A stretch of DNA of 64,000 nt, taken from positions 30,264-94,263 of the forward strand of contig JAKPMO010000007.1 in the NCBI GenBank assembly GCA_029548865.1, read 5' to 3'. Shown here piece after piece: positions 1-64,000 of the stretch; within the stretch, counting starts at the first letter, position 1, and the number at the start of each line of letters is the position of its first letter. The position numbers were made by a program, and so were the translations under genes. The DNA is from Caldisericota bacterium. Lineage in GTDB: Bacteria; Caldisericota; Caldisericia; JAAYUI01. The notes beneath the pieces are model-generated. The model was not told where the DNA came from and did no database searches. It saw nothing but the letters and a program-made list of their open reading frames with translations.

Positions 1-26
1 TGTTAATTATAAATAACGGTATTTAC

Positions 27-1871
27 ATGGCGAAAAAACATTCTTTTGCAAAATACTCTCTTTGCAATCCATGTAAATGCAAGATCGAAACATTTTGGGA
101 AAAAACCAAAAACGACACAATCAATCTTGAGGTGTGCCCCCTTGAAGAAAAACAGGCAAATTTCATTCTAAAAAATGATAATCCATCGGCAATTGTTGAG
201 TGTTCATTAAAATCCTCCTCCGATCATATCATATTGAGCGAAACAGCAGTAACGCTGAATCCTGAAAATGAAAAAACAATAATGGTCAGATATTGTGCAA
301 AAAAAGACGAACCGGACATATCCACAGAGGAAATAACAGTGACCACAAATTGTAATCAAGAAATCAAACTGGTCATCCAAACAACAAGAAAAACCGACTG
401 CAAAGAAAAATTGAAGAAAATATGGGAAACGGAGGGTTTTAATTTTTATTTGTTTGGGAGCAATCTCGTGGATATCAAATCTGACCTTAAAGCTCTAGAT
501 AAAACCATTGGGTCTGTGAACTTCAAAACTGGCAAACAAGCGTGGTCCTTGAAACTAAGCCAAATAGCCCCAGAAAACATGCCAATAGAGGATGTAATAA
601 TGCATGGAGTCAATCTGGTTCTCCGCTTGAAAGCCGAAGGCAAGGATGATTTATGGGTATCTATTGATACAAAAAATGGCAAACTCAAATGGAAAAGGAA
701 CGGCGGGGAGCCATGGGCAGAAGATGAATATCTGTCCAATGAAAATCGCGTTGTAACCTATTTCAGTCTGGATACAGGAAAAACATTGTGTTCTTCAATA
801 AAAATCCCCGATTATGCTTATATAACTCCTGTATTTATAAAGAATGACAAATACTTTTTAAAATTTGATTGCAGTGAAGACGAATTGAAAGAAACAGTTT
901 GTTACGACGCCAAGGGGAAGATTCTCTGGAAAACAAAAAGATTTTATCTCGACTATCTAGGACAAGGGAAATGCAAAAATTTATATTTAACCGATATAAA
1001 CATCAGCGATGATTTTCAAAAAGAAGAAGCGAAACAGCATAAGCTTGTAAGAATTGATCCAGCCACAGGAAAAGTTTTGTGGTCATTCGAAATTATCGGC
1101 ATACCTGAGGCAATAAGCGAAAGCGACACCATGCTGTATTTTTTTGATACATATGGTATTTATTGCCTAAACAACAAGGATGGATCGATTATCTGGCAAG
1201 AGAAATCCCATAAAATAATATTGAGTGCAGATATTCTAAATGGTTTCATAGTATACCGGAATAGCAATGGTGACGATAAAGCCGGCGGAATTGATCTTTA
1301 TGTTTTAGATCCGAAAAATGGGAAAGCTCTCTTTAAAAAAGAATTCAATTGGTACGTGAGATGGAGTACTGAAAACAATAATCTTTTTATCAATGATCTG
1401 CAATATGATGACCAAGGTCAATTCGTCGATGTGTTTTGCATTGACATGAAAAAATGGGAACTTATCTGGAAAGCAACAGGCAGAGGCGAAGCAAGAGTAA
1501 TCGGGCAGAAAACAATTTTTATAAGTGAAAACGATCTTTCATGGTTTTTTGATGGCAACCCCCTTGGCAATGCTGAACTTGAGGAATGCACATCTGGGGA
1601 AGATAGATTTGAAAATGATGTTCCAAAATGGTTTGGCAACAACATTTTTGTAAAAAATGGCAGTTACCTACAATCAATAGATGCATCAACTGGCAAAACA
1701 AAATGGAAATTGCGCAAAACAGGCTGGCCCAATATGCAAAAAATTATAGAAACAAGGAAAAGAGGGGCTTTTAACATTCTCATTGGGGAGCTCAAAACAC
1801 CATGTGTCATTGATGGAATTATCTTCAATTCTGAGGGTAAAAATCTGGTCTGTTACAAAGAGACAGATTGA
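27..1871 (+). CDS. PQQ-like beta-propeller repeat protein with a Cys-rich N-terminus. It may be 5'-partial, since the frame stays open to the window edge.
   Basis: Repeated 'D-x-x-(T/N)GK-x-x-W(K/S)' blades: DTKNGKLKWK, DPATGKVLWSF, NKDGSIIWQ, DPKNGKALF, DASTGKTKWKL. N-terminal CNPCKCK motif. There is no in-frame stop between position 1 and the ATG at 27. Confidence 0.5.
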   Translation: MAKKHSFAKYSLCNPCKCKIETFWEKTKNDTINLEVCPLEEKQANFILKNDNPSAIVECSLKSSSDHIILSETAVTLNPENEKTIMVRYCAKKDEPDISTEEITVTTNCNQEIKLVIQTTRKTDCKEKLKKIWETEGFNFYLFGSNLVDIKSDLKALDKTIGSVNFKTGKQAWSLKLSQIAPENMPIEDVIMHGVNLVLRLKAEGKDDLWVSIDTKNGKLKWKRNGGEPWAEDEYLSNENRVVTYFSLDTGKTLCSSIKIPDYAYITPVFIKNDKYFLKFDCSEDELKETVCYDAKGKILWKTKRFYLDYLGQGKCKNLYLTDINISDDFQKEEAKQHKLVRIDPATGKVLWSFEIIGIPEAISESDTMLYFFDTYGIYCLNNKDGSIIWQEKSHKIILSADILNGFIVYRNSNGDDKAGGIDLYVLDPKNGKALFKKEFNWYVRWSTENNNLFINDLQYDDQGQFVDVFCIDMKKWELIWKATGRGEARVIGQKTIFISENDLSWFFDGNPLGNAELEECTSGEDRFENDVPKWFGNNIFVKNGSYLQSIDASTGKTKWKLRKTGWPNMQKIIETRKRGAFNILIGELKTPCVIDGIIFNSEGKNLVCYKETD

Positions 1872-2008
1872 TCCACTGATTAAAAAGCTATTATTTAGCA
1901 TTAGAAGGTTTTGTTATATATGACTGTGAGGATATTTTTGATATTGCAATAGCAAGGTTTTTCTTATAATAAACATGTCTGAAAAAACTGGGAACTAGAG
2001 GAGGGACG

Positions 2009-3124
2009 ATGAGAAAAATTGTAAGTATTCTGATTGCCATTGTAATTTCAATGTTTTTTGTGCTTAATCCAATGGGTGCCGGCAAAATTGCCAGTTTGAG
2101 TGAAAAATATTTCGATACTCGCGACAGGTATTTTGATATTGTGGCATACGGATATGATGGGCCACAAAAAATCGAGTACAAGGAGCCATCACCACTTTTC
2201 AGGTATTATGAAGGAGCCATCACTTTTTTTGAATTCGAGATAAAAGATCAAGATGGGACAAATATTGTAGCCCCAAAATTCGATGAAAATGGCAACCCTA
2301 TCAAAATCAAACAAAATGATCCCAAGATTATTGAGAAAATCCTACTCTGTTTGTCTCCCATGATAAATGCAAAGATTGGCAACAATAGCAAAAACTTTAA
2401 GGAAGTGGCACTTGGGATTTACCTGGGCGACAGGGGCTGGGAATATCTTGCATATTCGCTGGATTTTCCAGAGCATCATCACTTCAACAGAGCAAGCTCC
2501 ATGAGCGATAAAATATATCCCTACGGCACTTTTTCAATCGTAGACAATGATTTCAATTTTGAGGTTTATGAGTACTACGGGGTAATGCACCAAAGAACAA
2601 GAGCTGAGGCGTTTAATCCCGATTTGTGCAACATTCATGAATATCCTGGTCTGGATGAAATGGCTGAAATATCTTATAGCAGATATGATTTTGGCCAAGG
2701 CTATCTTCAAACAGGATATGGGCCTGGCAAATATTGTCTCGCTGGGCAACAACGCGAATGGGCTGAAAACGCGTTAACATCAAGAAGGGAGATGGGCGGT
2801 GAAATCCTGATCGATATTCGCTTTCTCTCGGAAGTGCTTTTTTCTCCAATGATTTATAATGACAGCAAATCCTGCACCATAAAAAGATTGTGCCAGCTGA
2901 AAAGTTCCGAAATCGAGCTTGTTGAATTGAAATTCACTGCAGATAGAAAAAAAGTGCTGGTAAATGGTGTCGAGAAGGATTTATCAGAGGCCCCTACAAT
3001 AATAAACGATAGGCTATATGTTCCCGTTGCTGATGCATGCAAATTCCTTAAGGCCAATTGTCATATTCGTGGTACTGACGGGGCAGTCCTTATCGCCAGA
3101 TTTTTTGCCCCAATGCGTGACTGA
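2009..3124 (+). CDS. secreted protein, paralog 1 of a 4-member tandem family. The N-terminal domain is unknown. The C-terminal domain resembles a divergent copper-amine-oxidase N-terminal (stalk) domain.
   Basis: Signal peptide MRKIVSILIAIVISMFFVLNPMGAG, with AGAGGAGG 8 nt upstream. Family motifs: FFEFEI, DKIYPYG, YNFEVYEYYGVMHQRTRAEAFNPD. C-terminal 'VNGVEKDLSEAPTIINDRLYVPVADACKFLKANCH...ARFFAPM'. Confidence 0.55.
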   Translation: MRKIVSILIAIVISMFFVLNPMGAGKIASLSEKYFDTRDRYFDIVAYGYDGPQKIEYKEPSPLFRYYEGAITFFEFEIKDQDGTNIVAPKFDENGNPIKIKQNDPKIIEKILLCLSPMINAKIGNNSKNFKEVALGIYLGDRGWEYLAYSLDFPEHHHFNRASSMSDKIYPYGTFSIVDNDFNFEVYEYYGVMHQRTRAEAFNPDLCNIHEYPGLDEMAEISYSRYDFGQGYLQTGYGPGKYCLAGQQREWAENALTSRREMGGEILIDIRFLSEVLFSPMIYNDSKSCTIKRLCQLKSSEIELVELKFTADRKKVLVNGVEKDLSEAPTIINDRLYVPVADACKFLKANCHIRGTDGAVLIARFFAPMRD

Positions 3125-3232
3125 GGACCATAATGTAATACAGATAAGTGTTTCAACAAAAATTTCTTCGAACCGTTTTGCCTCTTGGTCCGTTTCTTGT
3201 ATTGGAAACCAATTGAGTCGATGGAGGGCAAA

Positions 3233-4339
3233 ATGAATGTAATTCTCAATCTAAGGAAGTTTGTTCTGGTTCTAGTTGTCTTTGCAATAATTGTCACCCC
3301 ATATTCCAGCCCCAGTTTTGGCATTCAGAAAATGATCTGGCCACAGGACCCTTTTACGATAATCGCATATGAGTATAGGTCATTTTCTGGTGGTTCATTC
3401 TGGTCTTTCAAAAAACCCACGCCAATGCTTTCGTATGAAAAAGGCAAACTCACATTTTATGAATTTGAAATTGTAGAAGACGAGACTGGGAAACACTATT
3501 CACCCGTTCTGGATGAATATGGATCACCGGTCAAGGTTGATCCGGCAGACAAGGACATTGTGAAAAAAGCTGAAAAGATAATTACCAGTAGGCGGCTTTT
3601 TGGCAAGCTTGATGGCCCACAGGGCCGGATTGCTTTGGGAATGTTCTTCCAAGAGGATGACAACTATTATAAATGGAAATACTGCATTTTTGGAAAGGAC
3701 ATCAATAGAAGTCAATATATCTCGGGAACAGACAAGATATATCCAGTCGGTTCAATAAGCTACCTTGATGGGGATTACAACTTTGAGGTGCAGGCATATC
3801 ATGGGTATGCATACCAGGTAGAACGAAGGGAAGCACTCAATCCTGAATACTATGACCGTTACGAAATTCCAGGCCTTGTGGATTTTGGTGAGGCATCATA
3901 TATAAATCGTCAAAGTGGTGCCGGATATCTCTGGCTCAGTGCAAAAGATCCAAAAGTAGTAATTAATACTGTTGAGCATTCCTACACTAATTTTGCACTT
4001 GTGTTGTCTGAAAACCAAATACCGTTCGTTGCTTTAAGCTTTCTTTCCGATGTGCTCTTTGCGCCAATGACGGGTGATGGTGAAACATATACAATCCAAA
4101 GGCTATATAATATCAAAACCACGGAGGTTGAGCTGGTAAAGCTGACATTGACCAAGGACAGTAAAAAAGCACTTATTGATGGCAAAGAGGTTGAGTTATC
4201 CGAACCTCCATTCATGACAGACACTGGGCTTTTTGTCCCACTTCTTGATGTTTGCAAGCTCCTCAAGGCCAACTGCCACTACAGAAAAACTGACTATTCG
4301 GCCATTGTCGCCAGATTTTTCGCTCCAATGAATGAATGA
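3233..4339 (+). CDS. secreted protein, paralog 2 of the tandem family
   Basis: Start refined to ATG 3233 (GGAGGG 6 nt upstream; MNVILNLRKFVLVLVVFAII signal peptide). Motifs: FYEFEI, DKIYPVGSISYLDGDYNFEVQAYHGYAYQVERREALNPE, CKLLKANCHYRKTDYSAIVARFFAPMNE. Confidence 0.55.
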   Translation: MNVILNLRKFVLVLVVFAIIVTPYSSPSFGIQKMIWPQDPFTIIAYEYRSFSGGSFWSFKKPTPMLSYEKGKLTFYEFEIVEDETGKHYSPVLDEYGSPVKVDPADKDIVKKAEKIITSRRLFGKLDGPQGRIALGMFFQEDDNYYKWKYCIFGKDINRSQYISGTDKIYPVGSISYLDGDYNFEVQAYHGYAYQVERREALNPEYYDRYEIPGLVDFGEASYINRQSGAGYLWLSAKDPKVVINTVEHSYTNFALVLSENQIPFVALSFLSDVLFAPMTGDGETYTIQRLYNIKTTEVELVKLTLTKDSKKALIDGKEVELSEPPFMTDTGLFVPLLDVCKLLKANCHYRKTDYSAIVARFFAPMNE

Positions 4340-4403
4340 CAACAAGCAGATGAAAAACAAGGAAATGAGTCTTTTTTAAATACACGAAAAGAGAGGATGA
4401 ACC

Positions 4404-5534
4404 ATGAAGAAAACAATAATATTTTTGCTTGCATCAATAATCCTGGTGTCCCCATTGGGGCATGCAAAGTCCCTGAACAAAGAGGCTGCCCCTTCGCAGT
4501 TCCCGGACTTCAAAATAGTAGTAGACAAAGACTACTCATTTGAAGATCTGGATAAAAAATATACCATAATGGAGCACACAAAAGAGGAAGGCCTGGTCTT
4601 CTACAGGTTGGAGAAAAAGCAAACTGCAAAATCATTTGCCTACTTGCCAGTTCTGGACAAAAACAACAACCCTGTCAAGCTGAGTCCAAAAGACCCTGAT
4701 TATTGTTATGAAGTTGCTAAAGCTCTCAATGTTTCAATTGCAGCAGTTCAGCTGGAGACTGAGTCTGACATACTAGCGGTATCTATTGTTTTTTACAATT
4801 ATGGTGATTATGAATTTTACACAGCATTGACACAAAGTTCATTTTCTAAACATGGTACCGGTTCATCGGGGTTTGTCAGCTTTGAAAATATGCACAAGTA
4901 CAAAATGTTGTCAAAAGGTAGCGCCTACATAATAGACACCAACCTCAACATCGAGTATCTGAGACTGGAAGACAAAGAATACAAGATAACCCATGAAACA
5001 CTCAACCCGGATCTTGAAGAGAACAACATTATCTATGCCATAGATAATGTTGTTACTCACACTTATTCCAGTTATGACAATGTAGGAGGATACATCCATC
5101 TCCAACTGGACAACCCGATATATACCATAGCTGGCAAACCCATCAAATATTACCCGCCACCCACACTTAAAGACGGTCAGTTGATGGTTGGGCTGGAAAT
5201 TGTCAATAAAATGGGTGCATTTTACGAGAGAATAAAAGATACAAATGGATACAGGATTGTCAAGGCTGATAAAGCAATCCATGGGCCAATAACGGTAACC
5301 GACATCACCATTACAATCGGTGAGAAAAAGGCCATTGTTGATGGCCAGGAGTATGAACTCAGTGCCATACCGTACTATTATACTGTAAAACCTTACAATG
5401 ATAATCCAATGATACCCCTGCGTGATTTTTGCTATCTCCTTAACAATGAGCTTCACTGGAGACCAATTGACAATTCTGCCCTTATTGATAGATTCCAACC
5501 GATAGATCCGAGGGAGCCATTGCCAAAGAAATGA
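4404..5534 (+). CDS. secreted protein, paralog 3 of the tandem family and the most divergent member
   Basis: Signal peptide MKKTIIFLLASIILVSPLGHA, with AGAGAGGATGA upstream. C-terminal 'VDGQEYELSAIPYYYTVKPYNDNPMIPLRDFCYLLNNELHW' fits the stalk-domain pattern. It lacks the ARFFAPM tail. Confidence 0.5.
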   Translation: MKKTIIFLLASIILVSPLGHAKSLNKEAAPSQFPDFKIVVDKDYSFEDLDKKYTIMEHTKEEGLVFYRLEKKQTAKSFAYLPVLDKNNNPVKLSPKDPDYCYEVAKALNVSIAAVQLETESDILAVSIVFYNYGDYEFYTALTQSSFSKHGTGSSGFVSFENMHKYKMLSKGSAYIIDTNLNIEYLRLEDKEYKITHETLNPDLEENNIIYAIDNVVTHTYSSYDNVGGYIHLQLDNPIYTIAGKPIKYYPPPTLKDGQLMVGLEIVNKMGAFYERIKDTNGYRIVKADKAIHGPITVTDITITIGEKKAIVDGQEYELSAIPYYYTVKPYNDNPMIPLRDFCYLLNNELHWRPIDNSALIDRFQPIDPREPLPKK

Positions 5535-5772
5535 TGATATAAAATCATGCTTGCCAGCTCCACCACCACAGCTGGCCTCTTCTCTGGTGACATAACTTTT
5601 TCTACTTCTGGAACTGGTAAAACTTACGATAGGTCGGATACTGGATATGCATCAATGTATCGAGATAATCTTCACTTGATAGCTTTTGATAATAACAATG
5701 ATGGTATTGTAGATTACTATGAGTGGGATCTATCAGGGCTTCAAAATTGGCCATAAATATAAGGAGGAAAAT

Positions 5773-6876
5773 ATGAAAAGTAAATATATTGTACCAATAA
5801 TTCTTGCATTCACATTACTATTTGGCAATGTAGCCAGCTACAGCAGACAAAATGATAATGAAACAATGTTTTCAACTAATGGCAGGTCATTTGAGATAGT
5901 TGCATACAAATATATGGGTGGAAATAAACCCTATGAGTATGGCAAACCGTCCCCATTGCTGGTTTGTGAAGACGGGGAGCTGACATTTTACGAATTTGAA
6001 TGCAAAGATATTGAAGGGTGCCGCCAGGTTGTCCCAAAACTGGACAAAGACGGTTATCCGATAAAAATTCAAAAAAATGATAAAGATATACTTGAGAAAT
6101 TGTTTGTTACACTAAATCCAAGAATAGTTGCCAAAATTGAAAATACAAAACTGAGAATCAATGCCATTGCCCTTGGTATATTTGTTGGAACACAATGGAA
6201 TTTCAACATATACACCAAGGATTTGGTGGAAGAATTTAAGTTAAGGATGGATGCTTCAGGTACAGATAAGATCTATCCTTATGGTTCAATATCGATAATG
6301 GATGATAATTACAATTTTGAGGTTTATGAATACTATGGTGTTATGCATCAAAGAACAAGGGTTGAGTCACTTAACCCTGATTGTTGCGAATACCTTTCTG
6401 ATTATCCTGGATTATACAAGCTAGGTGAGGCATTATATAGTACAGGTGGTTTTGGTCAAGGATACCTATGGGGTAAGGTTGATTCTAATCAGTTTAAAAT
6501 TGCCGGAAGAGATTATGAATGGATTATGCCAGCATTTGTTTGGGGTGAAGGAGGTTTGTTTGTAAATCTTTTATTCCTTACAGATGTTTTGTTTGCACCA
6601 TATACTTCTGATGGGAAGACATACACCATAAAACGATTGTTTCGTAAACAATCTCGCAATGAAACCATCCTTATCGAGCTACAACTAACAAAAAACAGCA
6701 AAAAAGCTTATCTAAATGGCCAGGAAGTGGAACTTTCGCTTGAGCCGTTTGATACGAAAGACGCTTTTTATGTTCCACTCCTGGATGTCTGCAGGCTTCT
6801 CAGGGCAAACTGCCACACCAGTAGGTATGATGGGTCAATCCTCATCGCCAGATTCTTCGCCCCAATGAACGACTAG
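5773..6876 (+). CDS. secreted protein, paralog 4 of the tandem family
   Basis: Start refined to ATG 5773 (AAGGAGGAAAAT ATG; MKSKYIVPIILAFTLLFGNVASYS). Motifs: FYEFEC, DKIYPYGSISIMDDNYNFEVYEYYGVMHQRTRVESLNPD, CRLLRANCHTSRYDGSILIARFFAPMND. Confidence 0.55.
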   Translation: MKSKYIVPIILAFTLLFGNVASYSRQNDNETMFSTNGRSFEIVAYKYMGGNKPYEYGKPSPLLVCEDGELTFYEFECKDIEGCRQVVPKLDKDGYPIKIQKNDKDILEKLFVTLNPRIVAKIENTKLRINAIALGIFVGTQWNFNIYTKDLVEEFKLRMDASGTDKIYPYGSISIMDDNYNFEVYEYYGVMHQRTRVESLNPDCCEYLSDYPGLYKLGEALYSTGGFGQGYLWGKVDSNQFKIAGRDYEWIMPAFVWGEGGLFVNLLFLTDVLFAPYTSDGKTYTIKRLFRKQSRNETILIELQLTKNSKKAYLNGQEVELSLEPFDTKDAFYVPLLDVCRLLRANCHTSRYDGSILIARFFAPMND

Positions 6877-7015
6877 AGTCCCTCAGCTCCACAAAAAATT
6901 AATCCATAAAAAAATATAGACAATTTTTTGCTCTTTGTTAGCAACAAATTCTTGACTTGGCTGGTCCTTGCTGGCAAAATCCATTGGTCATGACGCACAC
7001 TAACAGGAGGTCCCC

Positions 7016-9631
7016 ATGATGGACGCAGCCTACAACCCGGGGCAGGTTGAAGAAAAGATATATAAATTCTGGATGGATGGCGGATTTTTTGAGTCGCACC
7101 CGGACAAGACAAAAAAACCCTTTGTCATCATGATGCCTCTTCCAAACGTTACCGGCGTCCTGCACACCGGCCACGCCCTGAACAACGGCCTGCAGGACCT
7201 CTGCACAAGATACCACAGAATGAAGGGTGAAAACGCCCTTTATCTGCCCGGTGTTGACCACGCCGGCATTGCGACCCAGATCGTCGTCGAGAAGGAACTC
7301 TACAAAACCGAGGGAAAGTCAAGGTTTGACATCGGCAGGGAAGAGTTTGTGAAAAGGGTCTGGCAGTGGAAGGAAAGGTGCGGCAACACCATTGTCAACC
7401 AGCAAAAGCGCCTTGGCATTTCATGCGACTGGTCGCACTTCCGCTTCACCATGGACGAGCCCTACCAGAAAGCAGTGCGCGAGGTTTTCTGCCACTATTA
7501 TGAAAAAGGCCTCATTTACAGGGGCAAAAAAGTAATCAACTGGTGCCCGAGGTGCCAGACTGTCATATCAGACATCGAGGTGGAGCACGAGGACGCACAG
7601 GGCAACCTCTGGCACATAAAATACCCGTTTGCCGACAATCCTGAAGACGGAATCATTGTCGCCACAACAAGGCCGGAAACCATGCTTGGAGACACTGCTG
7701 TTGCTGTAAATCCCAGCGACGAGAGATACAGGGACCTCGTCGGGAAAAAAGTCATCCTCCCGATTGCTGGAAGGGACATCCCGATCATTGCCGATGAATA
7801 TGTAGACAGGGAGTTTGGCAGTGGCGCCGTGAAGATCACACCAGCCCACGACCCGAATGACTTTGAGGTTGGCAGGAGGCACGACCTCCCGATGCCAGTC
7901 GTAATGGGGCCTGATGGCAGGATGATCGATGTCCCGGAAAGATTTGTTGGCCTCACAATGCTTGAGGCAAGGAAGAAAATCGTTGCCGAACTCGAGGAAA
8001 AAGGTTATCTCATAAAAATTGAACCCCATTCACACGCTGTTGGCCACCACGACAAGTGCAAGACAGTAATTGAACCACTCCTCTCTCCGCAGCTTTTCTT
8101 GAAAATGAAGGAACTTGCACAGCCAGCCATCGACATCGTCAGGGAAAAGGGTGTCAGGTTCACACCGGAGAGATACACGAAGGTCTATTTTGACTGGATG
8201 GAAAACATCCTCGACTGGCCCATCTCAAGGCAGTGCTGGTGGGGCCACAGGATTCCAATTTTCACCTGCGAAAAATGCAACCATGAATTTGCCTCAAGGG
8301 TCGACGTGGAAAGGTGCCCAAAGTGTGGTGGAAAGGTGCACCAGGACGAAGATGCCCTTGATACATGGTTCTCGTCTGCCCTCTGGCCTTTTGCCACGCT
8401 TGGCTGGCCGGACAAAACCGAGGATTTTGAATACTATTACCCTGGCTCACTCCTTCTGACTGCATACGACATCATATTCCTGTGGGTCGCCAGAATGATC
8501 TTCTCCGGGCTGGAGCTTGTCGGGAAGAAACCATTTGATGATGTGTACCTGACAGGACTCATAAGAGACGAACACGGAAGAAAGATGAGCAAGTCTCTTG
8601 CAAATGCAATCGACCCGATTGAAGTCATTGACAAATACGGCGCAGATGCGCTCAGGTTTACCCTCACATACCTCTCGACACTCGGCGGGCAAGACATAAG
8701 CCTCGGCGACAAAGCGCTGACTGAAGGCAGAAACTTCATAAACAAGGTCTGGAATGCCTCGAGGTTCACCATAATGAACCTTGAAGGATACACGCCCGGG
8801 CCAATCGAAAACCCGACATTTGCCGACAGGTGGATCATTTCAAAACTGTCAGAAACTGTCAGGGAAGTGACAGCCTCGTTTGACTGCTTCGATTTCGCCA
8901 AAGCTGCGAGAACGATCTATGATTTCTTCTGGACAGATTTTTGCGACTGGTATGTGGAAATGTCCAAACTCCCGCTTCAATCTGGCGGGAAGGACAAGGA
9001 GAGGACACAGAGGGTCTTGAAACTCGTACTGGACAACACTCTCAGAATACTCCATCCAATAGCCCCATTCGTGACCGAAGAGATATGGCAAAAACTGCCA
9101 CATGAAGGCAAGGCCCTAATTGTGGCGGCCTGGCCAAAACCTGAAGATCTCACCTTCGACAAACAGGCAATGGAGGAGATGGAGGTGCTTCAGGGGGCCG
9201 TAAAATCAATCAGGAACCTCAAGGCAAGCCTCAGGGTGCACCAGGCAATTGTTCCATGCTCATTCATGGCAAAAGGCAACGATGCAATAGTTCTTGAAAG
9301 AGAAAAAGACTTTGTGATAAAACTCGCCAGGATTGAGGGGTTCAACCTTGTGCAGTCACAGCCGGAAGGCACTGTTGTTGCAGTGTTCAAGGACATGAAA
9401 TTCTTCCTTGATCTCTCGGGAAGAATAGACGTAGTCGAGGAGAAAAAGAGGGTTGCAGGCTCAATCGAAAAGACGAGAGCAGAAATGGACAAAATCCAGG
9501 CTCTTCTTTCAAATCCCGACTTCGCAAAGAGAGCCAAACCAGAGGTTGTTGAAAAGAACAGGGCAAGGCAGGAAGAGCTTTCTGCCGAACTATCTGCCCT
9601 CAATGAACTGGCACTTTCGCTTGGAGCCTGA
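7016..9631 (+). CDS. valS: valine--tRNA ligase
   Basis: Class I HIGH (LHTGHALNN) and KMSKS motifs. Length of 871 aa and overall similarity pattern fit ValRS. C-terminal coiled-coil tail present. Confidence 0.95.
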   Translation: MMDAAYNPGQVEEKIYKFWMDGGFFESHPDKTKKPFVIMMPLPNVTGVLHTGHALNNGLQDLCTRYHRMKGENALYLPGVDHAGIATQIVVEKELYKTEGKSRFDIGREEFVKRVWQWKERCGNTIVNQQKRLGISCDWSHFRFTMDEPYQKAVREVFCHYYEKGLIYRGKKVINWCPRCQTVISDIEVEHEDAQGNLWHIKYPFADNPEDGIIVATTRPETMLGDTAVAVNPSDERYRDLVGKKVILPIAGRDIPIIADEYVDREFGSGAVKITPAHDPNDFEVGRRHDLPMPVVMGPDGRMIDVPERFVGLTMLEARKKIVAELEEKGYLIKIEPHSHAVGHHDKCKTVIEPLLSPQLFLKMKELAQPAIDIVREKGVRFTPERYTKVYFDWMENILDWPISRQCWWGHRIPIFTCEKCNHEFASRVDVERCPKCGGKVHQDEDALDTWFSSALWPFATLGWPDKTEDFEYYYPGSLLLTAYDIIFLWVARMIFSGLELVGKKPFDDVYLTGLIRDEHGRKMSKSLANAIDPIEVIDKYGADALRFTLTYLSTLGGQDISLGDKALTEGRNFINKVWNASRFTIMNLEGYTPGPIENPTFADRWIISKLSETVREVTASFDCFDFAKAARTIYDFFWTDFCDWYVEMSKLPLQSGGKDKERTQRVLKLVLDNTLRILHPIAPFVTEEIWQKLPHEGKALIVAAWPKPEDLTFDKQAMEEMEVLQGAVKSIRNLKASLRVHQAIVPCSFMAKGNDAIVLEREKDFVIKLARIEGFNLVQSQPEGTVVAVFKDMKFFLDLSGRIDVVEEKKRVAGSIEKTRAEMDKIQALLSNPDFAKRAKPEVVEKNRARQEELSAELSALNELALSLGA

Positions 9632-9632
9632 A

Positions 9633-10943
9633 ATGAACTACTGTGAAGCGCTTGACAAACTCGGAAGCCTTCACTACCTCGGTTCCAGGCTGGGGCTTGG
9701 AAGGATGATTCCACTGCTTGAATCGGTCGGAAGTCCCCAGTATTGCTATCCATACATTCATGTGACAGGCACAAAAGGGAAGGGTTCAACTTCCCTTATG
9801 ATTTCAAACATAATGCAGGCCTCCGGATACAAGGTTGGTCTTTACACCAGCCCACATCTCCAATCACTGCGAGAACGGATAAGAGTTAATGGAGAATTGA
9901 TAACAACAGGGGAGTTCTCCGATCTCGTGGACACAGTCTCACAAGTGGCAGAAGGGCTTGATAGCGAACTTGGGCCAGCAACTTTCTTCGAAGTAATGAC
10001 CGCCATGGCAATGCTCCATTTCAAAAATGCCGGCACACATGTTGGGATCTTTGAGGTTGGCCTTGGTGGGAGGCTGGATGCAACAAATGTCGTCGAAAAA
10101 CCTGCATGTTCAGTTATAACTGCAATTTCGTATGACCATATGGGAATACTTGGCGACACCCTCGAGCGCATCGCCAAGGAAAAAGCTGGTATTATAAAGA
10201 AAAACTGCCCACTTATTTGCGCAAAACAACCGGCAAAAGCCCTCGAGACACTCCTTGGAATAGCAAAAGACCGTAACGCAACCGTTTCAATTCAGGGGAA
10301 AGATTTTGACTATATCGACAGAGGGGCCGCCAATGGCATTGGGCAAACAATGGACTATCACTCGGATTTTGGCACCATAAAAGATATTTTTGTTCCACTT
10401 CTTGGTGAACATCAGCTCCAAAATGCCTCCATTGCAATAAGGGCCGCTGAAGTGACTTCCAGGAACGTGGGGCTAAAAATATCAGAAGATGCAATAAAAG
10501 AAGGCATAAAAAACTCTTTCTGGCCATGCAGACTGGAAGTGTTCCCAGGAGAGCCAACGATCATCCTGGATGGCGCCCACAATGGTGCATCTGCCGATGC
10601 ACTTGCTCATGCCCTTAGGCGTCACTTCAAATACAACTCGCTGACAATGGTGGTCGGACTCCTCAGGGACAAGGACACCACAAGGTTCATAAGGGCTCTG
10701 GCCCCAATGGCCAACAAAATCATTGCAACCACACCAAGTTACTACAGGAAACTCTCCTCTGACAAACTGTGTATGCGTTTCAGGCGAAGATTGTTCGAAT
10801 GCGATTCAATAGACAACCCGGCCGATGCGGTAGTAAAAGCCATCGAATCAACTCCAAAGGGTGGCGCAGTACTAGTGACAGGCTCGCTATACCTTGTTGG
10901 TGAAATGAGAACACTTTTAGGCCAGTTTGCACTTGCAAAATAA
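9633..10943 (+). CDS. folC: folylpolyglutamate synthase / dihydrofolate synthase
   Basis: Mur-ligase P-loop 'VTGTKGKGST'; 'TSPHL' motif. The ATG at 9633 is 1 nt after the valS stop (TGAAATG). valS-folC order is conserved. Confidence 0.9.
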   Translation: MNYCEALDKLGSLHYLGSRLGLGRMIPLLESVGSPQYCYPYIHVTGTKGKGSTSLMISNIMQASGYKVGLYTSPHLQSLRERIRVNGELITTGEFSDLVDTVSQVAEGLDSELGPATFFEVMTAMAMLHFKNAGTHVGIFEVGLGGRLDATNVVEKPACSVITAISYDHMGILGDTLERIAKEKAGIIKKNCPLICAKQPAKALETLLGIAKDRNATVSIQGKDFDYIDRGAANGIGQTMDYHSDFGTIKDIFVPLLGEHQLQNASIAIRAAEVTSRNVGLKISEDAIKEGIKNSFWPCRLEVFPGEPTIILDGAHNGASADALAHALRRHFKYNSLTMVVGLLRDKDTTRFIRALAPMANKIIATTPSYYRKLSSDKLCMRFRRRLFECDSIDNPADAVVKAIESTPKGGAVLVTGSLYLVGEMRTLLGQFALAK

Positions 10944-10977
10944 CAGAATAATCAATAATCTTTGCTTGGAGGACATT

Positions 10978-11580
10978 GTGAAAAAAATTATCGTTCTGGC
11001 GTTCGTGGCCATGATGGTCTTCGGACCCGTCGTAAATGTTCTTGCAGTGGATGGTGATCCTTCTGCTGTCGATACAATACAGCTTGGTGATCCAAAGGTA
11101 TCTGAAACCGTAAATGAACCAGACTTTTTCTCATCGATTGCCAAATTCTTTGACACACTCATCCCGATGGTTCCATGGGCACTCCTTGCCTCGGTGATTT
11201 TTATTGCCATGTGGGTATATTTTGATGCGTCCAGACGCACGAATTACGGCTGGTTATGGGGCATCGCATCCCTGCTTGTCGTACCATGGCTCATTTATCT
11301 TGCCTGCAGGCCGCCTTATACCATTGAAGAAATGAAACTTATCGAGGCAGATGCAAACCTAAGAAGAATAGAAAAAGAGTATTACCAGTACGTTCTCACA
11401 AAAGAGAAATACATCTGTGGCGTTTGCGGAACACCGGTACAACCCGATTATCAGGTCTGCCCAAGCTGCTACAAGGAACTCAAGAAAGTCTGTCCATCCT
11501 GCGGTAAACTCCTTGATCCGGAATGGCATATTTGCCCCTATTGCGCTTCGAGAATAACGGACAGGCCAAAGGGAGCCTGA
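10978..11580 (+). CDS. membrane protein with C-terminal double zinc-ribbon
   Basis: GTG start preceded by GGAGG. N-terminal signal/TM MKKIIVLAFVAMMVF. Two further TM segments. C-terminus has four CxxC pairs (CGVCG...CPSCY...CPSCG...CPYC). Confidence 0.5.
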   Translation: MKKIIVLAFVAMMVFGPVVNVLAVDGDPSAVDTIQLGDPKVSETVNEPDFFSSIAKFFDTLIPMVPWALLASVIFIAMWVYFDASRRTNYGWLWGIASLLVVPWLIYLACRPPYTIEEMKLIEADANLRRIEKEYYQYVLTKEKYICGVCGTPVQPDYQVCPSCYKELKKVCPSCGKLLDPEWHICPYCASRITDRPKGA

Positions 11581-11582
11581 AA

Positions 11583-14177
11583 ATGAAAAAAAGGGCGCTT
11601 GGTCTCTTAATTGCTCTTCTTCTTGTCACCGTTGGGGCCGCCACACCAACACCGGATGCGGCCACCAAAACTGGCGTCTGGCAGTACAGGCGGACGCTCA
11701 CAGTGTACGAGAAGGGTGGTGTTTCCAGAAAATCTTACGCCATCGACCTTGCGCTTTCAAAATCGGAGCTTGCCGATACAGCCTCTGACCTAAGATTGAC
11801 CGACAACAAGGGCACTCTCCTTCCATACCAGATTGTCTCAATAGAGAATGGAAAAGTAACCGTAAGGATACCTGTAGATCTAGAGCCAAACGGTAGAAAA
11901 GCTTTTTACATCTACTACGGAAACCCGCAAGCCCAGCCACCGCAAAGGGTCTTTGTCGGCTCCGAGAACATGATAGGCAATGATTTTGTTTCACTGGCAA
12001 TAGGCGAAGTCAAAATCTGTTCCTACTCAAAAGACAACAAAATAACCGTCACTGATGTCGCTGGTAATTATATAAAAGATATTTTTGGAAGAACGATAAG
12101 CCCCGAAACCTACCCTGCTGGAGGGATACGGAGCTTCAAACCCGAAAACCCGACAGTGATCAGGATACAAAGCACTGGCCTGTGCTCTGTGGCAATGGGA
12201 AACTTCGCAAAAGAAGAAACCGATTGCACAGCATTCATCTCCGGCGAGGCTCTCGTTTTTGTGCCATCATTTTTGGCCATCACAAGCCTCAGAGACGGAA
12301 ACAACGTGTCAGTATTCAACAGGGGCGAGTTGGCAAAAAAAGCTATCCTGAACTCAAACCAAACGCTTGTCTTTGATAACCTGCCGGCAGGAATGCGCAA
12401 AATACAATCAGACTATGATTGCGCCATCCAGTATGGCACCGCAAGCTCTTACTCATTCTTCTCGGTCCCGCAAAAAGGCCTTGTTTACTCCTACCTCCCA
12501 CTTGGTCCAACCGCAATTGTTGCCCACCAGAACAACACCGAGCTGTTTGTGACATGGTCCGACCCAACAATTCCGCCGCAAAAATTCGAGCTCTCATCTG
12601 CAGGGCAGATGCAAAGGCTTGAAACAAAATCGCCTTTAATCAAAAAAAGTGAAATTTACAACGCCACAACAATAACTTCGAACAAGCCGATAACCGTTTT
12701 GGCAATGGGGACTCAGGGTGGCCATGGTGCCACTTTCCTCCCAGGTGTTGATGGCAAACTGCTTTCAAAACGCTGGAACACGGTATCCGGGCCAATTGAC
12801 CCAAAAAATCCCTCAAACAGGAATATTGCTCTTATAGCCCCCTATTCAAAAACAACACTGTCATCGCCAACTGAAAGAAGGGTTTTCCCACCACTTCCAT
12901 CGAGCCCGATGTCAACATCACTGGTGAGTGTCACAACAGAATTCTCTCCTGTATTGGCTCAAACCAACCAGTACGCTGTCATTCTGGACGCAAATCCTGA
13001 CGACACGGCTTTGCTGTATCAGGTTCCCCCAATAAAAGACAAGAGCGTCATATTCACTCTTTCGGACCCGGAAGCTGCACCGGAAGGGTCGACCTGGATG
13101 CCGGAATCGCCAGTCTCCCCAGGGGGAGAGCCGGGCAAGCAGGAACAGCCAAATGAAAATTTCTTTACCAGCCTCTGGAAAACATTGACAAATCCGACTG
13201 AAAACCCGATGCAATTCTCGCTTGTTCTTCTTTTTGCGGCACTTATTCTAATAACTATCGCAGTCCTTCTCTGGAGGAGATCAAAGCATAGCCCAGAAGA
13301 TGACGCTGATGATGAAGACGAGGAAAAAACAGAGGCAAAAGAAGATAACACCACACAACCCTTATATCAAGATGACGGTATAAGTCAGGCAAGAGTAGAT
13401 TTTGAAGCGCTTGAAGAGCTTGACAAAGAGCCCCCCGTAAAACCTGAGGAAAAGGCCGAAGAAAAAGATTTTTCAGAAAATTGGCCAAAACAAGAGGCAA
13501 CAAAGCAGACACAAGCCCAGCAAACAACCACAAAACAGCCCGGGGAAAACATGAGAACCCCAAAACTGAGGCTCCCTAATCTCTCAAAATTCCTTTCACA
13601 AGAAGCGACCAATTCTATAAATTCCAGCAACGAAACTACGGCAAAGGAAGAGCCTCCTTGCAGTCACGAGACACCTCCACCCCCAGCAGAGGAAAGGCAT
13701 GAAGAGGCACCGATGGTTATGCCATCACCAATGGTCCAAGAGACAAAAGAACCTGAAGAGCCAGAGATAGATGTCACAGAATCAGAAATAGCCCAGCCGT
13801 CAGTTATATCTGAAGCAGTAGCACAGCTCGCAGACCAGATGAACAAGATGGGTGTCGTCGCTGATCCTGGTGCAATAATGAGATTACACAAAGAAGGTCT
13901 ATTGCCACTTCTTTCAAAAATATCCATCGCCCACACTGCTTATTCATTACTTCCAGGTGAATTGTCGATAGACCCAAGATTCGAGAGAATTCCAATAATG
14001 GGGAAAGAAGCCGAGAGAGCAAACAAAATCTCATCAGAACTAGGGGTATTTGAAGAAGTCGGAAGGGCGCTTGTCGTGGCAGAAAAAACGAGATCAGAGT
14101 TCTATATAACAACCGCACGCCTCCCGGAGAGAATGGGGAAACTCAAAGTTGTACACGTAGAGAGGTTTATAGGATAA
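11583..14177 (+). CDS. large type-I membrane/surface protein with an extracellular beta-rich region, a single TM and a ~300-aa hyper-acidic, Pro-rich cytoplasmic tail
   Basis: Signal peptide MKKRALGLLIALLLVTVGAA. TM 'FSLVLLFAALILITIAVLLWRR'. Tail DDADDEDEEKTEAKED, ETPPPPAEERHEEAP. Stop overlaps the start of the downstream AMMECR1 gene (ATAATG). Confidence 0.5.
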   Translation: MKKRALGLLIALLLVTVGAATPTPDAATKTGVWQYRRTLTVYEKGGVSRKSYAIDLALSKSELADTASDLRLTDNKGTLLPYQIVSIENGKVTVRIPVDLEPNGRKAFYIYYGNPQAQPPQRVFVGSENMIGNDFVSLAIGEVKICSYSKDNKITVTDVAGNYIKDIFGRTISPETYPAGGIRSFKPENPTVIRIQSTGLCSVAMGNFAKEETDCTAFISGEALVFVPSFLAITSLRDGNNVSVFNRGELAKKAILNSNQTLVFDNLPAGMRKIQSDYDCAIQYGTASSYSFFSVPQKGLVYSYLPLGPTAIVAHQNNTELFVTWSDPTIPPQKFELSSAGQMQRLETKSPLIKKSEIYNATTITSNKPITVLAMGTQGGHGATFLPGVDGKLLSKRWNTVSGPIDPKNPSNRNIALIAPYSKTTLSSPTERRVFPPLPSSPMSTSLVSVTTEFSPVLAQTNQYAVILDANPDDTALLYQVPPIKDKSVIFTLSDPEAAPEGSTWMPESPVSPGGEPGKQEQPNENFFTSLWKTLTNPTENPMQFSLVLLFAALILITIAVLLWRRSKHSPEDDADDEDEEKTEAKEDNTTQPLYQDDGISQARVDFEALEELDKEPPVKPEEKAEEKDFSENWPKQEATKQTQAQQTTTKQPGENMRTPKLRLPNLSKFLSQEATNSINSSNETTAKEEPPCSHETPPPPAEERHEEAPMVMPSPMVQETKEPEEPEIDVTESEIAQPSVISEAVAQLADQMNKMGVVADPGAIMRLHKEGLLPLLSKISIAHTAYSLLPGELSIDPRFERIPIMGKEAERANKISSELGVFEEVGRALVVAEKTRSEFYITTARLPERMGKLKVVHVERFIG

Positions 14178-14686
14178 TGCCGGACGAGTTTGTCGAGCTG
14201 GCCAGAAAAGCAATAAAAGCATGGGTCCTTGAAAAGAGGACCATAGAAACACCGGCACCTGTTCCCGAAAACATGAAGGGGAAGGCCGGTGTTTTCGTTT
14301 CAATACATGAAGATGGCGACCTGAGGGGGTGCATAGGAACCTTCCTGCCAACAACAGCCAATATTGCCCACGAGATAATCGAGATGGCTATTGAGGCATG
14401 TTCCCAGGATCCAAGATTCATGCCTATCAGGCCAAACGAGCTGGACAAACTTGAAATAAATGTCGATGTGCTTAGCTCACCTGAGCCAATAGACAACATT
14501 ATACAGCTTGATCCAAAAACCTATGGGGTGATAGTTTCCAGGGGACCAAGAAGGGGCCTTCTCCTGCCTGACCTTGAGGGCATTGACACAGCAGAGCAGC
14601 AGGTGGCGATAGCCAGGAGAAAAGCTGGAATATATGATGATGGCCCGGTCCAGTTGCAGCGCTTCAAGGTAACAAGGCACACCTAA
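14177..14686 (+). CDS. AMMECR1-domain protein
   Basis: 'LRGCIGTF' motif and length (169 aa) are typical of the AMMECR1 family. Confidence 0.85.
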   Translation: MPDEFVELARKAIKAWVLEKRTIETPAPVPENMKGKAGVFVSIHEDGDLRGCIGTFLPTTANIAHEIIEMAIEACSQDPRFMPIRPNELDKLEINVDVLSSPEPIDNIIQLDPKTYGVIVSRGPRRGLLLPDLEGIDTAEQQVAIARRKAGIYDDGPVQLQRFKVTRHT

Positions 14687-14817
14687 AAAAAGTCAATTCA
14701 CCTGTAATTATTTAAGGAAGAAACAGTCTAAAGAACCAAGTCACAATGGTGGCCCAGTTTTTTATATTTACCTTAATGGCTTTTAAGATATAATATCAGT
14801 TTGTTCAAGGAGGCCTT

Positions 14818-15717
14818 GTGAAAAAGATTGTTTCTGTCAGTTTAGGTTCGTCATCACGCGACCATGCCTACACGACTGAACTTCTTGGAGAAAAATTTGA
14901 AATCTCAAGGGTTGGAACCGATGGCGATGTCGACAAGATGGTGGAGCTATTCAAAAAGCTTGATCTTGAAGTCAACGCTTTTGGCATGGGTGGTGGAGAC
15001 ATATACCTTCGCCCTGGCAACAAAACATACGTCCTCCGTGAACCTTACAAATGGTCTAAAGCTGCACCGACAAAACCTGTTTGCGATGGCGCATACTTCA
15101 AAGCCGTCATGGAACCTCTGGTCATTCACAACCTGTTCCAGCAGGGGTTCTTAAAAAAAGACATGAAGGTACTTGTAATGACGGCAGTAGACAGGTATTT
15201 TCTTGCAAAGGCTTTTGCAGATGAAGGATGCAGGTGTGTTTTTGGCGATATGCCATTTTCACTGGGAATACCACTTGGAGTCACCAGTTTGGGGACAATA
15301 AGGTTTCTTGGAACAACACTCCTGCCAATCATAACTAAGCTCCCATACCACTGGCTCTACCCTCTCGGCTCAAGCCAGGAAAAAATGAAAAACAAACCAA
15401 ACAGGTTCTTTGCATGGGCAGATGTTGTGGCTGGAGATCTTCATTACATAAGGAAAAACATGCCACTCGACATGAAAGGCAAAATAATCTGCACAAACAC
15501 AACAACGAAGAAAAACCTTGACGAATTCAAAGAGAGGGGTGTAAAGGCTGTTGTAACATTTACTCCTGACATGAATGGAAGAACATTTGGGGCAAATGTT
15601 TTGGAAGCAGTTTTTGCTTCGATACTTGGCAAACACCCCCAAGAAACAACTGAAAAAGAATACCAGGACCTTATTGGCAAACTGGGCATTCAAAAACCAA
15701 ATATAGTTATGCTCTAA
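14818..15717 (+). CDS. conserved hypothetical protein, GTG start. It is Gly-rich and possibly has a Rossmann/AroM-like fold. This is unverified.
   Basis: 299-aa ORF with CAAGGAGG upstream and a TATAAT-like promoter at ~14793. No family was recognised with confidence. Confidence 0.4.
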   Translation: MKKIVSVSLGSSSRDHAYTTELLGEKFEISRVGTDGDVDKMVELFKKLDLEVNAFGMGGGDIYLRPGNKTYVLREPYKWSKAAPTKPVCDGAYFKAVMEPLVIHNLFQQGFLKKDMKVLVMTAVDRYFLAKAFADEGCRCVFGDMPFSLGIPLGVTSLGTIRFLGTTLLPIITKLPYHWLYPLGSSQEKMKNKPNRFFAWADVVAGDLHYIRKNMPLDMKGKIICTNTTTKKNLDEFKERGVKAVVTFTPDMNGRTFGANVLEAVFASILGKHPQETTEKEYQDLIGKLGIQKPNIVML

Positions 15718-15729
15718 GGAGAGGACATC

Positions 15730-16248
15730 ATGAGCACAAAGCAGAATGAAGAAGCAAAACCGCAGATAAAACATGGCAGCGAGCACCTTCTGACAAGAGA
15801 AGGCTACAAAAAACTGTATGCTGAGCTAGAAGACCTGAAAAACAACAAAAGGCAGGAGATTGCCGAAAGAATCAGGCAGGCAAAAACCTTTGGAGATATA
15901 TCGGAAAATGCCGAATATGATGAGGCCAAAAAAGACCAGGCATTCATCGAGGGCAGAATACAACAGCTTGAAAATATCCTTTCAGACTGTGAAATAATTG
16001 AATCCGAAGACGTAGATTTGCACGAAGTCAATATTGGCTGCACCGTAACAGTCGTCAATCTTAGCACCCATGAAAATATGACAGTGACAATCGTTGGCAC
16101 ATACGAGGCAAAACCGCAAGAGGACAAGATTTCAAACGTGTCTCCACTTGGCAGGGAACTGCTCGGCCATGAGACTGGTGATGTTGTCCGCGTTGTTACC
16201 CCAAAGGGTGACGTAAAATACAGAATACTGAAGATATCCAGAGGATAA
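15730..16248 (+). CDS. greA: transcription elongation factor GreA
   Basis: 'LTREGYKKL...TFGDISENAEYDEAK' N-terminal coiled coil plus a C-terminal FKBP-like domain. Confidence 0.9.
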   Translation: MSTKQNEEAKPQIKHGSEHLLTREGYKKLYAELEDLKNNKRQEIAERIRQAKTFGDISENAEYDEAKKDQAFIEGRIQQLENILSDCEIIESEDVDLHEVNIGCTVTVVNLSTHENMTVTIVGTYEAKPQEDKISNVSPLGRELLGHETGDVVRVVTPKGDVKYRILKISRG

Positions 16249-16252
16249 GACA

Positions 16253-17716
16253 ATGTTCAATGAATCAATGATGGCGAAGCTGGCCAAGCTGCGCGAGGCC
16301 GGAAAAGATGTATACCCGCCAAGGGTCCCGAAACCAACTTCCGAGGCAGAGACAGTAAAGGCCAATTTTGAAAAATTTGAAAACCAGACTGTAACAATAG
16401 CTGGCAGGATAACTGCCCAACGCGGCCACGGCAAGGCGATGTTTCTTGAGGTCGCAGATGAAACTGGACCAATACAGCTTTACGTCAGGGTCGATGATGT
16501 AGGCGAAGAAATCTATGGCCTGATAAGAGATGCACTCGATGTTGGTGACCTCGTTGTAGTGACTGGCTCGGTGTTCAAAACCAGGACTGGCGAAGTAACC
16601 ATCCACACAAAAGAGTTTATGTGGGCAACCAAGGCGCTGGAAGGACTGCCAGAAAAATGGCATGGTCTGAAAGACTCCGAAATAAGATACAGGAAACGCC
16701 ATCTGGACATGATTGCAAATTCAGAGGTCAGGGAGCGTTTCAGCAAAAGAACCAGAATAATCAGAGCAATAAGAGAGTTTTTGTGGAATGAGGGTTTTGA
16801 GGAAGTCGAAACCCCGACACTCCAGCCGCTCTATGGTGGTGCACTGGCAAAACCATTCATGACCCACCATAATGCGCTTGATATGGACCTTTACCTCAGG
16901 ATTGCCCCGGAGCTCTACCTAAAAAGGCTCATTGTCGGTGGAATGCCAAAAGTATTCGAGATCGGCAAGGCCTTCAGAAATGAAGGCATATCACTTGTCC
17001 ACAACCCGGAGTTCACAATCATGGAACTTTACCAGGCCTGGGCAGACTACCACGACATGATGGACATCACCGAGAGGATGGTTTCTTCTGTCGCAAAAAC
17101 AATCACTGGGTCTTTTGTCATCAATTTCCAGGGTGAGGAAATCGATCTGACACCGCCATGGAAAAGATTGACAATGGCAGAGGCATTCAAGGAATATGCC
17201 GGCGTTGAGATCGAAAAACTCAGGGACGCAAAGTTTGCATTTGCTTTCCTTCAGGAAAATGGCGTCAAGATGGAAAAGAAGCCTGGTTTTGGCGGTTTCT
17301 GCGACGAAACGCTGAAAAAGCTTGTTGAGCCAAAAATCAAGAATCCAACCTTTATCTACAATTACCCGATAGAGCTTTCGCCACTAGCAAAGCTCATTCC
17401 AGGCGAGACCATGTGGGTTGAAAGGTTCCAGCCAGTCATCGCAGGTTATGAAGTAGGAAATGCTTTCTCTGAACTCAACGATCCACAAGACCAGTTGAAC
17501 AGATTTGAAGGTCAGGAAAAAGCCAGAAGCAGTGGAGATGAAGAAGCACATCAGACCGATACAGACTTTGTTGAAACACTAGCAGTTGGCATGCCGCCAA
17601 CTGGAGGACTTGGGATAGGCATTGACAGGATTGTTATGCTTTTAACAGATCAGGTTTCAATAAGGGAAGTTCTCGCATTCCCTCAACTCAGGAGGCAAAG
17701 TGGGGATATTTCTTGA
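16253..17716 (+). CDS. lysS: lysine--tRNA ligase (class II)
   Basis: OB-fold N-terminus. Class II motifs '[11 protein letters not shown]', 'ELNDPQDQ', '[15 protein letters not shown]'. Confidence 0.95.
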
Positions 17717-18701
17717 AATAATTGAATGGTTGGACAACTCCGGCGTTGAACTGCTCCACAGGGAACCGCCGCAGGGTTCTGCAGACATCAAAATGGGTGC
17801 CCAACTTATTGTTCGAGAGGGCCAGCTTGCCATCTTCATGTCAAACGGCAAAGTGGCCGACATGTTCGGCCCAGGCAAATACACACTTTCTACCGAGAAC
17901 ATCCCCATACTGACACAATTGCTTTCAATTCCTTACGGCTTCAAGTCTCCCTTTAGGGCAGAGGTACTTTTCATTTCAACAGTACAGATGCCCGGTTTCA
18001 AATTCGGAACACCTGATTCAATACCATTCCGCGATAAAGAACTCGGCGTTGTAAGGGTAAAAGCATTCGGCAACTATACCCTGAGAGTGGACGACCCAAG
18101 AAAATTTATTACTGAAATAGTGGGCACAAAGGGTTTTATGACCCGAGGCAAAATCGAAGATTTCATGCGCGGTATTGTGGCCTCAAAATTTACCGACATG
18201 CTCGGCGAGTCCCTGACCACCGTCTTTGACCTTCCAAAAATTTACCAGGAAATCGGTGACCAGCTTTCAAAATCCATAAACGGTGAAGTGTCCAAATTCG
18301 GACTTTCCTGCCTCGCTGCATTTATCGAATCAATAGGCCTTCCGCCAGAAGTCGAAACTGCAATAGACGAGAGGGCCGGGATGGGTGTCATAAAAGACAT
18401 GAATGCCTATCTGGCATACAAGGCCGCAAAGGGCATGGAAAAGGGTGGCGAAGGAATGATGGGTGCAGCTACTCAAATAGGTGCAGGGTTTGTAATGGGT
18501 GGCAAAATAGTCGAGAACCTCTCAAAGGGGACCGACGCAAAGGTTTCAAATGAGATCTGCCCTGAGTGCGGCAAACCCATACAGCAAAACACCAAATTCT
18601 GCCCCAATTGTGGGAAAAATCTTCAGTTAAATTGCAAAAAGTGCGGCCAGTCTGTACCGGAAGGCGCAAAGTTCTGCCCGAACTGTGGCGAAAAAATCTA
18701 G
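17700..18701 (+). CDS. SPFH/band-7 domain protein with C-terminal double zinc-ribbon (COG4260-like)
   Basis: SPFH-like core. C-terminus '[19 protein letters not shown]...[19 protein letters not shown]'. Overlaps lysS 3' end by 17 nt. Confidence 0.65.
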
Positions 18702-19719
18702 CCTTCTCAAAAAAGCCACAAAAAGGGTTTTTGTATGGCTCGGGATTGTTGTTATCCCAATTTTTATTCTTGCCTCAGCGATCTATGTTGCCGAAGGGGG
18801 ATTGCCAGGCTCCTCAATAAAAAATTTCCTTGACGCAGTGTGGTGGACTGTTGTCACAATGTCCACTGTAGGGTATGGAGATGTTGTACCCATAACATCA
18901 ATTGGCAGGGTGATAGCCATTCTTGCCATGTTCTCCGGAATAATCATGATAGCTGGCCTTACTGCCACGCTGGCCAGCACCCTGATTGAAAGGGTGGTCA
19001 AAAGAATGAATCAAAATAAGGTCGAAAGATTTAGGGATCATGTGTTGATTTTGGGGTGGAATGAGAATGGCCTGAGAATCATCGGAGACCTTTACAGGGA
19101 ATGCCAGGAAAAACAGATAGGAATCGTTGTAATGGCAGACATTGAACCACCATCCTCAATCCAGCAAGATACATACTTCATTAAAGGTGACCCAACGAGA
19201 CTTGAAAACCTCGACAGGGCATCTGCAGAACACGCAAAAGCAGCCGTTGTGCTGGCCGATTTTGAAATCAACGCCAGAAACACCGACTCAAAAGTCATAC
19301 TTACGGCACTTGCAGTAAAGAGGGTTTCCAAAAACAGGTGCAGGGTCATCTGCGAAGTTTTACTTGAAGAAGACGCAGAATACCTGCGTCATGCAGGAGT
19401 GGACGAGATTATTGTCAGGTCAGGGGTTGCAGGAGACCTTTTGTCGCGTTCTGTGTCTAATCCTGGTGTGGCAGAATTAATGCAAATATTGCTAAAAACC
19501 GAATCACCCGGTTCGCTTGGAAGAATATCTATCCCTGCGCCTTTTCATGGGAAAAGGTATGAGGAACTCGTCATGGCACTTTATAGTCAATCAGAAATGA
19601 TTGTGGTTGCACTAATAAGGAGTGGCAATATGATGGTAAATCCATCACAAAATGAAATAATCCAGCCAGGTGACGAAGCCTTCATTGTTTCCGCTTCCGG
19701 CGGCGAATGCAGAATCTAA
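18685..19719 (+). CDS. K+ channel with RCK/TrkA domains (MthK-like)
   Basis: Selectivity filter 'TVGYGDV'. Two N-terminal TM helices. RCK-N '[17 protein letters not shown]' and RCK-C '[16 protein letters not shown]'. Overlaps the upstream gene by 17 nt. Confidence 0.85.
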
Positions 19720-19737
19720 AACAGGAGGACTAGACAC

Positions 19738-20895
19738 ATGGCCAAGATGACTGCCAAAACTCTAACAAGATATATTGTTGTTGCCGGTTTGATGTCTTTT
19801 GTAATCATCTTCATCATCATGCAATTTTCCACGGGCTTTGACTTCTCAAAAATGGGTGAAGCAGTCTCAAAAGCAAACTGGTGGTGGATACTCGCTGCAG
19901 CACTATGCAATGTTGCATCGTTTCTCTGCGAGGCTTTCCAGCTCTGGTTTCTCTCCAGGGCATTGGGCAAAAAACCGGGTTTCTGGCGGATGATGCAGAT
20001 ATATTTTGTAGGAAACTTCTTTTCAAATGCCACACCTTCGACATCGGGTGGTGAGCCTTTCCAGGTTTATTTCATGATGGACGACGGCTTCTCTGTGGCA
20101 GAGGGAATGGTAATGGTAGCAGTCAGGGGCCTCATATCTGTAATGGTGAGGATTCTCTATGTGCTCGTAACAGTGGCCCTGATAGCATTGGGAATTTTCA
20201 GGTTAAACCTTAGTTTCACATTTGATTTGATTTTCTACATTACTCTAGCGGCATTTGCGCTTCTTGTGGTGGCTGGATTCATAATTATCATGAACCCACA
20301 TATTTTTTCGTTTTTGGTCAAATTCTTTTCAAGGTTCCGCTGGATCCGCAAGCTGGCAAAAATACAAGATCCCAAGCAATTTATTCAAAAAGGCGAGCTT
20401 TTCCTTGGCGAAATAAGATCATCAGCAAAACTGCTCATTCAAGGGAAAAAGATATGGATGATTGGTGCGATTTTCAATTCCATCCTGACATGGGTACTCC
20501 TGAAAACCATGCCATTTTTTATCATGCTTGCCCTAAACGAGCACCCAAATATATTTGTTATTTTTGCAATAGGTGTGATCTCACAACTCGCCACCGCATG
20601 GGTGCCAACACCCGGTGCAGTCGGAGGAATAGAAACTGGAATGCTTGCGTTTGCATCAACCATGCAGACTCCTGGAAACATAGGACTGTTTGTATTTATT
20701 TATAGGCTGATGGACTACCACATGGATGTTCTTGTTGGCGCACCCATAGCTTTGAGGCTCTTGTCTAAAAAGCTCGGAAAAGATACCAGCAATGCCGATT
20801 TATCAGCACTCACCAGCCAGATAAGCCAGAAAATGGAAGAAGAAAAAGAAAAGATGGCTCAAGAAGAACTTGCCTCAGAGCACAAGGTAAATTGA
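19738..20895 (+). CDS. UPF0104 / LPG-synthase-TM (flippase-like) family membrane protein
   Basis: Polytopic. 'FFSNATPSTSGGEPFQVYF' and 'TPGAVGGIETGM' motifs typical of PF03706. Confidence 0.65.
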   Translation: MAKMTAKTLTRYIVVAGLMSFVIIFIIMQFSTGFDFSKMGEAVSKANWWWILAAALCNVASFLCEAFQLWFLSRALGKKPGFWRMMQIYFVGNFFSNATPSTSGGEPFQVYFMMDDGFSVAEGMVMVAVRGLISVMVRILYVLVTVALIALGIFRLNLSFTFDLIFYITLAAFALLVVAGFIIIMNPHIFSFLVKFFSRFRWIRKLAKIQDPKQFIQKGELFLGEIRSSAKLLIQGKKIWMIGAIFNSILTWVLLKTMPFFIMLALNEHPNIFVIFAIGVISQLATAWVPTPGAVGGIETGMLAFASTMQTPGNIGLFVFIYRLMDYHMDVLVGAPIALRLLSKKLGKDTSNADLSALTSQISQKMEEEKEKMAQEELASEHKVN

Positions 20896-20913
20896 GGCAG
20901 GGAAATCGAAGGA

Positions 20914-20946
20914 AAAAAGCCCCAATGATTTTGGGGCTTTTTTTGT
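20914..20946 (+). terminator. rho-independent terminator
   Basis: AAAGCCCCAA-tgatt-TTGGGGCTTT followed by a T-run. Confidence 0.65.
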
Positions 20947-20967
20947 TATAATGTTCTAGTTGAAAAA

Positions 20968-22092
20968 ATGGTAAAAATCACAAAGGCACAAATCATTCGC
21001 TACATGCTCTATGCAGGAGCACTTTCAATCATTGCTGTTCTCTTTGTAATGCAGTTTGCAACCGGGCTTGATTTTGGATCGGCTTTAAAATCCCTTGGCA
21101 AAACAAACCTGTGGTTCATACTTGCCGCCATTGCAATTAACGTCTCTGCGTACTTTACAGAGGCCCTACAACTTTACCTGCTTGCCAAAACGCTTGGGAA
21201 AAAACCGAGCTTTTGGGGAATGATGTTGATATTTTTTATCGGCAACTTCTTTTCGAATGTCACACCTGCAACATCTGGCGGAAAACCTTTCCAGATATAC
21301 TTTTTACTCGATCAGGGTTTCTCTATTGCAGAAGGGACCGTAATGGTTATTGCCAGAGGAATAATATCTGTATCAACAAGAATATTTCTTGTCCTTGCAG
21401 TAGCTGTGGCAGTTTTATTTGGGTTTGATAGCAATCTGTCAAGTTTTATCGGGTGGACATTCGTTTTAACCCTGATAATGATGATAGCGCTGATCGCAAT
21501 GGGCATTGCCGCACTCCTCAACCCAAAGTTTTTTTCCTTCTTAATTAATATCGCCTCGCGAATTAGGCTAGTGAGAAAACTCGTCAAAGCGCCCACGGTT
21601 GATGAATGTATGGCAAAAGGCTACAGGTTCCTCGACTCGGTGAAAAATTCCTCAAAGATGATTTTCGGGGGGAACAAAGTTTATCTTACCCTGACAATTT
21701 TTACGAGCCTTGTCTCATGGTTCCTTCTGAAAACTGTTCCATATTTTGTTTTGCTTTCTTTTGGAGAGAGCATTCCGCTGATGATTGTTGTCGCAACATC
21801 AATAATATCGCAGCTGCTTACAATCTGGGTGCCAACACCAGGTGCCTCTGGCGGTGTAGAAATAGGCCTTGGAACTCTTTTCAGGGGGCTTGTTGCAAAC
21901 CCAGGAAATCTTTCACCGTTCGTGCTCGTTTACAGACTAATAGACTACCATCTAAACATGCTTGTCGGCTTGCCGATCGCCTTCTGGGCACTTGGCAAAA
22001 AAGTGAAACCAGTTATTTGTACACCTCAAAATGAGAATGAAGTCGAAACATCTGCCGGAGTTCCGGAATGTGAGGGAGGGACCCTGAAATGA
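20968..22092 (+). CDS. UPF0104 / LPG-synthase-TM family membrane protein, tandem paralog
   Basis: Colinear with the upstream paralog: 'FFSNVTPATSGGKPFQIYF', 'TPGASGGVEIGL'. Confidence 0.65.
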   Translation: MVKITKAQIIRYMLYAGALSIIAVLFVMQFATGLDFGSALKSLGKTNLWFILAAIAINVSAYFTEALQLYLLAKTLGKKPSFWGMMLIFFIGNFFSNVTPATSGGKPFQIYFLLDQGFSIAEGTVMVIARGIISVSTRIFLVLAVAVAVLFGFDSNLSSFIGWTFVLTLIMMIALIAMGIAALLNPKFFSFLINIASRIRLVRKLVKAPTVDECMAKGYRFLDSVKNSSKMIFGGNKVYLTLTIFTSLVSWFLLKTVPYFVLLSFGESIPLMIVVATSIISQLLTIWVPTPGASGGVEIGLGTLFRGLVANPGNLSPFVLVYRLIDYHLNMLVGLPIAFWALGKKVKPVICTPQNENEVETSAGVPECEGGTLK

Positions 22093-22859
22093 TAGGTTTC
22101 TTTGATTCAGGGGTTGGTGGACTCTCCATCCTCAAAAATGCGTTAGAAATACTCCCAAATCACGATTATGCCTATTTTGGTGATGAGGCATACTGCCCAT
22201 GGGGCGAGAAACCAAAAGAGTTCATAATCGAGAGAAGCAGGCTGATTACAATAAAACTCATATCGCTTGGCACAAAAGCAATTGTGGTTGCCTGCAACAC
22301 AGCGACTGTAAACGCAATCTCCACGCTTAGAGCAGAATTTCCCAATATACCATTCATTGGCGTCGAGCCAGGAGTAAAACCGGCAACAACACTGACTGAA
22401 AGCGGCAAGATAGCTGTTCTGGCAACAAAGGCGACATCTCTTGGGGAGCGTTTTCTCCAGCTTGTAAACCTCTTTGCCCAAGACAAGGACATAATAATGA
22501 TACCCTCAAGTGGTCTTGTGGAGCTTGTGGAGCAGGGAAAATGCGAGGGCGAAGAGGTTGAGGAACGCCTCTCGGAAATACTGTTACCGTATATGAAAAC
22601 AGGTTTTGACCAGCTGGTGCTTGGGTGCACACACTACCCGTTCCTTGCCGGTGCGCTCAGAAAAATACTCCCCTCGAAAGTCAATATTATCGATACTGGC
22701 CCGCCAGTTGCCAAACAGCTTGCAAGGGTAATAATGCAAAACAACATACTGGAAGGCAATGGCAGGGTCAGTCTGTGGACCTCCGGCGATCCAGGGAAAT
22801 TTTGTGAACTCGCAAGTAAGTTGCTGGGTATCGAAATAAATAAGATAGAAAGGTTTTGA
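22089..22859 (+). CDS. murI: glutamate racemase
   Basis: 'IGFFDSGVGGLS', 'VVACNTAT', 'LVLGCTHYP'. Start overlaps the upstream stop (ATGA). Confidence 0.9.
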   Translation: MIGFFDSGVGGLSILKNALEILPNHDYAYFGDEAYCPWGEKPKEFIIERSRLITIKLISLGTKAIVVACNTATVNAISTLRAEFPNIPFIGVEPGVKPATTLTESGKIAVLATKATSLGERFLQLVNLFAQDKDIIMIPSSGLVELVEQGKCEGEEVEERLSEILLPYMKTGFDQLVLGCTHYPFLAGALRKILPSKVNIIDTGPPVAKQLARVIMQNNILEGNGRVSLWTSGDPGKFCELASKLLGIEINKIERF

Positions 22860-22920
22860 CATGGCACTTAAAGTGCCTAAGATGGTGATAGAAGTGCATG
22901 GGAAGGAGTGTGGCCTTTAA

Positions 22921-24570
22921 ATGAAGAAACTGACAGCTTTTTTGTTGTGTGCTCTGGTAATAATGCCGTGTTTTCAGACAGCCCTCTCTCAGGATGACAA
23001 ACTGATCGAGCTTTCTCCAAAAGAAATCAATATTGTCGCGAAGCAGGGTGAAACGGCAACAGCCACAATGGGCATCTTCAACAGGGGTTCCAGCTCCCTC
23101 CTGTTTTCGCTCTCAAAGTCCTACAGCAAGGCAAAAACACAGCCTCTGGCATCACCAGATGGAAATATGCTGGTGTATCCAAGTTTCCTGGATTTCGGCA
23201 CTGTACCCTCCAAAGGCGAGGTTTCGCAAACTGTTACATGTACAGCACCAACGGAACAATATCTCCAGGTCACGGCCTCAAGCGATGTTGAATGGATAAA
23301 ATGCCTCATACGCAATATAGACAAAACGGTTGTTTCTGTAACAGTGACCGTCAAGCTTGACGGAATGGTCACAGGACAGCTTTACAGGGGCAATGTCATT
23401 CTGGCTTCAAATGCCGGCCTTGTTCAGGTACCAGTCATTCTTCAGGTGGCGACCACAACAGTCAAGGACTGGCTTTCATACAACCCCACAAACGGCATCG
23501 TCTCTCCTGGCAACAACACTGGGATACAGATAAAAGCATCAGCAAAAGGCCTCCCGCCAGGCGACCAGTTCGCAACAATCATCGTTACATCCAATGATGA
23601 AAAACAGCCGGTCATTGAAGTTCCAGTCAAACTGACTGTAATCGCCGGTTCTCCTGCGCCATCCACGCCAGAAATATTCGTCGGCTATCCAGGAGATGGC
23701 AGGGCCCACCTTTTCTGGAAACCAATCGCATCACCAAACATTGTTGGTTACTACATATTCAGGTCAAACAACCCGGGGATTTATACGGATGTTGCAATAA
23801 CCGATTTCTATGTCACCGGCACACAATACACCGACCCAAACGTCACCAATGGCTTGATCTATTACTACATAATCAAGTCAGTCGACCAGAACGGCAACCT
23901 CTCTGATGCCTCAAACGAGATAATGGTCATGCCAAACCCGATAAAACCTGTCGTCAACCTCAAGGACGGCTTGGTCACAAGGACGCAGGTACTTGATGTT
24001 ACAGGTGTTGCCGAACCAAACTCGCAGATCATCGTAAATGGGGAACTTGCAATAATCGACCCGGATGGCAAATTCCAGGCCAAAACGGTGCTAAGGGTTG
24101 GTTCCAATACAATCACCGTCATAGTATTTGATCCGGGTGGCAACCAGACAAAATTCACATACAAGGTCAGCTTCTCCGCCTACACTACCGTGATCTTGAT
24201 GGTTGGCTCCAAAAATGCCTGGGTAAACGGTGAAGAGAAAAAGAATGCCCTGCCTCAGGCGCCAGTCATCATAAGCGGCAAGACATTCGTTCCTTTCCGC
24301 TTCCTTGGCGAAAGCCTGGGGGCAGACATCGGCTGGGACGACCAGACCAAGAAAGTCACATACACGCTTGAGGGCAAGAAAGTCGAGATGTGGATTGGCA
24401 AGACAACCGCATCCGTCGACGGAAAACCGGTTTCAGTCAACCCTCCGCCACAAGTCATTGGTGGCTCAACATTCGTCCCGACAAGGTTCATAACAGAGGC
24501 GCTTGGCGCATCCATTGAATGGAAAGCGGCAACCAAAACAGTAGTGATAACATATCCGGCAAAACCATGA
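22921..24570 (+). CDS. secreted surface protein: beta-rich region, Fn3-like module and two C-terminal copper-amine-oxidase N-terminal (stalk) domains
   Basis: Signal peptide MKKLTAFLLCALVIMPCFQTALSQ. 'GKTFVPFRFLGESLGADIGWDDQTKKVT' and 'GGSTFVPTRFITEALGASIEWKAATKTV' are canonical stalk repeats. Confidence 0.6.
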   Translation: MKKLTAFLLCALVIMPCFQTALSQDDKLIELSPKEINIVAKQGETATATMGIFNRGSSSLLFSLSKSYSKAKTQPLASPDGNMLVYPSFLDFGTVPSKGEVSQTVTCTAPTEQYLQVTASSDVEWIKCLIRNIDKTVVSVTVTVKLDGMVTGQLYRGNVILASNAGLVQVPVILQVATTTVKDWLSYNPTNGIVSPGNNTGIQIKASAKGLPPGDQFATIIVTSNDEKQPVIEVPVKLTVIAGSPAPSTPEIFVGYPGDGRAHLFWKPIASPNIVGYYIFRSNNPGIYTDVAITDFYVTGTQYTDPNVTNGLIYYYIIKSVDQNGNLSDASNEIMVMPNPIKPVVNLKDGLVTRTQVLDVTGVAEPNSQIIVNGELAIIDPDGKFQAKTVLRVGSNTITVIVFDPGGNQTKFTYKVSFSAYTTVILMVGSKNAWVNGEEKKNALPQAPVIISGKTFVPFRFLGESLGADIGWDDQTKKVTYTLEGKKVEMWIGKTTASVDGKPVSVNPPPQVIGGSTFVPTRFITEALGASIEWKAATKTVVITYPAKP

Positions 24571-25025
24571 GACCAGACAAACCAACATATTTCATGATGA
24601 TAACAGACATCGTTGCCAAAAGGTCAACATGTCTCAGGCGCCAGGTCGGCTGTGTGCTGGTGGATTCAGACGGCAATATAAAAGCAACTGGCTACAACGG
24701 CGTTGTGGCAGGAATGACCCACTGCGACACCTGCCAGAGGGAACTCCTGGCTTCCGGATCAGACCTCTGGCAGTGCCCGGTCATCCACGCTGAAATCAAC
24801 GCAATCTCGAGGTATGAGGGGCCAAGAAAAGACATTACCCAGATTTTTTGCACGACACTGCCGTGTTTCCACTGTGCAAAGGTCATTGCAAACACCTTTC
24901 CAAACCTTGAAGAGCTCCATTACCATGACGACTACCCGCACAGCGAGCTGATCAAGGAGGTCTTCATCAACAAAGGCATCAAGCTAATGCTCCACAAGGA
25001 CGGCGAGGTGGAGGAGGCGAGATAA
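24567..25025 (+). CDS. dCMP/cytidine deaminase (ComEB-like)
   Basis: Zinc motifs 'HAEINAI' and 'PCFHCAKVI'. ATG overlaps the upstream stop (ATGA). Confidence 0.8.
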   Translation: MRPDKPTYFMMITDIVAKRSTCLRRQVGCVLVDSDGNIKATGYNGVVAGMTHCDTCQRELLASGSDLWQCPVIHAEINAISRYEGPRKDITQIFCTTLPCFHCAKVIANTFPNLEELHYHDDYPHSELIKEVFINKGIKLMLHKDGEVEEAR

Positions 25026-25041
25026 AAACACCAAATAAAAA

Positions 25042-26376
25042 TCAGATCGAATATCTCATGCTCATATCCGCATAGAATTTAAGATATCCTGCGATTTGCT
25101 CCGGTTTCTTAAAACAAGCAGGTTCGCCTAGGTCTCCCCTTTCAGAAAAGCTCTGGGCCACACATCCCCCAGCACAACTGGGGACAAGCGGACATTCAAG
25201 ATCCAGGCAACGCTTGACCTTTGAGATCCTAGCATCAATCCACATTTTTTCTTTCATGCAGTCAATAGGAGCACTGAAATTTACATTTCCTATCTCAAAG
25301 CCTTCTCTCCCAATAAATTCCCAACAAGTCCCGATTGCGCCATCGGGCGATACTGTATAAAAACCCTTCGTGCCAACACCACAAAGATTTGACAACACAA
25401 GATTTTTTATGTATTTTCTTATGTGCTTGGCTCCCCCGCAAAAACCATAAGCATTGATCAGCTCAATGATTCCGGTTATCTTTTCAAAGTAGCTATCAAT
25501 AGATAGGCATTTGCTTTTGTATCCAAGAGACTCCGGCGTCATATGGACAACAGGATATGCATAAACACGCAAATTCTCATGATTCGAAAAACCCCTTTTG
25601 TCCAAATCCATTAAAAGGCCTTTCAGTGAAAAGGCGTTCTCCAGATCAATATTTACCCTGATCTCAATATTTGGGATCTTTCTATTGATTGCTTCCCCTA
25701 TTCCATTCACAACATCTTCGTAGGATGGTTTTCCACCTACATAGAACCTTTTTGAATCATGATTCTTTTTATCCCCGTGGATTGTCACCTGTATCCTTTC
25801 CAATGGCACAGACTTCATGAATCCACCAAGCTTTTTCCTCAGCAACGACCCATTGGTGGTCATTCTCGGAGATATCTTTACTGAAGGATTTGTTTTTGAA
25901 ATTTCCTCATAAATATATCGAAAATGATCAGGAAACAAAAGAGGTTCCCCGCCATAGCAGGCCATGATAAAATGACCGATGTTAAACTTTTTCAGATGGC
26001 CCTGAATGAATCTGACCAGATTTTTTAATGTCCCTTCATCCATGATGCGATCATCTCTGGCCTCATAACAGTACGGGCAAGCAAAATTGCATGCAAAAGA
26101 TGGAGCTATCGTTATATCAAGGGTATCATTTTTCCATGTTTCTCTGGAAAATTTTTCAATCAGAAAGGATTTCTCATCAAAATTTTCGTCAACCAAAAAG
26201 AACGCATTTGACAATTCCTTGCAAGTTTTCTCTTCTTCCGGTAAGTTGCCACTGTTTATGAGACTGATCAGCCTCTTATCAATTATAATTATGGAACCGG
26301 ATATTGTAGACATCAAAACGTATTTATTTTCATCCAATTCTTTGGCAATAATAAATTTTGAAAACCTAAGACCCAT
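25042..26376 (-). CDS. radical SAM / SPASM-domain peptide-modifying enzyme (putative RiPP maturase)
   Basis: Start refined to ATG 26376 (AGAGGAG 5 nt upstream) rather than 26604. N-terminal ~95 aa look RRE/PqqD-like ('ENKYVLMSTISGSIIIIDKRLISLINSG...EEKTCKEL'). 'CNFACPYC' is a CX3CX2C motif. C-terminal SPASM 'C-x4-C-x5-C-x3-C' (CLDLECPLVPSCAGGC) plus a distal Cys. Confidence 0.8.
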   Translation of the reverse strand: MGLRFSKFIIAKELDENKYVLMSTISGSIIIIDKRLISLINSGNLPEEEKTCKELSNAFFLVDENFDEKSFLIEKFSRETWKNDTLDITIAPSFACNFACPYCYEARDDRIMDEGTLKNLVRFIQGHLKKFNIGHFIMACYGGEPLLFPDHFRYIYEEISKTNPSVKISPRMTTNGSLLRKKLGGFMKSVPLERIQVTIHGDKKNHDSKRFYVGGKPSYEDVVNGIGEAINRKIPNIEIRVNIDLENAFSLKGLLMDLDKRGFSNHENLRVYAYPVVHMTPESLGYKSKCLSIDSYFEKITGIIELINAYGFCGGAKHIRKYIKNLVLSNLCGVGTKGFYTVSPDGAIGTCWEFIGREGFEIGNVNFSAPIDCMKEKMWIDARISKVKRCLDLECPLVPSCAGGCVAQSFSERGDLGEPACFKKPEQIAGYLKFYADMSMRYSI

Positions 26377-26393
26377 AATCTCCTCTATAGACT

Positions 26394-26443
26394 CAAAAAA
26401 TATTGGGGGAGACGATTGACTATTTCTCCCCCAATATTTTTTT
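26394..26443 (-). terminator. intrinsic terminator/attenuator hairpin between the precursor-peptide ORF and the rSAM gene
   Basis: Perfect 13-bp inverted repeat ATATTGGGGGAGA / TCTCCCCCAATAT with a 12-nt loop. In transcript orientation it is flanked by an A-run and TTTTTT. It lies in the 79-nt spacer between the ORFs. Confidence 0.6.
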
Positions 26444-26455
26444 AAACACCAACCA

Positions 26456-26644
26456 TCAGACCATTGCATTATTGGTCCAGCACCTATAATTTGGGCACGA
26501 GCAGACTTCCATGGTAGCAGGATTGTAGTTTTGTTGGTCAATCCAGACAACTGACAAACCAGAAATGGGTTCCATGATTTCTGTATTAACAAGGCCACTT
26601 TCAACCGATACCTTTATCGAGTTTATATTGTGCTGATATGGCAT
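26456..26644 (-). CDS. candidate RiPP precursor peptide (62 aa) with a C-terminal Cys/Trp-containing core
   Basis: Strong SD (GAAAGGAGGTGGAGGG ATG). Sits 79 nt upstream of the rSAM-SPASM gene on the same strand. C-terminus '...NPATMEVCSCPNYRCWTNNAMV' has three Cys and one Trp. Confidence 0.45.
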   Translation of the reverse strand: MPYQHNINSIKVSVESGLVNTEIMEPISGLSVVWIDQQNYNPATMEVCSCPNYRCWTNNAMV

Positions 26645-26927
26645 CCCTCCACCTCCTTTCTGCTCAATTGAGTAGCATCGTATTATTTGACATCAAGAAT
26701 TGATCGTTAAATCAAATTATCCATTATGATAATTATTTGAATGGTTATTTTTAACCTTTTTAATATTCCAATTTTTTTATAATCAGTTTTTTTGAAAATA
26801 CCCAAAAAAGTTGATCAGGAAACTATTGCATCAGTATCATACCGAATACCTGACTTTTTACTATAAATCGTAGTATTAGAAATCATGGCGATTTTATCAA
26901 TAAAAAGTCAGGAGGAATTTTTGTAGA

Positions 26928-27710
26928 ATGAAACAAAAAAGGTATGCACTCATCCGTCATCTCTCCCAAATTGGCTTTGTACTTCTGATTCTGTATTACA
27001 CTCTGGGGCGATTTATTTTTCCTGGGGTCAGGGGAATCGAACTACACGGAATCTGTCCCTTTGGTGGGGTAGAGACGTTGCCAACATTTCTTGCTTCTGG
27101 GGGTCTAAAGTTTGTCCATGAAACAGGCCTGTCAAACTTTGCCATGCTGGCGGCACTTCTGCTTGCCGTGCTGGCGTTTGGCGGGGCGTTCTGTGGCTGG
27201 GTGTGCCCTGTGGGTTCGGTCACGGAATGGCTTTTCATGCTAAGAAGGGTATTCTGGAAAAAGAGAATAATTGTTCCAGAAAAATTGCACAATGTTCTGG
27301 TCTGGTTCAGGTACGTCGTCCTTGCCGCCATCCTCTACATGACCTTCTCAATTGGCTTTCTGGTGTTCGGCACAGTCGACCCGTTCCTGAATCTTTTCTC
27401 GTTTGGCAGGGTGTTTGCCGTTGGCCTTGTCGTCCTGGTGCTCATCCTGATCGGCTCGATGTTTATCGAAAGGTTCTTCTGCAGATACCTTTGCCCGCTT
27501 GGCGCAATCATTCTCCCGTTTGCAAAGCTCTCGGCAACAGGCGTTGTGCACTCAAATGAAGATTGCACGTCATGCAAGGGGTGCGAAGAAGTCTGCCCAA
27601 AACAGATACCAATCAGCAGGCAGACAAAAATAGACAGGGGCCAGTGCATCAGCTGCATGAAATGCGTTGAAGAATGCCCGACGGCCCTCAGCTTCAAGAT
27701 TGGATGGTGA
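26928..27710 (+). CDS. NapH/MauN-like membrane polyferredoxin (4Fe-4S binding)
   Basis: Motifs 'CPFGG', 'CGWVCPVGS' and 'CRYLCPLGA' in TM loops. C-terminal 'CTSCKGCEEVCP...CISCMKCVEECP' is a 2x[4Fe-4S] ferredoxin. Confidence 0.75.
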   Translation: MKQKRYALIRHLSQIGFVLLILYYTLGRFIFPGVRGIELHGICPFGGVETLPTFLASGGLKFVHETGLSNFAMLAALLLAVLAFGGAFCGWVCPVGSVTEWLFMLRRVFWKKRIIVPEKLHNVLVWFRYVVLAAILYMTFSIGFLVFGTVDPFLNLFSFGRVFAVGLVVLVLILIGSMFIERFFCRYLCPLGAIILPFAKLSATGVVHSNEDCTSCKGCEEVCPKQIPISRQTKIDRGQCISCMKCVEECPTALSFKIGW

Positions 27711-27991
27711 AAAAAATGAAAATAAAGCCTTATATCGCAGGAATCCTTTTTGTTGTTCTTTTCATCGGATTGATCCAGCTGGCACAAGGTGTTGGTTTCT
27801 GGAGCTCCAGGGAACATGGCGAAGGAAGAGGAAGGCCGCCAGAAGGTTTCCAGAATGGCCAGGAATTCCAGATGCCGCCTGGTGAAGAAGGTGAAGAGAA
27901 CGAGGAAGGCGAAGGCAATCAGTATAGATACAGGATCCGCAACGAGGAGGGGGAAACAGAGGAAGGCGAGGGGCTCGAAGGACAGCCGTGA
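27707..27991 (+). CDS. small membrane-anchored protein with a Glu/Gly-rich acidic tail
   Basis: GTG/ATG start overlapping the napH-like stop. TM 'IAGILFVVLFIGLIQLA', then 'GEEGEENEEGEGNQYRYRIRNEEGETEEGEG'. Low-complexity, so the call is uncertain. Confidence 0.4.
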   Translation: MKKMKIKPYIAGILFVVLFIGLIQLAQGVGFWSSREHGEGRGRPPEGFQNGQEFQMPPGEEGEENEEGEGNQYRYRIRNEEGETEEGEGLEGQP

Positions 27992-28036
27992 CGATGTAGG
28001 AAGTGCTCAAACCAACCAAAAGGGGCAATTTGCGGA

Positions 28037-28080
28037 CTCACGGTCCAGCCATGTTTTTGTGTTGGACCGTGAGGTTTTTA
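28037..28080 (+). terminator. rho-independent terminator for the + strand pair
   Basis: CTCACGGTCCA-15 nt-TGGACCGTGAG, a perfect 11-bp stem, followed by GTTTTTA. Confidence 0.6.
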
Positions 28081-28086
28081 CAAAGA

Positions 28087-28530
28087 TCAGCCGTTTTTCT
28101 CTATGGCCTCTAGCGTCACCAAAAGACTCTCTATGAGTTCAATAATTATGGTGTACATGACAAATAGCCCATATGATAAGGCAAAAATGGTCCATGCCAT
28201 TTCCATGAAAGTATGGCATTTAATACCATGGAACAGATAGGCTAGAGTGAAATCAATTGATAATACAACAAATCCGCAAACAAGCCTTATAAACCAGCTC
28301 CTGGAATAAAAAGATGCTGGATTTTTTTCAATCTTTTTTTTGAAAGTTCGTTTGTACAAATAATAAACTGGGCGGCTGAGCAAAATGGCAAGCAGTACAA
28401 TGCAAGGAAATTCTCCCGTTCTAATATAAGCATATACGTCATCGTTGCTAATAGTAAAATAACACAATCGCAAGAATACTATTAATGCAATCAGCAATAA
28501 AATGCTTAGAAGAAGGATTTTTTTCCACAT
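28087..28530 (-). CDS. small 4-TM membrane protein, tandem paralog 1 of 3
   Basis: Shares 'YSRSWFIRLVCGFVVLSIDF' with the downstream paralogs. AT-rich. Confidence 0.5.
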   Translation of the reverse strand: MWKKILLLSILLLIALIVFLRLCYFTISNDDVYAYIRTGEFPCIVLLAILLSRPVYYLYKRTFKKKIEKNPASFYSRSWFIRLVCGFVVLSIDFTLAYLFHGIKCHTFMEMAWTIFALSYGLFVMYTIIIELIESLLVTLEAIEKNG

Positions 28531-28609
28531 GTTATTTATTATACAAAATATTCTCTTTTAAGGAATAGATATAATACCTGCAATAAAAGGAGGGGATTCA
28601 AAAAGACAT

Positions 28610-29023
28610 TTAATTATTCTTTTTCATCTCCAAATAAATCAACTCAAGAACTCCAACAAAGAAAATAAACGATCCGTATGATGCCGCAAAAGCAATCAAG
28701 GTTGTATCGATACTTGTTTGCTCAAAGCCATCAAATAACGGATAGATCTGGAACAGATCAAACGCAATGGTAATAAATCCACAAACGAGTCTAATAAACC
28801 ATCTTCTGGAATAAAGCGGCACGTGGCCTTGTTCGATTTTTACATTAAAAATTAGCCTATACAAATAGTAGATGGTAAGATACACCGTAATCAAAAGGAC
28901 GACAGAAAGGATATCCTTAAGGCTTATGTGGGATGCCGGTTTGAAGATAAAAAAATAAGCAATTACAAGTGCTAGTGTCAAAAATATCGAGAAAACATAT
29001 TGAAAGATTTTTTTCTTCCCCAT
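28610..29023 (-). CDS. small 4-TM membrane protein, tandem paralog 2 of 3
   Basis: 'EQGHVPLYSRRWFIRLVCGFITIAFDLF' is nearly identical to paralog 3. Confidence 0.5.
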   Translation of the reverse strand: MGKKKIFQYVFSIFLTLALVIAYFFIFKPASHISLKDILSVVLLITVYLTIYYLYRLIFNVKIEQGHVPLYSRRWFIRLVCGFITIAFDLFQIYPLFDGFEQTSIDTTLIAFAASYGSFIFFVGVLELIYLEMKKNN

Positions 29024-29121
29024 GTTTTTATTATATAGAATATTCTTCTTTTATAAAGTAGGTGTAAGATTCAGATTTGTAATAAAAAATAAGGGGATCA
29101 AAAATATTTTAGTTATTTTTC

Positions 29122-29532
29122 TTATTTCTCCCAATAAACCAACTCAAAAGCTCCAACATATAGAATAAACAAAATATAAATTGTGACAAAAACAATCAAA
29201 GTCCTTTCGATATACAAGTGCTTAAAACCATTAAATAGTGGATGGATAAAAAATAAATCAAACGCAATAGTAATAAACCCGCAAACGAGCTTGATAAACC
29301 ATCTTCTGGAATAAAATGGCACGTGGCCTTGTTCATCTTTTATCTTGAAAACTACTCTGTATAAACAGTAAATTGGGAAATAAATCATCATGGCAATAGT
29401 AATAAAAAAGACATTTTTTACGCAAACTTGGAGAAACATGAGGCAAAGTGCGAAAAGGAAATACCTAATAAGATAAAGTATTAATATCGAGATTACAATA
29501 AAAGCACTTATAACAAGGATTTTCTTCCACAT
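29122..29532 (-). CDS. small 4-TM membrane protein, tandem paralog 3 of 3
   Basis: Start refined to MWKKILVIS (29532), matching paralog 1's N-terminus. 'EQGHVPFYSRRWFIKLVCGFITIAFDLF'. Confidence 0.5.
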   Translation of the reverse strand: MWKKILVISAFIVISILILYLIRYFLFALCLMFLQVCVKNVFFITIAMMIYFPIYCLYRVVFKIKDEQGHVPFYSRRWFIKLVCGFITIAFDLFFIHPLFNGFKHLYIERTLIVFVTIYILFILYVGAFELVYWEK

Positions 29533-29669
29533 GTTTTTATTATAAACAAATATACATTTTTTAAAAGCGCGTATCACATCACTGATATCAATAATTCTCT
29601 TGAATTTTCATGCTGTTTACCCAAGAAATTGGTAATCTTTGATTGTATGAAATCTACAAATATTTTTTC

Positions 29670-30281
29670 CTAAGCCTTCTCCACTGGCTGTCTGATGGCA
29701 GTCCTCAGCTTCGCAGGGTCGGCCTTCCTGGGGTCACCGAGGTATATCTCGTGGTGTTTGCCGCGTGGCTTCATTCCGCCTCTGTCAATGAATTCGTGGA
29801 GCGCAGCTATTGTTGGCCCCTCGGCAGAATACGGCCCGATGTACATTATCTGGGCCGACGGCCCCTCCCTGAACGCCTCAAACCTTGCCTTCCCAAGTGA
29901 CGGGTTGGGCTTTTTCTTTTTCACCTCGGAGAGCGTTGCTTCATAATGCTCCCTTGTGATGAAATCCGGTTGCATGATCATGGCCGTCCAGAGCCAGTTT
30001 GATTTGTTCCCCTCCAGAAAGTCGTCCATGTTTTCAGCCCACCACAGGCCCTCCAGCACCATGACCGTGTAGTCCTTTTCCAGCACTTTTTTGGCCATGA
30101 ACTTGAGGGTGTAGGAGAGCGAATAGAGCACCTGCATGGCGTTCTGGTATTCCTCGGACGTGTTCGGGTCGCCCTTTCCGTCCACCATGATGAAGTTGAA
30201 TTGCGGAACTTCCACCATCACCGGCGTTTTTGGCGGGTTGTAGAGGCCCGCAAGCTGTTTTTTGAGGTCGATTTTTTCCAC
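29670..30281 (-). CDS. GyrI-like small-molecule-binding domain protein
   Basis: GTG start with GGAAGGAG upstream. 'MVEVPQFNFIMVDGKGDP...' is the typical GyrI-like beta-alpha repeat. Confidence 0.5.
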   Translation of the reverse strand: MEKIDLKKQLAGLYNPPKTPVMVEVPQFNFIMVDGKGDPNTSEEYQNAMQVLYSLSYTLKFMAKKVLEKDYTVMVLEGLWWAENMDDFLEGNKSNWLWTAMIMQPDFITREHYEATLSEVKKKKPNPSLGKARFEAFREGPSAQIMYIGPYSAEGPTIAALHEFIDRGGMKPRGKHHEIYLGDPRKADPAKLRTAIRQPVEKA

Positions 30282-30371
30282 TGGTTGTTTGCTCCTTCCC
30301 AAGCCAACAGCAACTGTTGTCTTCAGGATTATATAATCCTGAAGACAACCTGGCAATAATCGCCTAAAATT

Positions 30372-32996
30372 CTACTTCTCCGGATACTTCTTTATGAACC
30401 AGGTTTTTACTACCTGAGTGAGCACGACATAGCACACCAGCATTGCGAAAACGATTGGCCAGTAGAGCGGCGGCAGGCCAACAAGGCCAAGGGTCCCTGC
30501 AAGAGCTGAATATGGGAGGTATATGCCCGTCAGGGCGATGACAATCGAGGTGATCGTGAGGGGAAGGCTGGCCCTGCTTTGCAAGAATGGCACCTTGTTG
30601 GTCCTGATGACGTGTATGATAAGTGTCTGGGTCAAAAGCGACTCTACAAACCAACCCGTTCTGAAGAGCTCCGGCTTCCCGAGTCCGCCAAAAATAAATA
30701 TCATCACAAAAAATGTCAGATAATCAAATATCGAGCTGATCGGCCCGATGAAAATAATGAATTGCCTGATGCTGCCTATGGTCCATTTCCTTGGCTTCTG
30801 GATCCATTCCTCGTCCACCTTGTCTGTTGGTATGGCTGTCTGTGAAAAATCATAAAGAAGGTTGTTTGTGAGGATTTGGATGGGCAACAGTGGGAGGAAG
30901 GGAATGAAGAAGCTGGCACCCAAGATGCTGAACATGTTTCCAAAATTGGACGAAGCGGCCATTTTTATGTATTTGATTATGTTTCCGAAGACCCTCCTGC
31001 CCTCTATTAGTCCATCCTGAAGAACAGTGAGGCTCTCACCAAGCAGGATGATGTCCGAGGATTCCTTTGCAATATCAACAGCAGTGTCCACCGATATTCC
31101 CACGTCTGCGGCCTTGAGGGCTGGTGCGTCGTTGATGCCATCACCCATGAAACCGACGACATGGCCTTTTTTCTTCAGGATTGTTATGATGCGCTCTTTG
31201 TGCGATGGGGCAAGTTTTGCAAACACATTTGTTTTTTCCACAATCTCGACGAGCTGGGATTCGTCCATCTCTTCGAGCTGGCTGCCAAGAACGATTGAGC
31301 CAGTTTCCAGCCCGACCTGGGAGCATATTTTCTTGCTTACAAGATCGTTGTCACCCGTGAGGATTTTTACGCTGACCCCGAGGTCCCTGAGGTCTTTTAT
31401 GGCCTGCTTTGCCGTTACCTTTGGCGGGTCGAGGAAGGTGAGAAAACCAAGGAGGGTCATTTCCTGCTCGTCAGAGACACAATAAGCCTCCTGGCGTTTT
31501 GGCATTTCCCTGTATGCCAACCCAAGCGCCCTGAAACCGTTTGAATTTGACCACTCGACAAGTTCTTTTGCCTTTTGCATGTGTTCCTGGCCAAGTTTTT
31601 CAACCACACCCTGGGTCTGGATCTGTGTGCACACAGAAAATATTTCTTCTACGGCACCCTTGCATATTATGATTTGCTTGCCGGAGGCGTCTTCAACGAC
31701 AACTGACATTCGCCTTCTCACAAAATCAAAAGGTATCTCATCAACCTTTTTGAAATTTTCCTTTACATGGAGCCTTTCCTCGATTTCGGTGTGTTCAAGC
31801 ACGGCCTGGTCAAGCATGCTCTTGAGGCCAGTCTGATGGTAGCTGTTCAAAAAACCATATTCGAGCACCTCGTCAGACTCTTCCCCATCAACATCAAGAT
31901 GTTGTTCCAGCACGACCCTTCCCTGGGTTATTGTCCCAGTTTTGTCGGTACAAAGCACATCCATTGCGCCAAGGTTCTGGATTGAGCCAAGCTTTTTTAC
32001 TATCACGTGTTTCCTGGACATCGAGATAGCACCATTTGAAAGATTGACAGTAACAATCATCGGAAGCATTTCCGGGGTCAGACCAACGGCAACCGATACC
32101 GAGAAAAGGAAAGCCTCCAGCCAGTTTCCCTTGCCAAAAAAATTGACCAGAAACACCAGAGGTACAAGAAATGCCATAAAACCTATCATCAGCCATGTGA
32201 TCTGTGATATTCCTTTGTCAAAATTGGTCTTCTGCTCTGACTGGGAAACACTCTTTGCAAGATTGCCAAAAAAGGTGTCAAAACCTGTTGTTGCAACCAC
32301 AGCCAAAGCGGTACCGCTTTCGATGTTTGTTCCCATGAAACAAATATTGCTGAATTCAAGAGGATTTTTTGTTGAACCCTTCTCGCTGGCAGGAAATTTT
32401 TCAACTGGCAATGCCTCTCCTGTCAATGTGGCCTGGTTTAAAAAGAGGTCTTTTGCCTGCAAAATTCTGACATCAGCCGGGACAATGTCTCCGGCAGATA
32501 ATTTGATGATGTCACCAGGAACGAGATTGCTGAGCTTTACCTCTTCAGATTTGCCTTCACGAATGACAGTTGAAGTAGTTTGGACCATCGCTTTAAGTGC
32601 TTCCACGGCCCTGTCTGCCTTGAGTTCCTGGAAAAATTTGAGGCTCACGCCAAGGATGACCATGATTATCATCATGTAGGCTGATTTCATGTCCTTAATG
32701 AACAGGGAGACAACTGAAAGGCCAAGAAGCAAAACTACAAGAGGATTGTAGAATGCTTTGAAAAGCTTTTTTACCCAGCTTTGTTTGCGTTCGACAACAG
32801 CTTCGTTGGGCCCATATTCCTTTAATCTGTCTCTGGCCTCATAGTTATGAAGACCAATCTCAATGTTTGAATCAAGGAGATCAAGAAGATCCAATGATTC
32901 AAGCGTTGCCGCCTGTGTTAGCCTTTCCAAAGCTTTTGGCGGCATCTGATAATTGTTTGCTGTTTTCTTGCCGATTGGAAGAACGAAGTTCGCCAT
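30372..32996 (-). CDS. mgtA: P-type ATPase, Mg2+-importing MgtA-type
   Basis: 'CTDKTGTITQG', 'GDGINDAPALKAADVGISV', 'TGDNDLVSKKICSQVGL', 'NLLYD'. Ten TM segments. 874 aa. Confidence 0.75.
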   Translation of the reverse strand: MANFVLPIGKKTANNYQMPPKALERLTQAATLESLDLLDLLDSNIEIGLHNYEARDRLKEYGPNEAVVERKQSWVKKLFKAFYNPLVVLLLGLSVVSLFIKDMKSAYMMIIMVILGVSLKFFQELKADRAVEALKAMVQTTSTVIREGKSEEVKLSNLVPGDIIKLSAGDIVPADVRILQAKDLFLNQATLTGEALPVEKFPASEKGSTKNPLEFSNICFMGTNIESGTALAVVATTGFDTFFGNLAKSVSQSEQKTNFDKGISQITWLMIGFMAFLVPLVFLVNFFGKGNWLEAFLFSVSVAVGLTPEMLPMIVTVNLSNGAISMSRKHVIVKKLGSIQNLGAMDVLCTDKTGTITQGRVVLEQHLDVDGEESDEVLEYGFLNSYHQTGLKSMLDQAVLEHTEIEERLHVKENFKKVDEIPFDFVRRRMSVVVEDASGKQIIICKGAVEEIFSVCTQIQTQGVVEKLGQEHMQKAKELVEWSNSNGFRALGLAYREMPKRQEAYCVSDEQEMTLLGFLTFLDPPKVTAKQAIKDLRDLGVSVKILTGDNDLVSKKICSQVGLETGSIVLGSQLEEMDESQLVEIVEKTNVFAKLAPSHKERIITILKKKGHVVGFMGDGINDAPALKAADVGISVDTAVDIAKESSDIILLGESLTVLQDGLIEGRRVFGNIIKYIKMAASSNFGNMFSILGASFFIPFLPLLPIQILTNNLLYDFSQTAIPTDKVDEEWIQKPRKWTIGSIRQFIIFIGPISSIFDYLTFFVMIFIFGGLGKPELFRTGWFVESLLTQTLIIHVIRTNKVPFLQSRASLPLTITSIVIALTGIYLPYSALAGTLGLVGLPPLYWPIVFAMLVCYVVLTQVVKTWFIKKYPEK

Positions 32997-33078
32997 CTTG
33001 ACCTCACAGGTATGACAAAATATTTGGCCCTGGTTTGCACCAAGGCCAAAACCGTTGGATCAGATTGTGTTTGGAGTT

Positions 33079-33516
33079 TTATTGGTTCAGATTTTGTCTC
33101 TGAAACCTGGAAATGGTCTCCAAAATTCCTTCGCTTGTCGAATGAGCATCAGCAAAATGGCTCTTTGCTTCATTGTTGCAGTTCATCGCAACAATTGGCA
33201 TTTGCCTGGTTGCCTTGATTGAGCGTAGTGCTCCTGCGAGCTCGTTGAATGAGCGCTCGTTGTCCCTAGAGTCAATTACCACAACGTCCGGCTGTGTGCT
33301 CTTGATGTTGCTGTAGGCCCTGAAGCTATCTTTAGTTTCCAGTCTGACATTCCAGCCGTTCATGGAAAGTTCCCCCTGGAGTCTTTTTGCTTCCTTTTCG
33401 TCCCAAAGCACAAGAAAAGCATTGCCTTTAGTTTTGTTGTGGAACGCGGTTCTTCCAAAAATAACCGAAAGGATCGGGTTTGTTACCCTGCGGTTTGTGG
33501 TGATGATTTCTTTCAT
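33079..33516 (-). CDS. stand-alone CheY-like receiver-domain protein (atypical)
   Basis: 'LVLWDE...PDVVVIDS...MPIVAMNCNNE' fits a receiver fold. AAAGGAGG sits upstream. It lies first in an operon with mgtA. Confidence 0.4.
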   Translation of the reverse strand: MKEIITTNRRVTNPILSVIFGRTAFHNKTKGNAFLVLWDEKEAKRLQGELSMNGWNVRLETKDSFRAYSNIKSTQPDVVVIDSRDNERSFNELAGALRSIKATRQMPIVAMNCNNEAKSHFADAHSTSEGILETISRFQRQNLNQ

Positions 33517-33790
33517 GCTGCGCCTCCTTTGCCCATAGGCACCAAGGGGCGCGCAAAAACACCTACTTGGAGCTTACGGGCGGTTGTTTGCCACTAGGCA
33601 ACGGGTTTGGGTTATTACTGTTGCTACCGTCCATAATTTTGAATTCTCCTTCTGCTCCTTCTTGGAGCAATACCAATTTAACATCTAGGATGACTTTGTC
33701 AACCAATGCTTTCGAGACAATTTAACCAAAAAGTTTTTACAAAAAACTACGCACTTTAGAGAGTTTCTTGAATATGATTGCCAGGATAGA

Positions 33791-34354
33791 TTACCTCTTG
33801 GCCATGGTTATGCAGGAACAAACATCGGCGCACAAACCACACCCATAGCAATTGTCGCTTGCTATTTCAAGCTTTCCATCTTCCATTTTTCTGGCTTTAA
33901 AATAGCAAACATCAACACATGCGCCACAATCTGTGCACGTGTCCCTGTCTGTCTTTTCTATTGATTGTCCCTTGTCGCAAGCCTCGCCTGGCTCGGTAAA
34001 GTATGCACAACAACAGTCGCAACAGAAACAGATTCCGTCAGTCTCATCAATGACAGATTTTGTTTCCGAGTTCCATTTCCTAAATGGCCTTGTAACAAGA
34101 TGTTTTTCTTCAGCCAAATTAAAGAGTTTTTCAATCTCTTCTTCGTTTAGCTCTCTGACATTCTCTTCAGTCGAGCCATAAGGACCTGCCCAGCAAAGGC
34201 ATACGTCAACCGGTGACCTCTTGCATCCGCTCTCGTTGCCTTTCCTGCATCCACAATCGGAAACCCAGTAATGTTTCTTGCCCTTGGCAATTTCTCTGGC
34301 CTCGCCACGAGTTGTTACATAATGCATTGGCATATCATTATTTTCAGCAGACAT
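33791..34354 (-). CDS. Cys-rich protein with C-terminal 2x[4Fe-4S] ferredoxin domain
   Basis: 'CTDCGACVDVC' and 'CYGCGLCADVC'. Additional N-terminal Cys clusters (CGCRKGNESGC, CFCCDCCC). Confidence 0.55.
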   Translation of the reverse strand: MSAENNDMPMHYVTTRGEAREIAKGKKHYWVSDCGCRKGNESGCKRSPVDVCLCWAGPYGSTEENVRELNEEEIEKLFNLAEEKHLVTRPFRKWNSETKSVIDETDGICFCCDCCCAYFTEPGEACDKGQSIEKTDRDTCTDCGACVDVCYFKARKMEDGKLEIASDNCYGCGLCADVCSCITMAKR

Positions 34355-34853
34355 CTTTATCCTCCAAGAAACCCCAAAGGGTGCATTCTATCATGTTCGG
34401 TGTTGCAAAGGATGCCTTTACAAGCGGCGAATCTTCAGCAACATTTTGGGGGTCATCTATAAATTCGACGCCTCTATCTTTGAGCTTCCTAACAGTCTGG
34501 TCAATCTCTTCAATCATAAAAGCGATTTTTATGGCTCCAGGCGCTGTTGCCCTGTCAGATTCCGCCTTATAGAAGGCAATAAAAAAATCTCTTGCAGGAC
34601 TGGTAAACATTGCATAATCCTGACCCAAGGCGTTGCATACAAAACCAAGAACATCTGTAAAAAACCCAACCTCGGCCTCAAAATCGGACACAAAATACTC
34701 GCAGCATTGCTTCCAGCATGATCCCCATTTAAATGGGAAACCAAACTCAGGCTCACGCCAAAATTTTTCCCAGTCGGCCGGTGATTTTGCGATCTTTGAT
34801 ATTTCTACTCTGCTGGCGCCGTAAATCCTGCATTTCTCAATAAAATTAAGCAT
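34344..34853 (-). CDS. VOC/glyoxalase-family protein
   Basis: Glyoxalase-like beta-alpha-beta repeats. Overlaps the downstream gene by 11 nt. Confidence 0.5.
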   Translation of the reverse strand: MLNFIEKCRIYGASRVEISKIAKSPADWEKFWREPEFGFPFKWGSCWKQCCEYFVSDFEAEVGFFTDVLGFVCNALGQDYAMFTSPARDFFIAFYKAESDRATAPGAIKIAFMIEEIDQTVRKLKDRGVEFIDDPQNVAEDSPLVKASFATPNMIECTLWGFLEDKDVC

Positions 34854-34864
34854 GGTAACCTCAT

Positions 34865-35215
34865 TTATTCGTCTGTAAAGCTGTTGAAATAGATGATGTT
34901 TCCATCAGGATCGACAAGTTTTGCACCCATACTGCCGTCTTTTTCCTGTGTGGCATCAGAAAACATCTCAATTTTCTTTGATTTGAGGTCCTGTGCAATA
35001 GATTTGACATTGCCGCCCAAGAAAGACATGAGGTTTGTTTCAAGATGACCCTGGTAGAGGCCAAGTCTTAGATCACCGCAGCGGAGAACAGCCCATCCTT
35101 TTGCAGGTTCTCCATCTACCCTCTCAAAACCAAGTTTGTGGTAGAAATCCATTGACCTCACAAGGTCGTTCACTTTTAAAGAAAGCTCGAATTCACCAAG
35201 AAAGTTTTCTTCCAT
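34865..35215 (-). CDS. glyoxalase/bleomycin-resistance (VOC) family protein
   Basis: 'SMDFYHKLGFERV...GAKLVDPDGNIIYF', 116 aa. Confidence 0.6.
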   Translation of the reverse strand: MEENFLGEFELSLKVNDLVRSMDFYHKLGFERVDGEPAKGWAVLRCGDLRLGLYQGHLETNLMSFLGGNVKSIAQDLKSKKIEMFSDATQEKDGSMGAKLVDPDGNIIYFNSFTDE

Positions 35216-35338
35216 GTTTCACCAGTAGAATGATACTTGTTTCTGAGAAAATATAAACACCCCGTGTATGCCCACCAGTGTGTGATCCAAAAATTATTCG
35301 CTTTGCAACCACTCTATCCATGAAATGCTGACCCAGTT

Positions 35339-35890
35339 TTACTCACCTATGATCTTTTTCATGTAGATGGCAAACTCGTTACGTGAATCAAGATCATCGT
35401 AGTAATGAAGGTCTATGCCTTCAACTGAAAATCCGCAATGTTTGTAAAAATCAATTGCATCCGCATTTGTATTTTGTGCCTCGCAAACCATGATCCTCAG
35501 ATTTGCCTGTTTGGCCTCTTTCTCAAGCTCCATCATCATGCGAGTGCCAATCCTTTGTCTTCTGTGGCCCTCCTTGACATGGAACTCCCAAATAAATAAA
35601 CTTCTGTTCCAGTCAAGGTTTTCAGCAATAGCCATTCCGACAATCTTGCCCTCGACATACGCACCAATGGAGTATCCTGTTGGCACTATCCTTCTGTAAT
35701 GATCAACCTCATTGGTCAAAAACCATTTCTTTACATAAACTCTTTCAAGTGGAACCAGATCAAGTCTAAATGTTATCTGGTTTTTTGTCTCTGTTTTTTC
35801 AATCGTGTATTTTCTGGTAGAAGTATAACCTACCAAGACACTATTTAGATCTTCCTCACTGAACTGTTCCAGTTTTACTATCTCTGGCAT
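35339..35890 (-). CDS. GNAT N-acetyltransferase (streptothricin-acetyltransferase-like)
   Basis: Start refined to MPEIVKL (35890). 'RRQRIGTRMMMELEKEAK' acetyl-CoA motif. C-terminus resembles STAT-like GNATs. 5' end overlaps the ATPase 3' end. Confidence 0.65.
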   Translation of the reverse strand: MPEIVKLEQFSEEDLNSVLVGYTSTRKYTIEKTETKNQITFRLDLVPLERVYVKKWFLTNEVDHYRRIVPTGYSIGAYVEGKIVGMAIAENLDWNRSLFIWEFHVKEGHRRQRIGTRMMMELEKEAKQANLRIMVCEAQNTNADAIDFYKHCGFSVEGIDLHYYDDLDSRNEFAIYMKKIIGE

Positions 35891-38444
35891 CAAGCCTTCT
35901 TTTCCTGGTCCGAAGCTTTTTGAACACTTCAAACCAAACAACGCTCAGGAGCCCAGCGCACAGGCAAATTAAAATATCGCTGGCGTGAAGTGTAGTAAAC
36001 TTGAAGAGGTTTTGAAGGAATTGAACGTAAAGGACAAGGCCCAAGAAAACAATGGCCCCAAAAAACACCCACCAGAAGGCCTGATTTTTTGTCTTTACTA
36101 TCTCAAAAGCGGCCTTGTTCCACGATCTGTTGACCAGAATAAGCGCAAGGTTGGAGACAACAAGCGTTGTGAAAGTGAGGGTTCTTGCCTCAAACTCGCC
36201 CCTGCCCATTCTTAGGGCAACAAAATTGACCAGCAAGATGACCAGAAGAACACCAACACCTTGGAGGGCACTGAGCATGAATACGCCCGCTCCAAAGAGC
36301 GGTGCATTTGGATTTCTTGGTGGTCTTTTCATGGAGTTCTTTTCCCCCTGTTCAGCCTCAAAAACAATCGAACAGGCTGGGTCAATTACAAGCTCCATAA
36401 ACACGATATGCATTGGTGTAAAAAGTGTCGGCCATTTCAGAAGCACTGGAAGTAATGATATGCCAGCTATTGGAACATGTATTGCAACTATGTATGCAAG
36501 TGCTTTCTGTATGTTCTCGTATATCCTTCGCCCCATTCTCACAGAATCAACGATTGATGAAAAATCATCTTTCAAAAGCACCAATGACGACGCCTCTCTT
36601 GCGACATCGGTACCCCTTCCACCCATTGCAACGCCAATATCTGCGGCCTTTAAGGCTGGAGCATCGTTAACGCCGTCACCTGTCATTGCGACGATCTCGC
36701 CTTTGGCTTTAAGCGCCTGGACAAGCTTCAATTTTTGCTCCGGAACAACCCTGGCAAAGACATTAACCTTGCCAATTCTTTCGTTCAATGCCTCATCGGA
36801 CATCTCGTCAAGTTCATGGCCAGTGATGTATTCACCAGAGTTTTCAAGGCCGATCGATCTTGCAATTTTGCATGCAGTTACTGGATAATCACCGGTGATC
36901 ATTACAACCCTTATGCCTGCCTCATAGCATTCCTTGATTGATTGGGGCACACTCTCCCTGACAGGATCGAAGAAACCAACAAGGCCAAGGAATTCAAAAT
37001 CAAAACCATGCTGAGCTTTTGGCAAACCACCGGGCTCCATGAAATAGGCCCTTGCAACACCAAGAACACGCAGACCTTCTGAGGCCATTTTGAAAACTTG
37101 CGAATTTATATCCTCAACTGCTTGCTTGTCCAAGTGGCACAAATCAGCAATGGCCTCGGGGGCACCCTTTGCGGCAATAACATAACCCCCACCTTTTGTG
37201 GATTTCCACACCTGGGAAATGGCAAATAATTCCTTCGAAAGCGGGTATTCCTGGATAAATTCCCAATCATCATGTAGGTGTTCTGTTCCGCCAAGATGTT
37301 TTGCGCCAAGTTCACGGATTGCCCTGTCCATTGGCTCATAAGGGTTTTTTTCGGAGGCCAGAACAGCAAATTCCACAAGGCTGTGGAAATCCTCGGGCAA
37401 TTCTTTTTCGTTGCCCTTGAGACCAATGATCTCCCCACCAGTCATAAGCTCAACAACAGTCATCTTGTTCTGTGTCAGTGTCCCTGTTTTATCAACACAC
37501 AAAACGGTTGCCGAACCAAGAGTCTCTATCGCTGGCATTTTTCTTGTGAGAACGTCTTTTTTTGACATCCTCCACGCGCCCAGAGCCATGAATATGGTCA
37601 AAACCACTGGAAATTCTTCTGGTAACATTGCCATGGCAAGCGTCAATCCAGCAAGGAGTCCTCCAAGCCAATCGGTTTTTGTGAACCCATACATTGCAAA
37701 AACAACAATGCAGAGGGCTAAGCCAAAGAAAGCAACATTCCTGACCAGTCTTGAGATTTCATGCTGAAGTCTTGTGTCATCATTCTTGTCAAGCTTCTGC
37801 AATGCCTTGCCAATTTTTCCTATTTCGGTGTTGGAGCCCGTTGATTTTGTGATTGCCACTCCTTGGCCTGAAACAACAAGCGTTCCAGAGAAAATATAAG
37901 GCTGATCATCACCACCAGGCTTGCCCATCAGCTCGTCTTCATTATCGCAATTTGTTTTTCTCACAGGAACTGATTCGCCAGTCAAGAGCGATTCGTCGAC
38001 AGTTAGGTTTATGCACGATATTAAAATACAGTCTGCTGGAACCCTGTCGCCCTCCTGGAGAATGAGGAAATCACCCCTTACGACATCTCTTCCTGCGATC
38101 CTCTGCTGTGCACCATTCCTTATTACCAGCGCCCTTGGGCTGGAAAGATCACGAAGGGCCTCAAGCGCCCTCTCGGTTTTCTTTTCCTGGAAAATTGTTA
38201 TTCCCATAACAACAAATACAAAGAAAAGGAGCATGAAAGCTTCTTGGCGATCGCCAAGAAGAAGGTATATGGTCCCGCAAGAGACAAGAAGGAGAAACAT
38301 CGGTTCCTTGATGACTTCAAAGATAATGACAAAAATACTGCGTCTTTTAGAAGATGGCAACTCATTTGGCCCGTCAGTTGCCAGTCTTTCTGCGGCCTCT
38401 TCCTGCGAAAGTCCTCTTAATTTAGTTATGTCTATATAAGACAC
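35856..38444 (-). CDS. P-type ATPase, Ca2+-transporting (type IIA)
   Basis: 'CVDKTGTLTQN', 'TGDGVNDAPALKAADIGVAMG', 'VITGDYPVTA', 'PEGLP'-like. 862 aa. Confidence 0.85.
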   Translation of the reverse strand: MSYIDITKLRGLSQEEAAERLATDGPNELPSSKRRSIFVIIFEVIKEPMFLLLVSCGTIYLLLGDRQEAFMLLFFVFVVMGITIFQEKKTERALEALRDLSSPRALVIRNGAQQRIAGRDVVRGDFLILQEGDRVPADCILISCINLTVDESLLTGESVPVRKTNCDNEDELMGKPGGDDQPYIFSGTLVVSGQGVAITKSTGSNTEIGKIGKALQKLDKNDDTRLQHEISRLVRNVAFFGLALCIVVFAMYGFTKTDWLGGLLAGLTLAMAMLPEEFPVVLTIFMALGAWRMSKKDVLTRKMPAIETLGSATVLCVDKTGTLTQNKMTVVELMTGGEIIGLKGNEKELPEDFHSLVEFAVLASEKNPYEPMDRAIRELGAKHLGGTEHLHDDWEFIQEYPLSKELFAISQVWKSTKGGGYVIAAKGAPEAIADLCHLDKQAVEDINSQVFKMASEGLRVLGVARAYFMEPGGLPKAQHGFDFEFLGLVGFFDPVRESVPQSIKECYEAGIRVVMITGDYPVTACKIARSIGLENSGEYITGHELDEMSDEALNERIGKVNVFARVVPEQKLKLVQALKAKGEIVAMTGDGVNDAPALKAADIGVAMGGRGTDVAREASSLVLLKDDFSSIVDSVRMGRRIYENIQKALAYIVAIHVPIAGISLLPVLLKWPTLFTPMHIVFMELVIDPACSIVFEAEQGEKNSMKRPPRNPNAPLFGAGVFMLSALQGVGVLLVILLVNFVALRMGRGEFEARTLTFTTLVVSNLALILVNRSWNKAAFEIVKTKNQAFWWVFFGAIVFLGLVLYVQFLQNLFKFTTLHASDILICLCAGLLSVVWFEVFKKLRTRKRRLDARDSKTGTVQ

Positions 38445-38977
38445 TGCTCCTCCTGGGGGCTTTGGATTCGGATTTTGTTAGAGGCTGCCCTAGCTCTGCC
38501 TTGCATTTATAACAGCTTAAAAATTTTAAACCATTTCAATTGCGAGTCAACTTTCAATATTAAAACAACAAACATCGCAAAATACAGCACATTTTATTAT
38601 TGAGATTAATTTGAAATAACAGCACTGGATGTTTTACAAATCGTATGGCACAAAAAAGATCCACGAATCAACCATGTAGAACCAAAAACATGACCAATAA
38701 GTAATTTGAAATATAATTTAATCAATTTTTATAGCTATAAATTGTGTTTTACCTAATTAATATCCAATATATTATTATTTAGATACAAATATCATTTTTT
38801 GATTTAATATGAGATAATAAATCTATTAGAAATGATATAATTCTATTTTTATATTTTTAAGACTACTAATATGCATTAAATAGCCATTTTATTAATAAAT
38901 ATGCTTATTAATAACTTAATATGCTCTCTAACGCACAAATTATATCTTTATTCTAAATAATAATATATTTGATGATA

Positions 38978-39469
38978 TTAGATGCTTTTTGATATCATTT
39001 TGGCCCAAGATTCGACTTTTTGCCACTCCACAAAATCGCCTTCTGGGGTCTTCATTTGCTTCATGAGTAATCTTATCGGGAACGAAAGTTTGCTAAAATC
39101 TACCTTGCCTGCAAATATTTCATGGGCGACTGGTGTGCACTCGGCAATCATGGAATCAAGGTAGGTCTGGACTTCATGCAATTTGTCCGGCATAGTAATC
39201 ATCAAACAAACGCCAAAATAAAAAAGCTTTTTCTTTTGTAGATCGGGTTTTCTCTGCTTTACAAACTCTATTGCCTCACCAAGACATTTGCCAATCCTTA
39301 TTGCACTCCCGACAACCACGGCATCATAATCGTCAATATCAATATTTCTTTTGACTTGCGACACATCAACAGTGTGGCCGTCAGATTTGATAACGCTAGC
39401 GATTCTTTCAGCTACTTCACCAGTTGAACCGCACCTTGTTGCATAACACACCAAAATTTTCTTACCCAT
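38978..39469 (-). CDS. flavodoxin (short-chain)
   Basis: Start refined to MGKKILVCYATRCGSTGEVAE, the FMN phosphate-binding loop. ~163 aa. Confidence 0.75.
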   Translation of the reverse strand: MGKKILVCYATRCGSTGEVAERIASVIKSDGHTVDVSQVKRNIDIDDYDAVVVGSAIRIGKCLGEAIEFVKQRKPDLQKKKLFYFGVCLMITMPDKLHEVQTYLDSMIAECTPVAHEIFAGKVDFSKLSFPIRLLMKQMKTPEGDFVEWQKVESWAKMISKSI

Positions 39470-39573
39470 AGCAACCCCTTGGACACACAAAAAATGTTTT
39501 CGTTGCAAAAATTTATTTAAAAATAATAATCATTCTTTATTATCCCCAAACAAAATCGTTGGTAACTATTTTA

Positions 39574-39927
39574 TTACTGTTTCAAGTCTTCGTAAAGACC
39601 TATTTTATTACCATCAGGGTCAGCAAGAAAAGCATAGAAACCTATCCCTGAGAGTTCAGTCTTCCCAACGGAAACAGATCCGCCAAGGCCCGGGGCTTTT
39701 TCAAGATAATTCTCGATTCGGTCAGCATGAATGTAAAAAACTGGTGAGTTGCCAGGTTTAACTTTGTCAACCTCCATGATTCCACCGCTCTCTCCGTTAG
39801 ACATTTCAAACATCATGTAATCGTCGGTGGATTTCTCAAATTTCCAGTTAAACATCCCCTTGTAGAAGTTAACGGCCCTCTCAATGTTTGTGACATACCA
39901 CTCAATATAGATAAAACAATCTTTCAT
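39574..39927 (-). CDS. VOC/glyoxalase-family protein
   Basis: 'AVNFYKGMFNW...GFYAFLADPDGNKIGLYE'. Confidence 0.6.
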   Translation of the reverse strand: MKDCFIYIEWYVTNIERAVNFYKGMFNWKFEKSTDDYMMFEMSNGESGGIMEVDKVKPGNSPVFYIHADRIENYLEKAPGLGGSVSVGKTELSGIGFYAFLADPDGNKIGLYEDLKQ

Positions 39928-40232
39928 TTGGCTTCTCTCCTTCGTTTTGGTTCAGTATTATCTTTCCAGTTCCACCATTTTAAAAGTTCTGGCTTGTGGT
40001 TGGTGTTGCTGGCAAAATATATGGCACACCTGAAAACATACAATAAACACCTGTCCTGATGGCCTTTTTTGGTGCAAAGCAAATCATAGAGCTCCTGTGG
40101 GTCGCGATTCTTCAAATCGGACACCCTGTTTATTCCAAGCTCAATCAAATCTCCTGCGATGCTTTTGCCAACACCTGGTATTGAGGTGAGGCCATCACCA
40201 TTTTTCATGATTGGCTTTTCAACCCTACTCAA
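39924..40232 (-). CDS. helix-hairpin-helix DNA-binding domain protein
   Basis: 'LTSIPGVGKSIAGDLIELGI' HhH motif. 4-nt overlap with the downstream VOC gene. Confidence 0.5.
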   Translation of the reverse strand: MSRVEKPIMKNGDGLTSIPGVGKSIAGDLIELGINRVSDLKNRDPQELYDLLCTKKGHQDRCLLYVFRCAIYFASNTNHKPELLKWWNWKDNTEPKRRREAK

Positions 40233-40677
40233 GCGTCAGGCCAAGCTCAAATGTGAGCCTCTCTCCGGTTATTCCATCTTCTAAAATGCCCTCAATCCGG
40301 TATGGCCCCTTTTCACCGGTGAGCGTGACCTGGAATGGAAGAGCAAACTCTGTTTGTTTTTCATCATACGTTTTCATGTCGGAGAACACTTTTTGGGTAA
40401 AAATCAATTTGCCTTTGTTGTCTCTGACCTTGATAGTTTCCATGGGCCAACTTATGAATTTGTCTCCATCCGGATTGGACTGGAACCCCTGGACCTGGAC
40501 GTAAACATTGATGGTTTCCCCAGATTTGAAGGTTATCTTTTCCGCGGCCACATAATTATTCAGCCCCTTCACTGACTCTGCAAACTCGGCTTTTACAAGC
40601 TTGAGGTTTGGCTGTCCACATCCTGCAACGATGAAAGTGGCGGCAAGCAAAAAGAAAAACAAGTGTTTTTTTAGCAT
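40225..40677 (-). CDS. lipoprotein, function unknown
   Basis: Signal peptide plus lipobox 'FIVAGCGQ'. Overlaps neighbours at both ends (7-8 nt). Confidence 0.45.
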   Translation of the reverse strand: MLKKHLFFFLLAATFIVAGCGQPNLKLVKAEFAESVKGLNNYVAAEKITFKSGETINVYVQVQGFQSNPDGDKFISWPMETIKVRDNKGKLIFTQKVFSDMKTYDEKQTEFALPFQVTLTGEKGPYRIEGILEDGITGERLTFELGLTLE

Positions 40678-42452
40678 GGCTCCCTCCTGGTTATGGCGCC
40701 CTGTGCAATCCTGTTTATGATCTCTGGGCCAAATGCAAGATAGAAACTGATTGCATATGGCCTGTTGTTTACATAAAAAAGCGAGGTCAGTTGTTCAAAC
40801 CTTTTCAGAATGCCAACTGATACAAGCTTTATTGCCATTTCAACATTAAGAAGTTCTTCTGCTTTCTGAAAATCGGCCATTTTTTCCCTACGCTCGGAGA
40901 GGAGAACTTCCCTTGTTTCAATCAACTCTTTCAGCTTTGCATATGTTCGCGCTGTAAGGGGCTTCGATATCCCGGCTATATTACCCAATTTTGTCATCTT
41001 TGGCGTAACAGGATTCGGCAGGGCATCTTCATATTCATAAATGGCATATTTTGCCAGCGTAAGCAATTGCCCTTCGTCAAAATGGAGGCTCTCAAGCATC
41101 TCCTTTGCCGCCGTTGCCTCCTCTTTCCAGTGTCTGGCAATCCAGGAAGCAGCTCGTGCCTCTCCCCAAAACGCCTTCAAAAAAGGTGGAAGAAAAATCT
41201 CTTCATCACCGAGTAGTTCCATCGTGTCAATTGCACGCAACCCTATCCTCAAAAATTCCCCACTGGGATAATTTATCCCTCTTGATTGTAATTCTTTTGT
41301 GAGATGGCCAACCATCGGGGCATACTTCGAACCTTGCTCCGGTAGCGAAATGACCTTTGGTGGCCTGCTCAATTCAGCAAGGAGCGGGCCAGCCTTGCCA
41401 ATGAGGGTGTGGCAACCAAAAAGTCCAACGAGGCCATTTTTGAGCTCATCTAATGAAGGGGGATTTGAAATGGTCATTGTTTTTGGCTCAGCATTGCGAT
41501 ATGTCATTTTCAGAATAAGCTTCTCGCCGAAATGCGCCCTGATGTGCCATCTGACAAGACGCCCCTCATACTCACATTCAATGTAATAGGGAAGTTCCAT
41601 CACACCATCCCTAAGCTTAAGCCTTTTTAATGGAAGGTGGGTCTTATTGAGCGCCTCGTTGTAGCTTTCAACAAATGCTTTGGTGTTTCTTAGAAGAGTG
41701 AGGAGCACGATATGGTTTATCTCGCCCTTTACATCAAAAACCTCCGATGCTCTCATTATTTTAGGCGGAGCAATATTGAAAAACTCTGAAAAACCAAACC
41801 TCCAGAAGGTCTCCTGCAAATCCGAGATTGTGGCTTCTGGTTTTGATGAAAGAAGGTCTTTTGTCATGCCAAGTATCTTCTTGGCCCTTACTTTAACATC
41901 AGGCCATTTTTCTCTCGAAACCGACTGGAGGGCTCCCCTGTAACAAGCAAGGAACATAAAATAATATCTCTCCAGGAGACTGTCATCGGCGAGTCTGTAG
42001 GACGATATGGATTTTTCATCCTGTGTTGTTGGCACAATACCTACATATCTTTCGCCTTCAGTAAGGCCTCTCAGCATCTGGCCAGGTCTCAAGTTAATGC
42101 CGAGATCGCCAAGCTCTTTTTCCATCCCAAAGAGTTTTGCGACTCTTTCATATGAATCAATCGCCCCCTTGAGTGAAAACCCAAACCTTTTATAGATATA
42201 GGGCTCCACAGGTAAAGCATAGAATGGGCCTGAAGATGTATCCTGATGGATCCATACGGCACCCGTAAGCTTTCCGCAATAGTCGGTCGTGAGAGCAAAT
42301 TTACTGTTATACTCCAATTTGTAATCGGCCGTTCCAAGCTTTTCGTCCTGTATAAAAAATGTCGCACTGCCAGCCAGATCAAGCAGTGCCTTTGCCACAA
42401 GAAGAGCGTCCCATGAAAGATTCTGGTCTCCTTTGTAATAGCGGGTATCCAT
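40671..42452 (-). CDS. uncharacterised 593-aa cytoplasmic protein
   Basis: Long ORF with no recognisable catalytic motifs. First gene of an overlapping 4-gene minus-strand operon. Confidence 0.4.
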   Translation of the reverse strand: MDTRYYKGDQNLSWDALLVAKALLDLAGSATFFIQDEKLGTADYKLEYNSKFALTTDYCGKLTGAVWIHQDTSSGPFYALPVEPYIYKRFGFSLKGAIDSYERVAKLFGMEKELGDLGINLRPGQMLRGLTEGERYVGIVPTTQDEKSISSYRLADDSLLERYYFMFLACYRGALQSVSREKWPDVKVRAKKILGMTKDLLSSKPEATISDLQETFWRFGFSEFFNIAPPKIMRASEVFDVKGEINHIVLLTLLRNTKAFVESYNEALNKTHLPLKRLKLRDGVMELPYYIECEYEGRLVRWHIRAHFGEKLILKMTYRNAEPKTMTISNPPSLDELKNGLVGLFGCHTLIGKAGPLLAELSRPPKVISLPEQGSKYAPMVGHLTKELQSRGINYPSGEFLRIGLRAIDTMELLGDEEIFLPPFLKAFWGEARAASWIARHWKEEATAAKEMLESLHFDEGQLLTLAKYAIYEYEDALPNPVTPKMTKLGNIAGISKPLTARTYAKLKELIETREVLLSERREKMADFQKAEELLNVEMAIKLVSVGILKRFEQLTSLFYVNNRPYAISFYLAFGPEIINRIAQGAITRREPC

Positions 42453-42474
42453 AATCAGATATTAACTGAAAATC

Positions 42475-43635
42475 TTGCCAGTTTCCATAAAGCCCTTTGA
42501 CAACCGGTATCCTGAATGTAAAATCACTTCCGTGAAAAAGAACTATCTCAGGATAATCATTTTGTCTGTCATAGCCTTAGGGCTTGTGGCCGGTGCAACA
42601 CTTACACTGGTGGAATACTTTAAAAACAAGACCACAGAAGATACAAAAACAGTGGAAAGACCTGTCTCCCAGCCAAAAATTAAAGGCCCAACAGGTGTGG
42701 TGGCAAAGGTCGGAGACATTGAAGTGCCATTGTCAGTTTTTTCACAGCTGGTCAACACCACCAGACAACAGGCCCTCGCTGAAGGAACAGATATAGATGA
42801 CTCAAAAAACGCTTCAATGCTGCAAGCAGCCAGGGAAGACGCGCTGAACCAGCTTGTAGAATATGCTGTTTATGAAAACTACGCAAAGAAAAACGGTATT
42901 CTTCCAACATCAAAAGAGATTGACGCAGCTATTGCTTCGGAGATAGATGCAAGAGTCCATCAGGCAGGTTCAAGGCAATCACTCGAAAAACAGCTCACCG
43001 ATCTCGGCGGGATCGAAGGACTCAAGGAAACAATCAAGGGTGATCCAATATTTCTCAGGCAAGTGATCAGACAAAAGGTGTCAGACAACATTACTAAAGA
43101 CCTAAAGGTAACAAAAGACCAGGCAAAAGAATTTTTTGAATCAAAATTACTGGGACTTTCACAAATAGTGGTGCTTTACGACGAGAAGATTGACGGCAAG
43201 GAGCTCTATGAGCCAACAAAAAAATACGCCGAGAGCCTCAAGGCCATGATCGGGAAAGACAAGACCTTTGCAGATGTGGCAACAATGTACTCCGAGGAGA
43301 GGGAAAGCGGCCAGAATGGCGGCAGGATGTCGCAACTAATGCCAAAGGGTTACCTCCCCCCACAAATGGAAAAGGTGGCGTTCTCGTTGAAGATTGGCGA
43401 AATCTCGGATGTAATTGAGACCAATGGCAGTTTTGTAATACTGAAGCTGGACTACGAAACCTACGCCTGGGACTATTTCTTCACTGACAGCGGCAAGAAA
43501 CCTAAACCCAACTTTGAGGTTGTCTGGAAAGACGTTGTAAACTATCTTTACACGATCAAGAAGATAGAGGCAGAAAATAATTGGTACCAGAAATACGCTG
43601 ACTCCATCAAGATAGATGTATATCTGGAGCTGTAG
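42475..43635 (+). CDS. membrane-anchored parvulin-type peptidyl-prolyl isomerase (PrsA/PpiD-like)
   Basis: N-terminal TM. SurA-N-like helical region. PpiC domain 'GGRMSQLMPKGYLPPQMEKVAFSLKIGEISDVIETNGSFVILKL'. Confidence 0.7.
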   Translation: MPVSIKPFDNRYPECKITSVKKNYLRIIILSVIALGLVAGATLTLVEYFKNKTTEDTKTVERPVSQPKIKGPTGVVAKVGDIEVPLSVFSQLVNTTRQQALAEGTDIDDSKNASMLQAAREDALNQLVEYAVYENYAKKNGILPTSKEIDAAIASEIDARVHQAGSRQSLEKQLTDLGGIEGLKETIKGDPIFLRQVIRQKVSDNITKDLKVTKDQAKEFFESKLLGLSQIVVLYDEKIDGKELYEPTKKYAESLKAMIGKDKTFADVATMYSEERESGQNGGRMSQLMPKGYLPPQMEKVAFSLKIGEISDVIETNGSFVILKLDYETYAWDYFFTDSGKKPKPNFEVVWKDVVNYLYTIKKIEAENNWYQKYADSIKIDVYLEL

Positions 43636-43661
43636 GGCCAAGGTTAGAATCTTATAAAATA

Positions 43662-44420
43662 CTATACTTTTTTGGCTTCTATCTTCAGGCTTTCTAGAGG
43701 AATGTTCTGATACTGTCTTTCACTGATATCCTTGTCCTCTGAAAGGACATTGACTTCAAAACCTGCTTTTCCCACTATTGCCAGGTAATCGTCCCTCAGC
43801 AGGGCCCCACCCACGCATCCTGCTATCAGCTCTTCATTTCTTTTTTGCTCTGGCGTGAGGTCTTTCAGCAAAACAATGTCTGAAATATACATCCTGCCAC
43901 CCTTTTTAAGCACACGGAAGGCCTCGCTAAAGACTTTTGGCTTGTCTGGAGCAAGGTTGATGACACAATTGCTTATGATGACATCGACGGAGTTGCTTTC
44001 AACAGGCAATTTTTCTATGTCTCCAAGCTTGAATTCGACATTTTCAAAACCATGCTTTTTGGCATTCTGACCCGCCCTGTCAATCATTTCCTGGGTCATG
44101 TCCACACCAATCACATGACCCTTATCGCCAACTTTTTTTGCGGCCAGGAAGCAGTCAAAACCAGCACCAGAACCCAAATCAAGGACAGTTTCACCCTCCC
44201 TGATACTTCCCATTCCAGTTGGATTGCCACAGCCAAGGCCAAGATTGGCCTCTGAAGCAAATGCTATCTCCGAATCAGTATATCCAAGGCTTTTTGCAAT
44301 CTGTGCATTGGTGATGTTAGTGCCACAACCACAACTGCTTCCACAGCACCCAGACCCGTTTTTGGCTGCGATTTCGCCGTAGTGCTTTTGTATGACCTGC
44401 TTTATTTCATCTTTTTCCAT
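43662..44420 (-). CDS. arsM: arsenite S-adenosylmethionine methyltransferase
   Basis: N-terminal 'CCGSSCGCG'. SAM motif 'VLDLGSGAGFD'. C-terminal Cys. Confidence 0.7.
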   Translation of the reverse strand: MEKDEIKQVIQKHYGEIAAKNGSGCCGSSCGCGTNITNAQIAKSLGYTDSEIAFASEANLGLGCGNPTGMGSIREGETVLDLGSGAGFDCFLAAKKVGDKGHVIGVDMTQEMIDRAGQNAKKHGFENVEFKLGDIEKLPVESNSVDVIISNCVINLAPDKPKVFSEAFRVLKKGGRMYISDIVLLKDLTPEQKRNEELIAGCVGGALLRDDYLAIVGKAGFEVNVLSEDKDISERQYQNIPLESLKIEAKKV

Positions 44421-44510
44421 AATTATTACCTCCTGCCTGGTTGGACACCTTAAAAGATATAAACTGTTTTAACAAATTCTCCGCTAAGTGGTAGTATCAG
44501 TCAAACACTT

Positions 44511-45773
44511 TCACGGAATATTTCTAGGCAACATATCAATAAATTCTGGTTTATCTTTTTCAATTCTGAAGCTGCTGAACTTTACAAGATATACTCCATT
44601 CATACAAAATAGATGTATGTATTGCATTCCATCGACGTAGCATCTGGCAACGGAAATTATTTCATCCTTTATGGGCCAAATATTGTAAAGCAATAAATGT
44701 TGGTTGCTAAAATCGGACAGAATTGACAATTTTGTGTATCGACCAGATTTTTTCTGAAATAGATTTGGGTAAGCAGTCATTTCATGCCTTATGGAATCAA
44801 GCGTCACCACAGGAACATAATCCTTTAATTCGGGAACCAAGAGATTGAAATAGCACTTGTAATTACATTTAGGATTTGGTTTTGGAAAGAGATCAGAAAC
44901 CCTGATTCTCGGTTCTATTGTGTAAATACCCTTATCTGTTGGGAAAGCCCTGTAATCTGCACTCTTGCCAAGCACCTTGATGTCTCTTTTCAAGGCAAGG
45001 AAAAGATTGTCATTATCATCATAATCGAAATAGAAAACTGATTTGCCGTCACATATTGAAATAGCTTTTGGCATTTCCTCAAAGCTCGCATATGGCTGTG
45101 TATCAAGGATTGTTTTTGATAGATCACCAACCTGACCCAAACTGATTACCTGGATTTCCTTTAGCTCTCTTGTCTGCGAGAACCTGTGGAGATTTTCACC
45201 ATCATAAGCCATGAAAATTCTGGGAAGAAAATGCATTGGCTTTTTAAATGTTATCTTGTTGGCAAATCCCCCATTTTGATATACATAAACTGCTTTTTTG
45301 TCATCTGTCTGACAAAAAACAAGATCATCTTCGTAGTACAATCTTTTATAGTTATTCCCAATAATTGTGGTGATTTCTTTTGGAATTGGCACGTCAAATA
45401 TTTTGTCACCAGAAATGCCATATCTAGCTAAATATCTTGAATTGCTAATATCATGCAAGAAGTATAAGTCAAGATCTGTCTTTGGAGATACCAGTCGTGA
45501 GACAATTTTGCCTTCAACGGTGAAAATCTCCCGCACGCTGTTCAGCCCAGGGTCATCATAAGTGTAAACAGTGGACTCCTCTAGTGTGATTGGTTTTATA
45601 CCATTTACTAGATGATGTTTATCTTTATCATAATTAAGAAAGTATCCGATTAACTCGCCTTTTATTCTATTTCTGCTCAATCGTTTTACTGGCAGGTCAT
45701 ATAAACCACAACCTGCAATTGTTGAACAGAGCAGAACCAGCAAGATGGCTTTTGTAAAAATATTGCTTTTCAT
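44511..45773 (-). CDS. lipoprotein, function unknown
   Basis: Signal peptide plus lipobox 'STIAGCG'. 420 aa. Confidence 0.45.
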   Translation of the reverse strand: MKSNIFTKAILLVLLCSTIAGCGLYDLPVKRLSRNRIKGELIGYFLNYDKDKHHLVNGIKPITLEESTVYTYDDPGLNSVREIFTVEGKIVSRLVSPKTDLDLYFLHDISNSRYLARYGISGDKIFDVPIPKEITTIIGNNYKRLYYEDDLVFCQTDDKKAVYVYQNGGFANKITFKKPMHFLPRIFMAYDGENLHRFSQTRELKEIQVISLGQVGDLSKTILDTQPYASFEEMPKAISICDGKSVFYFDYDDNDNLFLALKRDIKVLGKSADYRAFPTDKGIYTIEPRIRVSDLFPKPNPKCNYKCYFNLLVPELKDYVPVVTLDSIRHEMTAYPNLFQKKSGRYTKLSILSDFSNQHLLLYNIWPIKDEIISVARCYVDGMQYIHLFCMNGVYLVKFSSFRIEKDKPEFIDMLPRNIP

Positions 45774-45803
45774 TTTGCTCTTTCCTTCCTGCCTGCCATT
45801 TAG

Positions 45804-47453
45804 CTATTCATCTATCTGAGCATAGCGCCTTGTGGCCAACTCCAAAAGGTCTTTCTTTGAAACAATCCCAAGGAGTTTCTTCGGATTAGATGGGGACACA
45901 ACAAGCAGCCTCCCAATCTCATTCTCAGACATTTCAGCAACGCAGTCTGAGAGGACCGCATCGGGTGTTATAGTGACAAGATCGGTTGAGCAAAATGATC
46001 CAACGGGTTTTTCCAGGTCAGCTGTCGTGACATTACTTCTTAGATCAGAAAGTGTTATCACTCCAAAAAGGTTCTTTCCATCAAGAACTGGGAGCCCAGA
46101 GAGATGACTGTTTCTCATCAGATCGATGGCTTTTTTTACAGACTCCTGCTGATCTATTGTTATCAGGTTAGATGACATGACATCAGTAATCTTCGTTTCG
46201 GAGGGGTTCTGGAACTGGCCGAGTTTACTCTGTATCCCCCTTTTGTGGAGCCCTTCCTGGTATATTGACCTTGGAGAGAGCTTTATTGAGAGGAGTGATG
46301 CCACAGAAGTTGCCATTACAACAGGAACTATGAGCGTCATTTGCCCGGTCATTTCAAGCGCAAGCAGAACTGATGTGAGCGGGGCATGAAAAGCTGATGC
46401 CAGTTGAGCACAAATGCCCGCGAAAACAAAAGCTGGCAGATAGGCCGGGGCAATCGGGGCAAAAGCGGCACCGATAAAAGCACCGATAAATATTGCAGGC
46501 GCAAGGTCACCACCTGCCCCACCAAGCCCAAGAACGACCGACGAGCCAACAATTTTTACGCCAACAATGCAAAGTGAAATCAGCACAGGCTTTACAGTTT
46601 CAAGCGCCTCTCCGATCGCCCCAAAACCTGGGCCCCAGATCTCTGGTATGAAAATCGCTATAGCTCCCGTAACAAGACCACCAATCAGCGGGCCAAATAT
46701 CTGCCAGTATTTGACTTTGTTTCTGTTTCTTTCCAGATAGGACATAAACTTGGCCCATATAAAAGACACGATGGCGCAGGAAATGCCTATCAATGCGAAT
46801 ACTATCAGGTGGATCGTCCTCGGCGCAAGAAAAGACGGGATCGGAAAAAGTGGCTTAATGCCAATTATCTTTGAGAACAGGAAAGCGCTGCCACTAGATA
46901 GCGCAAGCATTGAGAAGGTATATGGGCTATATTCCATCAGAACAACCTCGATCACAAAAGCAATGCCGGCTAAAGGGGAAAGAAATACTGATGCAATGCC
47001 AGCTGCAGCACCACAGCCAATCAACAAGCGCCTTCTTCTGTGTGGTATATTTAGGTACTGCCCAACAAATGCCGCAACCGTACCACCAAGCATTATGACT
47101 GTTCCGGAACCAACAGGATTGCCACCGACAATCGAGATCGCGGCAAGAACTGGTTTGAGGAGCGATGACGGTTTTGCAAGTATCCTTCTCTTGAGGTTTG
47201 CGCCAGCTATCGTGTCAACAACAGCCCCGGCGCCACTTATTCCAAGGAAATATGAAACTGATCCAACGATGAGACCACTCAATGACGGTATGGCAATGAC
47301 CCAGATTGCACTCATTTTTTCAGGATTGAAGTAACTGCCAAGACTCAGCGTCAGCTGAAATCCATAAACAGCCAGGCATGCAAGGCCACCTAATGCGAAC
47401 GCCAGCAATGCGTCAAACCAGTAGCTTATCTTTTCATGGTGTATGTAACTCAC
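45804..47453 (-). CDS. ClC-family chloride channel/transporter with C-terminal CBS pair
   Basis: Polytopic N-terminus with ClC-like Gly-rich loops. Two C-terminal CBS motifs ('GLPVLDGKNLFGVITLSDL', 'LLGIVSKKDLL'). Confidence 0.65.
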   Translation of the reverse strand: MSYIHHEKISYWFDALLAFALGGLACLAVYGFQLTLSLGSYFNPEKMSAIWVIAIPSLSGLIVGSVSYFLGISGAGAVVDTIAGANLKRRILAKPSSLLKPVLAAISIVGGNPVGSGTVIMLGGTVAAFVGQYLNIPHRRRRLLIGCGAAAGIASVFLSPLAGIAFVIEVVLMEYSPYTFSMLALSSGSAFLFSKIIGIKPLFPIPSFLAPRTIHLIVFALIGISCAIVSFIWAKFMSYLERNRNKVKYWQIFGPLIGGLVTGAIAIFIPEIWGPGFGAIGEALETVKPVLISLCIVGVKIVGSSVVLGLGGAGGDLAPAIFIGAFIGAAFAPIAPAYLPAFVFAGICAQLASAFHAPLTSVLLALEMTGQMTLIVPVVMATSVASLLSIKLSPRSIYQEGLHKRGIQSKLGQFQNPSETKITDVMSSNLITIDQQESVKKAIDLMRNSHLSGLPVLDGKNLFGVITLSDLRSNVTTADLEKPVGSFCSTDLVTITPDAVLSDCVAEMSENEIGRLLVVSPSNPKKLLGIVSKKDLLELATRRYAQIDE

Positions 47454-47638
47454 GGGAAGTTAGATACACCGCTTGAGCATTTTGACAATAAAATATTTGG
47501 AGACCATATTGCTTTAATATAAATAAACACGCCTAAGCAAGAAAAATTGAAGATTCCAAAAAACCTGCTACAACATATAAATAAAGATGAATTTGATAAT
47601 CAAGACTAATACCATATAATTCACCCAAAGGAGGAAAA

Positions 47639-48094
47639 ATGAATATTGGAGACACACTACCAGATTTCACACTGACCGACCACAATAAAAAAGAATGGAG
47701 CAAAAAATTGCTGGAAGGAAAAACAGCCCTTCTCTCCTGGCACCCGCTGGCATGGACAAAAGTTTGCGCCCAACAGATGCAATCCTTGGAAGAGCATGCA
47801 AATGATTTTGAAAAAATGGGCGTTATTGCACTCGGCCTGAGCGTTGATACAGTCCCAAGCAAACGCGCCTGGGCAAAAGAACTCGGAATAGAGAAAACGC
47901 CGCTCCTGTCAGATTTCTGGCCCCATGGGCATTTTGCCTCGCTGCTTGGCATATTCAGGAAAGATGATGGTTTCTCGGAGCGGACAAATATAGTTGTAGA
48001 TGGCAAAGGAACAATAAAGTTCATCAAAATCTATCCTATATCAGAACTTCCTGATATCGCGGAAATAATTGGGGGGCTTGGAAAATGGATGTAA
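47639..48094 (+). CDS. AhpC/TSA-family peroxiredoxin-like protein
   Basis: 'HPLAWTKVC' peroxidatic Cys context. GGAGG RBS. 151 aa. Confidence 0.55.
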   Translation: MNIGDTLPDFTLTDHNKKEWSKKLLEGKTALLSWHPLAWTKVCAQQMQSLEEHANDFEKMGVIALGLSVDTVPSKRAWAKELGIEKTPLLSDFWPHGHFASLLGIFRKDDGFSERTNIVVDGKGTIKFIKIYPISELPDIAEIIGGLGKWM

Positions 48095-48675
48095 AAGATG
48101 CAATTTTGGCAAGAAGGGCTTACAGATCACTGGAAAAAGCAGAGATAACTGATGCACTCGTCGAAGATCTGATTGGTTTTCTAAAACTTGCGCCATCATG
48201 CTTCAACAACCAGCCCTGGCGCTTTATTTTTGTAAAAAACCCGGATGTGCTCCTTCAAATGCAGCAGGTGATGTCCAAGGGCAACGAGTGGACGTTCAAA
48301 GACTCGATGATTGTCGTGGTATTGTCCAAAAAGGAAAACGACTGCGTAATATACGATAGGGAATATCACCTCTTTGACACCGGCATGGCAGTAGGATTCA
48401 TGATACTCAGGGCCACAGAACTCGGACTGGTTGCACACCCGATTGCAGGATACAGCCCCAAAAAAACCAGGGCAGTCCTGGGGATACCTGATGACTGGCA
48501 AGTCATTACGCTGGTCAATGTAGGGAAACACTCGGCAGAGCTCAACCCGGTCATGTCCGAAAAACAGGTTGCAGACGAAAAAACAAGGCCAGAGAGGCTC
48601 CCAAATGACGAAATAGCAAGTATTGACAAGTTTGACCCAAAACTTGAACGCACAAAACCACTTCAAGACAGCTAA
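48085..48675 (+). CDS. nitroreductase-family protein
   Basis: 'SCFNNQPWRFIFV' is the FMN-binding signature. Confidence 0.8.
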   Translation: MDVKDAILARRAYRSLEKAEITDALVEDLIGFLKLAPSCFNNQPWRFIFVKNPDVLLQMQQVMSKGNEWTFKDSMIVVVLSKKENDCVIYDREYHLFDTGMAVGFMILRATELGLVAHPIAGYSPKKTRAVLGIPDDWQVITLVNVGKHSAELNPVMSEKQVADEKTRPERLPNDEIASIDKFDPKLERTKPLQDS

Positions 48676-49048
48676 AAGGAGACAAGATGAAGAAAAAGCC
48701 AGCTTCGATCCAGAGGGCAACCGCCCTGCACATCTGTGACAGCGTGAGGACTGCTGCCCTGCCAAAATGGTGGACGACCACGTACTGGGGTTGCAAGATC
48801 TGCATGGCAAGTTCCGGTGGTGTCTCCGAAAAACTCTGGATCTCAAGGCGGAAAGGGAACAGGGGCTGTGCTTTTGTGAACAAGGCGCATTTACTCCGAA
48901 AAAAGCGCTAGACTAAATCCAAAACCAGTATCAGACGGTTTTTTACCAGTTTGACTTCAAAACAACAAAAAGATATTATTAATTTCCTCACATTTTTCTT
49001 ACAATCATCAATAATAATTAGGGCCATCAAACAACCGGAAGGTAGGAA

Positions 49049-49738
49049 ATGCCCAGGGAAAACATACTCGTTGTGGACGATGAAGAAGACATCCTGGAAC
49101 TGCTTAGGTATAACCTTGCAAAAAATGGTTTTAATGTGATTACTGCAACTTCTGGGGAAGATGCGCTCAAAATAACCAAAACAAAAACTTTTGACATAAT
49201 TTTGCTTGATCTCATGCTGCCCGGAATTGATGGTCTGGATGTCTGCAAAGAATTCAAAAAAAACCAGTCTATATCGTCAATACCAATCATAATGCTCACT
49301 GCAAAGGGTGAGGAAGCAGACATTGTTGCAGGCCTCGAGCTGGGCGCCGATGACTATGTCACAAAACCTTTCAGTCCGAGAGTCCTTATCTCAAGGATCA
49401 GGGCTGTGCTCAGAAGACGCGGCAAGACTGTAACCGACGAAAATTCCCCGCTCAGATACGATGAAATGGAGATTGATCCGAGAAGATTCAAGGTGTTCGT
49501 GAAGAGTTCCCTGGTGGAACTGACCCATACGGAATTTTCTATCCTCTACTTCCTCGCCAAAAAACCCGGTTGGGTCTTCACAAGATACCAGATCATAGAC
49601 GCAATAAAGGGGCTTGATTATCCCGTAACAGACAGATCGGTTGACGTCCAGGTTGTTGGCTTGAGGAAAAAACTTGGAGAATACGGAGACTACATCGAAA
49701 CCGTCAGGGGAGTTGGCTACCGGTTCAGGGAACTATGA
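49049..49738 (+). CDS. phoP: OmpR/PhoB-type response regulator
   Basis: Receiver (D at 'ILLDLMLPGIDG') plus winged-helix 'TVRGVGYRF'. Confidence 0.85.
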   Translation: MPRENILVVDDEEDILELLRYNLAKNGFNVITATSGEDALKITKTKTFDIILLDLMLPGIDGLDVCKEFKKNQSISSIPIIMLTAKGEEADIVAGLELGADDYVTKPFSPRVLISRIRAVLRRRGKTVTDENSPLRYDEMEIDPRRFKVFVKSSLVELTHTEFSILYFLAKKPGWVFTRYQIIDAIKGLDYPVTDRSVDVQVVGLRKKLGEYGDYIETVRGVGYRFREL

Positions 49739-51522
49739 CCAGTAAAACAAGGGGCATTTTCTTTTATCTGTTCTGGCCAAATGCAATCGCAGGACTGGTT
49801 TTTATTATCTTGTTGTCCACTATTACTTCAATATTCCTCGTGAACCGCTATGAAAGCACGATATTCGACTCTCTCGAATCAAAAGCAAGGATCGTCCAGG
49901 CCAGATATGCAAAATTGCTGAAGAGTGAAAGCGTCTGGGAGTTGAGGCAGGATGTTCTTCAGGCAGGCACCGGCTCTCAAACAAGGATAACAGTCATTGG
50001 GACAGGTGGCAATGTAATCTCGGACAGCCAGGCAGACCCTGGCCAGATGGAAAATCACAAAACAAGACCGGAATTCGAGAGCGCCATGTCTGGACAAACA
50101 GGAAAAGATATCAGATCGAGCTATACGCTGGGCAAAGACATGGCCTACCTGGCTGTGCCTCTTGCAACAGATGGAAAAATTATCGGGGTACTAAGGCTTT
50201 CACAATCTATTTATTCAATAGAAATCCTCATTTTAATAGTTTTTCTTTCCTTCCTTGCCTGTTATTTAGTTTTTTGCATTGTACTCATTTTGATCTCCAA
50301 GGCCATATCAAAAAAAATCGTAGAGACAATAAAACAAATTGCTGGAAAAATCAAAGAAATGGCCGGAGAGGACGGAAGATCAAAGCTTTATATAGATGCT
50401 CCAGCCGAATTCGAGATGCTCTCTGGAGCTGTAAACACGGCCGTGGAAACAATCCAGACAATGGTGAATTCTGCAAACGCCGGGACCGCACAACAGGAAG
50501 CAATCCTGTCATCAATGATGGAGGGTGTTCTCGCAATCGACAGCTCCGAGAGAATAATCAGGATATACAAAAATGCTGCAGTACTGCTCGGAGTTGATGA
50601 AAAGCAGGCCGGCAAGTCAATACACGAGGCAATAAGAAACTCATCGTTGATAAAAATCGTCCGCAAAACACTTGTTTCAGATTCACCGGTAGAAGAGGAT
50701 TTTGTGCTGTCAGGGGCTGATGGCGAAAAATACATCATGGCCACCGGGACGACGATAAAGGACAGGAACTCGAAGGTCCTCGGGGCAGTAATTGTTCTCT
50801 CGGACGTAACAAAACTCAGGATGTTTGAGAGAATGAGGAAAGAATTTGTAGCAAATGTTTCCCACGAACTAAGAACACCGGTCACTTCAATTAAAGGTTC
50901 TGTGGAAACCCTGCTAGACGGTGCAATCGATTATCCAAACGACGCAAGAAAGTTCCTCGGCATAATCGCAAGCCAGGCCGAGCGTCTGGGGTCAATAATC
51001 AATGACCTGATGTCACTCTCCAGAATCGAGCAGGAAGAAGAAAAGGGCCTGATACAGATGGAACCACACAATCTGAAAACGATTGTTTTGAATGCCCTTG
51101 AGGACGTCCAGATAAAAGCAAAAGAAAGGTCGATCCAGATTGACCTTGTATGCGAAAGGGACATCACCATTACAGCAAATGACAGGTTACTTGAACAGGC
51201 GATTGTCAACCTTATTGACAATGCAATAAACTACAGCGACCCTGGCTCAAAAATCACCGTGGAGCTGCTGCAAAATAGTGGTGGGGCCACAATTTCGGTC
51301 AAAGATAATGGCATTGGCATCTCAAAAGAACATATCCCAAGACTATTTGAAAGGTTCTACAGGGTAGATAGAGGACGCTCCAGAAAACAGGGAGGAACAG
51401 GGCTCGGCCTTGCCATTGTGAAACACATCGTGAATGCCCACAATGGTCACATGACAGTCGAGAGCATTCCAGGCTCAGGAAGTACTTTCGCAATCCACAT
51501 TCCCGAAAAAACCAACTATTAA
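49735..51522 (+). CDS. phoR: phosphate-regulon sensor histidine kinase
   Basis: Two TM. PAS. H-box 'SHELRTPVTSI'. N/G boxes 'IDNAINYS', 'GGTGLGLAIVKH'. Overlaps phoP by 4 nt. Confidence 0.85.
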   Translation: MTSKTRGIFFYLFWPNAIAGLVFIILLSTITSIFLVNRYESTIFDSLESKARIVQARYAKLLKSESVWELRQDVLQAGTGSQTRITVIGTGGNVISDSQADPGQMENHKTRPEFESAMSGQTGKDIRSSYTLGKDMAYLAVPLATDGKIIGVLRLSQSIYSIEILILIVFLSFLACYLVFCIVLILISKAISKKIVETIKQIAGKIKEMAGEDGRSKLYIDAPAEFEMLSGAVNTAVETIQTMVNSANAGTAQQEAILSSMMEGVLAIDSSERIIRIYKNAAVLLGVDEKQAGKSIHEAIRNSSLIKIVRKTLVSDSPVEEDFVLSGADGEKYIMATGTTIKDRNSKVLGAVIVLSDVTKLRMFERMRKEFVANVSHELRTPVTSIKGSVETLLDGAIDYPNDARKFLGIIASQAERLGSIINDLMSLSRIEQEEEKGLIQMEPHNLKTIVLNALEDVQIKAKERSIQIDLVCERDITITANDRLLEQAIVNLIDNAINYSDPGSKITVELLQNSGGATISVKDNGIGISKEHIPRLFERFYRVDRGRSRKQGGTGLGLAIVKHIVNAHNGHMTVESIPGSGSTFAIHIPEKTNY

Positions 51523-51551
51523 AAGTGCAGATTTTAAAACTGGTTAACCCG

Positions 51552-51591
51552 CTAACACAATCCTAACAGAAAAACCAAAATTGCCTAACAG
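51552..51591 (+). promoter_or_regulatory. putative Pho boxes: three CTAACA(C/G) direct repeats phased at 11 and 22 nt
   Basis: CTAACAC at 51552, CTAACAG at 51563 and 51585. They sit upstream of pstS, immediately downstream of phoPR. Confidence 0.45.
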
Positions 51592-51633
51592 TTGCCAAAT
51601 ATAAAAGACCCGCAAACAGACAAAGGAGAAAAA

Positions 51634-52545
51634 ATGAAAAAGATAAACATCTTTAGAGCAGCAATAGCCACACTTGGAGCTATTGTCCTCCTGTTTACAG
51701 CAGGTTGCGGAGGTCAGAATGGCAATGCCGGAACAAATAGTGGCGATGGCGAAAACACAAACCCTCCAACCCAGACAGTAAATATTACAATAACCGGCTC
51801 GGATTCAATGCTTCATCTTTGCAACAACTGGGCAGAACAGTTCATGAAAAACAACAAGAACTACATGATCACCGTCAACGGCGGGGGATCAGGTGTTGGC
51901 ATCAAGGCGCTCATCAATGGAACCACCGACATAGCATCTGCCTCCCGCGAAATGAAGGGCTCCGAAAAAGACGAAGCAAAGACAAACGGAAACGAAGCAG
52001 TCGAGAACCTCGTGGCCCTTGACGGGATAGCAATTGCAATCAACCCGGAAAACCCTGTACAAGACTTCACTATGACACAACTCAAGGACATCTTCACCGG
52101 AAAGAAAACCAATTGGAAAGACTTTGGTGGCCCAGACCAGAAGATAATTATCCTCTCAAGGGAATCATCTTCCGGGACCTACCAATTCTTCCAGGAACAC
52201 GTCCTTGCGAAAGAAAATTATGCACAGACAGCGCTCCTCATGCCAGCAACATCAGCAATTATTGATTCAGTTGCTCAGGACAAGTGGGCAATCGGATACG
52301 TCGGTCTTGGCTACGCAGCAGAAGCTGGCTCGAGAATCAAGGTGGTACCAGTCAAGAAAGATGATGCATCGCCAGCAGTAATGCCATCAGAAGCAACAGT
52401 AAAAGACAAGAGCTACCCAATCGCCCGCGCCCTTTACCTCTACACCAAAACCACGAGCACAAGCGATGTAACAAAATTCATTGATTTCGTCCTCTCTTCA
52501 GAAGGACAGAACATCGTCAAGGAAGCTGGCTACATAACAAAATAA
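51634..52545 (+). CDS. pstS: phosphate ABC transporter substrate-binding lipoprotein
   Basis: Start refined to MKKINIF. Lipobox 'FTAGCGG'. PBP fold 'GSGVGIKALINGTTDIASASREMK'. Confidence 0.85.
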   Translation: MKKINIFRAAIATLGAIVLLFTAGCGGQNGNAGTNSGDGENTNPPTQTVNITITGSDSMLHLCNNWAEQFMKNNKNYMITVNGGGSGVGIKALINGTTDIASASREMKGSEKDEAKTNGNEAVENLVALDGIAIAINPENPVQDFTMTQLKDIFTGKKTNWKDFGGPDQKIIILSRESSSGTYQFFQEHVLAKENYAQTALLMPATSAIIDSVAQDKWAIGYVGLGYAAEAGSRIKVVPVKKDDASPAVMPSEATVKDKSYPIARALYLYTKTTSTSDVTKFIDFVLSSEGQNIVKEAGYITK

Positions 52546-52561
52546 GGTAAAGAAATCAAAC

Positions 52562-52604
52562 CTTTGAGGGTAGCCTTTTGGTGCTACCCTCAAAGTCTTT
52601 TTTT
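52562..52604 (+). terminator. intra-operon rho-independent terminator after pstS
   Basis: CTTTGAGGGTAGC-cttttggt-GCTACCCTCAAAG, a perfect 13-bp stem, followed by TCTTTTTTT. Confidence 0.75.
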
Positions 52605-52619
52605 GACAGGAGCAAATAC

Positions 52620-53489
52620 GTGCAAAAATGGAAAGAAAAGGCAGTAAAGCTTGGCCTGCTTGGGGCCTCGTCGACTTCAATACTGATCGTCCTGCTCATT
52701 TTCTTCTATCTTATAAAAGAGGCCCTTCCATTTGCGCTTGACCCAGGTCTTTCTTCACTTTCCGGCAGTCTTTGGGCGCCAACCTCGATGCTCAAGGAAT
52801 CTTTTGGAATACTGCCACTTTTGACAGGCTCCCTTCTTGTAACGGCCATAGCCACAATAATAGCTGTGCCGGTAGGCGTTACGGCCGCAATCTACATCTC
52901 CGAGATTGCCAGACCCGCAGAAAGGGAAGTCCTTAAACCTTTTATTGAACTTCTCGCGGCACTCCCTTCCGTTGTGATAGGGTTTTTTGGGTTGGTCGTT
53001 TTTGTTCCGCTGGTGAAATCGGTTTTCGGACTATCCACCGGACTGACCGCACTTACCGGCGCCCTGCTCCTAGCTCTGATGGCCATCCCCACAATCATAT
53101 CAATTTCCGAAGACGCCATAAATTCTGTTCCTGGCTCCTACAAACAAGCTTCTCTTGCCCTTGGGGCAAGCAAACTCGAAACAATATTCAAAATAACTGT
53201 CCCGGCCGCACTCTCCGGAATAGTGGCCTCCATAACGCTTGGAATCGGAAGAGTCATTGGCGAAACCATGGCAGTGCTGATGGTTACAGGAAACGCCGCC
53301 GTTGTGACCATGAACCCACTGACATCAGTTAGAACTATGACTGCAACGGTAGCCGCAGAAATGGGTGAAGTAGCCTTTGGCTCCCACCACTACAGGGCGC
53401 TGTTCTGGGTGGCCCTGATATTACTTGGAATAACCTTTGCACTTAATATTCTGGCCCAAAAGGCACTTTCAAAGTACAAACTCGGATAA
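52620..53489 (+). CDS. pstC: phosphate ABC transporter permease PstC
   Basis: GTG start after AGGAG. The TTG at 52578 lies inside the terminator stem and was rejected. 'EIARP' / 'GIGRVIGETMAVLMV' permease motifs. Confidence 0.85.
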   Translation: MQKWKEKAVKLGLLGASSTSILIVLLIFFYLIKEALPFALDPGLSSLSGSLWAPTSMLKESFGILPLLTGSLLVTAIATIIAVPVGVTAAIYISEIARPAEREVLKPFIELLAALPSVVIGFFGLVVFVPLVKSVFGLSTGLTALTGALLLALMAIPTIISISEDAINSVPGSYKQASLALGASKLETIFKITVPAALSGIVASITLGIGRVIGETMAVLMVTGNAAVVTMNPLTSVRTMTATVAAEMGEVAFGSHHYRALFWVALILLGITFALNILAQKALSKYKLG

Positions 53490-54340
53490 TGGCAAAAAAG
53501 AAAACTGAAAAGATTGTATATGGTGTTATTTGGTTTGTGACCTATCTGGTCGTGTTCATGGTGGGCTACATAATTTTTGACATTGTCATAAAAGGATTGC
53601 CTGCCATTTCGTGGGACTTCCTCACACAGATGCCATCAAAATCAGGCTCCCAGGGTGGTATACTGCCAGCAATCATAGGTACTTTCTATCTGGTGATCGG
53701 GACCGTGGCAATTGCACTCCCGCTTGGCATTGCCTCGGCCATATACCTCAATGAATATTCAAGGCCGTCCACGTTCACAAGGATGATAAGGCTTGGAATA
53801 AGTACACTGGCCGGCGTTCCTTCAATTGTTTTTGGGCTTTTTGGAATGGGGCTTTTTGTGCTTGCGCTGGGCTTTGGCAAATCGATACTTGCAGGCAGCC
53901 TTACGCTTGCCTGCATGGTTCTTCCAACCATCATAGTGGCCTCCGAAGAGGCATTGAAGGCTGTCCCAGACTCGATGAGGGAGGGCAGCCTTGCTCTCGG
54001 CGCAACAAAATGGCAGACGATCTACAGAAACGTCCTTCCCTACGCACTCCCTGGAATGCTCACCGGCTCGATACTTGGCATTGGAAGGGCTGCGGGTGAA
54101 ACCGCCCCGATCATTTTTACAGTTGCAGCAACACTCCTTCCAAAGCTCCCAAGGTCAATATTTGATCAGGTAATGGCCCTGCCATACCACCTATACATGC
54201 TTGCAACCCAGATGCCCAACCAGACCACAATAAAACCAATGCAATACGGGACAGCCTTTGTCCTGCTCGTCATAGTCCTTGGCGTAGATGTTGTGGCAAT
54301 CATTTTCCGCAGCAGGCTCAGGAGGAAAAACAAATGGTGA
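53489..54340 (+). CDS. pstA: phosphate ABC transporter permease PstA
   Basis: '[15 protein letters not shown]'. ATG overlaps the pstC stop. Confidence 0.85.
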
Positions 54341-55131
54341 TGATAGGAAACCAGACACCACCGCAGATTGATGAACCAGAGATTGAAATAGATGTCCAGA
54401 ACCTGGATTTTTATTACGGGAAACACCAGGCCCTCCATGATATTTGTATATCAATACCAAAGGGCATGGTTACAGCGCTTATCGGCCCTTCAGGGTGCGG
54501 AAAATCGACTTTTCTGCGCACCCTGAACAGAATGAATGACATCATTGGAGGAACAAGAGTAGAGGGAAAAATCGTCATCCAGTCACAGGACATCTACGCA
54601 CCAAACATCGATGTGGTCATGCTCAGGAAAAGGGTTGGAATGGTCTTTCAGAAACCAAACCCTTTCCCAAAATCGATTTTCGAGAATGTTGCATATGGAC
54701 CAAGGATACACGGCATAAAGAACAGGGCACAACTCCAGGAGATCGTGGAAAGAAGCCTCGTGAGGGCCGCAATATGGGACGAGGTCAAGGACAGACTCCA
54801 CATAAGCGGGCTTGAGCTCTCCGGCGGACAGCAACAGAGGCTTTGCATCGCCAGGGCACTCGCGGTTGACCCCGACATACTGTTAATGGACGAACCTGCC
54901 TCGGCCCTTGATCCAAGGTCTACCCAAAGAATAGAAGATCTTATTGCCGAGTTGCGGGGTGATTACACAATTGTCATCGTTACGCACAATATGCAACAAG
55001 CGGCAAGAGTTTCGGACTACACAGCTTTCTTTTATGAAGGACATTTAATTGAGTTTGGAAAGACAGAACGTATATTCACAAAACCAAATAACAAGCAAAC
55101 CGAGGACTACATAACCGGTCGCTTCGGATGA
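54334..55131 (+). CDS. pstB: phosphate ABC transporter ATP-binding protein PstB
   Basis: Walker A 'GPSGCGKST'. Signature 'LSGGQQQRL'. Walker B '[12 protein letters not shown]'. Confidence 0.9.
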
Positions 55132-55147
55132 TTTGGAGGGTTAGAAA

Positions 55148-55840
55148 ATGCCAAAAAATTTTCTGCTTGAAGTAGAGACCCTGAAAAAAAAGACACTTTA
55201 CCTCTCAGCGATAGTCGAAGAGACTTTTCAGAAGACCATGAAGGCCTTTCAGGAAAGGGACGAAGCCACAGCAAAAGCAATCATCGAGGCCGACTACGAA
55301 ATAGACACCCTTGAAGTGGACCTGGAAGAGGAATGCCTCAAGGTGTTGGCACTCCACCAACCCGTTGCTTCAGATCTCAGGTACATCACCTCTATAATCA
55401 AAATCAATAGCGAGCTTGAAAGGATTGGCGACCTTGCCTGCAATATCTGCAAGTGCCTCCTCAGAATGGCCAAATTGCCAAGGGTCGATCCAGTCCCTGA
55501 AATCGAATTGATGGCGGAACGCTCAAAAATAATGTTCAGGCAGAGCCTCGATGCCCTGATGAGAATGGACACGGTTCTTGCCTACAAGATATTCTCCGAT
55601 GACGAGGAAGTGGACAAGGGCAAGAGAATCGTCTACGAACTAGTAAAAGAGAGGATCAAAAAGAACCCTGATGATCTTGAGGCCTATCTAAACATCCTCT
55701 CTGTATCGAGGTTTCTTGAGCGCATCGCAGACCACGCAACAAATATCGCCGAAGACGTTGTTTATATGCTTGAGGGCGAGATAGTAAGACACAAGGTGGA
55801 AGGCTCCACTGCCAGCAAGCAACACAAAGACAATCAATAA
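55148..55840 (+). CDS. phoU: phosphate signalling regulator PhoU
   Basis: Two PhoU repeats ('IGDLACNI', 'ERIADHATNIAEDV'). Confidence 0.85.
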   Translation: MPKNFLLEVETLKKKTLYLSAIVEETFQKTMKAFQERDEATAKAIIEADYEIDTLEVDLEEECLKVLALHQPVASDLRYITSIIKINSELERIGDLACNICKCLLRMAKLPRVDPVPEIELMAERSKIMFRQSLDALMRMDTVLAYKIFSDDEEVDKGKRIVYELVKERIKKNPDDLEAYLNILSVSRFLERIADHATNIAEDVVYMLEGEIVRHKVEGSTASKQHKDNQ

Positions 55841-56836
55841 TTATTCTGCCACAAAAACCTTCTGGCTATAACCAGATACGACCATCCCGCCAGGAAAAAA
55901 CTCAACCTGGTTTGTCCCATCCGGGACGACAAATTCTGATATTTTTGTGAGTTTAAGGTCCATTGTAACTAATTTGCCAGTGCAGATGGCCGCAATACCA
56001 TCAGGTGCGGCAGAGACAAATATGGGCTGGCATCCAATATCGACTGCATAAACCATATTACCTTTTCTGTCCAGGGCCATCAGCCCCTTGTCATAGGCGA
56101 TTATCAGCTTGCCACCCAGCTCCACTGGCTGGCATGTGGCCCTTATGGGTTTTGACCAGAGGACACTGCCCGTGGCCTGATCAAGTGCAATCGTTTCGTT
56201 TTCGCAGAGCGCAACCACGCCCCACGAAAATGCCTTCAGATTGTTTGTTCTGGAAATGAGCTTTGCTCCCCAGAGGAGGTCACCGGACTCATTCCTTGCC
56301 TGGACTTCACCCTCAACTGTGACCGTATAGATATTACCGCCATTGGCTTCGATAATGGGGAGCGAGAGCGGCACAGCAAACTTTTTTTCTCCAACAAAAA
56401 CACCCTCGCCTTCGACCCTGTAAATCTTCCCAGAGTACGTTTTTGGCAGGGAACCAATTTTCTCATTCTGGTTCTTCAAGATTTCTCTGCCTCTGCCATC
56501 AAGACGGACAGTCAGGTCTCCGGCCATGCTCTGGAAGACGCAAACAATATTATCACTGGCTGTTCCAACATAAACACACTGCCAGCCTTTGTCTGTTGGC
56601 GCATCATACTTCCACTCTGGCTCAAGTTCTGGCAAGGAAAGCGAGACTACAGAACCTTCAACAGGGATTATCAGGCTATCACCAAACAGCATAGCCTTTC
56701 CGGTTGAATGATAACCAGATGACGCGCCTTCCACAAATTTGACGGTTGCTGATGCAGGTTTTACTGGCGATTGGCCGCATGAGACCAACAAAAAAAAGGC
56801 TAACGTGCTAACGGCGCCAAATGTCCTGGTTGTCAT
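55841..56836 (-). CDS. PQQ-like beta-propeller lipoprotein
   Basis: Start refined to MTTRTF. Lipobox 'LLVSCGQ'. Repeats 'GDLLWGAKL', 'GSVLWSKPI'. Confidence 0.45.
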   Translation of the reverse strand: MTTRTFGAVSTLAFFLLVSCGQSPVKPASATVKFVEGASSGYHSTGKAMLFGDSLIIPVEGSVVSLSLPELEPEWKYDAPTDKGWQCVYVGTASDNIVCVFQSMAGDLTVRLDGRGREILKNQNEKIGSLPKTYSGKIYRVEGEGVFVGEKKFAVPLSLPIIEANGGNIYTVTVEGEVQARNESGDLLWGAKLISRTNNLKAFSWGVVALCENETIALDQATGSVLWSKPIRATCQPVELGGKLIIAYDKGLMALDRKGNMVYAVDIGCQPIFVSAAPDGIAAICTGKLVTMDLKLTKISEFVVPDGTNQVEFFPGGMVVSGYSQKVFVAE

Positions 56837-57623
56837 ATCTTCCGTCTTCCCTTTCATTATCGTCCTGGTTTGGTCTCCTGCCAAAAAACCTTGATTGCTT
56901 CTTCATTTGGGTAATCACTGGCCCCCACGGTTGTGGCGCGTATGGCCTGAAAAGCTTAAGATAGGCAAAACCAACGATGTATCCATAGATGAAGCCACCA
57001 ATGTGTGCCCACCAGGCCACGCCTCCATCTCCACCAAGGAGGTTGAAGAATTGCATTCCAAACCAGATTAGGAGCCACCAGTAGGCTGAGATGTCAACAA
57101 ACGTTATAAAGAAGAAAATGACAAGAGTTCTTATTTTTGATGTTGGAAAGAGGGCAAGATACGAGCCCATGACGGCCGCAATGGCCCCAGAAGCACCGAT
57201 AGTCGGGACAAAAGCATTCGTTGGGTTGAGGGAAAAGGCCATGTGCGAGAGATTAGCTATCACACCACCAGTGATGTAGAAAACCAGAAAACCCAGCCAG
57301 CCATAGGCATTTTCTATGTTGTCGCCAAAAACCCATAGATAAAGCATGTTGAAGAGGATATGGAGGAAGTCACCATGAAGAAACAGTGATGTGACAAGGG
57401 TAAGCAGGTATGGGATTGCAGGATAGGGATACCCGGCAGGCAATTCCCATCCTGCTATTATGCCAGGAGTCATACCATATTTTGCAACAAAGATGGCATT
57501 ATTGTCTGGAGAAAGTGTTATTTGATAGATAAAAACTATTGCGCAGGCAATAATGATCGACCAAACGACATAAGGCCTTTTGGTATTGGCTCTCCTGAGG
57601 TTGTAATCAAATAATGGAATCAT
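56808..57623 (-). CDS. rhomboid-family intramembrane serine protease
   Basis: 'GASGAIAAVMG' Ser and 'AHIGGFIYG' His in TM helices. 6-7 TM. Confidence 0.8.
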   Translation of the reverse strand: MIPLFDYNLRRANTKRPYVVWSIIIACAIVFIYQITLSPDNNAIFVAKYGMTPGIIAGWELPAGYPYPAIPYLLTLVTSLFLHGDFLHILFNMLYLWVFGDNIENAYGWLGFLVFYITGGVIANLSHMAFSLNPTNAFVPTIGASGAIAAVMGSYLALFPTSKIRTLVIFFFITFVDISAYWWLLIWFGMQFFNLLGGDGGVAWWAHIGGFIYGYIVGFAYLKLFRPYAPQPWGPVITQMKKQSRFFGRRPNQDDNEREDGRYDNQDIWRR

Positions 57624-58504
57624 TGCCCCTTGCCCTCTTCTTCATTCTCTGGTTTTTTTGGTTCTTCTTCTTTTGGCTCCTCTTTCTTTTTGCCAGCAAC
57701 TTCCTTGTCTGCTTGTTCAATGAGCACCAACTCTTCATCGGAAACTGTGGATTGGATTTTGCTCCTTCTCAGGTAGATGTGTAGGCCTATTGCCAAGAGA
57801 AGCCCCAATATGTTCCCCATCTGGGCAGAATTGAATGGCGTCCCAAAAAGGGCCCCATGCCCAGGGTCTGATCTTAGAAACTCTGTTCCAAGATGGAAGA
57901 TAGTGTACATGTAGAGGAAAAGTGTAAAAAGCCAGCCCTGGAAGAATTTGCGTTTTGTAGATACCCAGTAGAGCACAACAAACATGATGACAGCAACGGC
58001 GGCATTCACAAGCTGTGTTGGAAAAACCGGCACAAGTTTTCCAGTCCCAGGCATCACGATACCCCAAGAGCAATCAGGGCCATAGCAACAACCATTCATG
58101 AAACAGCCAAGCCTGCCAAAAAAATAGCCTATTGCAATGCTTGGTGCCGCAAGATCCATTATTCTCCAGAAAGACAGTTTTCGCACTTTGGTAAATATGG
58201 CCACGGCAGGTATGTTAAAGACAATAATGCCGATAAATGATAAGCCTGACATCTGCAGTGTGAATATTTCAAGAGGATTGGCAAGCCAGTACGAGAAATT
58301 GTTTGTGAATATGTACATCAGCCTTGCACCAATTATGCCTACCAGAACACCCATGAACGCCAGATCGTAAAGATCATTTTTCTTCAGGCCATGATACTTG
58401 CACCTGGTCCAAGCGTAGGCAACACCTGCAATAATCCCAACTGTAATCAGGATGCCGTACCAGCGAATCTCGAAGTTGCCAATAAAAAATGCAATTGGAT
58501 GCAT
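57620..58504 (-). CDS. lgt: prolipoprotein diacylglyceryl transferase
   Basis: 'IRWYGILI', 'GARLMYI', 'FGRLGCFMNGCCYG'. Overlaps the rhomboid start by 4 nt. Confidence 0.9.
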   Translation of the reverse strand: MHPIAFFIGNFEIRWYGILITVGIIAGVAYAWTRCKYHGLKKNDLYDLAFMGVLVGIIGARLMYIFTNNFSYWLANPLEIFTLQMSGLSFIGIIVFNIPAVAIFTKVRKLSFWRIMDLAAPSIAIGYFFGRLGCFMNGCCYGPDCSWGIVMPGTGKLVPVFPTQLVNAAVAVIMFVVLYWVSTKRKFFQGWLFTLFLYMYTIFHLGTEFLRSDPGHGALFGTPFNSAQMGNILGLLLAIGLHIYLRRSKIQSTVSDEELVLIEQADKEVAGKKKEEPKEEEPKKPENEEEGKGQ

Positions 58505-58575
58505 CTGTCCTCCTTGTACGCAACTTTTATAACATATTATTGAAAAAAATCGATTGTGTATTTATTATTTGCCCC

Positions 58576-59505
58576 ATGAAAAGAAACCTAGCTTTTGCGT
58601 TGCTACTCACAATAGCCTTTGCTTCATGCGGCACACCATCTTACCTTGAAGGCCCAGGTGAAACAAAAAAAGAAATAGGTGCTGTGGCCCCAGTTCCAAA
58701 TGAGGCAAAGCTCGTGGAGATAGGCGAAGAGATGCAAAAGAAGATCGCTTCGTTCAACTACCTCACTGATATTGAAGGTAAAATAAACATCCTTAACAAA
58801 GAGCAAAGAGAATATAACGTGACCCAGGCAAGCGACGCAGGAGAGCCAGAGATACTGAAAAATGATTCAGAAAAAGACGGAACCATCGAAATTCTTTACA
58901 GCGCTGGGAGTGTTGCAATACTGAACCTTGCCATCAGCAGAATTACAAATTTCCAGGTATCCGAGCTTTATTTGCCACCAAAAGCAACACAAAGCGACAT
59001 CCAGTCTGGAAGGGAAATGGACAGGATGATAGCCGAGCGTGTGGCAAGAGCTTTCTTCACATATATGGGCAAAAACCTTGAAAATTACAAAATAATGTCG
59101 ATCAATACTGGAATGGATGGCCAGTCAAAGGTTGTTTTCTCCGAAATTCTCAAAGATGAAGAAGTTCCATCACCAAACCGATTGGTTGCTGAAATAGATT
59201 TCTGGGGTTTTGTGGTTGGCTTTGATGACGGGATTGGGCCGGATGTGACCATCGGAACCAAACCAGCAACCAACGAAGAGGACGCCATAAAGACTGCAAA
59301 AGCATACCTTGGCATGAAAAAAGACAGGGAATTCATCAACTCACCGAAGAGAGTGGTCTATCGAAAGGAGTCTGTCGAGAACGGAAAACTGTATGCCCTC
59401 GACAGACTGGTATGGTTTTTCGACTTGATTCCGGAGAAGTTTGAGGGCAGAGCCGCTTTAATGGTTGACGCCATAGCACCAGGGAAGGTGGTCGGCGAGC
59501 AATAG
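58576..59505 (+). CDS. lipoprotein, function unknown
   Basis: Start refined to MKRNLAFALLLTIAFASCG (lipobox). Confidence 0.4.
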   Translation: MKRNLAFALLLTIAFASCGTPSYLEGPGETKKEIGAVAPVPNEAKLVEIGEEMQKKIASFNYLTDIEGKINILNKEQREYNVTQASDAGEPEILKNDSEKDGTIEILYSAGSVAILNLAISRITNFQVSELYLPPKATQSDIQSGREMDRMIAERVARAFFTYMGKNLENYKIMSINTGMDGQSKVVFSEILKDEEVPSPNRLVAEIDFWGFVVGFDDGIGPDVTIGTKPATNEEDAIKTAKAYLGMKKDREFINSPKRVVYRKESVENGKLYALDRLVWFFDLIPEKFEGRAALMVDAIAPGKVVGEQ

Positions 59506-59507
59506 AA

Positions 59508-59891
59508 TTACCTGGTCTTTGCTATTGCATCCATCTCCACGTTGAAGCCAAGCGGCAATGCTGAAACTGCCACAGCAACTCTTGCTGGCGGATTGGTTTT
59601 GAAAAATTCCTTGTAGATCTCATTCACTTCCTTGAAGAAGTCCATTGAGGTAAGATAAACGGTAATTTTCACAACATCCTCCAGAGTACATCCTGCTTCT
59701 TCAAGAATGCCGGTTATGTTCTGCAACACCTGTCTGGCTTGCTCTGATGGAGAACTTTTGATGTGATCACCGGTTTTTGGGTCAATCGGAATCTGGCCAG
59801 AACAGAAAATAAATTCCCCTGCCTGTATTGCCTGTGAATATGGGCCAATCGCCTCTGGCGCGTTTTTTGTCTTGATAACCTTCTTGTCCAT
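59508..59891 (-). CDS. ridA: RidA/YjgF-family reactive-intermediate deaminase
   Basis: 127-aa core 'MDKKVIKTKNAPEAIGPYSQAI...ARVAVAVSALPLGFNVEMDAIA' with AAGGAGG 7 nt upstream. The longer 258-aa ORF is a spurious extension. Confidence 0.8.
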   Translation of the reverse strand: MDKKVIKTKNAPEAIGPYSQAIQAGEFIFCSGQIPIDPKTGDHIKSSPSEQARQVLQNITGILEEAGCTLEDVVKITVYLTSMDFFKEVNEIYKEFFKTNPPARVAVAVSALPLGFNVEMDAIAKTR

Positions 59892-59966
59892 GCAACCTCC
59901 TTGCCTTTGTGTGTGTATGTGTGTAGGATAATACGTTAGTTTTGTTTTTTCCACAATGGAGGTAGT

Positions 59967-61379
59967 ATGAGTGTAAAAGACGGCTTTAAGACCGCCTGGA
60001 AGTGGTTTGCTGATGCCACATGGCTTCAATACATCCTTGTTTTCCTGGGAATACCGGCACTTGTAAGATGGATTTTCCAGCCCGTAGTGGTTTCTGTTGT
60101 AACCAAGATGTACAACTTGAACAACCTTTATGGACAAAGCCTTGAGTATACGCATTATGCAAGGGGCATGGCCGATTTTTATGGAAGATGGATGTTCAAC
60201 GTTATTTTCCTCATCTTCCTGGCCTTCTTCCTCATATACCTCATCCTCAAAGAAAGACCAAACCTCAACTTGTGGGGACTCCACTGGAACAGGATTCTCC
60301 CTGGAGTACTCTTTTTTGCGGTGATGTGGGCAATTATCTATTTCATATTCGTGCCAATCGGCTCTTTATTCACCGGCGGTGATACGTTCTATCTTGGTAT
60401 TCCTTCGCCACCCGGCACATCAAACTATGATTTCCACTCCTTCTCCGGCTTCGGCATGTTGCTCCAAGACATGTTCATGACAAAATCACTGTGGGCATTT
60501 GCTGGCCCTGAATCACAGACTGTTGTTCCTGGCAATTGGACAATGGGCATTCTGGATTTCTTGAGGACATGGGTCCTCAATGGACCAATCCTCATGTTCC
60601 TGGTCTTTGGGTTCTTCTTCAACAAGCTCCTCACCATGTTCTCCTCAAACGATATAACTGATAACTCTAACCACTCGGGGTCTAGGGTCTTTTCTTCGTT
60701 GTTCTTCGCGTCACTTTCCGTGCCTCTGCTTTTCGCACTCTACCGCAAAGTAGACCTTGTGCTATCAAGCCCAACTATTGAGGTCTCAGGCGCCACTGAA
60801 GCTGCCACCCAATATGGGGCCAGCCAAGGCAATCTGATATGGCTTCTCTGTTTCTGGCTTCTGATTGCCGTACTATTCAACCTTTCCTTCCTGTGGGCTT
60901 ATATCGAGAAGAGGAAAAAACCGCTTGGCGACTGGGGTATTTCCCTTTCGAAGTGGCTCCCTGGAACAATCGTCTTCATTCTCGGTTTCGGAATCTCTCT
61001 GCTCGCAGGCTGGCACCTTGCTCCAATCACCAATGGTGTTGTCCAGTCTTCAGGATTGTTTGGGCCATTTGAATCTTACTTTGGCATCTTTCTGTATGCC
61101 CTAATTTGCGGCTGGATATATATAAGGACAAGAAATCTCATTGCAACGGCACTTGTTTATGCTTCACTGCCATGGTTCTTCAATTTTATCCTGGTTTCAC
61201 CAAATAAATCACCCACTCTGATTGGATTCCTGTTTGCAATTCTTGTCGTATTCCTCCTCGTCCTCGGATTTGTTGAATCCTACAGATTCTGGGCCCCATA
61301 CATTACTTTCAACATCGTATATGAGAAAATCGAAACACCAGAGCTAGAAAACCCAACGACTGAAAACAAGGAAGAGTGA
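59967..61379 (+). CDS. polytopic membrane protein, function unknown
   Basis: 470 aa, ~10 predicted TM. Stop overlaps the polA start. Confidence 0.45.
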   Translation: MSVKDGFKTAWKWFADATWLQYILVFLGIPALVRWIFQPVVVSVVTKMYNLNNLYGQSLEYTHYARGMADFYGRWMFNVIFLIFLAFFLIYLILKERPNLNLWGLHWNRILPGVLFFAVMWAIIYFIFVPIGSLFTGGDTFYLGIPSPPGTSNYDFHSFSGFGMLLQDMFMTKSLWAFAGPESQTVVPGNWTMGILDFLRTWVLNGPILMFLVFGFFFNKLLTMFSSNDITDNSNHSGSRVFSSLFFASLSVPLLFALYRKVDLVLSSPTIEVSGATEAATQYGASQGNLIWLLCFWLLIAVLFNLSFLWAYIEKRKKPLGDWGISLSKWLPGTIVFILGFGISLLAGWHLAPITNGVVQSSGLFGPFESYFGIFLYALICGWIYIRTRNLIATALVYASLPWFFNFILVSPNKSPTLIGFLFAILVVFLLVLGFVESYRFWAPYITFNIVYEKIETPELENPTTENKEE

Positions 61380-63823
61380 TGGCAAAGGTCCTGCTTCTTG
61401 ACGGCATGAGTCTGCTTTTCAGGGCATACCATGCAATGCCAAAGATGTCGTCCAAGGACGGGACCCCAACAGGTGCGTTATACGGTTTCTTGAGGCTGTT
61501 CTACAACATCGTGGACAAAGAGCATCCGGATTATGTGGCAGTTTGTCTTGACCGGAAGGAAAAAACCTTCAGGGAAGAGGCGGATTCTTCATATAAAGCC
61601 AACAGGCCAACACCTGATGAAGACATGATCGCCCAGATAGTTATGTTTCCAAAACTCCTCACTGATATGGGTATCCCAAGCCTTTCACAGGCAGGTTTTG
61701 AGGCTGATGACGTCATCGCAACCGTTGCAAAAAAAGAAAAAGAAAATGGTAACCAGGTGATCATCATCACTGGCGACAAAGATGTTCTTCAAACACTTGA
61801 TGACGGTATAAAAGCATACATAAACAAAAAAGGCATGTCCGAGATTGACGAGTACACGCCCGCTTCCCTGCAGGAAAAAACTGGGATGACCCCATCCCAG
61901 TTTCTCTTCTTCAAAGCTCTCAAGGGTGACCCATCGGACAACTACCAGGGGGTGCCCGGCATTGGCGAAAAAACTGCCCAGAAAATAGCTTCTGAAGCAT
62001 CATCTGTTGAGGACGTCGAAAAAAATCCAAAAGTGGCCCAAAACATCGATGCCTTCAAACACTCGCTGATGCTTGCATCCATAAGATATGATGTACCATT
62101 GTCATACAAACTTAACGACCTCAAAATGCAGCCCGATCCAGAAAAGGCAGTGTCATTTCTGCGCAATTTTGATTTCAGGACGCTTGTCTCAAGGTTTGCG
62201 AAACAGGAAAAAACCACCGTAAGAAAAGTATCTTCCAACGAAGCTGCAAGTCTCATTGACGGGCCATTTGCGCTCTGCTGGGAAGGTTGTCTTCAGGTAT
62301 GGAACAGCAATAATGTCCTTGAAGTAGACGTCGGATCAGGCCTGTTCCAGAAAACTGACCAGGCACTAAAAGATCTCCAGAAACCGCTTCTGTCAAAACA
62401 CGAGAAAGTTGTTACAGATCTCAAGGAACTCCTGCGGACCGTTGATGTTGAAGACCCAGTTTTTGACGTACAGCTTGCAGCATGGATAGACGAACCCGGA
62501 AGATCGAGCTACTCGATAGAGTCCCTCATCACCGCATATCTGGATGATTCTCCACCACCCGGACTAGCAATACACAAGATTGCCGAAAGGGTCAGGACAA
62601 ATCTCGATGAGAAAGGCCAAATTGGGCTCCTGATTGATGTCGAACAGCCAGTGTCCAGGGTGCTGGCAAACATGGAAACAAGGGGCATAAAAATCGACAG
62701 AGAGGCCCTTCGCGAACTCTCCTTGCAGCTTGAAAAAGGGATAACAGAAAAATCCTCTCAAGTTTACGAAATAGCCAACACCACATTCAACATTCTCTCA
62801 CCAAAACAGCTTGGTGATGTGCTTTTCCAGAAAATGGGCCTTGAGCCGCTCAAAAAGACAAAAACAGGCTTTTCTACATCACAAGAAGTCCTTGAACAGC
62901 TAAAGCCGGCCAGTCCGGCCATAGGCCTCATACTTGAGGTCAGGGAGCTCTCAAAACTCAAATCAACCTATGTTGATGCACTCCCAACCTATTGTGACAA
63001 TCAGAGCAGAGTTCACACAACATACATCCAGACTGGAACTGCAACCGGAAGATTGTCTTCGACCAATCCAAACCTGCAAAACATTCCGATAAGATCTGAC
63101 TGGGGCGGAAAGATAAGGCGTTGTTTTGTCACCGAGCAAGGGAAAACCTTTGTATCGGCAGATTACTCACAGATAGAGCTGAGGCTGCTTGCACACCTCT
63201 CTGGCGATGAAGAACTTGTGAAGGCGTTTAATTCAGGCGAAGACATCCACACCCACACTGCAAGAGTTGTCTTTGGGGTTAGTGATGTAACTCCAGCCCA
63301 GAGAAGACAAGCCAAGATCATCAACTTTGGCGTTTTGTATGGCATGTCAGCCCACAGGCTTTCAAACGAATTCGGAGTCAGCTTCAAGGAAGCCGACAAT
63401 TTTATAAAAGAATATTTCGAGCGCTTCAGTGGCGTTTCAAAATACATCAAGGAAGTGGTCGAACAAGGAAGGAAAAAAGGCTACACGGAAACCATCCTTG
63501 GCCGCAGGCGCTATGTGCCAGACCTTCTTTCAAAAGATTTCCAGGTAAGATCAGCAGGTGAAAGGGCGGCGGTCAATTCGCCAATCCAGGGTTCGGCCGC
63601 CGACATAATCAAGCTTGCCATGATTAGACTTGAACAAAAGCTTGAAAAAACAAGGTCGAGACTCCTTCTTCAAATCCATGATGAACTTGTACTTGAATGT
63701 CCCGATGACGAAACTGATGAGATGGTCCATCTCATCAAGGAGGTCATGGAAAACGTTTGTGAGTCAAGAGTCCCATTCACATGCGAAGTCCATTCGGGCA
63801 AAAACCTTCTAGAGGCAAAATAA
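61376..63823 (+). CDS. polA: DNA polymerase I (815 aa, probably lacking 3'-5' proofreading)
   Basis: 5' nuclease N-terminus. Motif A 'DYSQIELR'. Motif B 'RRQAKIINFGVLYG'. Motif C 'QIHDELVLE'. Confidence 0.9.
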   Translation: MMAKVLLLDGMSLLFRAYHAMPKMSSKDGTPTGALYGFLRLFYNIVDKEHPDYVAVCLDRKEKTFREEADSSYKANRPTPDEDMIAQIVMFPKLLTDMGIPSLSQAGFEADDVIATVAKKEKENGNQVIIITGDKDVLQTLDDGIKAYINKKGMSEIDEYTPASLQEKTGMTPSQFLFFKALKGDPSDNYQGVPGIGEKTAQKIASEASSVEDVEKNPKVAQNIDAFKHSLMLASIRYDVPLSYKLNDLKMQPDPEKAVSFLRNFDFRTLVSRFAKQEKTTVRKVSSNEAASLIDGPFALCWEGCLQVWNSNNVLEVDVGSGLFQKTDQALKDLQKPLLSKHEKVVTDLKELLRTVDVEDPVFDVQLAAWIDEPGRSSYSIESLITAYLDDSPPPGLAIHKIAERVRTNLDEKGQIGLLIDVEQPVSRVLANMETRGIKIDREALRELSLQLEKGITEKSSQVYEIANTTFNILSPKQLGDVLFQKMGLEPLKKTKTGFSTSQEVLEQLKPASPAIGLILEVRELSKLKSTYVDALPTYCDNQSRVHTTYIQTGTATGRLSSTNPNLQNIPIRSDWGGKIRRCFVTEQGKTFVSADYSQIELRLLAHLSGDEELVKAFNSGEDIHTHTARVVFGVSDVTPAQRRQAKIINFGVLYGMSAHRLSNEFGVSFKEADNFIKEYFERFSGVSKYIKEVVEQGRKKGYTETILGRRRYVPDLLSKDFQVRSAGERAAVNSPIQGSAADIIKLAMIRLEQKLEKTRSRLLLQIHDELVLECPDDETDEMVHLIKEVMENVCESRVPFTCEVHSGKNLLEAK

Positions 63824-64000
63824 TGGCATACATCCTAGGAATAACAGGCGGAATGTCGTCTGGAAAAACAACCGCTTCAAAGTGCCTTCAGGGAGAGAGG
63901 ACCTACGTTATTGATGTCGATGAACTGGCGCGCCCACTCCATCAGCCTGGCTGTGAGGTGTACAACCAGATCGTTGAGAAATTTGGAAAATCAGTTTGTA
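63824..64000 (+). CDS. coaE: dephospho-CoA kinase, 3'-truncated by the window edge
   Basis: 'ILGITGGMSSGKTT' P-loop. Start 1 nt after the polA stop. Confidence 0.65.

Follow-up and report, generated by a model that had tools for sequence, protein, structure and literature searches.

Tandem genes for four exported proteins with an orphan N-terminal domain and a divergent PF07833 stalk domain in a Caldisericota bacterium

Caldisericota are little studied, and the envelope of Caldisericum exile is outer-membrane-like but without BamA. In the window analysed here, the whole stretch of 64,000 nucleotides, four related open reading frames follow one another on the plus strand, and they raise the question of what kind of exported protein is encoded and what such proteins may do at the cell surface. 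The four genes are as follows.

2009 to 3124, plus strand: copy 1, 371 amino acids; open reading frame with GGAGG before the ATG and a signal peptide at about 2009-2083
3233 to 4339, plus strand: copy 2, 368 amino acids; ATG 3233 with a Shine-Dalgarno site; longest open reading frame from TTG 3185
4404 to 5534, plus strand: copy 3, 376 amino acids; C-terminal PREPLPKK tail
5773 to 6876, plus strand: copy 4, 367 amino acids; ATG preceded by GGAGG; longest open reading frame from 5719

The open reading frames, their signal peptides and BLASTP comparisons all agree with the original prediction of four tandem secreted paralogs. Pairwise identity is 43% between copies 1 and 4, 44% between copies 2 and 4, 34% between copies 1 and 2, and 22-28% between copy 3 and the other three, from which it is the most distant; the E values (1e-14 to 1e-102) are well past chance. 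The sequence motifs quoted earlier as shared are present in copies 1, 2 and 4, but are degenerate in copy 3. A signal peptide is found in all four copies, and a Shine-Dalgarno site precedes each of them, as had been claimed. GGAGG upstream of ATG 3233 (copy 2) and ATG 5773 (copy 4) marks the likely starts, and the former matches public gene calls, P0005 being identical. A lysine- or arginine-rich start followed by a hydrophobic stretch occurs in all four copies and in 34 of the 36 family members, and four distant members have lipoboxes in place of the ordinary signal. Within the array, a promoter scan returned numerous A+T-rich promoter-like matches, terminator-like matches were no more frequent than expected by chance, and an Rfam search gave no match.

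Each protein is composed of an N-terminal head domain and a C-terminal stalk domain, with the following limits in the first and last copies.

2084 to 2722, plus strand: orphan N-domain of copy 1
2723 to 3121, plus strand: stalk domain of copy 1, with the PF07833 match at residues 264-350
5842 to 6483, plus strand: N-domain of copy 4, the copy modelled with AlphaFold2
6484 to 6873, plus strand: stalk domain of copy 4

At the C-terminus, two homologous half-repeats make up a single PF07833 stalk domain, which is complete but divergent. Pfam scores for PF07833 are 27.0, 24.0, 34.7 and 26.1 bits in copies 1 to 4 (E 1.8e-8 to 3.8e-5); relative to the gathering score of 24.2 bits, copies 1, 3 and 4 lie above and copy 2 lies 0.2 below. 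PF07833 is matched by 31 of the 36 family members (E <= 0.1; best 3.2e-14). All four C-termini align over the entire canonical stalk domain of another open reading frame in the window (22921-24570), both halves included, and hhalign matched the first half of the C-domain with the second at 97.4% (E 1.2e-11, 56 columns). Conservation along the protein peaks in this second half. By Pfam, by alignment with the canonical domain and by hhalign, the stalk-like region spans about 125 residues, not the roughly 55 first proposed. An AlphaFold2 model of copy 4 based on seven sequences had a poor head (pLDDT 55), which was remedied with an alignment of 36 sequences (pLDDT 89, pTM 0.82; about 80-98 for residues 240-350). 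In Foldseek, the C-domain model matched 1OAC, 6GRR and others with a probability of 1.0 over 84 residues (rmsd 1.6-2.0 Å). Domain D1 of E. coli copper amine oxidase (TynA, 1OAC) thus has the same fold, with a helix packed against an antiparallel sheet, at a sequence identity of 12%, and the assignment to a divergent PF07833 domain is upheld by both profile and structure. Array proteins as amine oxidases were considered and rejected: with about 370 residues and PF07833 as the only Pfam match, they have no counterpart of TynA D2, D3 or the catalytic domain with its topaquinone core.

The original prediction also described a conserved pair of cysteines in the stalk domain, in the motif CK-LKANCH.

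6790 to 6813, plus strand: cysteine pair of copy 4, C340 (6790-6792) and C347 (6811-6813)

Only the first of these is widespread, in 30 of 36 members; the second is found in three of the four copies and 7 of 36 members, the position being Y, L, V or I in most of the family. Copy 3 has the first cysteine only and reads NELH where the others read ANCH. In the model of copy 4, C340 lies in helix 336-342 and C347 is the first residue of strand 347-349, so that closeness of the two is plausible. In the alignment with the canonical stalk domain of 22921-24570, they stand opposite T and I of ITEALGASIEW. Since some members (P0009 and P0036) have a single cysteine in the mature protein, a disulfide cannot be family-defining. 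The first cysteine is a hallmark of the family and the pair is specific to a subgroup. On a less likely reading, the lone conserved cysteine of the stalk helix might have a chemical role, e.g. in a covalent or metal link.

The head is an orphan domain. It is beta-rich and comprises about 200 residues rather than the 250 first estimated, and the earlier statement that it resembles nothing known was borne out: no match was found in Pfam, NCBIfam, PHROGs, PADLOC or PDB sequence profiles, nor by Foldseek against PDB and BFVD. Profile and structure searches showed no resemblance to a lectin, a hydrolase or another characterised domain, and no well-characterised enzyme family turned up. A degenerate stalk repeat or an internal duplication was ruled out as its origin (hhalign probability <= 1%). 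The most conserved stretches, in copy 4 numbering, are residues 171-183, 201-203 and 331-360, the first two of which hold the following polar positions of the head.

6301 to 6381, plus strand: conserved polar block in the N-domain of copy 4, with D177 (6301-6303), N181, E183 and N201-P202-D203 (6373-6381)

N201 is found in 36 of 36 members, D177 and P202 in 35, G230 in 34 and D203 in 33. Directly before this block, residues 141-170 form the most indel-rich segment. From the hairpin topology of the model, the polar residues would cluster in space, and we infer that D177, N181, E183, N201-P-D203 and G230 form a putative metal-binding, ligand-binding or catalytic site. The high pTM suggests that the head and the stalk domain pack together, in which case the role of the stalk domain may be that of an integral part of the structure and not of an anchor.

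An exhaustive HMMER search of 1.84 billion proteins with the N-domain profile yielded only 35 representatives; this was the informative search, word-indexed protein searches with profiles (9 and 4 matches) being swamped or insensitive. The representatives have the two-domain architecture in common and are 320-441 residues long, except for P0027, a fragment of 152 residues. Every labelled member belongs to Caldisericia or Caldisericales, and searches of viral contigs, plasmids and phage genomes gave no relatives. The unrelated loci L007 and L008, whose neighbouring genes are not conserved, also carry sister paralogs in tandem pairs. Copy 3 falls in a separate deep branch with relatives of its own, P0012 among them. 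It is 89% identical to its ortholog in the sister metagenome-assembled genome (MAG) L001, with a dS of 0.33 and a dN/dS of 0.16, and the background dS of valS is 0.30. Copy 3 is therefore a member of an old, separate subfamily evolving at about the background rate, and its divergence is not the sign of ongoing diversification for which it had been taken.

Purifying selection acts on each of the four copies. In the comparison of the window with L001, gene-wide dN/dS is 0.16-0.20 across them and 0.12-0.24 per domain, as compared with 0.04 for valS. Copy 1 is 98% identical to its ortholog (dN/dS 0.19, dS 0.05), copy 2 has a dN/dS of 0.20, and copy 4 is only 77% identical, with a dS of 1.34 and a dN/dS of 0.15 in the N-domain. 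Copy number in relatives, which the original prediction had proposed to check, varies: the window, L001, L009 and L010 have four each, and L002 has two. The change can be traced to the conserved 3' ends of two genes.

4289 to 4339, plus strand: conserved 3' end of copy 2, coding for ...VARFFAPMNE; direct-repeat families D2 and D3
6826 to 6876, plus strand: conserved 3' end of copy 4, coding for ...IARFFAPMND; direct-repeat families D2 and D3
5547 to 5756, plus strand: open reading frame of 69 amino acids inside the cassette formed by copies 3 and 4, with an EF-hand-type loop (DNNNDGIVDYYE)

In L002, the sequence switches from copy 2-like to copy 4-like some 25-30 nt upstream of the stop codon, in the 3' end that codes for ARFFAPM, and copy 3, the small open reading frame and copy 4 are missing. 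The 3' ends of copies 2 and 4 are thus the recombination arms, and copy number changes by recombination at these ends, with the L002 junction mapped. Recent gene conversion behind the conserved 3' ends was ruled out, nucleotide identity there being only 65-80%. The 69-residue open reading frame is probably a real small gene: it is intact in L001 (66 of 69 residues the same, six synonymous changes) and gene-called in L009-L011. Its match to Pfam EF-hand_6 has an E value of only 0.087. One assembly carries a nonsense allele of copy 1, and the flanking genes are also mosaic in identity between relatives.

The literature describes PF07833 as a module that is putatively associated with the cell wall and occurs in wall hydrolases and surface proteins (PMC4137172; bioRxiv 10.64898/2026.09.23.753664). 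The most likely reading, to which we give about an even chance, is that the array encodes exported, envelope-associated proteins in which a putative conserved anchor is joined to a variable head with a putative ligand-binding or catalytic function. The Sec pathway would export the proteins by way of their signal peptides, and some of the distant relatives are lipoproteins. The stalk domain may then hold the protein at the cell surface, bound to a partner or to a polymer of the wall, or it may support the head; the polar cluster of the head would bind a metal or ligand or catalyse a reaction, and the paralogs may differ in specificity. The array grows by tandem duplication, and it grows or shrinks where homologous recombination at the conserved 3' ends is unequal. 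A more specific possibility, which we consider rather unlikely, is that the head is a new enzyme modifying wall or exopolysaccharide, e.g. a hydrolase or lyase, with catalytic acidic and amide residues and a stalk that targets the wall. Fusions of PF07833 with peptidoglycan hydrolase domains are frequent, as in Firmicutes (PMC4137172; bioRxiv 10.64898/2026.09.23.753664), variable loops adjoin the invariant D, N, E and NPD positions, and array-type proteins work without conserved neighbour genes. However, similarity to a catalytic family was absent from Pfam, NCBIfam, PDB sequences and Foldseek against PDB, and the conserved residues are just as compatible with a site for a metal or ligand.

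Diversification of the adhesin or phage-receptor type had also been proposed, and the polymorphism that it implies does exist. If the proteins were variable surface antigens or phage receptors under frequency-dependent selection, with paralogs and alleles swapped in response to phages or competitors, one would point to the four versus two copies in close relatives, the nonsense allele of copy 1, the indel-rich loop, and the head of copy 4, whose dS, compared with the background and with copy 1, indicates allele replacement or recombination. The low gene-wide dN/dS of every copy, low also in both domains, the background rate of copy 3 and the lack of viral, phage or plasmid relatives argue against this part of the proposal; moreover, the mosaic identity extends to flanking genes, and MAG consensus sequences limit what can be read from it. 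Overall, this explanation appears unlikely. Still less probable is that the proteins are building blocks of an unusual outer-membrane-like envelope or sheath, assembled through the stalk domain without BamA. C. exile has an outer envelope with neither BamA nor predicted outer-membrane proteins (PMC4104836), the density of stalk-domain proteins in these genomes is high (five in the 64-kb window, four within 17 kb at L005), the two-domain model is compact, and the family is phylum-restricted among its labelled members. Some members are lipoproteins, however, L002 dispenses with two copies and another genome tolerates a nonsense allele, and a binding or active site would more typically show such near-invariant polar residues. 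It also seems improbable that the head is a new fold defining a Caldisericota-specific envelope class, whether a wall-acting enzyme or lectin type or a component of a BamA-less outer envelope.

The reading as envelope-associated proteins with a putative anchor can be set beside known systems. PF07833 proteins of Firmicutes and Caldisericia, such as that encoded at 22921-24570, likewise have a signal peptide and a C-terminal stalk of two half-repeats, and the NCBI label of the ortholog P0003 is stalk domain-containing protein. The array differs in its weaker match (24-35 bits versus 119.9 for the canonical domain of 22921-24570), in a stalk signature of its own (VPLxDxC...WRxxDxSxLIxRF), and in an orphan head in place of Ig-like, BACON and Glucodextranase-B domains. 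Wall hydrolases and surface proteins with PF07833 in Desulfotomaculum and Paenibacillus are likewise exported, with a head and a stalk module proposed to be wall-associated; unlike the PF07833-bearing hydrolases, the array proteins have no recognisable amidase, M23, GH18 or other catalytic domain. Among SLH or CWB2 proteins, such as the Cwp family of Clostridioides difficile, paralogous surface proteins share an anchoring module. As in these families, a conserved anchor-like module is combined with a more variable head, and a genome has several paralogs, some of them in tandem. The anchor is of another type, however, the head consists of one orphan domain and anchoring is putative; the comparison is one of mechanism, not of membership.

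The PF07833 stalk domain was already known, and the new element is its divergent form in combination with an orphan head. The significance is modest since genomes derived from metagenomes commonly contain secreted domain families without annotation, and the function of the array is putative only. Nevertheless, the array is a clean example of gene-family turnover, with tandem duplication, a mapped unequal-crossover deletion and purifying selection throughout. This is a small exported family in which every labelled member comes from Caldisericia and the confidently modelled head has no library match; the head domain is therefore a candidate new Pfam family, and a candidate for structural and envelope-biology work in Caldisericota.

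The ORF scan of the window places four paralogous genes in tandem behind a beta-propeller gene.

Reading frames of the array and of the upstream gene
1-1871, forward strand: PQQ_2-like beta-propeller gene (2658-5639 in L009, a further related locus)
2009-3124, forward strand: copy 1
3185/3233-4339, same strand as copy 1: copy 2
4404-5534, same strand as copy 1: copy 3
5719/5773-6876, same strand as copy 1: copy 4

The ATGs at 3233 and 5773 are the likely starts of copies 2 and 4, since GGAGG precedes each and public gene calls use 3233. By pairwise BLAST, amino-acid identity is 43% between copies 1 and 4, 44% between copies 2 and 4, 34% between copies 1 and 2, and 22-28% between copy 3 and the others, with paralog E-values of 1e-14 to 1e-102. 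All four begin with a basic residue pair and a hydrophobic stretch, which reads as a typical Sec signal peptide; 34 of the 36 family members start in this way, and lipoboxes occur in four distant ones. The original prediction of four paralogs with signal peptides is borne out, and its shared motifs are present but degenerate in copy 3. No fifth copy was found in the 64 kb window by tblastn, which returned only the canonical stalk domain in ORF 22921-24570. A Caldisericia MAG contig of GCA_017992475.1 is 99.8% identical to the window, and the related MAGs, judging by their sample names, appear to come from anaerobic digesters. The G+C content is 36-41% over the array and upstream gene (1-6000) and 45-49% in the housekeeping neighbours; two further low-G+C patches lie at 28001-30000 and 38001-40000.

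The C-termini had been read as a divergent stalk domain of ~55 residues. The assignment to PF07833 (Cu_amine_oxidN1) holds in profile search, with Pfam scores of 27.0, 24.0, 34.7 and 26.1 bits for copies 1-4 (gathering score, 24.2 bits) and matches in 31 of 36 members. In addition, the AlphaFold2 model of copy 4, built from the 36-sequence alignment (pLDDT 89, pTM 0.82), places the C-domain on E. coli amine oxidase domain D1 (Foldseek probability 1.0, 84 residues, rmsd 1.6-2.0 Å). The extent has to be revised: aligned to the window's canonical stalk domain (119.9 bits for PF07833), each of the four C-termini forms one complete domain of ~125 residues, the halves of which are mutually homologous (hhalign 97.4%, E 1e-11). 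Conservation over the whole protein peaks in the final 30 residues of this domain (VPLxDxC...WRxxDxSxLIxRF). The sole confident BFVD matches by Foldseek are phage proteins annotated 'Copper amine oxidase', and these are attributed to the stalk domains of those proteins. The canonical domain belongs to a 549-aa secreted protein (22921-24570, forward strand), where it follows Ig-like (HYDIN/VesB), BACON-like and Glucodextranase-B domains; in this organism, surface proteins seem commonly to end in a stalk domain.

The cysteine pair proposed as conserved in this domain is not a family trait. Of the 36 members, 30 have the first (C340 in copy 4, in a helix); at the second position (C347, which opens the next strand) 7 have Cys and the others Y, L, V or I. 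The second Cys is missing from copy 3, and two members have one Cys in the entire mature protein; therefore, a disulfide would be at most a feature of the subgroup of copies 1, 2 and 4. In the canonical domain the pair corresponds to T and I of ITEALGASIEW.

In the copy 4 model the N-terminal head domain (residues ~36-237) is beta-rich, with ~13 strands and one or two helices, and its pLDDT is mostly >90. As had been anticipated, it resembles no recognised family: relatives were absent from Pfam, NCBIfam, PHROGs and PADLOC, from PDB sequences (28-sequence profile, E <= 10), and from phage genomes, plasmids and viral contigs, and Foldseek against PDB and BFVD gave non-stalk probabilities of <= 0.14. 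N201 is invariant (36/36), D177 and P202 occur in 35 members, G230 in 34 and D203 in 33, and N181, E183, D91 and D103 are common. Within the head, conservation is best in block 171-183 and the NPD motif, which are directly preceded by the most indel-rich segment (141-170) and followed by a second variable stretch. From the predicted hairpin topology we infer that the conserved polar residues may cluster in one site between variable loops.

The sister MAG locus L001 carries counterparts of all four genes in unchanged order, with amino-acid identities of 98, 95, 89 and 77% (copies 1-4). The dN/dS values are 0.19, 0.20, 0.16 and 0.18, and that of the adjacent valS is 0.04 (dS 0.30); therefore, all four are under purifying selection, which is more relaxed than that on the housekeeping gene. 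The dS values are uneven (0.05 in copy 1, 0.33 in copy 3, 1.34 in the copy 4 head), and nucleotide identity correspondingly ranges between 66% and 100% along the array, a pattern indicative of recombination or the replacement of alleles and not of rapid change in the proteins. Copy 1, together with copy 2 in its 5' half (2058-3557), is 99.7-100% identical to L001 at nucleotide level, and the copy 4 head (5958-6557) is 66-74% identical, compared with about 85-95% in the surrounding genome; this mosaic is suggestive of recent recombination. In a rough neighbour-joining tree copies 1, 2 and 4 form one clade, and copy 3 lies on a separate deep branch with the family member P0012. Copy 3 is therefore an old subfamily member and not, as had been supposed, a duplicate in ongoing diversification, and its dN/dS of 0.16 speaks against the same claim.

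The related locus L002 retains copies 1 and 2 only, with valS directly after. Its second gene resembles copy 2 up to about 25-30 nt from the stop codon and copy 4 beyond, which locates an unequal crossover within the conserved 3' ends that encode ARFFAPM. Tandem pairs of sister paralogs occur at the unrelated loci L007 and L008 of other genomes, and the same contigs bear further family copies at other positions. No conserved neighbour genes were found around family loci in other genomes. The copy 1 ortholog at L010 (5777-6892; Logan assembly of SRR31440787) has a premature stop (Gln81, CAA to TAA); either this allele is a pseudogene or the assembly is in error.

Several neighbours were also recorded. 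ORF 27-1871 (forward strand) is the 3' part of the 993-aa beta-propeller gene, which extends beyond the left edge of the window; homology to L001 ends at 1758, so close relatives have different genes upstream of the array. Family members at L005 and L008 also have PQQ_2 and stalk-domain proteins nearby. Between copies 3 and 4, a 69-aa ORF without signal peptide (5547-5756, forward strand, in copy 3's frame) contains a textbook EF-hand-type loop, DNNNDGIVDYYE; its match to the Pfam EF-hand is weak (E 0.087). The ORF is intact in L001 (66/69 aa, six synonymous changes), gene calls include it in L009-L011, and it is gone from L002 along with copies 3 and 4. The 884-aa product of 11523-14177 (forward strand) combines a DUF2341 domain with a transmembrane segment and a long, acidic tail of low complexity; the 3' part of its gene (13158-13757) is only ~73% identical to L001. 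Adjacent paralogs at 19738-20895 and 20968-22092 (forward strand) each carry an LPG_synthase_TM domain (E 2.5e-38 and 2.4e-34).

In published work PF07833 is regarded as a putative wall-associated module of surface proteins and wall hydrolases (PMC4137172; bioRxiv 10.64898/2026.09.23.753664; architectures in PMC3901451), and Caldisericum exile has an outer envelope and no BamA (PMC4104836). With hydrolases among the carriers of this module and near-invariant polar residues in a head that has no characterised relative, a new wall-modifying enzyme is conceivable but unlikely. A variable surface antigen or phage receptor, to be considered in the light of the variable head segments on one side and purifying selection on the other, is somewhat less probable still. 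A structural envelope component, which has the nearly invariant polar residues of the head against it, seems the most doubtful of the three.

The best-supported reading is an exported envelope protein with an anchoring or supporting stalk and a head of varying specificity. The array products would be exported and envelope-associated, the conserved stalk-type domain may anchor or support the protein, and the head, judging from residue conservation, may bear a binding or catalytic site with specificity differing between paralogs. Within the established class of secreted stalk-domain proteins, the family stands as a new variant associated with Caldisericia.

Follow-up and report, generated by a model that had tools for sequence, protein, structure and literature searches.

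Among peptide-modifying radical SAM systems, the closest described relatives of the locus analysed here are those whose substrates are rich in Cys. One of them is SCIFF/thermocellin (CteA and CteB, TIGR03974). SCIFF cassettes are two-gene units without an adjacent protease or exporter, and Clostridia carry the SCIFF gene as one highly conserved copy; we know of no function assigned to the system. Likewise, to our knowledge the chemistry of CefB, the maturase of the "Cys-every-fifth" peptide CefA, has not been characterised experimentally. Long and conserved leaders are known from the NHLP and Nif11 precursors, which resemble a domain of ordinary proteins and often occur without an adjacent protease. 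The thioether chemistry of CteB, PapB, QhpD and NxxcB has been reviewed (PMC10114670), and PapB and NxxcB are described as radical SAM/SPASM enzymes whose products are non-alpha thioethers formed from Cys (PMC10114670; PMC9413430).

In the 64-kb window, meaning the whole stretch of DNA that was analysed, a gene for a short Cys-rich peptide is followed by a gene for a radical SAM/SPASM enzyme. We read the two genes, with a probability of roughly 0.75, as a minimal two-gene RiPP cassette of an uncultured Caldisericales bacterium, in which Cys-derived thioether cross-links are the likely modification.

The two genes and their pairing across loci

The precursor ORF is located at 26456-26644 (-) and encodes 62 amino acids (MPYQHNINSIKVSVESGLVNTEIMEPISGLSVVWIDQQNYNPATMEVCSCPNYRCWTNNAMV). 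Both genes lie on the minus strand, which the earlier note had left unstated. As the earlier note had described, it carries a near-consensus Shine-Dalgarno sequence, AAGGAGGTGGAGGG, at 26645-26658 (-). On direct sequence reading this site was graded as strong, and GGAGG counterparts are found 5' of the peptide genes in the homologous loci L001, L002, L006 and L007. An AT-rich stretch further upstream (26682..26754, -) contains two candidate sigma-70-like promoters, TTAAAA-17-TATCAT and TTAACG-17-AATAAT, which match the consensus weakly (9 of 12 positions each) and for which conservation was insufficient for a call. The stop codon of the precursor is separated by exactly 79 nt (26377-26455) from the ATG of the complete 444-aa enzyme gene (25042-26376, -), the same spacing and length that had been claimed. 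This gene was assigned to a radical SAM/SPASM peptide maturase on the basis of its ORF, profile matches and fold, and its ATG is preceded by GAGGAG. A 520-aa ORF starting from an upstream TTG was rejected, since it runs into the peptide gene and the homologs do not share its N-terminus.

RNA folding revealed that the intergenic stretch holds a terminator-like hairpin at 26395..26443 (-), consisting of an 18-bp stem, a 12-nt loop and a following U6 tail. The 96-nt intergenic stretch folds at -31.6 kcal/mol with a z of -4.6, and none of 200 shuffles was as good. A consensus terminator scan did not pick up the hairpin because its loop is longer than 8 nt. At the equivalent position, stem-loops with unrelated sequence are present in L002, L006 and L007; the hairpin is absent in L003, where the gap between the genes is 14 nt, and its presence is ambiguous in L004 and L001. 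We infer that it is a partial terminator. When the peptide gene was compared with that of the 78%-identical L001 cassette, pN was 0.12 and pS 0.86 (saturated), and by this measure the peptide ORF is under purifying selection. Together with the z of the hairpin, these values indicate that the cassette is more than a chance arrangement.

The earlier note had proposed to check whether peptide and enzyme co-occur, and they were paired in all eight subfamily enzymes with a readable context (the window, L001, L002, L003, L004/5, L006, L007-10 and L090), each having one to four homologous peptide ORFs of 62-70 aa immediately 5'. A ninth peptide, in L091, is followed by a fragment matching the enzyme N-terminus. 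On the other hand, the peptide HMM gave no match in 77 loci encoding 23-30% radical SAM relatives. Two of the outcomes that had been named in advance as speaking against a RiPP locus were enzyme homologs that neighbour sulfatases or QhpC-like partners and a small ORF that is unconserved or without a Shine-Dalgarno sequence. Instead, the enzymes of the subfamily adjoin a small peptide, and the ORF is conserved, carries its ribosome-binding site and appears to be selected. Co-location, co-inheritance, a conserved leader and a variable core, the general marks of a precursor and its maturase, were all found, and we regard the two genes as very probably a genuine pair.

No protease or exporter was found within about 6 kb of the window cassette. 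The absence had been noted before and it stood, but its description as unusual did not, the situation being ordinary for this maturase clade. In the eight loci the cassette has no conserved neighbour that encodes a protease, an exporter or an immunity function, and a secreted mature product is therefore unproven. The only other recurrent flank element was a Cu_amine_oxidN1 surface-protein domain, which is unrelated. A functional link was rejected for three kinds of neighbour in the window, a divergent 4Fe-4S gene, small membrane proteins and a dCMP deaminase, as these are not beside the cassette in other loci. Neither Rfam nor tRNA scans found anything in the window. The GC content of the cassette was lower than that of its flanks in all eight loci, which may reflect amino-acid composition and not horizontal transfer.

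Leader, core and enzyme domains

The precursors show a conserved leader joined to a variable, short, Cys-rich core (alignment A2). In the window peptide the leader comprises residues 1-47 (26504..26644, -), as delimited by alignments A1 and A2 and by the purifying selection. Its motifs are MPYxH[ND], M24-E25, V32-V33-W34-I-D36 and [FY][DN]P-x2-M45, in the family form …VVWID…FDPxTM…, and M1, M24, V32, W34, D36 and M45 are invariant in the 7-11 homologous peptides of the two alignments. A Gly-Gly cleavage motif is absent from the junction between leader and core.

The core, residues 48-62 (CSCPNYRCWTNNAMV; 26459..26503, -), is the presumed site of modification. It had been described as holding three Cys and a Trp within ten residues, and indeed C48, C50, C55 and W56 are packed into nine. 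Two kinds of core occur in the peptide family. The type A motif, C-x-CPNYRCW[TQ]N, is common to the peptides of the window, L001, L002 and L006, and the distant L090 peptide also contains YRCW[S]N, whereas type B cores follow C-x4-C-x4-C. The precursor matched nothing in Pfam and NCBIfam, and no peptide of the family matched any curated precursor model at E<=10, in agreement with the view of the earlier note that the core does not resemble known precursors.

The enzyme begins with a RiPP recognition element (RRE) domain at residues 1-80 (26137..26376, -). Its RRE-like character had been suggested from the sequence, and the fold bears this out: it is a winged helix-turn-helix with a three-stranded sheet followed by three helices, and its best fold match is TigE. 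Residues 1-90 gave no match to Pfam at E<=1, so there was no PqqD sequence-profile match, and NCBIfam likewise yielded nothing for the RRE. The predicted CX3CX2C motif for the radical-SAM [4Fe-4S] cluster is present as C96-NFA-C100-PY-C103 (26068..26091, -), and Radical_SAM PF04055 placed the enzyme in the superfamily with 49.5 bits (cutoff 29.5; E 7e-13). The SPASM domain (25114..25383, -), likewise predicted, was recognised by TIGR04085 at residues 332-418 with 44.6 bits (cutoff 27), and holds seven Cys for two auxiliary Fe-S clusters in the pattern C332-x13-G-x4-C351, C390-x4-C395-x5-C401-x3-C405 and C421. Both the CX3CX2C motif and the seven SPASM Cys are invariant in 121 enzyme homologs. 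The spacing CX4C is seen in this SPASM domain; the canonical one is CX2C. Over its full length the enzyme matched the folds of CteB, TigE, anSME and SuiB, TigE being the second-best. All curated equivalog models scored below their cutoffs, the best at 183 against 600, and these far-below-cutoff scores make the transfer of a function to the enzyme weak.

Possible maturation chemistry and role of the product

We propose that the hairpin would stop most transcripts before the enzyme gene and that the precursor transcript would as a consequence be in excess. The RRE of the enzyme would then bind the leader, probably via the invariant VVWID strand, and the core would enter the active site, where the cluster bound by C96, C100 and C103 would cleave SAM to a 5'-deoxyadenosyl radical. 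This radical would take a hydrogen off a core residue, and a core Cys thiol (C50 or C55, in C-x4-C spacing) would close a thioether ring with the help of the SPASM clusters. Candidate acceptor sites are the NYRC segment (N52-Y-R-C55), an NxxC motif resembling that of the NxxcB substrate, and WTN. The product could be a small, rigid peptide similar to the sacti- or ranthipeptides, and leader removal and export, if any, would depend on genes encoded elsewhere. By analogy with the best relatives of the enzyme in sequence and fold, which act on Cys-rich peptides, we consider the chances about even that it installs Cys-derived thioether cross-links on the core. The conserved aromatics beside the Cys could also be explained by cross-links of the C-C, C-O or C-S type to aromatic residues.

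The pair could therefore be real and its chemistry different, with C-C, C-O or C-N cross-links on aromatics or, for example, epimerisation. A three-residue cyclophane could form at W56-T57-N58 or Y53-R54-C55, or Trp and Tyr could be cross-linked as in streptide or darobactin, and the Cys would then only bind the auxiliary cluster or form disulfides. In coherence with this, the conserved Cys has aromatic neighbours in type A (YRCW) as well as in type B, where [YF]-C occurs twice; W-x-N and Y-x-C agree with the Ω-x-x pattern of cyclophanes, and there are weak matches to the DynA, YhhB, FxsB and GrrM families. TigE, which we take to be a cyclopropyl synthase, is also among the top fold matches, and fold similarity consequently does not fix the chemistry. 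However, cyclophane- and darobactin-type families reached only 41-81 bits, mostly over the radical SAM core (YhhB, FxsB and GrrM gave 58.1, 46.7 and 40.6 bits over that core only, below cutoffs of 310-445), whereas maturases of Cys-rich peptides match at full length with 118-183 bits. Moreover, the sole core residue invariant across the whole peptide family is a Cys, C55, type B cores have no Trp, and the nearest homologs are all paired with Cys-rich peptides. On balance we find such chemistry unlikely. Still less do we expect that the cassette makes a structurally new cross-linked peptide and represents a new, Caldisericota-specific RiPP class with a leader derived from an autonomous domain of ~48 residues; in that case the invariant Y-R-C-W-x-N could possibly be bridged by a thioether or a carbon-carbon bond through Trp, Tyr, Arg or Asn, in a connectivity without precedent.

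Compatible with thioether chemistry is a role of the modified peptide inside the cell, perhaps with the leader retained, for example in redox reactions, metal binding or regulation, and not as an exported antibiotic-like product; the two-gene SCIFF system would be its analogue. The lack of conserved protease, exporter and immunity genes is in line with such a role, as is the leader, which is unusually long and well conserved. In addition, a leader-like module of ~48 aa occurs twice in tandem in proteins of 228 and 400 aa with no radical SAM gene nearby. These larger non-RiPP proteins are described as bactofilin-like, and the tandem arrangement suggests that the module may be an autonomous domain. 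Against this, tandem precursor copies with diversified cores (L003 and L007), two cassettes in one genome, genomic sites that differ between loci and a patchy distribution give the picture of an accessory, bacteriocin-like trait and not of a housekeeping one, and processing genes may sit elsewhere, as for NHLP- and Nif11-type precursors. An intracellular role thus seems to us a tentative option, somewhat on the doubtful side. Very different is the view of the enzyme as a protein maturase, anaerobic sulfatase-maturing or QhpD-like, next to an incidental or spurious small ORF. It could draw on the good fold matches to anSME chains (E about 4e-14) and on weak matches to TIGR03942 (63.4 bits) and TIGR03906 (67.7 bits), but the cutoffs of these models, 349 and 453, are far away and the anSME fold alignments cover about 380 columns compared with 461-473 for CteB. 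Unlike anSMEs, the enzyme starts with an RRE, sulfatase or qhp genes are found in none of the eight loci, and the small ORF is conserved, under selection and always located beside the enzyme. This view is highly implausible, and the comparative data in effect refute it. We retain the reading of the cassette as a precursor and its peptide maturase, with thioether formation as the likely modification.

Distribution and relation to known systems

The peptide family is small. Of 1.84 billion representatives, 12 proteins matched its profile at E<=1e-3, and these include two unrelated repeat proteins and two larger proteins carrying the leader-like module. Among 5.8 billion proteins the profile found 10 clusters. 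Every named record of the family belongs to Caldisericia, a class that has received little study, or to Caldisericales. In a genome-collection scan, at least two Caldisericia genomes with the peptide were among the matches listed, and the second cassette of OY771555 was not among them; the taxonomic range may be under-sampled, as this figure rests on the matches listed. A JGI metagenome scan with the type A alignment returned 147 pattern matches, none of which was confirmed, but bacteria of this kind are present in many public metagenome assemblies, where the commonest peptide variant was found on 59 contigs. In the tree the eight subfamily enzymes form one clade, inside which those with type B cores are a subclade.

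For experiments the cassette is well suited, as it has just two genes and a core of 15 residues, and two core designs are already represented among its natural variants. Work on it could reveal what one branch does in the large, mostly uncharacterised CefB/TIGR04463/Clo7bot/geopeptide clade. That unrelated larger proteins reuse the leader-like domain is relevant to the question of where RiPP leaders come from. We found no described natural products in the literature on Caldisericota, and literature searches on the core sequence, "Cys-every-fifth", CefB, OhkG, FlmE and Caldisericota combined with RiPP or ranthipeptide gave nothing relevant. The product would be, as far as we could find, the first Caldisericota RiPP to be described. 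No long-standing question is opened by it, as many comparable unnamed radical SAM RiPP families exist.

SCIFF shares with the cassette the RRE, radical SAM and SPASM architecture of the enzyme and the Cys-rich core, and CteB is the best solved-structure match both in sequence (E 4.6e-10) and in fold (E 4e-19, over the full length). Nevertheless, the enzyme scored 62.8 bits with the SCIFF maturase model TIGR03974, whose cutoff is 425, and the precursor has no SCIFF signature. In contrast to SCIFF, the family is limited to Caldisericia and has multiplied precursors with diversified cores. Of the curated enzyme families, CefB (NF038107) gave the highest score and matched at full length with 183.1 bits, below its equivalog cutoff of 600. 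As in CefA, Cys occurs at each fifth residue in type B cores, and C50-x4-C55 of type A has the same spacing, but unlike CefA the family peptides have only two to three Cys and no long repeat. PapB/freyrasin (NF047865) matched residues 93-419 with 118.1 bits, its cutoff being 340. PapB requires C-x3-D/E in its substrate, and the type A core, having no Asp or Glu, is without these acceptor residues. The likeness to the NxxcB substrate is also incomplete, as the Asn of the NxxC motif is replaced by Ser in the L090 peptide.

Further matches were to TIGR04463 (175.2 bits, cutoff 525), geopeptide (TIGR04280, 154 bits) and Clo7bot (TIGR04334/TIGR04333, 142 bits), models whose cutoffs lie at 400-600. 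Among the 88 nearest homologs, matches at E<=1e-80 were to TIGR04463 in 33, to Clo7bot in 29, to geopeptide in 13 and to CefB in 8, and the nearest outgroup homologs, which are members of these families, have Cys-rich ORFs upstream. By these sequence relationships the enzyme is placed in the large clade of Cys-rich-peptide maturases that includes CefB, TIGR04463, Clo7bot, geopeptide and PapB. The Clo7bot-type loci among the relatives examined (such as L055, L063, L067, L068 and L074) contain several tandem short Cys-rich precursors, as do L003 and L007. The precursors of the TIGR04463, Clo7bot and geopeptide systems, to which no sequence similarity was found, are 35-50 aa long with short leaders, whereas the leader of the Caldisericia family has 47 conserved residues. 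In the occurrence of its leader-like module in larger proteins the family is comparable with NHLP and Nif11, again with no sequence relationship to those leaders. The earlier note had suggested an undescribed class. An undescribed family is what we find, and class status is not established by it, because a RiPP class is defined by chemistry. Unnamed subfamilies with precursors of their own are common in this maturase clade, and we conclude that the cassette is a new, unnamed family within a known kind of RiPP system, not demonstrably a new class.

Gene layout and pairing of the peptide with the enzyme

The window contains, on the minus strand, a 62-aa ORF (26644-26456) with AAGGAGGTGGAGGG (26645-26658) directly 5' of it, followed after a 79-nt spacer by a 444-aa ORF (26376-25042) whose start is preceded by GAGGAG. 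The earlier note had described this layout accurately in all details, but had left the strand unstated. A 520-aa version of the enzyme ORF, taken by a mechanical ORF list from an upstream TTG, was rejected; because the added N-terminal stretch runs into the peptide gene and homologs do not conserve it, the start was set at MGLRFSKF. In the public annotation, the two products carry adjacent accession numbers as a "hypothetical protein" and a "SPASM domain-containing protein".

The enzyme has few close relatives, with identities of 98%, 78%, 41%, 36%, and 36% before an abrupt fall to at most 30%; the window itself is 98% identical to the Caldisericales MAG contig JAAYUI010000021. Every relative with a readable contig has at least one homologous ORF of 62-70 aa directly upstream of the enzyme gene on the same strand: one each in loci L001, L002, L004/L005, and L006, three in L007-L010, and four in L003. 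Locus L090, reached via the peptide, has one such ORF and an enzyme of 40% identity, and the short contig L091 carries a further homologous peptide followed by a fragment matching the enzyme N-terminus. The fourth L003 gene (5349-5558), with a GTG start (VSYQHNENSIRV…CVATYCHSTYCSGNYNDMC), is uncalled in the public record; therefore, the 2.23 Mb Caldisericia chromosome OY771555 holds four tandem type B precursors here and a separate type A cassette at L006. Comparison of the window and L001 peptide genes gives a saturated pS of 0.86 and a pN of only 0.12. The small ORF is thus a real gene that travels with the enzyme, and the co-occurrence and conservation checks proposed in the earlier note both came out in its favor.

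The family is rare. A peptide profile gave 12 matches (E ≤ 1e-3) among 1.84 billion representative proteins, including two unrelated repeat proteins and two larger proteins with a leader-like module, and a word-indexed search of 5.8 billion clusters gave 10; the commonest variant occurs on 59 contigs. In 77 loci whose enzymes are more distant relatives, at 23-30% identity, the peptide HMM had no match.

Flanking genes vary from locus to locus, except in the syntenic pair L002/L006, and in an all-against-all comparison, the loci had nothing in common besides the peptide, the enzyme, and a widespread surface-protein domain. In four loci, a large secreted protein with a C-terminal Cu_amine_oxidN1 domain is encoded one to five genes from the cassette (window 22921-24570; L002 10789-13209; L003 10837-13365; L006 11012-12192), which probably means no more than that the domain is frequent among surface proteins of these genomes. 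Small membrane proteins of 147, 137, and 151 aa form a tandem set of three paralogs (window 28087-28530, 28610-29023, and 29122-29577, minus strand); they share the motif YSRRWFIRLVCGF and lie in a sharply AT-rich patch (~30% GC vs. ~47% around); one of them, scanned against Pfam, gave no meaningful match, and they are absent beside the cassette in the other loci. A 105-aa ORF (27674-27991, plus strand) with one hydrophobic segment and a Glu/Gly-rich low-complexity tail has no Pfam match and overlaps the 3' end of a divergent 4Fe-4S membrane protein gene (26928-27710). Two similar plus-strand ORFs sit in tandem just 5' of the gene for glutamate racemase: 19738-20895 matches the flippase-like Pfam domain LPG_synthase_TM, and 20968-22092 appears from its sequence to be a paralog.

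The spacer contains a hairpin (26395-26443, minus strand) with an 18-bp stem, a 12-nt loop, and a following U6. The surrounding 96 nt fold at -31.6 kcal/mol (z -4.6), and no shuffled sequence folds as well. L002, L006, and L007 also have a stem-loop at this position, with unrelated sequences; the one in L001 is weaker, and L003 has none. Many RiPP operons keep precursor transcripts above enzyme transcripts, and we infer that the hairpin is a partial intrinsic terminator with this effect. At L006 (6193-6252), the public radical SAM gene call (start 6220) begins within the hairpin; the conserved start (MRFTNY), with its own GGAGG site, lies 33 nt downstream. The L001 peptide gene has, in its 5' UTR (about 5712-5741), the inverted repeat CACCTCC-TTTGAAA-GGAGGTG. 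This repeat would base-pair with the Shine-Dalgarno sequence, a possible means of translational control; the window has nothing comparable.

The enzyme and its relatives

The radical SAM motif (C96-x3-C100-x2-C103) and the SPASM cysteines (C332, C351, C390, C395, C401, C405, and C421) claimed from the sequence were confirmed, all being invariant in 121 homologs, with matches to Pfam Radical_SAM (E 7e-13) and SPASM TIGR04085 (44.6 bits, cutoff 27). An AlphaFold2 model built from the 121 homologs (mean pLDDT 94.3) predicts residues 1-80 to be β-β-β(-β)-α-α-β-α. The best Foldseek match of the whole model was CteB (5WHY/5WGG; E 4e-19, 461-473 columns), followed by TigE, anSME, SuiB, and ChlB. The modeled N-terminal domain is a RiPP recognition element (RRE), as first suspected; since no Pfam profile detects it, the assignment is based on fold and not on sequence.

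The enzyme scored far below the cutoff of every curated family matched: CefB (183 bits, cutoff 600), TIGR04463 (175, 525), geopeptide maturase (154, 400), Clo7bot maturase (142, 600), PapB (118, 340), QhpD (68, 453), SCIFF maturase (63, 425), and anSME (63, 349). Among the nearest 88 homologs, 33 match TIGR04463, 29 Clo7bot, 13 geopeptide, and eight CefB at E ≤ 1e-80, and many are preceded by short Cys-rich ORFs in tandem, one to five in number. Among the 23-30% relatives, such ORFs were seen in L027 (4680-4835), L049 (86-513), and L055, L063, L067, L068, and L074 (about 3980-4900). In the enzyme tree, the eight subfamily enzymes form a clade against the outgroups, with the type B enzymes as a subclade inside.

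Precursor cores and proposed chemistry

No model in Pfam or NCBIfam matches the peptide. Alignments of the homologs define a conserved leader of ~47 residues, MPYxH[ND]xNSxKVxI…LVD…ME…VVWID…[FY][DN]PxTM, with M24, V32, W34, D36, and M45 invariant, followed by a short, variable core in which C55 is invariant. Type A cores (window, L001, L002, and L006) read C-x-C-P-N-Y-R-C-W-[TQ]-N, and the distant L090 peptide retains G-C-G-S-Y-R-C-W-S-N; type B cores (L003, L004, and L007) read C-x3-[YFL]-C-x2-[TG]-[YF]-C, with a Cys at every fifth residue. The proteins P0133 (228 aa) and P0134 (400 aa; L093 2375-3577) carry two tandem N-terminal copies of a ~48-residue leader-like module, so the RiPP leader appears related to an autonomous protein domain. 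The C-terminal half of P0134 has GDxYG repeats and a weak bactofilin match, and no radical SAM gene lies beside it.

We propose that the RRE would bind the leader and bring the core to the radical SAM active site, where hydrogen abstraction and attack by a core Cys thiol would form thioether rings. C50 and C55, spaced C-x4-C, are the candidate donors, and the acceptor may lie in N52-Y-R-C55, which is an NxxC motif, or in W56-T-N58. Cys-derived thioethers are what the characterised enzymes of the wider group, CteB, PapB, QhpD, and NxxcB, produce (PMC10114670). The proposal transfers function by homology at low identity, and we give RRE-guided thioether formation about even odds (0.5). The leading alternative is cross-linking of aromatic residues through C-C or C-O bonds, which the conserved Tyr, Phe, and Trp residues adjoining the cysteines favor; the family affinities of the enzyme point away from it, as does the fact that a Cys is the only invariant core residue.

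Product role and comparison with known families

Conserved genes for a protease, an exporter, or immunity are missing near the cassette in the loci compared, so the product may have an intracellular, SCIFF-like role. On the other hand, the precursors occur in tandem copies with diversified cores, one genome has two cassettes, cassette locations vary, and cassette GC is below that of the flanks in all eight loci (34-40% vs. 47-52% around the cassette in the window). These features speak against an intracellular role and fit an accessory, bacteriocin-like one.

The reading of the locus as a peptide precursor with an RRE-bearing radical SAM/SPASM maturase is thus supported; status as a new RiPP class turns on the chemistry of the product. 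Among the distant relatives, L027 has an upstream ORF with a C-x4-C-x4-C-x4-C core, and Clo7bot-type peptides are encoded in the loci from Clostridium and Paraclostridium. Other clade members, including some distant relatives with Cys-rich ORFs, also fall below every curated cutoff, so the clade commonly holds unnamed subfamilies, each with precursors of its own, and this tempers the novelty. The cassette represents a precursor/maturase family that had no name before, belonging to a known kind, the radical SAM/SPASM-RRE RiPPs with Cys-rich cores. Coming from an unexplored phylum, it offers a small and tractable target, but it is one among many uncharacterised families of its kind.

Follow-up and report, generated by a model that had tools for sequence, protein, structure and literature searches.

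Copy-variable tandem strings of immunity genes, which include the membrane protein gene tsaI and recombine via conserved blocks, have been described for the T7SS of Firmicutes, where such strings are formed by esaG, by tipC, and by tsaI/DUF443, the last of these downstream of tspA (PMC9484751). The three-gene array investigated here lies in a 64-kb stretch of Caldisericota DNA, the whole of which is referred to as the window. The array is similar to the T7SS strings in that it consists of non-identical tandem paralogs, present in different numbers and combinations among close strains, and in that the paralogs share short high-similarity blocks (here, one comprising the promoter and the first ~6 codons, the other a 44-nt stretch in the centre of the gene) and recombinant alleles occur. 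TsaI is likewise a polytopic membrane protein, and in most relatives a polymorphic larger gene is located directly upstream of the array. Unlike the T7SS strings, the array has neither a DUF443/Pfam match nor LXG/T7SS toxin or secretion genes, and the polymorphic upstream protein is membrane-anchored, with a variable domain predicted to be cytoplasmic, and is absent from the window. The host phylum differs as well (Caldisericota), and each gene appears to possess its own leaderless-type promoter.

Small, polytopic, and strain-variable products are also typical of the bacteriocin immunity proteins (CPBP/Abi PF02517 in the pln and blp loci, SdpI, and the immunity proteins against pore-forming colicins), which are inner-membrane proteins and sometimes occur, as in the array, in several paralogous or orphan copies. 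However, the array products show no sequence match to these families, no bacteriocin, ABC exporter, or regulatory genes are adjacent, and inheritance of the sole nearby peptide system, a radical SAM (rSAM) cassette, is not linked to that of the array. With respect to size (~110–150 aa), four TM helices, and tandem paralogous genes, the array is similar to the EbrAB and YkkCD pairs of the SMR family, the Fluc/CrcB pairs, and LrgA/CidA. It differs from these in the lack of a Pfam match, in a predicted topology that is identical and not opposite among the paralogs, and in the occurrence of 1–4 copies, single-copy loci, frameshifted copies, and separate promoters.

In regards to expression, a -10 motif located 6–7 bp ahead of the ORF is a marker of leaderless genes (PMC12340547; PMC3160421). 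The start regions of the array resemble those of the leaderless genes of Deinococcus-Thermus and Actinobacteria, which have TANNNT/TATAAT 6–7 nt upstream, no Shine-Dalgarno (SD) sequence, and conservation of this arrangement among homologs (PMC12340547, PMC3160421, PMC4007540). Leaderless genes occur genome-wide in those phyla, whereas the pattern found here is a private hallmark of one gene family, most of whose neighbours have a strong GGAGG SD sequence.

Anatomy, age, and distribution of the gene family

The initial annotation described three consecutive minus-strand ORFs, and these are present where it placed them and are homologous over their full length. Paralog A (29122–29532, minus strand, 136 aa) and paralog B (28610–29023, minus strand, 137 aa) form class I; paralog C (28087–28530, minus strand, 147 aa), which carries an amphipathic C-terminal tail ending in TLEAIEKNG, belongs to class II together with a fourth type, D. 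The products are small membrane proteins, as had been proposed, with four TM helices predicted in each from hydropathy and in B also from AF2 secondary structure. Other details of the earlier description applied to part of the array. The length range of 137–151 aa holds for B and C, whereas 151 aa resulted from a mechanical GTG start at 29577; homology and the position of the promoter place the start of gene A at the ATG at 29532. The N-terminal sequence MWKKIL is present in A and C but not in B, which begins with MGKKKIF. The block EQGHVP.YSRRWFI.LVCGFITIAFDLF is present in A and B, whereas C contains only YSR.WFIRLVCGF.

The array had been interpreted as a tandem triplication. Three tandem homologous genes are indeed present, with start-to-start spacings of 509 and 493 nt, but they constitute a diverged paralog family and not a recent segmental triplication. 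The amino acid identities of the other two copies to copy A were 47% and 35%, the most distant pair gave a BLASTP E-value of 1e-19, and tblastn within the window gave E-values of 1e-16 to 1e-35. A repeat finder detected a 300-nt pair with 72% identity, a 55-nt family covering the gene starts, and a 44-nt family at a central block. No array was called by Tandem Repeats Finder, because the units are too diverged. The DNA identity of the whole units among the copies was 60–73%, the dS values among the paralogs ranged from 0.88 up to saturation, and each paralog type has orthologs in other species. These results exclude a recent tandem triplication, and the near saturation of the synonymous sites indicates that the duplication is old.

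The central block encodes FYSRRWFIKLVCGF in A (29272–29315, minus strand), where it extends from a cytoplasmic loop into TM3, and was located by the repeat finder at 28772–28815 in B and at 28267–28310 in C, also on the minus strand. The nucleotide identity of the block across the three copies was 84%. Within the block, the three copies differ from one another at synonymous sites; gene conversion and an RNA element were consequently rejected as explanations of its conservation, and constraint at the protein level is indicated instead.

The array had also been considered the most AT-rich part of the window. This was correct at the 1.5-kb scale (30.9% GC vs 44.4%) but not at the 500-nt scale, at which the segment 38502–39001 (21% GC) is more AT-rich than the array. 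The GC3 values of the array genes were 0.34–0.40, compared with typical values of 0.45–0.55.

An N-in/C-in topology was predicted by the positive-inside rule, and the K/R charge distribution is identical in all paralogs. The AF2 model of paralog B, obtained from an 11-sequence alignment, showed four long helices with a pLDDT of 58.5 and was used for the helix count only. We searched A, B, C, D, and a protein from a second Caldisericia lineage (lineage 2) against family databases, and the earlier statement that the products match no recognised immunity family was borne out in Pfam, NCBIfam, PHROGs, PADLOC, and PDB. The hmmscan of A, B, and C against Pfam-A gave 0 families at E≤0.1, and a Pfam scan of 11 members relaxed to E≤5 returned nothing beyond scattered hydrophobic noise. 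No significant HMM match was obtained to CPBP/Abi PF02517, SdpI, DUF3021, EntA_Immun, colicin immunity, or TsaI/DUF443. The NCBIfam scan gave 0 matches, PHROGs gave none better than E=0.009, and PADLOC gave none; a profile search of the PDB sequences gave 0 matches at E≤10, and Foldseek with the low-confidence model of paralog B gave no PDB match below E=8.

An exhaustive HMMER scan of 1.84 billion representatives returned 4 family clusters, of which all traceable ones were from Caldisericia, and 14 clusters were found in 5.8 billion proteins. The named sources of the family members were Caldisericia/Caldisericales MAGs only, and a second profile search to which the lineage-2 sequences had been added made the family no wider. 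No relative was detected by tblastn against 50,697 phage records and 72,556 plasmids or among the IMG/VR viral contigs. The array genes belong to an ORFan family of ~135–150 aa, with four predicted TM helices, that was traced only to Caldisericia.

Start regions of the array genes

The upstream segments of the array genes are near-duplicates, as the initial annotation had stated: CATGTTTTTATTATA, read on the plus strand, is the reverse complement of TATAATAAAAACATG, for which 0.03 matches are expected by chance. The duplicated "leader" of the paralogs corresponds to a TATAAT box located 6–7 nt ahead of each ATG. These -10 boxes are found on the minus strand at 29539–29544 for gene A and 29030–29035 for gene B, in both cases 6 nt 5′ of the ATG, and at 28538–28543 for gene C, 7 nt 5′ of the ATG; none of the three genes has an SD sequence. 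The pattern TATAATRNNAAYATGKGG has an expected chance occurrence of 0.03 in the window. The promoter of gene B (TTTATA-16 nt-TATAAT) matches 10 of the 12 consensus positions. For gene C, an extended -10 element was considered and rejected, as the TG abuts TATAAT without a spacer base. An Rfam scan of 27600–30500 identified no RNA family in the leaders (best E=0.58).

A TA...T hexamer followed by 6–7 nt and a start codon was found in all 15 of the units compared, and the lineage-2 pair displays the same pattern (TACAAT-AAAAGT-ATG and TATAAT-AAAAAT-GTG). An exception is the type C copy of the relative L021, which has no TATAAT and is located only 8 nt behind the upstream gene, a gene for the large TM protein described below. 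Among the 36 other genes of the window, 26 have a GGAGG-type SD sequence, and TATAAT does not occur within 17 nt of the start in any of the 36. The conserved TATAAT 6–7 nt from the start and the lack of an SD sequence imply leaderless mRNAs. We infer from these sequence features that each array gene probably forms its own leaderless transcription unit, whose promoter touches the start codon; a similar picture would be expected from a polycistronic mRNA on which translation begins at A-rich, SD-independent regions.

Variation of the array and its surroundings among relatives

In the window, a GyrI-like gene (29670–30281, minus strand) is conserved and delimits the variable islet on its left side. 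On the opposite side of the array lies a convergent operon on the plus strand, which encodes a NapH-like Fer4_5 membrane protein (26928–27710) and an E/G-rich small TM protein (27674–27991). The array is closed by a stable hairpin (28037–28073) with 13-bp arms and an 11-nt loop (-21.6 kcal/mol, z=-3.9). Since the T-run of the hairpin is on the plus strand only, it serves mainly as the terminator of the convergent operon. The hairpin travels with the 3′ end of the class II gene; in some strains, the loop has the inverted orientation. The islet that contains the array is low in GC and varies between strains, and its chromosomal position, between the GyrI-like gene and the NapH-like operon, is fixed.

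Counting of the copies across related genomes, a check that had been proposed for the array, gave 1 to 4 copies, which fits an accessory, immunity-like character. Nine architectures composed of four types (A, B, C, and D) in differing order were found at the same syntenic site: A-B-C, D-B-A-C, D-B-C, B(frameshifted)-C, B...C, C, C, A(frameshifted)-C, and B-D. The DNA identity of their flanks was 88–98%, and wherever the end of the array is visible in the sampled architectures, its last gene belongs to class II (C or D). Orthologs of paralog A were found in L001 (87% amino acid identity) and, with a frameshift, in L002/L026; orthologs of paralog B were found in L001, L003, L005, L018, and L019 (82–99%). 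Type C occurs alone in L020 and L021–23. The second Caldisericia lineage has a tandem pair with ~30% amino acid identity, which forms a separate clade in the tree.

One allele, P0007, is a clear mosaic: its residues 1–58 show 98% identity to P0010 and its residues 59–147 show 100% identity to paralog C of the window, with the breakpoint at the conserved central block. Three independent frameshifted copies were found, namely the class I copies in L002/L026 and L018 and the first gene of the lineage-2 pair, with the frameshifts at or beside homopolymers, which involve T6/T7, A5/A6, and the vicinity of an A7 run. The dN/dS values of the array genes were 0.15–0.63, compared with 0.04–0.12 in MgtA and the GyrI-like, Fer4_5, and rSAM genes. 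Selection on the array genes is purifying but relaxed, and the array evolves by birth-and-death and by homologous recombination between paralogs.

In 6 of the 9 architectures and in L027, a polymorphic membrane protein of 380–643 aa is encoded directly upstream of the array on the same strand. This protein has a conserved N-terminal TM domain (4-TM) and a variable C-terminal domain. It has no homolog anywhere in the 64-kb window. Its 384-aa and 643-aa forms gave no match in Pfam, PHROG, or PADLOC and only 5 homolog clusters. The loci were sampled via the small genes, and the statement that the large protein never occurs without them is consequently biased.

Possible roles of the array products

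As the best explanation, which we hold tentatively and at somewhat less than an even chance, we propose that the array comprises old, diverged ORFan paralogs in a variable islet, organised as autonomous leaderless units, whose protective products are of the immunity/exclusion type and are not dedicated to the rSAM cassette. The assignment of the products as accessory membrane proteins that act in immunity or exclusion is in itself made with low confidence. Such products would neutralise a membrane-acting factor and would have no housekeeping role. The most likely partner would be the polymorphic 380–643-aa membrane protein, in which case the window would hold an 'orphan' set of three small genes without their partner. 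A more specific proposal, which we regard as rather unlikely, is that the small 4-TM proteins neutralise new Caldisericia-specific, polymorphic, membrane-anchored effectors (the 380–643-aa proteins) in a new two-part toxin/immunity or anti-phage module; each immunity gene would have constitutive expression driven by its own leaderless promoter, the genes would diversify by cassette recombination, and orphan arrays such as that of the window would persist after loss of the effector. Several observations count against a protective role. In the window, the array has no toxin, bacteriocin, secretion, or phage gene as a neighbour, and its products were not found to resemble any immunity, holin, defence, or transporter family in sequence or, in a search with the low-confidence AF2 model, in fold. 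The variable domain of the large protein, read manually by the positive-inside rule in the L001 sequence, is predicted to be cytoplasmic, unlike that of a secreted toxin. In regards to the partnership, the alleles of the large protein are not consistently paired with the next small gene, which is D, B, or C, and the lineage-2 pair is not accompanied by any large TM protein.

The functional tie to the rSAM/peptide locus that the initial annotation proposed was not supported, and it is unlikely that the array encodes immunity or export-accessory proteins for a peptide of that locus. A bona fide RiPP-type radical SAM/SPASM maturase (25042–26376, minus strand), whose best NCBIfam match is CefB (E=8e-54, below the family cutoff), is located ~1.5 kb from the array, and just 5′ of it in the same variable cassette lies a conserved, Cys-containing 62-aa ORF with a strong SD sequence, the candidate precursor (26456–26644, minus strand). 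However, the array is neither adjacent to this cassette nor in the same operon; the conserved convergent two-gene operon and the hairpin terminator lie between them, which defines two separate variable islets. Moreover, the A(frameshifted)-C array of L002/L026 and the B-D array of L005–L012 persist where the precursor and rSAM genes are replaced by unrelated 74-aa and 329/341-aa genes, and the lineage-2 pair has no rSAM gene within 8 kb. An exported toxic product is not evident, because the cassette contains no exporter or protease. Type C occurs in 6 of 6 rSAM-positive and 1 of 2 rSAM-negative architectures, a difference that is not significant and is phylogenetically confounded; at most, a link limited to type C would remain, and with so few and such closely related architectures the co-occurrence carries no weight as evidence. 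We assign a similarly low probability to the class I and class II products assembling into a single hetero-oligomeric channel or transporter with a housekeeping role, like the paired SMR or Fluc/CrcB proteins. Small 4-TM proteins often form oligomers, many of the genomes have at least one class I gene (A or B) with one class II gene (C or D), and a tandem pair is also present in the distant lineage. The loci with type C alone (L020 and L021–23) and the frameshifted first-gene copies (the class I copies of L002/L026 and L018 and the first gene of the lineage-2 pair) nevertheless rule out an obligatory class I–class II heterodimer. The shared charge distribution provides no antiparallel pairing, and a separate promoter for each gene, variable copy number and order, the absence of a Pfam match to SMR, CrcB, LrgA, or another transporter family, the restriction of the family to one small clade, and the relaxed dN/dS all speak against a housekeeping complex.

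That the genes are neutral, decaying ORFan duplicates with no specific role is very unlikely. The recurrent frameshifts, the presence/absence variation, and the constraint that is relaxed relative to the flanking genes are in agreement with decay, but the dN/dS values are well below 1 in all orthologous pairs. The intact ORFs, the invariant central motif, and the invariant promoter-start layout are maintained despite saturated synonymous divergence and, in lineage 2, despite only ~30% amino acid identity. An origin as phage or mobile-element cargo, in the form of moron-like promoter-gene-terminator units with superinfection-exclusion or holin-like products, is highly unlikely. The low GC and GC3, the autonomous promoter-gene units, and an HSDR_N restriction-endonuclease-like gene in the same islet of L002 and L020 would suit such cargo. 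On the other hand, the family has no relative in the phage, plasmid, or IMG/VR sequences and no credible PHROG/PADLOC match, no integrase, transposase, or phage structural domain was found among the scanned window ORFs, and the islet occupies the same chromosomal site in every relative.

The annotation 'rSAM peptide immunity' was tempting but unsupported and has been removed, and attention is redirected to the polymorphic 380–643-aa membrane protein found with the array in most relatives. The start regions would provide a clean comparative case of a family-specific leaderless organisation within a genome that otherwise uses strong SD sites. If the explanation of old, diverged paralogs with protective products is true, the array represents a new protein family for which relatives could not be detected beyond Caldisericota, a poorly studied phylum rich in uncultivated members. 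It would also illustrate in compact form how accessory membrane genes diversify, through promoter-gene cassettes, recombination via two short blocks, and recurrent inactivation by frameshift.

Paralogs, predicted promoters and family

Three successive ORFs occupy positions 28087-29577 of the window on the minus strand: gene A (29532-29122, 136 aa), gene B (29023-28610, 137 aa), and gene C (28530-28087, 147 aa). The starts were assigned by homology and promoter position; a 151-aa form of A, the product of a mechanical GTG start, was replaced by the 136-aa form on the same basis. The proteins were alignable over their full lengths, with identities of 47% for A/B and 35-42% for A/C and B/C (BLASTP E = 1e-19 for the least similar pair), which confirms the three consecutive paralogs described in the initial annotation. 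The long motif that it assigned to all three genes was found in A and B, and C has only YSR.WFIRLVCGF.

The start-to-start distances in the array are 509 and 493 nt, and whole units are just 60-73% identical. A repeat finder returned a 300-nt pair (72% identity), a 55-nt family in three copies over the gene starts, and a 44-nt family, also in three copies (84% identity), at the central coding block; Tandem Repeats Finder did not detect the array. The dS values between paralogs ranged from 0.88 to saturated, and the duplications are old. The copies vary at synonymous positions of the central block, which indicates that the constraint acts on the protein.

The array, described earlier as the most AT-rich part of the window, is indeed its GC minimum at the 1.5-kb scale (30.9% vs 44.4% overall). 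The GC3 of the array genes was 0.34-0.40, and that of the majority of genes 0.45-0.55. At the islet border, the GyrI-like gene (29670-30281, minus strand) has a GC3 of 0.74, with all other measured window genes at 0.34-0.61. The most AT-rich 500-nt stretch of the window (38502-39001, 21% GC) lies mostly between the genes for a P-type ATPase and a flavodoxin, and extends ~24 nt into the 3′ end of the flavodoxin gene. A second tandem paralog array lies at 2009-6876 on the plus strand, in DNA of low GC content (37-42%); its four consecutive genes of ~371-385 aa each encode a Cu_amine_oxidN1 (copper amine oxidase N-terminal-like) domain at the C-terminus.

Hydropathy analysis gave four hydrophobic segments in each of A, B, and C, and the AF2 secondary structure, from a low-confidence model, contained four long helices. 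K/R residues are concentrated at the N-terminus, the helix 2-3 loop, and the C-terminus, so that an N-in/C-in topology is predicted for all three proteins by the positive-inside rule. The invariant core, Y.LY[KR]..F..K.E.....YS[RK].WF[IV][KR]LVCG, corresponds to the predicted cytoplasmic loop 2-3 and the beginning of helix 3.

The duplicated intergenic leader noted earlier proved to be a perfect TATAAT hexamer located 6 nt (A and B) or 7 nt (C) upstream of the ATG. No Shine-Dalgarno (SD) sequence precedes A, B, or C. Of the 36 other window genes, 26 are preceded by an SD of the GGAGG type, and TATAAT does not occur within 17 nt of the start in any of the 36. The pattern TATAATRNNAAYATGKGG is present at A and B, against a chance expectation of 0.03 occurrences. 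The TA...T-N6-7-start arrangement was found in 15 of the 15 units of one comparison across relatives; the sole exception, seen separately, is the L021 copy, which lacks TATAAT and lies 8 nt behind the upstream gene. A second, distant Caldisericia lineage (lineage 2; ~30% amino acid identity) keeps the arrangement as TACAAT-AAAAGT-ATG and, at the homologous start of its second gene, as TATAAT-AAAAAT-GTG. A −10 motif placed 6-7 bp before the ORF is accepted as the mark of leaderless genes (PMC12340547, PMC3160421, PMC4007540). From this layout, its conservation, and the lack of an SD, we infer with fair confidence that each paralog would be an autonomous unit with its own promoter and a leaderless mRNA. 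No Rfam family was found in the array spacers.

The family has an extremely restricted range: 14 clusters were recovered in a profile search against 5.8 billion proteins and 4 in an exhaustive HMMER scan covering 1.84 billion representatives, and a profile enlarged with the most distant members returned no further family members; all named sources are Caldisericia/Caldisericales metagenome-assembled genomes. As the initial annotation had suspected, no recognised immunity family was matched: Pfam, NCBIfam, PHROGs, PADLOC, and PDB sequences gave no credible match, nor did Foldseek with the AF2 model (low confidence, pLDDT 58.5).

Turnover of the islet in relatives

The locus is syntenic in relatives (flank DNA identity 88-98%), with the fixed order MgtA-type ATPase, GyrI-like gene, first variable islet, E/G-rich gene, NapH-like Fer4_5 gene, second variable islet, and dCMP deaminase. 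The end of the Fer4_5 gene is overlapped over 37 nt by the E/G-rich gene (27674-27991, plus strand), whose product is a conserved small protein with a single TM helix at the N-terminus and a tail extremely rich in Glu and Gly (GEEGEENEEGEGN...EEGETEEGEG); this protein gave no family match. The tree separated four paralog types into class I (A and B) and class II (C and D, the latter seen in relatives).

Nine architectures were found. The first islet contains A-B-C in the window, a 384-aa protein and D-B-A-C in L001, a 380-aa protein and D-B-C in L019, a 629-aa protein and frameshifted B followed by C in L018, a reverse-strand HSDR_N gene and C in L020, and a 413-aa protein and C in L021-23; in all of these the second islet carries a precursor and a radical SAM (rSAM) gene. 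L003 and L004, from one MAG, have a 643-aa protein and B ... C, with the second islet not covered. An HSDR_N gene and frameshifted A followed by C (L002/L026) are accompanied by 74-aa and 341-aa genes in the second islet, and a 384-aa protein and B-D (L005-L012) by 74-aa and 329/341-aa genes. The copy number, for which a comparison across related genomes had been proposed, thus varies from 1 to 4, and the type order also differs; the last array gene was of class II in every sampled architecture with a visible array end.

L018 and the window have flank DNA 95-97.5% identical and an identical rSAM protein; their islet contents differ, and their C proteins are just 77% identical. The family protein P0007 is a clear mosaic, 98% identical to P0010 over residues 1-58 and 100% identical to window C over residues 59-147, with the breakpoint at the conserved central block. 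The spacer 3′ of B is unchanged whether the next gene is A (L001) or D (L005, L010), which places the junctions at the conserved block of promoter and first codons. Three independent frameshifts lie in or beside homopolymers: T6 to T7 in A of L002/L026 (L002 ~10285-10300), a 1-nt loss after A7 (A7+T) in B of L018 (~5510-5530), and A6 to A5 in a lineage-2 gene (L014 ~8258-8264). The L002/L026 and lineage-2 alleles each recur in many independent assemblies, and the frameshifted alleles may represent either fixed pseudogenes or switches for phase variation. These results indicate that the array turns over via recombination, loss, and inactivation.

A stable hairpin at the array end (28037-28073; −21.6 kcal/mol, z = −3.9) has a T-run on the plus strand only, which indicates that it mainly terminates the convergent operon of the Fer4_5 and E/G-rich genes. 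The hairpin, with arms CTCACGGTCCAAC and GTTGGACCGTGAG, also occurs at L001 ~10948-10984, L018 ~5395-5443, and L003 9877-9926, and the 11-12-nt loop is in opposite orientation between strains (ACAAAAACATGG vs CATGTTTTTGTG). L018 and L003 have a second copy after the 629/643-aa gene. The copies may serve as sites of recombination or template switching during islet rearrangement.

The radical SAM cassette and the possible role of the array

The second islet of the window, on the far side of the conserved convergent operon, encodes a RiPP-type radical SAM/SPASM maturase (25042-26376, minus strand) and, directly upstream, a 62-aa ORF (26456-26644, minus strand; MPYQHN...EVCSCPNYRCWTNNAMV) with a strong SD. 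The ORF may encode the RiPP precursor of a minimal cassette of two genes, which includes no exporter or protease; its conservation is 97-100% across all relatives that carry the rSAM gene.

The initial annotation had regarded the small proteins as immunity or export accessories of this peptide locus. However, in L002/L026 and L005-L012 the array is kept where the 62-aa ORF and maturase are jointly swapped for the unrelated 74-aa and 329/341-aa genes, and no rSAM gene occurs within 8 kb of the lineage-2 pair, which has a methyltransferase/YkoF pair on one side and an esterase on the other. Type C occurs in six of six rSAM-positive and one of two rSAM-negative architectures, which are few and phylogenetically linked, so this difference carries no weight. 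The array does not depend on the rSAM cassette. The annotation would have given up its proposal for paralogs that lack rSAM neighbours and have a housekeeping role; such neighbours are lacking at these loci, and no housekeeping role was seen. Four readings of the array were each contradicted by at least one direct test: immunity to the rSAM peptide, assembly into a housekeeping hetero-oligomer, carriage as cargo of a mobile element, and neutral decay. Family relatives were not found in phage, plasmid, or IMG/VR collections. The dN/dS values of orthologous pairs were 0.15-0.63, with 0.04-0.12 for MgtA, GyrI-like, Fer4_5, and rSAM; A-D are genuine protein-coding genes, and the purifying selection on them is relaxed.

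In six of the nine architectures and in L027, a 380-643-aa membrane protein is encoded directly upstream of the array on the same strand (L001 7653-8807, L003 7918-9849, L018 3477-5366, L019 142-1284, and L021 752-1993, the last ending 8 nt upstream of gene C). These ORFans, confined to the same clade as the small family, have only an N-terminal ~140-aa multi-TM domain in common (the 384- and 643-aa forms are 33% identical there), and their C-terminal domains are mutually unrelated. A, B, and C may encode accessory proteins with a protective role, as in immunity or exclusion, and this polymorphic protein would be their most plausible partner; the window, where no homolog of it was found anywhere in the 64 kb, would then hold an orphan set. 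Our confidence in this reading is low, and it is based on the pattern of variation, in which the array resembles tandem immunity-gene strings. Such strings, including the membrane protein TsaI, diversify by recombination via conserved blocks (PMC9484751). Against this reading, no toxin was identified, alleles of the larger protein pair inconsistently with the small genes, its variable domain is predicted to be cytoplasmic by the positive-inside rule on our reading of the L001 sequence, it is absent from lineage 2, and the loci were sampled via the small genes.

The array thus represents an old, clade-restricted family of four-TM paralogs in a recombining, strain-variable islet. The protein family is new; tandem arrays of small paralogous membrane proteins that vary between strains are a familiar genomic kind. 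The most unusual feature here is the family-specific, deeply conserved promoter-at-start-codon layout in an otherwise SD-dependent genome.
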